32,117 bases of DNA, taken from Clostridia bacterium (GTDB lineage: Bacteria; Bacillota; Clostridia; Oscillospirales; CAG-272). The translations under genes were made by a program, and so were the position numbers. The stretch lies in contig JAFOGE010000173.1 of the NCBI GenBank assembly GCA_017386965.1, positions 1 to 32,117 of the forward strand, read 5' to 3'. Position 1 is the stretch's first letter. Each line of letters begins with the position of its first letter. The notes beneath the pieces were generated by a model. That model made no database searches and had not been told where the DNA came from. It saw only the letters and a list, made by a program, of their open reading frames with translations. Shown in pieces: positions 1 through 32,117 of the stretch.

Positions 1-1
1 G

Positions 2-595
2 GACGAGCTGGATCGTCTGCGCGCCGAGGAAACGCGCTTGCAGAAGGACATGGACGAGCTTCAGCAGAAGCAGGCCAATCTCAAGAGCGCGATCGACCGC
101 CTGGCGGTGGAAACCGATCAGATTCCCGCGCTGCACGAGCAGATCGCCTTTCTGACCGAGCAGATCGCGCAGTACAAGCAGAACAGTGCCACCATCACGG
201 CAACCGAGAAATTCCTGGAGGAGGCAAAGGTTGCGCTTTCCACCCGATACCTGGATGGAATGCAGGAGAGCTTCCGCAAATTCATGATCTGCCTGCTTGG
301 CAAGGACGCGCCCGAGTCGGCGATGGATGCCTCCTTTGAGGTACGTCTGCGCGAGAACGGCAAGACGCATAGCATGGAGAGCTTCAGCAAGGGCTGGCGC
401 GACACGGTGCGCTTCTGCATCCGCCTGGCACTTTCGGATGCCCTTTATGCCGAGGGTGAAAAGCCCTTCCTGCTCCTGGACGATCCCTTCGTCAATCTGG
501 ACGAGGAGCGTTTGTCTGCGGCAAGAAAGCTGCTTTCGGCTCTTTCCTCGGATTATCAGATCCTTTACATGATCTGTCACGCGGACAGAAAGTGA
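2..595 (+). CDS. SMC/SbcC-like AAA ATPase, C-terminal fragment (5' end outside window)
   Basis: The frame is open from base 2 (DELDRLRAEETRLQKD...), so the Met at 38 is internal. A coiled-coil-like Q/E/L-rich segment is followed by signature-like FSKGWRD and Walker B/D-loop LLLDDPFVNLDEERL. TGA at 593-595. Confidence 0.6.
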   Translation, partial: DELDRLRAEETRLQKDMDELQQKQANLKSAIDRLAVETDQIPALHEQIAFLTEQIAQYKQNSATITATEKFLEEAKVALSTRYLDGMQESFRKFMICLLGKDAPESAMDASFEVRLRENGKTHSMESFSKGWRDTVRFCIRLALSDALYAEGEKPFLLLDDPFVNLDEERLSAARKLLSALSSDYQILYMICHADRK

Positions 596-620
596 TCAAA
601 AAACCACATACGTGATGCAA

Positions 621-664
621 AAACGAAGCCCTGCACGCAGAAATAGGCGTGCAGGGCTTCGTTT
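621..664. terminator. Bidirectional intrinsic terminator between convergent genes
   Basis: Perfect 18-bp inverted repeat AAACGAAGCCCTGCACGC / GCGTGCAGGGCTTCGTTT around an 8-nt loop. An A-run lies to the left (TTTTT on the minus strand, downstream of pgsA) and a GTTT tail to the right. Confidence 0.7.
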
Positions 665-681
665 GCGCCGTAGGGCAGGTA

Positions 682-1293
682 TTATTTTTCGGGATCGAGA
701 TACTTCCAATAGGACGCAATGTAATTGATTCCGGACCACAGAGTGAAGAAGAGCATCAGCACGGCGGTCGTAAGGGAGAGGGGCAGGATCTCCATCAGAT
801 GTGCCAGGGAGGGAATGTTCTGATAGAACAGGGGCTCTGCAATGCAGGCGATCACGCAGGCGATCTGCGTACAGGTCTTGATCTTGCCCAGCATATTCGC
901 GGGAACGACAAGACCGCTGGAGCCGGATAGCACCAGACGGATGGAGGTGACGGCAAGTTCGCGGAAGATGACGATGAGAACGGCCCAGAAGAAGATCGCA
1001 CAGAAGAGGGTGTTCACGTCCTCTCTCGTCAAGGATTTGTAGAGGATCACGAGCATGGCACCCAGAACCATGAATTTGTCGGCCAGAGGGTCCATGAATT
1101 TACCGAAATCGGTAATGAGGTTGTGGCGTCTTGCGATCTTTCCGTCCAGCATATCGGTCAGGGAGGCGATCACGAAGAGGCAGAGGCCGGTGATGCTTGC
1201 CCAGAGTGCGTCCGATACCATCATCACGACAACAAAGATGGGAACCAGGATCATCCGCAGAACGGTCAGCTTATTGGGAAGATTCAATTTCAT
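682..1293 (-). CDS. pgsA: CDP-diacylglycerol--glycerol-3-phosphate 3-phosphatidyltransferase
   Basis: CDP-alcohol phosphatidyltransferase motif DG-x2-AR-x8-G-x3-D-x3-D is seen as DGKIARRHNLITDFGKFMDPLAD. The protein is multi-helix and hydrophobic. Start set at MKLNLPNKLTVLR (ATG 1291-1293) because the longer track ORF (to 1425) would overlap rimO. Confidence 0.85.
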   Translation of the reverse strand: MKLNLPNKLTVLRMILVPIFVVVMMVSDALWASITGLCLFVIASLTDMLDGKIARRHNLITDFGKFMDPLADKFMVLGAMLVILYKSLTREDVNTLFCAIFFWAVLIVIFRELAVTSIRLVLSGSSGLVVPANMLGKIKTCTQIACVIACIAEPLFYQNIPSLAHLMEILPLSLTTAVLMLFFTLWSGINYIASYWKYLDPEK

Positions 1294-1312
1294 AACACGT
1301 ACGCTCGCTTTC

Positions 1313-2680
1313 TTAATTTTTGGAGGCGTCAAGCTGCTTGAGAACGGCAACGCCGTACAGGTCGTAGTCCACGACCTCGCGGATCTTGACAGGAACGAAG
1401 GAGCCGGGCGCGATGCGGCGCTCACTCTTGAAATAGACCTTGCCGTCGATTTCGGGGGCGTCTGCCGCGCTTCTTCCGTAATGCACCTCGGCTACGGGAT
1501 CGTAGTCCTCGCAAAGCACGGAGATCGTTTGTCCGACCTTTTTGCGGTTTTGCTCCTCGTTGATATCCATCTGCACGCGCATCAACAGATCCATGCGGTC
1601 CTGCTTGACCTGCTCGTCGATCTGGTCGGGGAAATCGTAGGCGGGGGTATCCTCCTCGCGCGAATACGGGAAGACGCCCGCACGGTCAAACCTGCGCTCC
1701 TTGACGAAGGCGCAAAGCTCCTCAAAGTCAGCCTCACTCTCTCCGGGGAAGCCGACGATAAAGGTGGTACGGATCACGATCTCGGGGATCTCGCGGCGCA
1801 GCTTGTCAAGGACCTGCTCGATCATGGCGCGGTCGCCGTGACGGTTCATGGACGAAAGCATCCGGTCGCTGATATGCTGCAGGGGGAGGTCGATGTATTT
1901 GAGGATGCGGGGGTTGTCGCGCATCTCGGCGATCAACTCATCGGTGATCTTGTCGGGGTAGCAGTAGAGCAGGCGGATCCAGGGGATCGAGGTCTGCTCG
2001 GTCAGCTGATGCAACAGCTCGGCCAGCGCATATTTTCCGTACAGATCCAGACCGTATCGCGTAATATCCTGCGCGACCACGACCAGCTCCTTGATGCCGA
2101 GCGATTCGAGCTGACGGGCCTCTGCGATCAGATCCTCCATGGGACGGCTGCGGAATTTTCCGCGGATCGAGGGGATGGCACAGTAGGCACAGCGGTTGTC
2201 GCATCCCTCGGCGATCTTGATGGAGGCGGTATAGTCGGGAGTGGTCAGAACGCGGTCGCCTCCCAGACGAACGGTGTTTTTATCCTCATGGGAGTAGTAT
2301 TTCGGCTTTGTGCCTCCCTTTTTCTTCTTGGCGGTCACGGCCTCGATCGCCTCTGCGATGTGGTGAATGCTTCCCACACCAAGCACGGCGTCCACCTCGG
2401 GAAGCTCCTTGAAGATCTCCTCGCCGTAGCGCTCGGCAAGGCAGCCCGTGACGATGATGGCCTTGAGATGGCGGTGCTTTTTGAGCCAGGCCACGTCCAG
2501 AATGTTGTCAATGGCCTCCTTCTTTGCACTTTCGATAAAGGCGCAGGTGTTGACGATGATCACGTCTGCCTCAATGTCCTCGGGCGTGATCTCATGTCCC
2601 GCCTCCAGAACCTCGTGCAGCATGATCTCGGTGTCCAGCTGATTCTTGGGACATCCGAGAGATACGAATCCGATCTTCAT
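1313..2680 (-). CDS. rimO: Ribosomal protein S12 methylthiotransferase (radical SAM MTTase)
   Basis: N-terminal MKIGFVSLGCPKNQLDTE, radical-SAM CDNRCAYC (CxxxCxxC), and a C-terminal TRAM-like segment. The rimO-pgsA adjacency is typical. AAAGGA RBS upstream. Confidence 0.9.
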   Translation of the reverse strand: MKIGFVSLGCPKNQLDTEIMLHEVLEAGHEITPEDIEADVIIVNTCAFIESAKKEAIDNILDVAWLKKHRHLKAIIVTGCLAERYGEEIFKELPEVDAVLGVGSIHHIAEAIEAVTAKKKKGGTKPKYYSHEDKNTVRLGGDRVLTTPDYTASIKIAEGCDNRCAYCAIPSIRGKFRSRPMEDLIAEARQLESLGIKELVVVAQDITRYGLDLYGKYALAELLHQLTEQTSIPWIRLLYCYPDKITDELIAEMRDNPRILKYIDLPLQHISDRMLSSMNRHGDRAMIEQVLDKLRREIPEIVIRTTFIVGFPGESEADFEELCAFVKERRFDRAGVFPYSREEDTPAYDFPDQIDEQVKQDRMDLLMRVQMDINEEQNRKKVGQTISVLCEDYDPVAEVHYGRSAADAPEIDGKVYFKSERRIAPGSFVPVKIREVVDYDLYGVAVLKQLDASKN

Positions 2681-2693
2681 ATGTGATCCTTTC

Positions 2694-3569
2694 TCATTGT
2701 GTTTTCAGGGGAATGCAATGCGTCCAGGCGCGCTTTCCGTCCTTCGTTCGCACCTCGGCGCGGACGAAGGATTCCTCGCCCGTCAGCTTGTAGTGCGCTT
2801 GGCAAAGCGCCTCCCCGGTAAAGGCGCAGCGGCTCCAGACCAGATTGGAGTAAACGACGATCTCGGAGCAGGGGGAGCAGAGAACGGTGACGCCGTCCCC
2901 GTCAAGGCGGAGATGCACCTCGGGTCCCTGCGTAGCGTAGAGCTTGCCCGCGCGGATGGCGGAAAGCAGGGAGGCAGCGCTGTTGTCCTCGGCCTCGACC
3001 ATGATCCAGGAGAGGCATTCATCGGTGCCGTCGTAGTAGTGTGTGTCATCGGCGGCGTGCAGCGGCGCAAAATAGTCCTGCATGGCCAGCATATCCACGA
3101 TGAGGGAGGAATCCGCGCGGCGGGACATATGGACACCCGACACCGAATTATAGATCTCGATCCCGTCCAATTCGCGCAGCGGAAGAATGGCCTCGGGCGT
3201 GTTGAGCGACCAGGCGGGGTGCGCGAGAATGGCAATTCCGTCGGCGCGGTGAATGGCGTCGATGACCTCCTGCGCGGACATGGATTTTGCTACGGACGGC
3301 GGGCGGCTGCATCCGACCGCCACGATGTGAAATACTCCCTCCCGCGCGTCGGCATGGCCAAGGTTGTACTCCGCACCGGAGAGAATCATGATGCCGTCCT
3401 CCTCCGAGCCGGCTCCAAAGAGCCAGTGGTCGGTCAGGGCGATGGCGTCATAGCCTTGCTCACGGTAGAGCTGTAACACCTCTGCGGGCGTTCGGTGTCC
3501 GTCCGAGAGGGACGTATGTGTATGCAGATTGACCTTATAGCGTCGTTTTCCAAAGAGATCGGTTTGCAT
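2694..3569 (-). CDS. PHP-domain metal-dependent phosphoesterase
   Basis: N-terminal VNLHTHTSLSDGH, followed by ALTDHW, ILAHP and other His/Asp clusters typical of the PHP (polymerase/histidinol phosphatase) fold. GGAGGAGGA RBS. First gene of the PHP-rimO-pgsA operon. Confidence 0.8.
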   Translation of the reverse strand: MQTDLFGKRRYKVNLHTHTSLSDGHRTPAEVLQLYREQGYDAIALTDHWLFGAGSEEDGIMILSGAEYNLGHADAREGVFHIVAVGCSRPPSVAKSMSAQEVIDAIHRADGIAILAHPAWSLNTPEAILPLRELDGIEIYNSVSGVHMSRRADSSLIVDMLAMQDYFAPLHAADDTHYYDGTDECLSWIMVEAEDNSAASLLSAIRAGKLYATQGPEVHLRLDGDGVTVLCSPCSEIVVYSNLVWSRCAFTGEALCQAHYKLTGEESFVRAEVRTKDGKRAWTHCIPLKTQ

Positions 3570-3611
3570 AGCGTCCTCCTCCGTTGCTTTTACGATATGG
3601 CATACACATTC

Positions 3612-3640
3612 ATTTTAGCACACCGAGCGGTTTTTGACAA
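3612..3640 (-). promoter_or_regulatory. Sigma-70-type promoter for the PHP-rimO-pgsA operon
   Basis: Minus strand reads TTGTCA - 17 nt - TGcTAAAAT (extended -10). It sits about 40 nt upstream of the ATG at 3569. Confidence 0.55.
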
Positions 3641-3712
3641 GAGCTTTCGAGAAAAATTCATGAAATTCAAGAAAAACCGAAGGATTTACAGGAGAAAAAG
3701 AGAAGGAACCCC

Positions 3713-3741
3713 TTGCATTTTTCCCAAAACCGTGGTATGAT
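3713..3741 (+). promoter_or_regulatory. Sigma-70-type promoter for the sugar-phosphate isomerase gene
   Basis: TTGCAT - 17 nt - TGgTATGAT (extended -10). This leaves a GC-rich leader of about 95 nt before the ATG at 3844. Confidence 0.5.
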
Positions 3742-3843
3742 AGGGGAGAAGAAGGCCTTGCGGGATCCGCACGGGCCGGCGCTGCCTTCCGTTGCGCGAG
3801 CGCGAGGGAGCGGCGAATTATCATGCAAGAGAGGATTTGAATT

Positions 3844-4812
3844 ATGAAGCTGAGTGTTCTCGCAAATCTTTACGGAACCAAAACCTTGGAGGAAACCCTG
3901 CAGATCCTGACCGGACTGGGCGTACATACCGTTGAGCTGGGTGCCGGCGGATATCCCGGAAAGGCGCACTGCAATCCTGCAGAGCTTTTGGCGGACGAGG
4001 CAAAGTACGATGCCTTTATCGCAACGCTGAAGAAATATGACGTCACCGTCTGCGCGCTGGCCGCGCACGGAAACGCACTGCATCCCGATGCAGCCGTTGC
4101 AAAGCAGTTTGACACGGATTTCCGCAACGCCGTGCTCCTTGCGGAGAAGATGGGCGTGGACACCGTCATCACCTTCTCCGGATGCCCCGGCGACCACGAG
4201 GGCGCAAAGTATCCCAACTGGGTCACCTGCCCCTGGCCGGAGGATTTCCTTGCCATTCTCGATTGGCAGTGGAACGAGAAGGTCATTCCCTACTGGAAGG
4301 AAGCGGGCGCGTTTGCAGAGGCGCATCACGTGCCGCACATTGCCTTTGAGATGCACCCCGGATTCGTTGTTTACAACCCCGAAACCCTTCTGCGCCTGAG
4401 AGCTGCCGTTGGTCCCGTGATCGGCGCGAACTTCGACCCCTCGCACCTGATCTGGCAGGGAATGGATCCCGTTGCTGCGATCCGCGAGCTGGAGGGTGCG
4501 ATCTACCACGTCCATGCAAAGGACACCAAGATCGATGCCTACAATACGGCCAAGAACGGTGTTCTGGATACCAAGCATTACGGCGACGAGCTGCACCGTG
4601 CGTGGGTTTTCCGCACGGTCGGATACGGAAACGGCGAAACCTACTGGAGAGATCTGGTTTCCAACCTGCGTCTTTGCGGATATGACCGCGTGCTTTCCAT
4701 CGAGCATGAGGATAGCCTGATGTCCATCGACGAGGGCTTGCGCAAGGCCGTAGCCTTCCTCCAGCCCATCGTGATCACCGAGGAGAAGCCCACCACCATG
4801 GCCTGGGCTTGA
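3844..4812 (+). CDS. Sugar phosphate isomerase/epimerase (xylose-isomerase-like TIM barrel)
   Basis: 322 aa. LGVHTVELGAGGYPGKAH, FEMHPG, HVHAKD and SIEHED match the metal-ligand pattern of the AP-endonuclease-2/xylose-isomerase-like TIM barrel family. Confidence 0.8.
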   Translation: MKLSVLANLYGTKTLEETLQILTGLGVHTVELGAGGYPGKAHCNPAELLADEAKYDAFIATLKKYDVTVCALAAHGNALHPDAAVAKQFDTDFRNAVLLAEKMGVDTVITFSGCPGDHEGAKYPNWVTCPWPEDFLAILDWQWNEKVIPYWKEAGAFAEAHHVPHIAFEMHPGFVVYNPETLLRLRAAVGPVIGANFDPSHLIWQGMDPVAAIRELEGAIYHVHAKDTKIDAYNTAKNGVLDTKHYGDELHRAWVFRTVGYGNGETYWRDLVSNLRLCGYDRVLSIEHEDSLMSIDEGLRKAVAFLQPIVITEEKPTTMAWA

Positions 4813-4827
4813 CCATATCCCCTTTGG

Positions 4828-4870
4828 GACCGCCTCAAATGCGAGCGTGCATTTGAGGCGGTCCTTTTCG
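4828..4870 (+). terminator. Intrinsic terminator
   Basis: Perfect 15-bp stem GACCGCCTCAAATGC / GCATTTGAGGCGGTC with a 6-nt loop, followed by CTTTTCG. It begins 16 nt after the stop codon. Confidence 0.8.
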
Positions 4871-5038
4871 CATGTCCGGGGGGGCGATTCGCTTTTCGGC
4901 AGGCGCTTGCGTGGGCAGACGCCGTTTTTTGTCTGCTTTTTCAAATTAACGTCTGCTTTTCTGCAAAAACGCGCGTGCTTTTGTGCAATTTCACAAAAAG
5001 AGGCCGGCTTTTTTGGTGGCTTTTTCGGGAAAAAGGAC

Positions 5039-5067
5039 TTTACTTTTGGAAAGCACAGGTGTATAAT
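5039..5067 (+). promoter_or_regulatory. Candidate promoter of the cohesin-protease-scaffoldin operon
   Basis: TTTACT - 17 nt - TATAAT, about 68 nt upstream of the ATG at 5135, preceded by a run of T/A tracts. Confidence 0.45.
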
Positions 5068-5134
5068 GAAATTAGTAGGAAAAATGCCGCTGTGCGCATT
5101 TTTTGCAAGGACGGCAAGGAAAGGATCTTACAGC

Positions 5135-6592
5135 ATGAAAAAACGAATCGGATGTTTGCTCTTGGTGAGCGTCTTGCTCTTGCTTGGCATGACGGTTTTT
5201 GCAGGAGCAGAATCACCAACGCTCACGATTGAGGCCGCCGCCGTTGACGGCGAGGCCGGGGATACGGTTACGCTGACCGTTCGTCTGACGGCCAACCCGG
5301 GATTGACCTCTCTTATACTTTCTCTTTCGTACGACCCCGCGCTTCTGACCCTGACGGGGGCAGAGAACGGTTCCCTTCTGGAAGGATGGTATCAGGCAAG
5401 TCCAAGCCCGGATACGATGCCCTATCGCATGGTTTGGGTCGCATCTTCATCACAATCTGCAACGGGTGAGCTGATCCGTTTGGAGTTCCGAATTTCCGAA
5501 GGCGCGCCTCTGGGAGCCGTTGCTTCACTGACGCTGGACATTGCGGAGGCGTATTGCAACGGTGAGAAGATCACGGGGATGACGGTGCAGACAGCTGTCA
5601 ATGTGATCTGTAAGCATACATACGGAGCACACACGTCGGTGGATGCATCCACTCACCAACAGGAGTGCAGCAAGTGTCATCACATTCTCACCGAGGCCCA
5701 CGGCTGGAACGCAGGAGAGATCACCACCCCCGCAACGCACCTTGCCGTCGGAGAGAAGACCTTCACCTGTACGGCCTGCGGCGAAACACGGACCGAGGAG
5801 ATTCCGAAGGATCCGACGCACACCTATAGCGCGTGGGAGAAGCAGGATGCCGAGCAGCACACAAGGGTGTGTGCCTGTGGGGACATGCAGTCCGCCGCAC
5901 ACGAATGGGATGCAGGAACGGTAACCACCCCCGCAACGTATTTTGCGACGGGAGTGCGGAGCTTCTCCTGCAGCAGCTGCGGATTTGAAAGGACGGAGGA
6001 GATCCCCAAGATGGCGATCCTTTCCCCCGATGGATGGATCTTGCCCACTCTGATTGCAGGGATAGTACTTTGCATTGGAATTCTTATTCTGATTCTGGTG
6101 TTGAAGCGGCGCAAGAAGCGTCCGACACCTACCGCACCGCCTGCCCCCGAGGGCGTTCCCCCCAAGCCCGAAGCAGCCGTCACGGAGCCGTTGGCGAAGG
6201 AAGCAGATACGGTCACGGAGGCATCCACGGGAGCCTCTGCGGATCCCGCCGCAGAGCCGCCCGCAGGGGAGGGGACGGAAGAATCTGCAAAAGAACCGAT
6301 CGAAGAACCCATTGAAGAACCCATTGAAGAATCGATCGAAGAACCCATTGAAGAACCCATTGAAGAATCGATAAAAGAGCCTGCAGAGGAATCTTTGCAG
6401 GAACCGATCCAAGATCTACCCAAGCCCGATGCGGACGAAGCGTCCGCAGGGAACGCGCCGAGTGATGCGGCGGAGGAGGGCGGCACAGAGCCGTCGGAGG
6501 CCCTGCCCATCGATGCGGACGTTCCGGACAAGGAAGCGGATGACAGAACAGAGGAACCGAGGATACTCGGTGAACAGGAGGAAAGCAAATGA
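5135..6592 (+). CDS. Membrane-anchored cohesin-domain protein (signal peptide, cohesin, 2 Cys/His repeats, TM helix, acidic repeat tail)
   Basis: Start chosen at MKKRIGCLLLVSVLLLLGMTVFAGA (signal peptide, AAGGAAAGGA RBS). Cohesin-like module: GDTVTLTVRLTANPGLTSLILSLSYDPALLTL...GELIRLEFRI. TM helix ILPTLIAGIVLCIGILILILVL is followed by KRRKKR. The tail is rich in EPIEEPIEES repeats. Confidence 0.85.
   Translation: MKKRIGCLLLVSVLLLLGMTVFAGAESPTLTIEAAAVDGEAGDTVTLTVRLTANPGLTSLILSLSYDPALLTLTGAENGSLLEGWYQASPSPDTMPYRMVWVASSSQSATGELIRLEFRISEGAPLGAVASLTLDIAEAYCNGEKITGMTVQTAVNVICKHTYGAHTSVDASTHQQECSKCHHILTEAHGWNAGEITTPATHLAVGEKTFTCTACGETRTEEIPKDPTHTYSAWEKQDAEQHTRVCACGDMQSAAHEWDAGTVTTPATYFATGVRSFSCSSCGFERTEEIPKMAILSPDGWILPTLIAGIVLCIGILILILVLKRRKKRPTPTAPPAPEGVPPKPEAAVTEPLAKEADTVTEASTGASADPAAEPPAGEGTEESAKEPIEEPIEEPIEESIEEPIEEPIEESIKEPAEESLQEPIQDLPKPDADEASAGNAPSDAAEEGGTEPSEALPIDADVPDKEADDRTEEPRILGEQEESK
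5213..5605 (+). other. Cohesin module of the anchor protein
   Basis: Pattern G-D-T-V-x-L-x-V...L-S-Y-D-P-x-L-L, later GELIRLEFRISEGAPLG. This is the layout of type-I-like cohesin beta-sandwiches. Confidence 0.7.
6298..6369 (+). repeat. Perfect 36-bp tandem duplication (2 copies) with a nested 12-bp period, in frame
   Basis: GATCGAAGAACCCATTGAAGAACCCATTGAAGAATC occurs at 6298-6333 and again at 6334-6369. It encodes (I)EEPIEEPIEES twice. Confidence 0.95.
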
Positions 6593-9500
6593 AAGCTTTA
6601 GCAACAAAGAAATTCTTCTCCCTTTTGTTGGCGATCTGTATGGTGGTCAACACCTTCGTGGCCGTTCCCCTGACGATCTTTGCCGTGGAGAGCAACCCCT
6701 CCTCGGGCAAGGATCCCATGGAAAAAACGGAGGAAAGCATCTCGCATGCGTACGAGCCCTTTGCCTCGATCAAGGAATACCAGTATTCCGAGAATGCGGA
6801 CGAGGTGGATGAGCATTCGCTGATGCTCAAGCTCCGTGCGGACGCGCCGGCCCTGTCGCCGATCCCTGCAGAGCTGGCAGAGCGCGGTGTTACGCTGGTG
6901 CGCACCATGGTGGACGTTACCACGCCCGAGGCCATGGCAGAGCTTGGCGTGTCCGAGCCCTACCGTTGGGTTATGGTGGGATTTGCAGAGGAAAAAGCAT
7001 CCGAGGTAGCCCTTTCCTTCGTGGACGTTCCTTACGTTCTGGATGCGGAGTATAACTACACAAGACAAAGCTCGGAGCTTCCTTCGGCGGAGGAAAATCC
7101 CCTGATGAGCAATCAGTGGCATTTGCAGGACGCGTCCTTGCAGAACACATGGAAGTACGTCGATGAGAATCAGCTTCATGAAAAGCTGGAGAAGGTCGTC
7201 GTTGCGGTCATTGACACCGGTGTGGACTATACGCATCCCAACCTGGTCAACAGCATGTGGATCAACGTCAACGAAACACCCGGGGACGGCATTGACAATG
7301 ACGGAAACGGATACGTGGACGATATTTACGGTGTTTCTACCGTTGGAAACATCTTTGACGCAAACGGGAATCCGATGGACGAGATGGGACACGGAACGCA
7401 CGTCGCAGGTATTATTGCTGCTTCCGAGGGCTCCATGGGCGCCGTGGGCGTTGCATACGGCTCCAAGATCATGGCGATCAAGGCCGGCGACAGCAGCGGT
7501 ATCTTCAGTGACAGTGACATCATCGAGGCGATCAACTACGCGATTCTGATGGGCGCGGACGTTATCAACATGAGCTTTGGTAGCTATGCGCGCTCTGCGG
7601 CCATTGAGGATGCGCTTGCCCTGGCATATACCTCGGCGGTTCTCGTTGCCGCTGCGGGAAATGACGGCTTGGATATTGTCAAGCACGGAATGCCCTCCTA
7701 TCCCGCCGCCTACAACTTCGTGATCGGCGTTATGGCAACCGACTCCCGTGGCGGCATTGCCGGCTTCTCCAATACCGACTACATTCTCCGCCGCAATTCT
7801 CTGGAGTACGAGATCTGTGCACCCGGTGTTTCCATTTTCAGCACGCTTCCCGGCAACCGCTACGCCTCCTGGAGCGGAACCTCCATGGCCTGCCCCTATA
7901 TTTCTGCGGTTGCGGCCATTCTGCGTGCCAAGTTTGACGACAAGTCGGTCTATTCCTCCCGCTACATCATGGGCCAGCTGGTCGGCACGGCCATCGGCAG
8001 CGACGGAATCTTCCCGATGGTCGATCCCTATGCGGCCATGACCCAGATCCCCGAGCCGGACGTTTCCTACTACGATTACTACATCTTTGACGATAAGTCG
8101 TATTCGGAGAAAAACAACGGCGACGGTATCATCGACGCCGGCGAAACCATCGGTCTTGGCGTTCTGATCCGCAACCACTGGGGGCAGGCGCGCAACACCA
8201 AGGTCAAGCTGCTCGCGGCAGCCAGCGCGACCGATCCCACGGTTAGTCCTTACGTAACCTGGATCACCGATACGATTGATTACGGCGACGTTGGCACCTT
8301 CAACAGTGCGAACAACGGTTTCTCCTATGACACCGACGGCGTGATTACGGGAATTTCCAATCCCTTCCTGTTCACGGTGGCGGAGAATACGCCAAACGAT
8401 TATCACATCCCGTTCTCCCTGATCATCGACTGTGAAAGCTACACCGAGTCGGACGAGGTCAAGACCTATCACTTCGATAAGGATGTCTTTAACATCCAGG
8501 TGCGCAAGGGCTATGAGCTTCCCCGTCTGATCGACAAGGATATGACGCTGACGGCAGATCGGTATTACATCATTGCCGGCAGCACCCTGATCGAGAGCGG
8601 TGTTACCGTTACGGTCGAGCCGGGCACGCAGATCCAGTTCTGGGGCGATTACAGCAAGGAGCTGTATGCGGGAACCGATGTAGCCGAGCTTTTGGTGGAC
8701 GGTGAGCTGATCATCCGCGGAACCGCGGCCAATCCCGTTGACATCTTCCCGTCGGGCGGCATGAGCGATATGAAGATCGACATCCGCACACGCGCAGCCG
8801 GCGGACGGATCCACATGTCCTACTGCAACGTTGCCAATCCGTGCCTGGACATCACCACGGCAGATCACTGCTACTTTACGCAATTGATCTTCGACAGTAT
8901 GTGCGAATTAGGGCAGGATATGGACGGCCGCTGGTACCACAACATCGTCGTTCCTTATGTAGTGGCAGACAAGATCTCCAACTCCATTTTCTACGAGCTG
9001 GGATATCGTTATATGTACTATGATTACCGCCTGCGCGTTGAGGGCGAGCTGGTTGGCAACCTCTTTGACAGCTGCGGACTCAACTTTAACACCTGGTCGG
9101 TCGAGGCCTTCCGTGACAACGTCTTTTTGAAGAACTACCGCCTGGTAGAGTCGCAGATCGACGACCGCACCTATCTGACCTCCGAGTTTACGATCAAAAC
9201 GCCGTACAGCGGCATCAATACGATGAATCCCTTCTGCCCCGTGAAGAATCCCGAAACGGGCTCCACCTATTTCGTTCTGCAGACGCCCTCCATCCTTCTG
9301 GCAGAGGACTTTGCAAAGCGCCTGGGAGGATCGGTCGTTCGCCTGGACGACGAAGCGGAGAAGGAATTCGTTTTGGAGTATGCAAAGCGTTATTTTGCAT
9401 ACAACGAGGACCTGCAGGAATATGCGTGGGGTCCCAGTTTGCATCACCTGTATATCGGCTTCTACGGAAATGAGCAGGGCGTGACCCACGTCGGAGAGGG

Positions 9501-12500
9501 CGATGCTGCGGATTGGCTGCAGGTTCCGGCAAATTCCTCCATCCCCCACATCTACACCTCCTACAACAAGACCCAGGATGACGTCGTGACGACAGAGGCC
9601 TGGATGTCCAGTTTCTATTCCGGAGATTCTTACTGGATGGGAGCCCTTTTCAGCAAGAATCCCTCCTCCACCGACTATCGGGATCGCGGAGTGATCATTG
9701 AGATTCCCGGTGAGATCACACCGCTTTCGGTTTCCTTGGAGTGCGATGCCCTGACGATTCCCTCCAACACCGTGGATTATCGCGTGCTGGCATCGGTGTA
9801 TCCCAAAACCGACAACTACACGCTTTCCTGGAGCTCGGACAACGAGAGCGTTGTCACGGTCAGCGCCGACGGAAAGCTGACGGCAACCGGTCTTGGCACG
9901 GCCAAGGTAACGGTTACGGTGGACGGCTCGGGTCTGACCGCCTCGATGATGGTGGTCGTTACCCAATACTACGCACCCGAAAGCATTACGGACACGACGT
10001 CCGAGATCCTTCTGACGGCGTATCAGCAAACACAGAAGCTCTCCCCCGTAATTGCTCCTGCAGAAGCAACCGCGCTGCTCTCTTACTCCAGCTCGGATAC
10101 CGGCGTAGCCGTGGTTGGCATGGACGGCACGGTAACGGCTCTTTCCAGCGGAACCGCAGTCATTACGGCACAGGTCGTGGGAACCGAGCTTTCGATCTCC
10201 TACACGGTCAAGGTTGTAATTGCTCCCTCGGAGATCGCCCTGAAGCAGGATTATATCATTTGCGGCATGGACGATGAGAAGAAGACCGTTCTCTCTTACA
10301 GCTATTCTCCCGCTTACGCAACCGTGGGCAAGGTTGAATATCTCTCCTCGGATGCGTCGGTGGTAACGGTGTCCGACCGCGGCGAGCTGACGCCGGTAGG
10401 ACCCGGACACGCCGTGGTGTGGATCTCCTTCCCCGAGATCGACCGTGCGCTGCAGGCCAAGGTCATCGTTGTGGAGGACAGTCATTCCTTGCAGATCGTC
10501 CGGGGCGAGGCACTCGGCAATTGGCAGGGTGCATCGGTGCTCTACGCCGAGGACGGCACGACCTACCTCTTGTTAACCGAGAGCGTCTTTGGCAACAGCA
10601 AGCTGCCGCAGAAATTCCCGCACAAGACGAAGCAGGTCAGCGCCGTCGGCTCAAATGAGTGGTTCTACATCGACATGGAGAACAATTTGCGGTATTTCTC
10701 CGCAGATTCCAACGGATCCAACGGAGAGGGAGCCTTGATCTCCGAAAAGGTTTCCCACGTTTGGTCCTCTCGTTGGAATGGAAGTCGCGCCTATTACCAG
10801 AAGGCCGACGGAACGGTCTGGTTCTATTCCAACGGCACCTCTGTACAGAATGAATGGCTTGAGGATGTGACCCGGGGAATTCGCCACAACGGAAATTACA
10901 TTTTCCTGGATGCCCAGGGAACGCTCTGGTATGATGATACGCCGGAGCAAAACGGCGAGCCTCTGACAGCGCTTTCCTTTGATTCGCAGCCCTATGCGAT
11001 GGATAAGAAGATCGTCTTCCTGCAGGAGAACGGTTGCTTTGATGAGGCAGGCACCTACTACAGCTTTGAATACCCGAACGGAGAATTGGAGCTGGTCAAG
11101 AATTCCGAGTTTGATATAGAGCGCTTGACGCAGACCCTGAAGGTGACCTGGGATCAGGTGGTGGATGCAACCTACGCTTTCAATTCCGTAACCTCCCATT
11201 GGCTGCTCCTGCTTGCCGACGGACGGGTTGTGTATGCGGGATACTACTATCCCGGCGACACGAATATGCTCTCCGACCTGATTGATATCCCTGCGTACAG
11301 TGGAATCGGATATTGCTTCCTGGATCTGGAGGATCCCATCGTATCGCTTGGCAAGGGTGCCTTGATCGCCGAGGACGGATCGGTCCGTACGTATATTACG
11401 GATTACAGTGCGGTTCTTGGCAACGGCAAGACCTATAACAATAACAGAACGCAAAAGCGTCCCGTCAATCCTTGGTTCGGCATGGAGGATGACGGACAGG
11501 GCATCACGGTGGAAAAGGTGACCTTCACAAACGGTGAGGGCAGCACGGTGACCGAGGAGATCCAGCTGCAGGGCTTGCTGCAGGGACTTGTCGATCCCGC
11601 CTCCGCGCTTCGCCTGGCGCTCTCCAAGCAGGCACAAAAGGGCACCTTCCAGTCCATTCTGCTCAAGGACGGCTTTGGCAAGAAGGTGGAGGTGGAGGCG
11701 ACCCTGGATCGCTTTGGCGATGTCCTCGTGATCACGCCCAAGTCCCCCTTGAAGGCAGGCTACGATTACACGCTGACGATTCCCGCCAACGTGATGATGG
11801 ATGAGTTTGACAACGCCAATCGCAGCTTCGCCTTTACGTTTACCGTTTCCGGCGTTGCCGTCTATGAGGTGCCGGTGACCGGAATCGTTGCAGAGAGTGC
11901 AACGGAGATCACCCTGGCATACGGAGAGAGCCAGCTTTTGGATGCTTGCGTGCTTCCCGAGAACGCAAGCATGCAGAAGGTTTATTGGAGCTCCTCCGAC
12001 GAGAGAGTGGCAACCGTGAACCCCACCGGCTACGTCACCGGATACTACAACGGAACCGCAACCATTACGGCTACTACGGCCGACGGCGGATTCACTGCCG
12101 TGTTCACGGTAAAGGTTTCCACCGCTCCCGAGAGCGTATCCCTTTCCACGGGCTACTTCCATCTGGAGATTGGAGAAACCGGCAAGCTGGAGATCTCCTC
12201 CTATCCCGATTACGCGCATCTGGGAACGCTGACCTACGGAAGCAACAATGCTGACGTCGTCACGGTAGATGCGAACGGTGTTCTGACCGCAAAGGCGTTG
12301 GGAAGCACATTGGTTTACGTGACCTCCTCGATCACGGGCGAGTCCTACTACGCTCTGGTAGACGTCGTCGCGGACACCACCTCGGCCGAGATCAAGACGG
12401 TCTATCGCGACGGACATCATTCCGATTTTGCCTTCTTCATTGCCGAGGATAACACCGTTTGGTACGTTTCGACCGATTCTTACGGAAACGGAAATATCTA

Positions 12501-15500
12501 CTTGCCTCGCAAGGCCAATTTCAAGGCAAAGGAGGTCATCAAGGATCCTCGTTACACCGTGGAGGTTTGCTACATTTCCATGGACGGCGATCTTTATCGC
12601 ACGAATCTGTTTGCAAACGAAACGCCTTTCTTGATTGCGGAAGACGTAACGGCAGCGGCCATCTGTGGTCAGCATTTGTTCTATCTCAAGAGCGACGGAT
12701 CGGTTTACCACCGCCATATGGAGCAGGGAACCACCACGAAATGCACTATGCTGACCGGTACGACCGACCTTTACTCCTCTGACTATCGTGCCGTCTTCTT
12801 CCTGAGCAAAACGGGAGAGGTGCGATGCGCTACAGCACAAGCACTGAACGAGAGCCTTACCAACAGTGCCTTCAAGACCGTGGACATTCCAACGGGCGAG
12901 AAGATTCTTTCGATGACGCGCTATTATGCCGTCGGTGAAAAGGGCGGACTGTATCGCATTTCCGAGATGAACGGCGAGAGAGCGGCCACTGAGCTGACTA
13001 TGATCACCGGAAATGCGGAGTATCAGGCGATAAAAGAGCAAATTGTGGAGATCGTTGCGGCAGATTTCCACGGCAACGATGGATTTGTTGCCAGAATGGC
13101 AGACGGCAGCGTCTTCTACATCGGAAACGCTTCCAATCTTCCGGTGGGTCTTAAGAATTGCGTGGACACCTCCAATACGACGGCGGAGAACGGTGCGATC
13201 ATTGCACGTCCGATTCAGGGCATCGCATCGGTTGCGGATCTGGAGATCGGCTATTTCGTGCTTTCGGACGGAACGGTTCGCGCATATCAGGCTACCAATT
13301 ATCAGGATGGTACCACCTACAAGATTATGCTTGCCAACAACAACGTGCAGCGGCAAAGCTACCGCATGCCCGTCGTTTCCTGGTTCGGCGCGCAGGGCGA
13401 CCGCACCGATATCCTGCTGCAAAGCGGATCGGCCGTTGCCGGTGATGCTGTTACGCCGCTTACACAGGGTGAAAATCTGACGGAGGGCGTGAAGGCTGGC
13501 TCCTCCTTCGTCTTCCGATTTGACAAGCAGCTTTACGCGGTTACCGAAAACGTTGCCTTGGTTGACATTGAGGGCAACTTGATTCCCGTTATGCTGTCGA
13601 TTTCCGGCAACACCCTGACCGTAACGCCGGCACAGGCGTTGCGCGGCGGCATGCTCTATACATTGAGCATTTCCCACAACACGGTGCAGGATATTTTCCA
13701 GAACACGACGGACATCCTGGAATTCCATTTCACAACCGAAGGAACGCTGAGTCTGGAGGTTCCCGTAACGGGAATTACGGATACGGTTACGCAGATTACT
13801 CTCGAATATGGAGAGATGCAGAGCTTGATGCCGACCGTGACGCCTGCCGATGCGACCCTGCCGACTGTGATCTGGGAAAGCTCGGATAAAGCCGTGGCAA
13901 CCGTTACACAGGACGGACGAGTGACCGGATGGAGAAACGGCACGGCAACGATCACCGCTAAAACGATGGATGGCGGCCATACGCACACGTATCAGGTCAC
14001 GGTTTCCACCGCTCCCGAGAGCGTATCCCTTTCCACGGGCTACTTCCATCTGGAGATTGGAGAAACTGGCAAGCTGGAGATCTCCTCCTATCCCGATTAC
14101 GCGCATCTGGGAACGCTGACCTACGGAAGCAACAATGCTGACGTCGTCACGGTAGATGCGAACGGTCGTCTGACCGCAAAGGCGTTGGGAAGCACATTGG
14201 TCTATGTGACCTCCTCGATCACGGGCGAGTCCTACTACGCTCTGGTGGACGTCGTCGCGGACACCACCTCGGCCGAGATCAAGACGGTGCATGGCAACCA
14301 GTCCAATGATACCTTCTTCATTGCAGAGGACAATTCCGTTTGGTACATTACAACGAACAACTATAATAACGAGAATGTGTATTTGCCTCGTCGGGCAGGA
14401 TTCAAGGCAAAGGAAATTGTTCGGGATACGTATTGGAGCCGCATCTATTATATTTCCACGGAGAATCAGCTTTATTACACCGATTGCAACATGCGCAACG
14501 ATTGGAAAACCTTGGTTGCGGATGACGTAGCTTCGGTCGTTCCTCGCGGTGAGTATATCTTCTATGCCAAGACCGACGGATCCGTGTATTATTACAGCTC
14601 CAATCTCGGAAAGCACACGAAATGCACGCTGCTGACCGGTGCTACGGAGATGTATTATTGGAACAATTCGTTCTTCTTTGTCAAGGAAGGCTTGCTCCGT
14701 TACGTAAAGGATTCCGCACTGGCGGACGGTATTGTCAACAGTGCCTTCAAGACCGTAAGCATTCCGAACAATGAAAAGATTCTCTCCATGACCCACGATT
14801 ATGCGATTGGCGAGAATGGCGGAATCTACCGCGTTTTGTACAATGACGGAGAGGTGACGGTGTCTGAGCTGATCTCGATCACGCAGAGCGCCGCATACCA
14901 GTCCATCAAGGATCAGATCGCAGAGATCGCTGCGGCAGATTTTAATGGAAACGATGGATTCATTGCCAGAATGGCAGACGGCAGCGTCTTCTACATTGGA
15001 AGCGGCTACGAGATGCCAATCGGTCTGAAAGATCGGGTGGATGCTTCGGATCTTTCGGCAGACCACACGACGATGATCGCGCGTCCGATTCGGGGCCTTT
15101 CGTCCGTTGTGGATCTCTCCACCGGATACTTCGTTCTGGCAGACGGAACGGTTCGCGCCTATCAGGCGACCCGTTATCAGGGTGATACCTCCTACAAGAT
15201 CATCCTTGCTAACAACAATCTGGACAGACAAAACTACCGCATGCCGGTCGTTTCCTGGTTCGGTGCACAGGGTGAGTACGCGGACATTTTGCTTGAGAAG
15301 GCAGAAGGCGTAAACGGGGACGCAAAGGTAGAGCTTTCCGCGGGAGAGCTTGCAGTGCAGCTGGGCGTGGATTCCTCCTTCGTTTTGACCTTTGACGAGC
15401 AGATCTTCATGGTGCTTGACGGCATTTCGCTGATCGACATGGGCGGCAATCTGGTTCCGATCAAGATCACCATTTCGGATCGTTCCCTGATCATAACGCC

Positions 15501-18500
15501 TAAGGAGCCCCTCAAGGAAGGTACCCTCTACACGCTGAGCATTCCGTCCGGATTGGTTCTGGATATCTTCCGGAATACCACGGCGGATCTGGACTTCAAC
15601 TTCACCACCACGGGAGAGCTGCATTTTGCAATTCCCGTCACCGGTATTACCGATACCGTCGGACAGCTGACGCTCAGCTACGGCGATGCGCAATATCTGA
15701 CGCCGACGATCGCACCTGCCGATGCCAGCATGAAGCGTGTGACCTGGCATTCCTCGAACGAGAACGTGGCTACCGTTACGCAGGACGGCCTTGTAACGGG
15801 TAAGCAGAACGGTACGGCTACCATTACGGTTACCACCTTCGACGGTCCACACTCGTATGCGTACACGGTCACGGTTTACACTCCCGTTGAGTCCTTTACA
15901 CTGTCCGAGGAGTTCCTGCTTCTGGATCTTGCAGAGAAGAAGACCGCGCAGCTGGTTGGTACGGTAACACCGACCTATCTCGAGAACAGCGGCCGCTTTA
16001 CCTGGGCGGTTGCGGATCCAAGCATTGCAACGGTGAGTGCCGACGGAACGGTAACCGCGCTCAAGGCCGGTGTTACTGCCGTTTACTGCTATTGCGAGGG
16101 CATCGACGAGCCTGTTGTTTGCGTGGTTTCGGTCCTGACCGATTTTGCGGATGCATCCATCAAGCACGTTTCCCAAAAGTATGACAATGGATTCCTCTTT
16201 GAGGCCGACGGATGCCTGTGGATGGCGGATGCGAATCACCTGGTCCCCGAGAAGCTGGTCTTCCAAAAGCCGATCGTGCAGGAGCCTGCACAGGGCGAGG
16301 GCGAAGGCGAGCAGACGGCTGAAGCTACGACCGCGGAGATCCTGGACATCGCGGCGATGAAGCAGGTGCTCTACGTTCCCGCGTATTGGTACGGATCGGA
16401 TGCGAACTCCTTCCTGATTCTGTTTTTGGAGGAGGACGGAACCTTGCTGTTCTATTCCTCCCTGCAAAAGGAGGCGCCGATCCTGACCAAGGAGAACGTG
16501 CAAAAGATCGCTTATGCGAACGATTATCTGGTGCTTTTGCTGAAGGACGGCACGCTTCGCAAGATCTCGACGCACGGCGTCTATTCGCAGGAGGGTATGC
16601 CCCTTCAGTTGAACTATCAAGAAGATGAGGTTCAGGATATTGCGGGCATTCAGGATATCGCATATTCGGATTTCAATAGCAGTCTTTTCCTGTTGCAGAT
16701 CAACAAGGGACTGGTATGGCGCTATGATCCCAACGGAGGCTACCTGGAGCTCGTATTCAACAAAGAGCCCATTACCGACATCACTGTTGGCAACGGAAGC
16801 TTTATGCTGGGCGAGAGCGGCGTCTATTATCCGCTGCGTGGCAACCCCGAGAACTGCGAATCGGTCTTCAACGAGCTGAAGAACCATGACTTCTACAAGC
16901 TCAATCTTGAGCTTGCGGATGTTGTTCGTCTGCGATACGACCTCGATCTGCTGATGCTTACGAAGGATGGCAAGCTCGCCTACTTCGGTCAATACCCCTC
17001 GAGCTGCCCGCTTGCGGCGCAGTACAGCGGCTATACTTGGACGCAGGATTCTGTAAATTCTTATCTGCATTATATTGATACGGGTAAGGCGATTGCCGAG
17101 ATCGGACGCAACTGGATTGTCTTTACGGACGGCACGGTGCAGATGTTTGGAGAGTATGAGTATTTTGGCAACGCAAAGCCCTCGAACAATTATCAAGAAT
17201 CGCTTTGTTCTCCCTACTTTACCGAAACCGAGATCGACATTCACAGCTTGATCCTGAACAAGGTTTTGGTAGGCGAAACCGAGATCGACGTAACCGATCC
17301 GCAGGCTCCTGTGGTGGATCCTGCCACGACCATCACGCTGGAGTTCAGTCTGCCTCTGCTTCCCACCGATCTGCTGCTTGCCACCACGGTGACGGATTCG
17401 AAGGGCAATTATCCTGCCTTTGAGATCCGCGTGGAGGGCAGAAGGATTCTCCTGATCTTCGAGGAGCCCTTGACGGCGGGAGAAACCTATACGGTGACGG
17501 TTTATGAGGATGCGGCACAGGATATTTTCTACAACGAAGGCGATCGGATCGACTTTACCGTAACGATCAACAACACGGCGGCCGAGGTGCAGTCCTACAA
17601 GGATAGCCTCTATCCCACCACGGAGTATTCTCCCGACTGGTCGCTCAAGCAGCTGCAGGCCGCTCTGCGTGAGTACTACGACGAGGTGCTTCACGAGTAC
17701 ATCGTGGAGAATTCCAAGGACGTAGGAAACGCCTTCCTCAATGCGTTTGCAAACCCGGATACCACCTCCTGGATGGATCTGAAGGCAGAACAGAGCTACA
17801 ACCAGATCGGCTCCCTGATCGGAAACTTCTGGGGAACGACCAAGACCGATCTGATCGACCGCATCATCTATGACGTCAACGATAGCTTCAATTATGGAGA
17901 GATCCTGTACGATCCCATCCTTACCGCGCCCTCTGAAACGGCTTATCCCTTCGTGACCTCCATCGTTGTCAAGAACAGCGAGGGCAACATCGTTTCCTCC
18001 GTCGGCTTGGAGGAGATCACGGTTGAGGTTTCCTTCAACCGCGATATGGATACGGCCGTGCAGCCCCTGGTTGCTTACGGCAGCGATTATCCCTTCGGCG
18101 ATTTTGCCGTGGAGGGTGATTGGAAGGATGCAAGAACCTGGGTTGGAACCACCAAGATCTCGGCGGTTACCGGATCCGGCACGCAGTTCTTCAAGGTACG
18201 CGGCGCGGTGGCTGCGGATGATAGCTGGCTGGTGACCGGAAACGATTACGAGCGCTTTGCATTCACCATCGCAACCTCCGGTGCAAAATCCATGTCCATG
18301 CAGGCAAACGGAGCCGACGGCTACGTTTCCCTGGAGTGGACGCAGGATGACTACGAAACTCTGGCAGGCTACAACGTTTACCGAAGCGAGCTGATGGACG
18401 GTACCTACCAGAAGATCAACACCACGCTGATCTCGCAGGGTGTTACCTCCTTTGTGGATGATAATGTTGCTCCCGGCGTGCAGTATTACTACTACTTCAC

Positions 18501-23395: not shown

Positions 23396-24208
23396 ATGCA
23401 TAACTGGATTCTGTCCTATCTTTCCGATCTTGCCGCCTGGGTTCTTCTGACGCTTGGCGTGATCCTGCTTTGCGGACTTACGGTGGAGCTTTGCGCTGCG
23501 GCCTTTTCGAGGCTGATCGGACGGGGAAGCGGCGCGGTCTTTGATCTGACGGCGGTGATCGGCACTCCCGTACACGAGCTGGGACACGCGATGATGTGTC
23601 CGCTCTTTGCGCATCGGATCGAGTGCGTCAAGCTCTGGTCGCCGAGGGCGAGAAACGGGATGTACGGCTTTGTGGAGCATCGCTACAACCGCCGCAACCT
23701 CTGGGCAAGGCTTGGCAATCTGTTCATCGGCATCGGCCCGATCCTGAGCGGACTCGGCGTTACGGTGCTTGCACTTTGGCTTTGCTTTCCCGCACAATGG
23801 AATGCGCATCTTTCCGCTTCGGTCTCCCTTTTAGGCACATCGCCTACCCCGACGGACCTGTTCCGTCAAAGCCTTTCCTTACTGGCGTCCCTTCCTTCCG
23901 CCTTTCGGGCCGACTGGCCGAGAAGCCTTGTGGGTCTTCTCGTGATCCTCTCGGTCTGCCTGCACATTCGGCTCAGCTGGCAGGACATCAAGGGCAGTGC
24001 GAGCGCGTTTTGGCTTTACCTCGCGCTTTGCGCGATCCTCTCGCCCCTGGCAAGGCTTCTCGGCCTGCAGAGCGCGATCCTTCACGCCCTGCGCCTGTGG
24101 AGTCTGCAGCTGCTCTCGCTCTTCGTCCTCATTCTGGCGTTCTCCCTGCTTTGGCTTGCGCTTGCCTTGCTTGTTTGTCTGTTCCGCGCCGTCAAACGCG
24201 CGTTTTGA
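23396..24208 (+). CDS. Polytopic membrane protein with HExxH motif (zincin-like, DUF3267-like)
   Basis: VHELGHAMM sits after the first TM helix. About 6 hydrophobic helices follow. AAGGAGAAGG RBS. Confidence 0.6.
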   Translation: MHNWILSYLSDLAAWVLLTLGVILLCGLTVELCAAAFSRLIGRGSGAVFDLTAVIGTPVHELGHAMMCPLFAHRIECVKLWSPRARNGMYGFVEHRYNRRNLWARLGNLFIGIGPILSGLGVTVLALWLCFPAQWNAHLSASVSLLGTSPTPTDLFRQSLSLLASLPSAFRADWPRSLVGLLVILSVCLHIRLSWQDIKGSASAFWLYLALCAILSPLARLLGLQSAILHALRLWSLQLLSLFVLILAFSLLWLALALLVCLFRAVKRAF

Positions 24209-24264
24209 TACAGAAATATTTCGCTTGACACTCAAAATTTTTACAGAAGAAAGGAATTCCACCC

Positions 24265-24972
24265 ATGAAACTGAGCAAGAATGAAGTCGTGATCAAGTCC
24301 TTTGACTACGCAAAGTCCGCACGCGGTGCGAACATCTCCAAAAATTCGCTGACCGTTACGAACAAGCGCATCGTTCACCAGACACGCTCCGCGTATTCGG
24401 TAACGCGCCAGGAGATCCCCGTAGGGGACGCGCGTTATCTCAACACCGCGTTCTCCCGCAAGCGCAATCCCGCCTACATGGTATTTGCGATCCTTTTCCT
24501 GGCACTCGGCATCGTCGGAACGCTGCTGCTTGCTTTCCTGCCCAAGATGGAGTGGGAGGGTACAGCCACACGTCCCACGCTCCTGCCGATCGCGGTCGGC
24601 GGCGCGCTGTTTTTGATCCTGATCCTCTTGTATGCCCTTGTGACCAAGAACGTTCTGGCGCTCTCCATTGGCGGCGACGTGCATAAGCAGGAGCTTCTCT
24701 CCTTCCTTTCCATCGGCAAGCTGCCCGTGGACAAGAGGGGACGCAAGAAGGAGGCAGCGATCTACGTTTACGTCAGCCGTAAGAAGGCAATGGAGCTGAT
24801 CAACGAGCTGGGTGCGATCCTTTTGGATCTGCAGGAGCCGGCCGTGACCGAAGAGAAAATCCTGCCGCAGACCTCCGAGGAGGAGCTCGTGGCCGAGGAA
24901 GCGGTTGAGGAAACGGTTGAGGAAGCGGCTGAGGAAGCCGTCGAGGAGCCTTCTGAGGAAGCGGAGGCATAA
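24265..24972 (+). CDS. Hypothetical membrane protein with acidic EEAV-type C-terminal repeats
   Basis: A soluble N-terminal domain (LTVTNKRIVHQ) is followed by two TM helices and the tail EEELVAEEAVEETVEEAAEEAVEEPSEEAEA, which is encoded by degenerate 12-nt periodicity at ~24895-24966. Confidence 0.6.
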   Translation: MKLSKNEVVIKSFDYAKSARGANISKNSLTVTNKRIVHQTRSAYSVTRQEIPVGDARYLNTAFSRKRNPAYMVFAILFLALGIVGTLLLAFLPKMEWEGTATRPTLLPIAVGGALFLILILLYALVTKNVLALSIGGDVHKQELLSFLSIGKLPVDKRGRKKEAAIYVYVSRKKAMELINELGAILLDLQEPAVTEEKILPQTSEEELVAEEAVEETVEEAAEEAVEEPSEEAEA

Positions 24973-24988
24973 GAATTTTCGGGAGCGT

Positions 24989-25037
24989 AGAAAGCGACGC
25001 CGCAAGGGCGTTGCTTTCTGCCCTCCTGTCTGTTTTT
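24989..25037 (+). terminator. Probable intrinsic terminator
   Basis: A 13-bp stem AGAAAGCGACGCC / GGCGTTGCTTTCT (one G-U pair, with an extra flanking G at 25006 that could extend the stem) has loop GCAA. The T6 run (25032-25037) lies 12 nt downstream, which is not ideal spacing. Confidence 0.45.
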
Positions 25038-25065
25038 TGATCTGTAAAAAAGAAAGGGAATGAAC

Positions 25066-26352
25066 ATGAGAAAGATCTGCGAATGGAAGAACGCTCTCCG
25101 CACAGGAGCGTTGGATGCAAGACTGCTCTCCCTGTACGGTGAGGAGTCCCTGGAAAAGCAACGCCGACGCTATACCGGGGCGCTGGAATCCTTTGCATCT
25201 CTTTACGGAGAGGAGCGCGCGGTCGCGTTCTATTCGGTGTCGGGACGGAGTGAGCTTTCGGGCAACCACACCGACCACAATCACGGATGCGTGATTGCCG
25301 CCTCGGTGGATTTGGACATCCTGGCGGTTGCCGCTCCCTCGGACACGGGCGTGATCCGCGTCAAGAGTGAGGGCTTTGATGAGGACGTTGTGGATCCCGC
25401 GGCGTTTTGCCTGCCGAGAAGCGAGCGCTTCGGCCGCTCGGATGCCCTGATCGCGGGGGTCTGCGCAGGCTTTGCAGGCGAGGGATACCGCGTAGGCGGC
25501 TTTGACGCATATACCACCTCAAGCGTTCCCGGAGGCTCGGGACTTTCCTCCTCTGCCGCCTTTGAGGATATGATCGGAACGCTGCTCAATCATCTTTACA
25601 ATGACGCGAGGATCTCCTACGTGGAGATCTCCAAGATCTCGCAGTATGCCGAGAACGTCTTTTTCGGAAAGCCCTGCGGACTGATGGATCAGGTCGCCTG
25701 CGCCGCCGGCGGCATCGTGGCCATTGATTTTGCCGATCCGAAGTCCCCCGTTGTAGAGAAGCTGGACTTTGATATGACCGAGCAGGGATACCACCTTTGC
25801 ATCGTCAACACGGGAGGCAACCACGCCGACCTGACCGACGATTACGCCGCCGTCCCTGCCGAGATGAAGGCGGTGGCATCCGCGCTGGGCGCTGCGGTTC
25901 TGCGTGAGGCAGACGAGGATGCGCTGATCGCCAAGATTCCCGCGCTTCGCGAAACGGTCGGCGACCGCGCCATCCTGCGCGCGCTCCATTTCTTTGGAGA
26001 GAACCGCCGCGTTGCCCTGCAAAGGGAGGCCCTGCGCCGCGGTGATCTGGACGCCTTTCTCGAGGGAGTCCTGGAATCGGGACGCTCCTCCTTCTGCTAT
26101 CTGCAAAACGTCTATACGACCAAGAATCTGACCGAGCAGGGACTTTCCCTGGCTCTCTGCCTTGCCGAGCGGACACTCAAGGATTGCCGTGCGGCCTGGC
26201 GTGTGCATGGAGGCGGATTTGCGGGAACGGTTCAGGCCTTCGTTCCGCGCAAGCGCGTTGCGCAATTCAAGGACGTCATGGATGCCGTCTTTGGAAAGGG
26301 ATCCTGCATGGCGCTTCGCATTCGTCCCGAGGGAGCGATCAAGGTTTTTTAA
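25066..26352 (+). CDS. Galactokinase-family GHMP sugar kinase
   Basis: Galactokinase-signature-like GRSELSGNHTDHNHG and GHMP ATP motif PGGSGLSSSAAFE. An alternative ATG lies at 25060. 25066 has the better spacing to the AAGGGA RBS. Confidence 0.8.
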   Translation: MRKICEWKNALRTGALDARLLSLYGEESLEKQRRRYTGALESFASLYGEERAVAFYSVSGRSELSGNHTDHNHGCVIAASVDLDILAVAAPSDTGVIRVKSEGFDEDVVDPAAFCLPRSERFGRSDALIAGVCAGFAGEGYRVGGFDAYTTSSVPGGSGLSSSAAFEDMIGTLLNHLYNDARISYVEISKISQYAENVFFGKPCGLMDQVACAAGGIVAIDFADPKSPVVEKLDFDMTEQGYHLCIVNTGGNHADLTDDYAAVPAEMKAVASALGAAVLREADEDALIAKIPALRETVGDRAILRALHFFGENRRVALQREALRRGDLDAFLEGVLESGRSSFCYLQNVYTTKNLTEQGLSLALCLAERTLKDCRAAWRVHGGGFAGTVQAFVPRKRVAQFKDVMDAVFGKGSCMALRIRPEGAIKVF

Positions 26353-26440
26353 AAGCAATCGAGAGGAGGTCGGCGCAAACGCGCTCCCGCAGGGAGCCTT
26401 TTGTCCGCGGCCTCCCCCAAGGAGGAAAGGAGGGGTGAAC

Positions 26441-26803
26441 ATGAAGCCCGAAAAGAAGAAGCTTGCGCTGCGGTTGCTTCTGCATACGGTCATTCTCGCG
26501 GTGATCTATTTCCTGTTGGCGGATCGGGGTCTGCCGATGCACATTCTGTATATCGGACTGGGCGCAGTCCTTGCGCTGGTCTATGTCATCTACAATCGCG
26601 GACTGGCGTGGAAGAATGCCACGGAGGAGATGCTTCCGTCCAATATGACGCAGGAGGAAAAGCGCGCCTTTTTGCAGGCGCACCGTGACCGTCTGCTTCG
26701 TTCGGAGTGGATGCTGACGCTGATCTTTCCCATCGTCGTCACCCTCATCCTGGATTACGCCTATCTGTTCCTTCTGCCCTATCTGGAGAATCTGGTCGGA
26801 TGA
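26441..26803 (+). CDS. Small hypothetical membrane protein (about 3 TM helices)
   Basis: MKPEKKKLALRLLLHTVILAVIYFLL starts after a GGAGGAAAGGAGGGG RBS. Its stop overlaps the next start (ATGA at 26800-26803). Confidence 0.6.
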   Translation: MKPEKKKLALRLLLHTVILAVIYFLLADRGLPMHILYIGLGAVLALVYVIYNRGLAWKNATEEMLPSNMTQEEKRAFLQAHRDRLLRSEWMLTLIFPIVVTLILDYAYLFLLPYLENLVG

Positions 26804-27591
26804 GCAACGTGCGTATTGTGTCCCTGTATTCCGGATCGAGCGGAAATGCCTTCGTGATCAGCACGCCGAGCGGGGCGATCCTGATCGACGCGGGGAAAAA
26901 TGCCAAGCGTCTTTGCGCAGCCTTGCGCGAGGCGGGGATCGAGGAGAGCAGCATTCGGGCGATCCTCCTGACGCACGAGCATACCGACCATGTCAGTGCG
27001 CTCGCGGTTTGGATCAAGAAGCACCCCATCCCCGTTTATCTGCCCACGGCCTGCCTGCCGCGCTTGGAGTGTGAGCCAACCGTCGCCCCTTATCTTCGCC
27101 CGCATCCGCCCATCTGGACGGAGCAGATCTGCGGAGTGACCGTGACCTCCTTCCCGACACCGCACGATAGCCGCGGATCGGTGGGCTATCGCATCGAGAT
27201 CCCACAGGAGGGCCGGCCCCTCTGCATCGGCTACGCGACCGACCTTGGCTACGTTACGCCCGAGGTCGAGGCGGCACTTACGGGATGCCGCGCGGTCGTA
27301 TTAGAGAGCAATCACGATCCGGAGATGCTGCAGTACGGACCCTATCCGCAGGATCTTAAGCGGCGTATTGCGTCCCGCAGGGGACATCTCTCCAACGGGG
27401 AGAGTGCGCTTCTGGCGGCGCGGCTTTGTGCGAGTGGCACGAGGGGAATCCTTCTGGCGCATCTGAGCCGCGAGAACAACACGCCCGAGCTTGCCTTTGA
27501 CGAGTGCTTCGGCGCCGTTGGCGACGCAGACGTGCGCATCCGCGTGGCAGACCCCGAGGCGATCACCGAGCTTGATTGGGAGGAAGCGTAA
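26800..27591 (+). CDS. MBL-fold metallo-hydrolase (YycJ/WalJ-like)
   Basis: HxHxDH motif is seen as LTHEHTDHVSA. N-terminal LYSGSSGNAFVI. C-terminal HLSRENN. Confidence 0.8.
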   Translation: MSNVRIVSLYSGSSGNAFVISTPSGAILIDAGKNAKRLCAALREAGIEESSIRAILLTHEHTDHVSALAVWIKKHPIPVYLPTACLPRLECEPTVAPYLRPHPPIWTEQICGVTVTSFPTPHDSRGSVGYRIEIPQEGRPLCIGYATDLGYVTPEVEAALTGCRAVVLESNHDPEMLQYGPYPQDLKRRIASRRGHLSNGESALLAARLCASGTRGILLAHLSRENNTPELAFDECFGAVGDADVRIRVADPEAITELDWEEA

Positions 27592-28071
27592 ATGATACAG
27601 GTAACCGTTATTACCGTCGGGGGACTGAAGGAGTCCTACTGGCGTGACGCCGTTGCGGAATACGAAAAACGGCTTTCTGCCTTCTGCAAGCCGACAATCC
27701 TCCAGCTGAAGGAGGCAAGGCTTCCGGAGGACCCCTCCCAGGGGGAGGTGCGCGCCGCGCTTGCTGAGGAGGGCAAGCGGATCCTCGCCGCCATTCCGCC
27801 AAGGGCCTATTGTATTGCTCTTTGCGTGGAGGGAAAGCAGCTTTCCTCCGAGGCGCTCGCGGCAAGGCTTGGGCAGGTGCTTGCCGAAAACGGGCAGCTC
27901 TGCCTCATCATCGGCTCCTCACACGGGCTTGCCGAGGAGGTCAAGGCGGCCTGTCGGATGCGCCTGTCGGTGTCCGAATTGACCTTTCCGCATCAGATGA
28001 TGCGCGTCCTGCTCCTGGAGGTGCTTTACCGGTGCTTTTCCATCCTGAAGGGGACGAAATATCACAAATAG
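27592..28071 (+). CDS. rlmH: 23S rRNA (pseudouridine1915-N3)-methyltransferase
   Basis: 159-aa SPOUT protein with KESYWRDAVAEYEKRL, LIIGSSHGL, and LSELTFPHQMMRVLLLEVLYRCF. Its ATG abuts the upstream TAA. Confidence 0.9.
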   Translation: MIQVTVITVGGLKESYWRDAVAEYEKRLSAFCKPTILQLKEARLPEDPSQGEVRAALAEEGKRILAAIPPRAYCIALCVEGKQLSSEALAARLGQVLAENGQLCLIIGSSHGLAEEVKAACRMRLSVSELTFPHQMMRVLLLEVLYRCFSILKGTKYHK

Positions 28072-28102
28072 TACGGGAATTTGAAAAAAATACAAAAAGC
28101 CC

Positions 28103-28132
28103 TTGCAAGGGGCGTTGAATCTGTGCTATAAT
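28103..28132 (+). promoter_or_regulatory. Candidate promoter for prfB
   Basis: TTGCAA - 18 nt - TGcTATAAT (extended -10), about 50 nt upstream of the start codon. Confidence 0.5.
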
Positions 28133-28182
28133 AAAGAGAAAGACAGCTTATCAGAACGCCCGAGAGGGCGAGGAGGTACCAT

Positions 28183-29292
28183 TTGATCGTTGCATTAGAA
28201 GACGCAAAGTATAAATTGGTCGGCTTGCGCGCGGACATCAAGGAGCTTGGAAACGCGCTGCGGATCGAGGAAACCAAGGAGAGCCTGAAGGATCTGGAGG
28301 CGCAAACGCAGGCCCCCGATTTCTGGAACAACGCCGAAAAATCCAGCAAGGTGCTGCAGGTCGTCAAGCAGGGCCGGGACAAGGTAGAGGGCTACGAGCG
28401 CCTTTGCGCACGTCTGGAGGATGCCATCGCACTTGCGGAGATGGCGATCGAGGAGAATGACGAATCCTTCGTGGAGGAGGTTGAGAGCGAGCTTGCCGCC
28501 ATCCTGGAGGAGGAGGAGCATCGCCGCATCGAGGTTCTGCTCTCCGGAGAATACGATAAGAACAACGCCATTGTGTCCTTCCATCCCGGTGCGGGTGGAA
28601 CCGAGGCGCAGGATTGGGCGCAGATGCTTTACCGCATGATCACGCGCTGGGCGGAGAAGAGCGGCTTTCAGGTCAAGCTCACCGACTGGCTCGACGGCGA
28701 CGGTGCCGGCATCAAGAGTGCTACGGTCATGGTTAACGGACTGAACGCCTACGGCTATCTCAAGAGTGAGAACGGCGTACACCGCTTGGTGCGCGTATCT
28801 CCCTTCGATGCCAACGGACGTCGGCAGACCTCCTTTGCATCCATCGAGGTCATGCCCGAATTCGAGGACGTGGATGCAGTCGTTCTGCGTGACGAGGATC
28901 TGGAGATCACGGCGCATCGCTCCAGCGGCGCGGGCGGTCAGCACATCAACAAGACCGACTCGGCGATCCGCATCGTCCATAAGCCCACGGGCATTGTGGT
29001 GGGATGCCAGACCGAGCGCTCCCAGCTGCAAAACAAGGAAACCGCAATGCGGATGCTCAAATCCAAGCTGATGGAGATCAAGCTCCAGGAGCGTCTGGAT
29101 ACCATCGAGGATATTCAGGGCAACAAGACCAACATCGAGTGGGGCGCACAGATCCGTTCCTACGTATTTATGCCGTACACGTTGGTGAAGGATACGCGGA
29201 CGGGCTTTGAAACGGGAAACATTCAGGCAGTTATGGACGGTGACATTGACGGATTTATCAATGCCTACCTCAAAATGACTTCCGCAAAATAA
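28183..29292 (+). CDS. prfB: Peptide chain release factor 2
   Basis: SPF tripeptide (VSPFDANGRRQTSF) and GGQ motif (SGAGGQHINKTDSAIRI). Full length lies in one frame. TTG start 6 nt after AGGAGG. Confidence 0.9.
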   Translation: MIVALEDAKYKLVGLRADIKELGNALRIEETKESLKDLEAQTQAPDFWNNAEKSSKVLQVVKQGRDKVEGYERLCARLEDAIALAEMAIEENDESFVEEVESELAAILEEEEHRRIEVLLSGEYDKNNAIVSFHPGAGGTEAQDWAQMLYRMITRWAEKSGFQVKLTDWLDGDGAGIKSATVMVNGLNAYGYLKSENGVHRLVRVSPFDANGRRQTSFASIEVMPEFEDVDAVVLRDEDLEITAHRSSGAGGQHINKTDSAIRIVHKPTGIVVGCQTERSQLQNKETAMRMLKSKLMEIKLQERLDTIEDIQGNKTNIEWGAQIRSYVFMPYTLVKDTRTGFETGNIQAVMDGDIDGFINAYLKMTSAK

Positions 29293-29322
29293 AGCAAAGC
29301 AAAAACGATCCGGAGGTTTATC

Positions 29323-29685
29323 ATGGAAAAGGAAACGATGTTTTACAGAATTACCGGAGCGGCCTTGACCGCCGTTTCGATCGCACTGGTGACGGATTAT
29401 ACCATCCGTGCCCGCAAGAAGACGGGCGCCAGTGTTGTCAGTCTGCTGGCAGGGATCGCAGGTCTTGTGGCAGGAGCCGCGATTGCATCCAAGCCCGAGC
29501 GCGACGCGATTCGCCGCCTCAAGGTGGAGAACATGATTGAGGAGGACGATGCCGAGCTGATGGATCAGAACATTTCCGAGGTGCTGGGGCTTGCCGCAGA
29601 CCGCGGAACGCCGGAGCGCGATCATCTGCATAAGATCGAGCTGGATGAGGAAACCTCCATCGAGGATTTCATCTTCGACGCATAA
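29323..29685 (+). CDS. Small hypothetical membrane protein
   Basis: Two predicted TM helices (ITGAALTAVSIALV, VVSLLAGIAGLVAGAAIA) and an acidic C-terminus. GGAGG RBS. Starts 30 nt after prfB. Confidence 0.55.
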   Translation: MEKETMFYRITGAALTAVSIALVTDYTIRARKKTGASVVSLLAGIAGLVAGAAIASKPERDAIRRLKVENMIEEDDAELMDQNISEVLGLAADRGTPERDHLHKIELDEETSIEDFIFDA

Positions 29686-29707
29686 GAAACGGTCAAAAAA
29701 GGAATCG

Positions 29708-29770
29708 AAAAAGAGAGTTGCTCACATCCTCCCGAGGGAAGGAACGAGCGGCTCTCTCTTTCTATTTTTG
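29708..29770. terminator. Bidirectional terminator between convergent genes
   Basis: AAAGAGAGTTGCTC ... GAGCGGCTCTCTCTTT imperfect long stem with an inner CCTCCC-GAG-GGAAGG hairpin. An A-run lies to the left and CTATTTTT to the right. Confidence 0.55.
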
Positions 29771-29799
29771 AGGCTTATACGGGGCGCGTGCCTTCTTCT

Positions 29800-31428
29800 T
29801 CACGCGGGGGGGGGGGGGGTGCCCTCGTATCCCTGTCCGTCCCCTTTGGGAGCGGACTCCAGCTGCTCTCCAATCGCCCGTACGGCGTGGGAGAGATTGC
29901 GACGGATGGGCGCTGTGGAATGCAGATGGTTGCGCTTCTTCATACGCGCGGCTTGCTTACGGATATAGGCGCGGATCTCCTGCTTGCGCTCGGCCGAGGT
30001 CGAGGCATCGGTCAGCTCGGAGAAGAGAAGCGCAAGCTTCAATTCGCCGTGCAGGATGATCTGGGTATCCTTCGGAACCTCCCAGCGCTCCCGCCGATGG
30101 TGGAAGAGCAGGCTGGCATCGGGCACGACCAAGAGCCCCAGGCTCTCACAGCAGGCAAACACCGAGCGGCCGATGGAGGTGTGGCAGTCGGGGAGCAGAA
30201 CGGTGTGCAGGGAGGAGCAGCCCTCAAAGGCACGGTCGTCAATGCGCTTTAGGGTTGTGGGTAGGCTAACCGTTTGCAGCTTTTTGCAATCCGCAAAGGA
30301 GCATTCGCCAAGCTCCCCGAGATTCTTCGGGATGTGGACGGATGTGAGCGAAATGCAACGGCTGATCGCACGGTCGCTGATCTTTTCGATGGTATCGGGG
30401 AGGGAGAGTGCGGCAAGGGAGAAGCAACCGAGCAGGGCTTCCTCATCCAGCACGCGGATCTGTGCGTCCAGGGTGATCTGCTGCAATCCGGAGCAGAAGG
30501 CCAGGGCACGGCGTCCAAGCTCCGTGACGGCGGTCGGGATGCGGATCTGCTCCAAGGCCGAGCAGCCGAGAAATGCAGCGTCACCGATGTGGGTCACGGT
30601 GTCGGGCAGGTCGATTCCTTGCAGGTGCGCACATCCGCAGAAGGCGTTGCCGCCGACGTGAGTGATGCTCCCTGCGATTTCGACCGATTGCAGCTTCAAG
30701 CAATCCGCAAAGGTGTAGTCCGCGATAAAACGCACGTTGGGCGGAATGCGAATCGAGGTCAGCTCACGGCAGCTGCAAAAGGCACCGGTGCCGATGTAGC
30801 CCACGGTGTCGGGCAGATCTGCCTTGGCAAGGTGGGGGCAGGTGGAAAAGGCGTAGCGGCCAATGGTAGTCAGACTTTCCGGGAAGACGACCTTTCGCAA
30901 CGCCGTACAGTTGATGAAGGCACCGTTGCCGATGATCTCCAGCGTGTGCGGAAGTGTGATCTCCTCCAGTGCCGAGCAGTTTGCAAAGGCGTATTCTCCC
31001 ATATGCCCGAGGGAGGCAGGAAGAACGAGGTGATGGAGGGCGGAGCATCCGCGGAAGGCCTTGTTGCCGATCGTATGCAGGGTGCCGGGAAGAATGACGG
31101 ATTTGAGTGACGTGCATTTGCGGAAGGCACTCTCGTCGATGTAGCGCAGTCCGGCGACGAACACGACAACGGAAAGGCTTGTGCAGTCACGGAAGGCACT
31201 GTTGTGGATCGAGGACACGGTCTTGCTCAAAACCAGCTTTTCGAGGCGTCGGTTGCCGCGAAAGGCGTCGCGCGAGATCGTGGTAACGCTTTCGGGGATC
31301 ACGACCTCGGTTGCCTTGCCGTAGTAGCGGACCAGCACGCCGTTTCGGATCTCACAGGATTTGAGAAATTCCGCCTGCGCCGCGTCTTTTTGCGGTTTCG
31401 GGGCGCGGGTACGGAGGGTCTTGTTCAT
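29800..31428 (-). CDS. BspA-like leucine-rich-repeat (LRR_5-type) protein, no recognisable signal peptide
   Basis: About 17 tandem 23-aa units of the form L-x-x-I-x-I/L-P-x-S/T-V/L-x-x-I-G-x-x-A-F-x-x-C-x-x-L, for example VILPGTLHTIGNKAFRGCSAL and ITLPHTLEIIGNGAFINCTAL. The N-terminus MNKTLRTRAPKPQKDAAQ is hydrophilic. Confidence 0.85.
   Translation of the reverse strand: MNKTLRTRAPKPQKDAAQAEFLKSCEIRNGVLVRYYGKATEVVIPESVTTISRDAFRGNRRLEKLVLSKTVSSIHNSAFRDCTSLSVVVFVAGLRYIDESAFRKCTSLKSVILPGTLHTIGNKAFRGCSALHHLVLPASLGHMGEYAFANCSALEEITLPHTLEIIGNGAFINCTALRKVVFPESLTTIGRYAFSTCPHLAKADLPDTVGYIGTGAFCSCRELTSIRIPPNVRFIADYTFADCLKLQSVEIAGSITHVGGNAFCGCAHLQGIDLPDTVTHIGDAAFLGCSALEQIRIPTAVTELGRRALAFCSGLQQITLDAQIRVLDEEALLGCFSLAALSLPDTIEKISDRAISRCISLTSVHIPKNLGELGECSFADCKKLQTVSLPTTLKRIDDRAFEGCSSLHTVLLPDCHTSIGRSVFACCESLGLLVVPDASLLFHHRRERWEVPKDTQIILHGELKLALLFSELTDASTSAERKQEIRAYIRKQAARMKKRNHLHSTAPIRRNLSHAVRAIGEQLESAPKGDGQGYEGTPPPPA
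29806..29819. repeat. Homopolymeric G14 tract (C14 on the coding strand of the LRR gene)
   Basis: Counted directly: g at 29806-29819. It encodes the terminal PPPP of the LRR protein and ends 3 nt (one Ala codon) before its TGA. Confidence 0.95.
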
Positions 31429-31452
31429 GGATTTTTATCCTTTCTTTCGGGA

Positions 31453-31884
31453 TCAGGAGTCGATGCCCATTTGCTTCATCAGCTGCTTATTGAACTCTTC
31501 TGCGGTGTTGTAGCCCATGCGCTTTTGGCGGTTGTTCATGGCGGCAATCTCCAGAATGATGGCCAGGTTTCGTCCGGGACGGACGGGGACGGTAATGGAC
31601 GGGACGTCGATGCCGAGGATGTTGATGCTTTCCTCCTCCATGCCGAGGCGGTCGTACATCTTTCCCTCCACCCAGTTCTCCACACGGACATTCAGTCCAG
31701 TCTTTACCATATCATCATTCGTCATGGCAATTCTTGCCCAGGCTTCGTCATTTTCTGTCGTTAAATCAATGCTAAACGCATGTTTATGTGTTTCTTCTTC
31801 AGAAGCCATTGCTGTCATACTTGCTGTCAGTGCAAACGCCATCACTGCCGCAGCATAAGTCATCAATCGTTTCTTATTCAACAT
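31453..31884 (-). CDS. Small exported hypothetical protein
   Basis: Start taken at MLNKKRLMTYAAAVMAFALTASMTAMA (signal peptide), with GGAGG 10 nt upstream. C-terminal motif PGRNLAIILEIAAMNNRQKRMGYNTAEEF, which I cannot assign to a family. Ends 24 nt upstream of the LRR gene. Confidence 0.6.
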   Translation of the reverse strand: MLNKKRLMTYAAAVMAFALTASMTAMASEEETHKHAFSIDLTTENDEAWARIAMTNDDMVKTGLNVRVENWVEGKMYDRLGMEEESINILGIDVPSITVPVRPGRNLAIILEIAAMNNRQKRMGYNTAEEFNKQLMKQMGIDS

Positions 31885-31978
31885 ATAATAATTACCTCCC
31901 CTGTGCAAATATTACTCCCCTAACATTCGCACCTTTTCGATTAAATATTACAAATTTATTACATCGTGTTACAAAGTT

Positions 31979-32007
31979 ATTCTATGCCATAAGTGTATAT
32001 TTGTCAA
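31979..32007 (-). promoter_or_regulatory. Sigma-70-type promoter for the small-protein/LRR operon
   Basis: Minus strand reads TTGACA (32002-32007) - 17 nt - TAGAAT (31979-31984), in an AT-rich spacer. Confidence 0.55.

Positions 32008-32117: not shown

Follow-up and report, generated by a model that had tools for sequence, protein, structure and literature searches.

In the 32,117-nt stretch of DNA analysed here (hereafter the window), which derives from an uncultured Clostridia bacterium of the ruminant gut, one gene was predicted to encode a giant modular S8 protease that begins with a signal peptide and ends in a dockerin. This raises the question of why a secreted protease should carry so long a chain of non-catalytic domains, and what its dockerin might bind. 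The answer that we consider probable, with appreciable reservation, is a cell-surface protease displayed via cohesin-dockerin contacts, held on a stalk of tunable length and possibly also binding ligands; this answer is drawn from sequence comparison and structure models, and the features on which it is built are collected in Table 1.

Table 1. Features of the protease locus (coordinates are positions in the window; aa numbers refer to the encoded protein)
Feature	Position (nt)	Strand	Remarks
Promoter-like site	5039..5067	+	TTTACT-17-TATAAT, 10/12; upstream of anchor gene
Anchor gene	5135..6592	+	485 aa from ATG 5135; signal peptide, cohesin, Cys repeats, TM
Giant S8 protease gene	6589..19296	+	4235 aa; RBS GGAGGA 6577-6582
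Signal peptide	6589..6687	+	aa 1-33; by reading: K-rich n-region, hydrophobic core, IFA/VE
Conserved N-terminal region	6688..7188	+	aa 34-200; presumed pro-region; matches neither I9 nor another family
Peptidase S8 catalytic domain	7192..7992	+	aa 202-468; PF00082
Beta-sandwich domain	8053..8523	+	aa ~489-645; AF2 model
Beta-solenoid-like region	8536..9228	+	aa ~650-880; AF2, no sequence match
C-type-lectin-like domain	9241..9717	+	aa ~885-1043; homologues and profile
Inserted array	9721..17628	+	aa ~1045-3680; four super-repeats, period ~629 aa
RCC1-like propeller 1	10486..11523	+	aa ~1300-1645
300-nt patch	12108..12407	+	96% identical to 13995-14294; links super-repeats 2 and 3
RCC1-like propeller 2	12391..13413	+	aa ~1935-2275
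RCC1-like propeller 3	14266..15288	+	aa ~2560-2900
RCC1-like propeller 4	16141..17238	+	aa ~3185-3550; most divergent; acidic insert
Junction module	17638..17952	+	aa 3684-3788; NNAFLN...W...GN[YF]WGTT...D..D...P.L
Ig-like / FN3 / Ig-like tandem	17953..18873	+	aa 3789-3900 / 3902-3994 / 3997-4095; pLDDT ~85-95
Divergent InlB B-repeat (Flg_new_2)	18880..19101	+	aa 4098-4171
Type I dockerin	19117..19293	+	aa 4177-4235; two DxNRDGxxxxxD loops
Adaptor scaffoldin gene	19325..21037	+	570 aa; signal peptide, cohesin, Big_2, cohesin, cohesin, dockerin
Terminator-like GC-rich hairpin	21049..21095	+	AAGGGCGC...GCGCCCTT, then TCTTGT; would end the operon; by reading, absent from scanner list

The original prediction of one continuous 12.7-kb coding sequence stands. 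The gene is a single ATG-to-stop ORF with 0 internal stops and no frameshift, and its product is identical to NCBI entry MBQ1230372.1, which was returned by a cluster look-up, lies on a 32117-nt contig and was deposited as 'MAG: Ig-like domain-containing protein [Clostridia bacterium]'. An ORF made chimeric, or collapsed, by short-read assembly of the repeats could draw on the fact that an exact-sequence look-up missed the gene, and on the nearly identical 300-nt patch that bridges super-repeats 2 and 3, exactly at which the contigs of another same-species MAG break. Against this, the super-repeats are just ~70% identical in DNA outside the patch, and a second, independent MAG assembly reproduces aa 778-4235, and with them all four super-repeats, at 98.6% identity and with 2 gap positions. 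The same architecture also recurs as intact ORFs, with 2-5 units, in four further orthologue lineages. An artefact is thus highly improbable, and gene conversion is the likely origin of the patch; all assemblies being short-read, near-identical extra repeat copies could still have been collapsed. An antisense ORF on the minus strand (10651-19509, 2,952 aa) was rejected as a gene: its codons are in register with those of the sense gene, and it stays open because TTA, CTA and TCA are hardly used anywhere in the genome (4 of the 4,236 codons in the protease gene).

PF00082 matched aa 202-468 at 1.6e-51 (175.8 bits; cut-off 21.8) in a single uninterrupted 267-aa stretch with no PA-domain insertion, and the triad is complete and in order, with D209 in VIDTGVD, H268 in HGTHVAG and S432 in SGTSMACP, together with the oxyanion residue N358 (AAGNDG). 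A PDB search with this domain returned 148 subtilases at E<=0.1, the nearest being deseasin MCP-01 (2e-46), followed by SUB1 and the subtilisins. The S8 domain proposed earlier is therefore confirmed, and so is its small share of the protein, proposed as under 10% and computed as 6.3% (267/4235 residues). With the N-terminal signal peptide, which is plausible on reading its sequence, the protein is probably an active, secreted subtilase. The I9-like propeptide that had been placed between the two was not recovered: Pfam at E<=1 gave nothing in aa 1-200, and nothing but S8 in aa 1-320, and an orthologue profile (A7, aa 36-200) found neither a propeptide nor any solved relative in the PDB. The N-terminal region, ~165 aa, is conserved among orthologues.

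Behind the catalytic domain, the head continues with three parts. The beta-sandwich (aa ~489-645) is confident in the AF2 model and bears an invariant NNGDGxxDAGE motif, so that the sandwich itself held; its CARDB label is weak, as PF07705 gave no match and the only CARDB structure retrieved, 3idu, came at rank 30 (E 0.011), amid generic beta-sandwiches, when the head model was searched with Foldseek. The proposed parallel beta-helix is compatible with a regular run of 3-6-residue strands modelled over aa ~650-830 at pLDDT ~80-95, but the region had no Pfam match and its profile (A6) no match in the PDB. Fold searches of the head model against the PDB and BFVD gave generic beta-sandwich matches only, dominated by the sandwich next to the solenoid. 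The CARDB and beta-helix labels are accordingly weak suggestions at the level of fold class. Model confidence drops beyond aa ~830, and the lectin-like part of the head model is of low confidence. For this C-type-lectin-like segment, which ends in a conserved strand IIEIPGEI, its own sequence gave no direct Pfam match, but the assignment gains support from its homologues (Lectin_C at 8e-10 in P0001 and 1.5e-3 in P0174) and from a profile of aa 875-1045 (A5), which matched only C-type lectin domains in the PDB (best PLA2R, 1.4e-7). In the same alignment, the domain studied here lacks Cys pairs and the EPN/QPD and WND motifs, and remnants of a Ca2+/carbohydrate site (GEPK, GQPEN) occur in P0174 and P0001 only.

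Most of the protein is taken up by the array, of ~2,640 residues. Self-BLAST of the whole protein gave the self match only, and the repeats were found after the query was fragmented; together with Pfam, this confirmed the four predicted super-repeats, with 3+2+2+2 = 9 Big_2 copies and four SbsA-type Ig-like (Big_5) domains, each Big_2 group being followed by a ~350-aa module and then by Big_5. The module had been described as propeller-like, and its copies share 21-57% identity with ~14 invariant columns. Pfam RCC1 and RCC1_2 remained below threshold on these copies (in super-repeat 2, RCC1_2 at E 0.14 and DUF5050 at 0.017), and nothing useful came of single-sequence PDB searches with propeller 2 or with the tail. 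Among homologues, a word-indexed search with propeller 2 retrieved one, and an exhaustive profile search was used instead. The distant matches of the resulting profile (A2) are RCC1/WD40_RLD proteins, RCC1 itself (1a12) was matched in the PDB at about 4.5e-4 to 4.9e-4, hhalign against the RLD protein P0041 gave 94% probability, and the module at the same position in locus L009 exceeds the Pfam cut-offs (RCC1 3.5e-12, RCC1_2 5e-11). A loose motif search of super-repeat 2 gave nine matches, about six of which read as blade strands ~40-55 aa apart, and one more candidate blade (GGLYR, ~aa 2122) was picked by eye. A divergent RCC1-like domain is hence supported through homologues and profiles, although not by a direct Pfam match.

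Comparison with relatives indicates how the array came to lie where it does. P0174 aligns to aa 755-999 and then straight to aa 3629-4137, and at a Caldilineaceae locus, where a separate RCC1 protein adjoins the array-less homologue, head aa 856 is joined to tail aa 3708 in ~29 codons. Other relatives carry 1, 2, 3, 4 or 5 super-repeats, and the short ones 0, with the propeller modules at conserved positions in orthologues of 38-50% identity. Since short relatives join head to tail directly, the array is, as read from these alignments, a lineage-specific insertion of variable copy number that can expand from 0 to 5 units.

The tail begins where the original prediction had left a region of ~240 aa unassigned. 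It now resolves into a junction module of ~105 aa and an Ig-like sandwich, of which the former is conserved across phyla and has neither a family nor a structure match, its profile (A8) finding no solved relative. Modelled alone, the junction module reached pLDDT 30-60, against ~90 in the flanking Ig domains, and the idea that it adds one more rung to the solenoid of the head was rejected (hhalign probability 0.6%). GNYWG-type motifs, which we take to mark NosD-like helices, offer a lead only. Farther on, the FN3 domain was confirmed, and the additional Ig-like modules expected after it proved to be one Ig-like domain and one InlB B-repeat. The C-terminal dockerin was also borne out, with Dockerin_1 (PF00404) matching aa 4177-4227 at 3.7e-10 (40.3-45.1 bits, cut-off 22.9) and two Ca-binding segments, DINRDGAVNSAD and DVNRDGRVTVID; it is strongly conserved in orthologues.

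A candidate partner for this dockerin is encoded on either side of the gene. The anchor gene upstream, whose stop overlaps the protease start (ATGA), encodes a cohesin (aa 32-155), two Cys-rich repeats of ~67 aa (nt 5615-6025) and a TM helix (nt 6032-6103), behind which come KRRKKR and a cytoplasmic tail that is acidic and Pro/Glu-rich, with no SLH and no LPXTG/sortase signal. The adaptor scaffoldin gene follows the protease after an intergenic gap of 28 nt, so that two adjacent genes provide four candidate cohesins (one in the anchor and three in the adaptor, the latter at aa ~26-150, ~241-375 and ~376-505). A single promoter-like site, likely the operon promoter, precedes the trio, and a perfect sigma-70 promoter appears only after the third gene. 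On gene order and spacing, the protease is the middle gene of a three-gene operon, with the anchor upstream and the adaptor downstream, which explains the purpose of its dockerin.

The arrangement recurs in related loci. Six of them have contig sequence beyond the protease gene (L002, L004-L008), and in each the adaptor follows it; an anchor or a TM-bearing fragment precedes the protease in L002, L003 and L005-L008, that is, in every locus with upstream sequence but L004. There, the adaptor orthologue has no dockerin, bears the anchor's Cys repeats and TM helix, and stands without a separate anchor gene. This fusion of adaptor and anchor implies that the protease dockerin would bind the adaptor cohesins and the adaptor dockerin the anchor cohesin; we infer the pairing order anchor-adaptor-protease from this one event, and the hierarchy could differ, for example if the anchor cohesin were taken directly by the protease dockerin. 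Across relatives, the anchors carry 2, 2, 5 and 9 Cys-rich repeats. The locus contains cohesin scaffoldins (one with a single cohesin, one with three and a dockerin) and a dockerin-bearing protease, as in a cellulosome broadly defined. Within the window it departs from a cellulosome sensu stricto: neither CAZyme cargo nor a scaffoldin CBM occurs there, where no ORF encodes a GH, CBM, CE or PL, and in place of SLH or sortase attachment the anchor ends in its TM helix and charged tail.

The protease would accordingly be displayed at the cell surface by a private cohesin-dockerin system, which its two neighbour genes encode. The anchor would be a type I membrane protein with one extracellular cohesin, into which the adaptor's C-terminal dockerin would plug, and the adaptor's three cohesins would take the C-terminal dockerin of the protease, giving up to three proteases per anchor. 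The conserved head of the protease comprises the S8 domain, the beta-sandwich, the solenoid-like region and the lectin-like domain, and its conserved tail the junction module, the Ig-FN3-Ig tandem, the B-repeat and the dockerin. Between the two, the array would most likely act as a stalk that holds the catalytic and lectin-like head tens of nanometres from the membrane-proximal anchor, through the wall, and so brings it to protein or glycoprotein substrates that are large or insoluble; some ligand binding may come from the propellers and Ig domains. The sequence comparisons show an intact gene, the identities of its domains, the operon, its conserved synteny and a varying number of repeats, whereas the role as a stalk, the activity and the kind of substrate are what we infer. 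The architecture upholds the earlier statement that more than 90% of the protein consists of spacing or binding modules, and the suggested long stalk gains real support from comparison, in that the array sits between a conserved head and a conserved dockerin tail, is absent in short relatives and varies from 0 to 5 units; head and tail may, on the other hand, pack together and make the array a loop rather than a linear stalk.

This loop reading holds that the junction module packs on the head solenoid as it would have done in ancestors lacking the array, which would set the head next to the Ig-FN3-Ig-dockerin tail and let the lectin domain and four super-repeats project as a loop of ~2,800 residues. 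It would fit the minimal Caldilineaceae form, in which the junction module lies ~29 codons past the solenoid, its position directly after the lectin domain in P0174, P0175 and P0180, and the low confidence of both the isolated module and the ill-defined end of the head model. We consider it improbable, as hhalign found no kinship between the module and the solenoid rungs, and P0015 (911 aa, not flagged partial) stops just after the solenoid, so that a head is viable without any junction module. A stronger, though still rather unlikely, proposal is that the protein is mainly an adhesin or target-recognition device, whose propellers, nine Big_2 domains and lectin-like domain would attach to the mucus of a host, to plant surfaces or to other microbes, whose protease would be an accessory that processes the bound target, and whose repeats would tune avidity rather than reach. 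BLIP-II and other RCC1-fold proteins that bacteria secrete bind proteins tightly, and the predominance of non-catalytic sequence, the conserved propeller positions in distant orthologues and the RCC1 protein beside the Caldilineaceae homologue, which suggests a functional link between propeller and protease, all speak for such a role. The wide divergence among propeller copies, with so few invariant columns, is more in line with spacers of a structural kind than with a binding site under conservation, and the lectin-like domain is without canonical Ca/sugar motifs. Adhesion and a stalk are not mutually exclusive.

The protease might also be an accessory of a conventional plant-fibre cellulosome, in which the local scaffoldins would also carry CAZymes encoded elsewhere and the protease would trim plant cell-wall proteins or regulate the complex. 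The ruminant-gut source is in keeping with this, as are the additional scaffoldins and the dockerin-bearing transglutaminase-core protein of L009, and cellulosome producers offer documented cases of peptidases with a dockerin and of a scaffoldin with an S8 module: a peptidase-Doc of R. flavefaciens FD-1 binds ScaE (PMC5301203), and in A. cellulolyticus an S8 subtilisin-like peptidase module resides on a cohesin protein (PMC3413522). The present system resembles these in type I/III dockerin-cohesin surface attachment, in nearby scaffoldin genes and in its occurrence in gut- or fibre-associated Clostridia. It differs in having its own three-gene operon and a C-terminal TM anchor, in the absence of CAZymes from the window, and in a protein ~4-10 times larger owing to the RCC1/Big_2/Big_5 array; the R. 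flavefaciens example, moreover, has a cysteine-peptidase-like module and not S8. The lack of GH, CBM, CE and PL genes, the fact that the related loci retrieved keep the three genes together as a unit, and the TM-helix anchoring make a cellulosomal accessory a poor candidate. Surface display on a stalk remains our preferred reading. An extended form of it, a self-contained, non-cellulosomal one-cargo machine or membrane-anchored 'fishing-line' protease, whose reach would be tuned by the super-repeats (0-5) and, inversely, by the anchor Cys repeats (2, 2, 5, 9), and whose RCC1 propellers would recognise a host, plant or microbial surface, is speculative, and we regard it as doubtful in its entirety.

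Several known systems share parts of this design. Lactococcal PrtP, streptococcal C5a peptidase ScpA and SpyCEP are large S8 subtilases with a signal and pro-region, Fn3/Ig-like domains, a spacer from the anchor and extracellular protein targets. The likeness lies in a multi-domain S8 protein whose catalytic domain is followed by Fn3/Ig-like domains and a spacer, whereas the present protein has no PA insertion, carries a dockerin in place of LPXTG, possesses solenoid-like and lectin-like domains and is 2-3 times longer; with its uninterrupted S8 domain and dockerin C-terminus, it was rejected as a PrtP/ScpA-type proteinase. The amylosome of Ruminococcus bromii is a non-cellulosomal cohesin-dockerin display of amylases and likewise presents non-cellulase enzymes at the surface of gut Clostridia, but the cargo here is a protease, seemingly the only one, and the assembly is membrane-anchored. 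Deseasin MCP-01 (3vv3), a collagenolytic enzyme of Pseudoalteromonas and the best S8 structure match (over aa 202-451), is also a secreted S8 protease with a C-terminal binding domain; it is small, however, and has a single PKD domain, and a likeness confined to the catalytic domain says little on substrate. Giant proteins of gut Oscillospiraceae are reported to consist almost only of canonical RCC1 repeats, with no enzyme or anchor described (bioRxiv 10.1101/2023.11.21.568195). They too amplify extracellular RCC1-type propellers in very long proteins of gut Clostridia, and the distant matches of our propeller profile are of that kind; in the protease, by contrast, the propellers are highly divergent and alternate with Big_2 and Big_5. 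A literature search of partial coverage returned no description of this giant-protease family or of a protease-dedicated cohesin-dockerin operon.

Cohesin-dockerin pairs are usually discussed for polysaccharide-degrading enzymes, and the locus points to a private three-gene display of a protease with a transmembrane anchor. Three parts that had carried no label can now be named: an RCC1-like propeller of divergent sequence, a putative C-type lectin domain in degenerate form, and a junction module that is widespread and belongs to no family. With recombinant modules, the series of 0-5 stalk units and the one adaptor-anchor fusion would allow direct tests of how the complex assembles and of what the length of the stalk does. 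Should the protease act on proteins of the diet, of the host (mucin, immunoglobulin) or of microbes, it would be a candidate contributor to hindgut proteolysis.

Sequence analysis identified the protease as an intact S8 enzyme, predicted to be secreted and ending in a dockerin, that is apparently co-transcribed with a membrane-anchored cohesin protein (the anchor) and a three-cohesin adaptor. The gene runs from ATG to stop through 4235 aa without internal stops, at a GC content of 0.51-0.58 against 0.55-0.63 in most flanking sequence, and its product is identical to NCBI MBQ1230372.1, an already known sequence deposited under the uninformative name 'MAG: Ig-like domain-containing protein [Clostridia bacterium]'. 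All four super-repeats recur in MBQ1963442.1, from an independently assembled MAG of the same species, which aligns over aa 778-4235 (98.6% identity, two gap positions); a third, also independently assembled, same-species MAG carries the gene in two pieces (aa 1-1911 and aa 2448-4235). The contig breaks of the latter coincide with the sole hazardous DNA stretch in the gene, a 300-nt patch over which super-repeats 2 and 3 share 96% identity, compared with ~70% for the rest of these units; the patch is likely the product of a recent gene conversion. Within the limits of short-read data, the giant 12.7-kb frame and the four-unit structure of the original prediction are real, and truly identical copies may have been collapsed. 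The long antisense ORF of 2,952 aa was rejected as a gene: it is codon-aligned with the protease frame and represents a by-product of codon bias, because TTA, CTA and TCA, the reverse complements of which are stops, are almost unused (4 of 4,236 codons in the protease gene, with 0-5 in each remaining gene of the window).

Pfam recovered the S8 catalytic domain, with complete triad motifs (D209, H268 and S432, with N358 as the oxyanion residue, in VIDTGVD, HGTHVAG, AAGNDG and SGTSMACP). Among solved catalytic domains, deseasin MCP-01 came closest (2e-46), followed by Plasmodium SUB1 and the classical subtilisins; that the nearest of these is collagenolytic offers a weak hint to the substrate. 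Residues 1-33 read as a Sec signal peptide, and the ~165 residues behind it are conserved among orthologues. This region matched neither I9 nor any other family in Pfam, and its orthologue profile matched no solved propeptide, which leaves the I9-like label without support; judging from other subtilases, the region most likely serves as a pro-region. Modelled by AF2 from a 16-sequence alignment (mean pLDDT 64.6), aa 470-1040 contained a confident beta-sandwich at aa ~489-645 and short strands in a regular series at aa ~650-830, and were poorly defined from aa ~830 to 1040. The CARDB-like and beta-helix labels thus describe a putative fold class and no family, since the Foldseek matches were all generic sandwiches (CARDB ranked 30th) and the profile of the strand-rich region found no solved relatives. 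The C-type-lectin-like assignment appears better founded through homologues: Lectin_C scored above threshold in the Fibrobacter protein P0001 (8e-10) and weakly in P0174, and when these two were combined with the orthologues, the profile of aa 875-1045 had PDB matches exclusively to C-type lectin domains (best, PLA2R at 1.4e-7). The copy in the protease has neither the cysteines nor the EPN/WND sugar-site motifs.

In the array, which spans aa ~1045-3680 between the head (aa 1-1043) and the tail (aa 3684-4235), fragment self-comparison gave a super-repeat period of ~629 aa, and Pfam placed Big_2 domains in groups of 3, 2, 2 and 2 together with four SbsA-type Big_5 domains, as originally proposed. 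A ~350-aa module, formerly described as propeller-like, separates every Big_2 group from the Big_5 that follows; it had no significant direct Pfam match and shows recurring DG[ST]V-type strands at a spacing of ~40-55 residues. An exhaustive search with the four-copy profile found 424 proteins at E<=0.001; the whole module occurs in only five 50%-identity clusters, the others being very long proteins that match repeatedly over short, blade-like segments. Seven of nine distant matches sampled were bona fide RCC1/WD40_RLD proteins, and one more carried sub-threshold RCC1. The profile also matched human RCC1 in PDB (4.5e-4) and an RLD protein by hhalign (94% probability), and the equivalent module of L009, a related locus with one super-repeat, cleared the Pfam RCC1 and RCC1_2 cut-offs. 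We therefore identify the module, from profile evidence, as a strongly diverged RCC1-like propeller, likely with seven blades.

The ~240 aa left unassigned originally proved to be among the best-conserved parts of the protease across orthologues, and a search with aa 3650-4100 retrieved 38 relatives, some of them encoded in MAGs of Betaproteobacteria, Caldilineaceae and Bacilli; the C-terminal domain of these proteins is frequently a dockerin, TIG or cohesin. The AF2 tail model (26 sequences, mean pLDDT 75.9) yielded three confident sandwiches resembling tandem FN3/Ig arrays, in line with the predicted FN3 and further Ig-like modules. Before them, at the array/tail border, lies a junction module of ~105 aa with the conserved motifs NNAFLN, W, GN[YF]WGTT and D..D, for which pLDDT was only 30-60 and profile search found no solved relatives. 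A divergent InlB B-repeat and the expected dockerin, of type I, form the C-terminal end.

Coordinates of features in the window, the protease (aa) and related loci
Feature	Location	Coordinates	Basis or remark
Protease gene	window	6589-19296 (+)	
Promoter-like site	window	5039-5067	upstream of anchor gene
Anchor ORF	window	4847-6592	
Anchor Cys-rich repeats	window	5615-6025	C-x2-C ... H-x-W ... C-x2-C ... IP
Cys-rich anchor repeats	L002	1558-4611	
Cys-rich anchor repeats	L003	7827-9959	
Region with Cys-rich repeats	L004	20401-22575	
Protein of related Cys-rich units	L004	22711-26361	>1,217 aa
Anchor cytoplasmic tail	window	6104-6589	predicted
trkH promoter	window	21218-21246	TTGACA-17-TGcTATAAT, 12/12
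96% identical patch	window	12108-12407 and 13995-14294	super-repeats 2 and 3
Rejected antisense ORF	window	10651-19509 (-)	2,952 aa
Further ORFs antisense to protease	window	6598-8883 (-), 8908-10485 (-)	
BspA-type protein	window	29800-31428 (-)	LRR_5, 2.4e-117
Sense ORFs without Pfam match	window	23396-24208, 24265-24972, 26162-26803 (+)	orientation of neighbouring genes
Peptidase_S8	protease	aa 202-468	Pfam, 1.6e-51
Big_5 1	protease	aa 1669-1752	Pfam
Big_5 2	protease	aa 2295-2383	Pfam
Big_5 3	protease	aa 2922-3007	Pfam
Big_5 4	protease	aa 3573-3649	Pfam
Ig-like	protease	aa 3789-3900	AF2
FN3	protease	aa 3902-3994	AF2
Ig-like	protease	aa 3997-4095	AF2
InlB B-repeat	protease	aa 4098-4171	Pfam
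Dockerin, type I	protease	aa 4177-4227	Pfam
Larger cluster	L009	4305-13219	three further genes
In-frame stop region	L010	9398-10150	…DSTLI*THYAW…

The protease head recurs at 61-83% identity on contigs of water-deer, sheep and other gut MAGs, and orthologues sharing 38-50% local (BLAST) identity are 4259, 4786, 3574 and 2924 aa long, with 4, 5, 3 and 2 propellers, respectively. In the homologue P0174, residues 17-247 align to the solenoid and lectin domain of the protease, at aa 755-999, and the alignment resumes with residues 230-734 at aa 3629-4137; in P0175 and P0180, the lectin-domain end '...IIE[IL]PG' runs directly into the junction module. On the Caldilineaceae contig L010, head and tail share one frame broken by a single stop, with aa 856 joined to aa 3708 within ~29 codons and both lectin domain and array absent, and L009 has exactly one super-repeat between lectin domain and junction module. 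Members of the family thus make up a series with 0, 1, 2, 3, 4 and 5 units, in which insertion is always at the same domain boundary. The L010 stop, which lies between parts annotated as S8 peptidase and TIG/cohesin genes, may reflect recoding, a pseudogene or an error in sequencing; the adjoining gene on its upstream side is that of a canonical RCC1 protein of 878 aa.

Anchor, protease and adaptor form a predicted three-gene operon: a promoter-like site precedes the anchor gene, the anchor stop and the protease ATG overlap as ATGA, the adaptor starts 28 nt past the protease stop, and a GC-rich hairpin follows it, then a perfect extended sigma-70 promoter for trkH. Because this promoter lies upstream of trkH, the TTG at 21218 that is listed as its start is spurious, and translation likely begins at ATG 21315. 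The anchor itself really starts at ATG 5135, behind an RBS. Its signal peptide and cohesin (5.2e-9) are followed by two Cys-rich repeats of ~67 aa, then a TM helix, KRRKKR and an acidic Pro/Glu-rich tail, which predicts a type I membrane protein that exposes the cohesin on the outer side. The predicted cytoplasmic tail (~160 aa) contains tandem EEPIEEPIEES units, and low-complexity tails also follow the TM helix in L002, L003, L005, L007 and L008. The extracellular Cys-rich repeats have no Pfam match and look like tandem zinc-ribbon-like modules serving as a spacer; related units make up almost the whole of another protein in L004. The 570-aa adaptor has a signal peptide, cohesin, Big_2, two further cohesins and a dockerin, and three cohesin stretches were scored in its L002 orthologue. 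No CAZymes were found among the genes around the operon in the window, the neighbours being housekeeping genes; a probable surface protein of 542 aa with BspA-type leucine-rich repeats, in which no dockerin was detected, is encoded nearby.

The adaptor lies 3′ of the protease in 6/6 related loci reaching past it (L002, L004-L008), and, among loci with upstream sequence, an anchor gene or TM-bearing fragment lies 5′ in L002, L003 and L005-L008 and is absent in L004. There, with no separate anchor gene, the adaptor orthologue (aa 5-468 aligning to window adaptor aa 9-457) carries Cys-rich repeats and a C-terminal TM helix in place of the dockerin. When two proteins are fused just where one bears a dockerin and its counterpart a cohesin, this is a classical sign that these modules pair. 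By this logic, the dockerin of the adaptor would bind the cohesin of the anchor, which leaves the three adaptor cohesins for the protease dockerin. In L009, a 1089-aa cohesin and dockerin scaffoldin, a 601-aa transglutaminase-core/Big_2/dockerin protein and a 1157-aa cohesin protein follow the protease relative as a larger non-CAZyme cohesin-dockerin cluster.

Dockerin-bearing peptidases have been documented in R. flavefaciens FD-1 (PMC5301203), an S8-bearing cohesin protein in A. cellulolyticus (PMC3413522), and giant RCC1-repeat proteins of gut Oscillospiraceae were noted in a preprint (bioRxiv 10.1101/2023.11.21.568195). Functionally, the protease would resemble Gram-positive cell-envelope proteinases, but their defining PA domain and LPXTG are not found in it. 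New are the module combination, an operon that looks dedicated to the protease and includes a transmembrane anchor with a cohesin, the Big_2/RCC1/Big_5 cassette, which is expandable, and the family-less junction module.

The protease would be tethered via the adaptor to the anchor, whose cohesin is only ~140 residues from the membrane, and the array (nine Big_2, four Big_5 and four propellers) with the tail domains would form a stalk. Super-repeats and anchor Cys-rich repeats number 4/2 here, 4/2 in L005 and 2/9 in L002 (the L003 anchor has five), which, from three loci, may hint that anchor repeats compensate for super-repeats in setting the total reach. Alternatively, the array may chiefly be a ligand-binding device, or the poorly modelled junction module may pack back onto the head and turn the array into a loop. 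As a stalk, array and tail would measure several tens of nanometres, roughly estimated from typical domain sizes, and would cross the wall, carrying the head with its catalytic and lectin domains past it.
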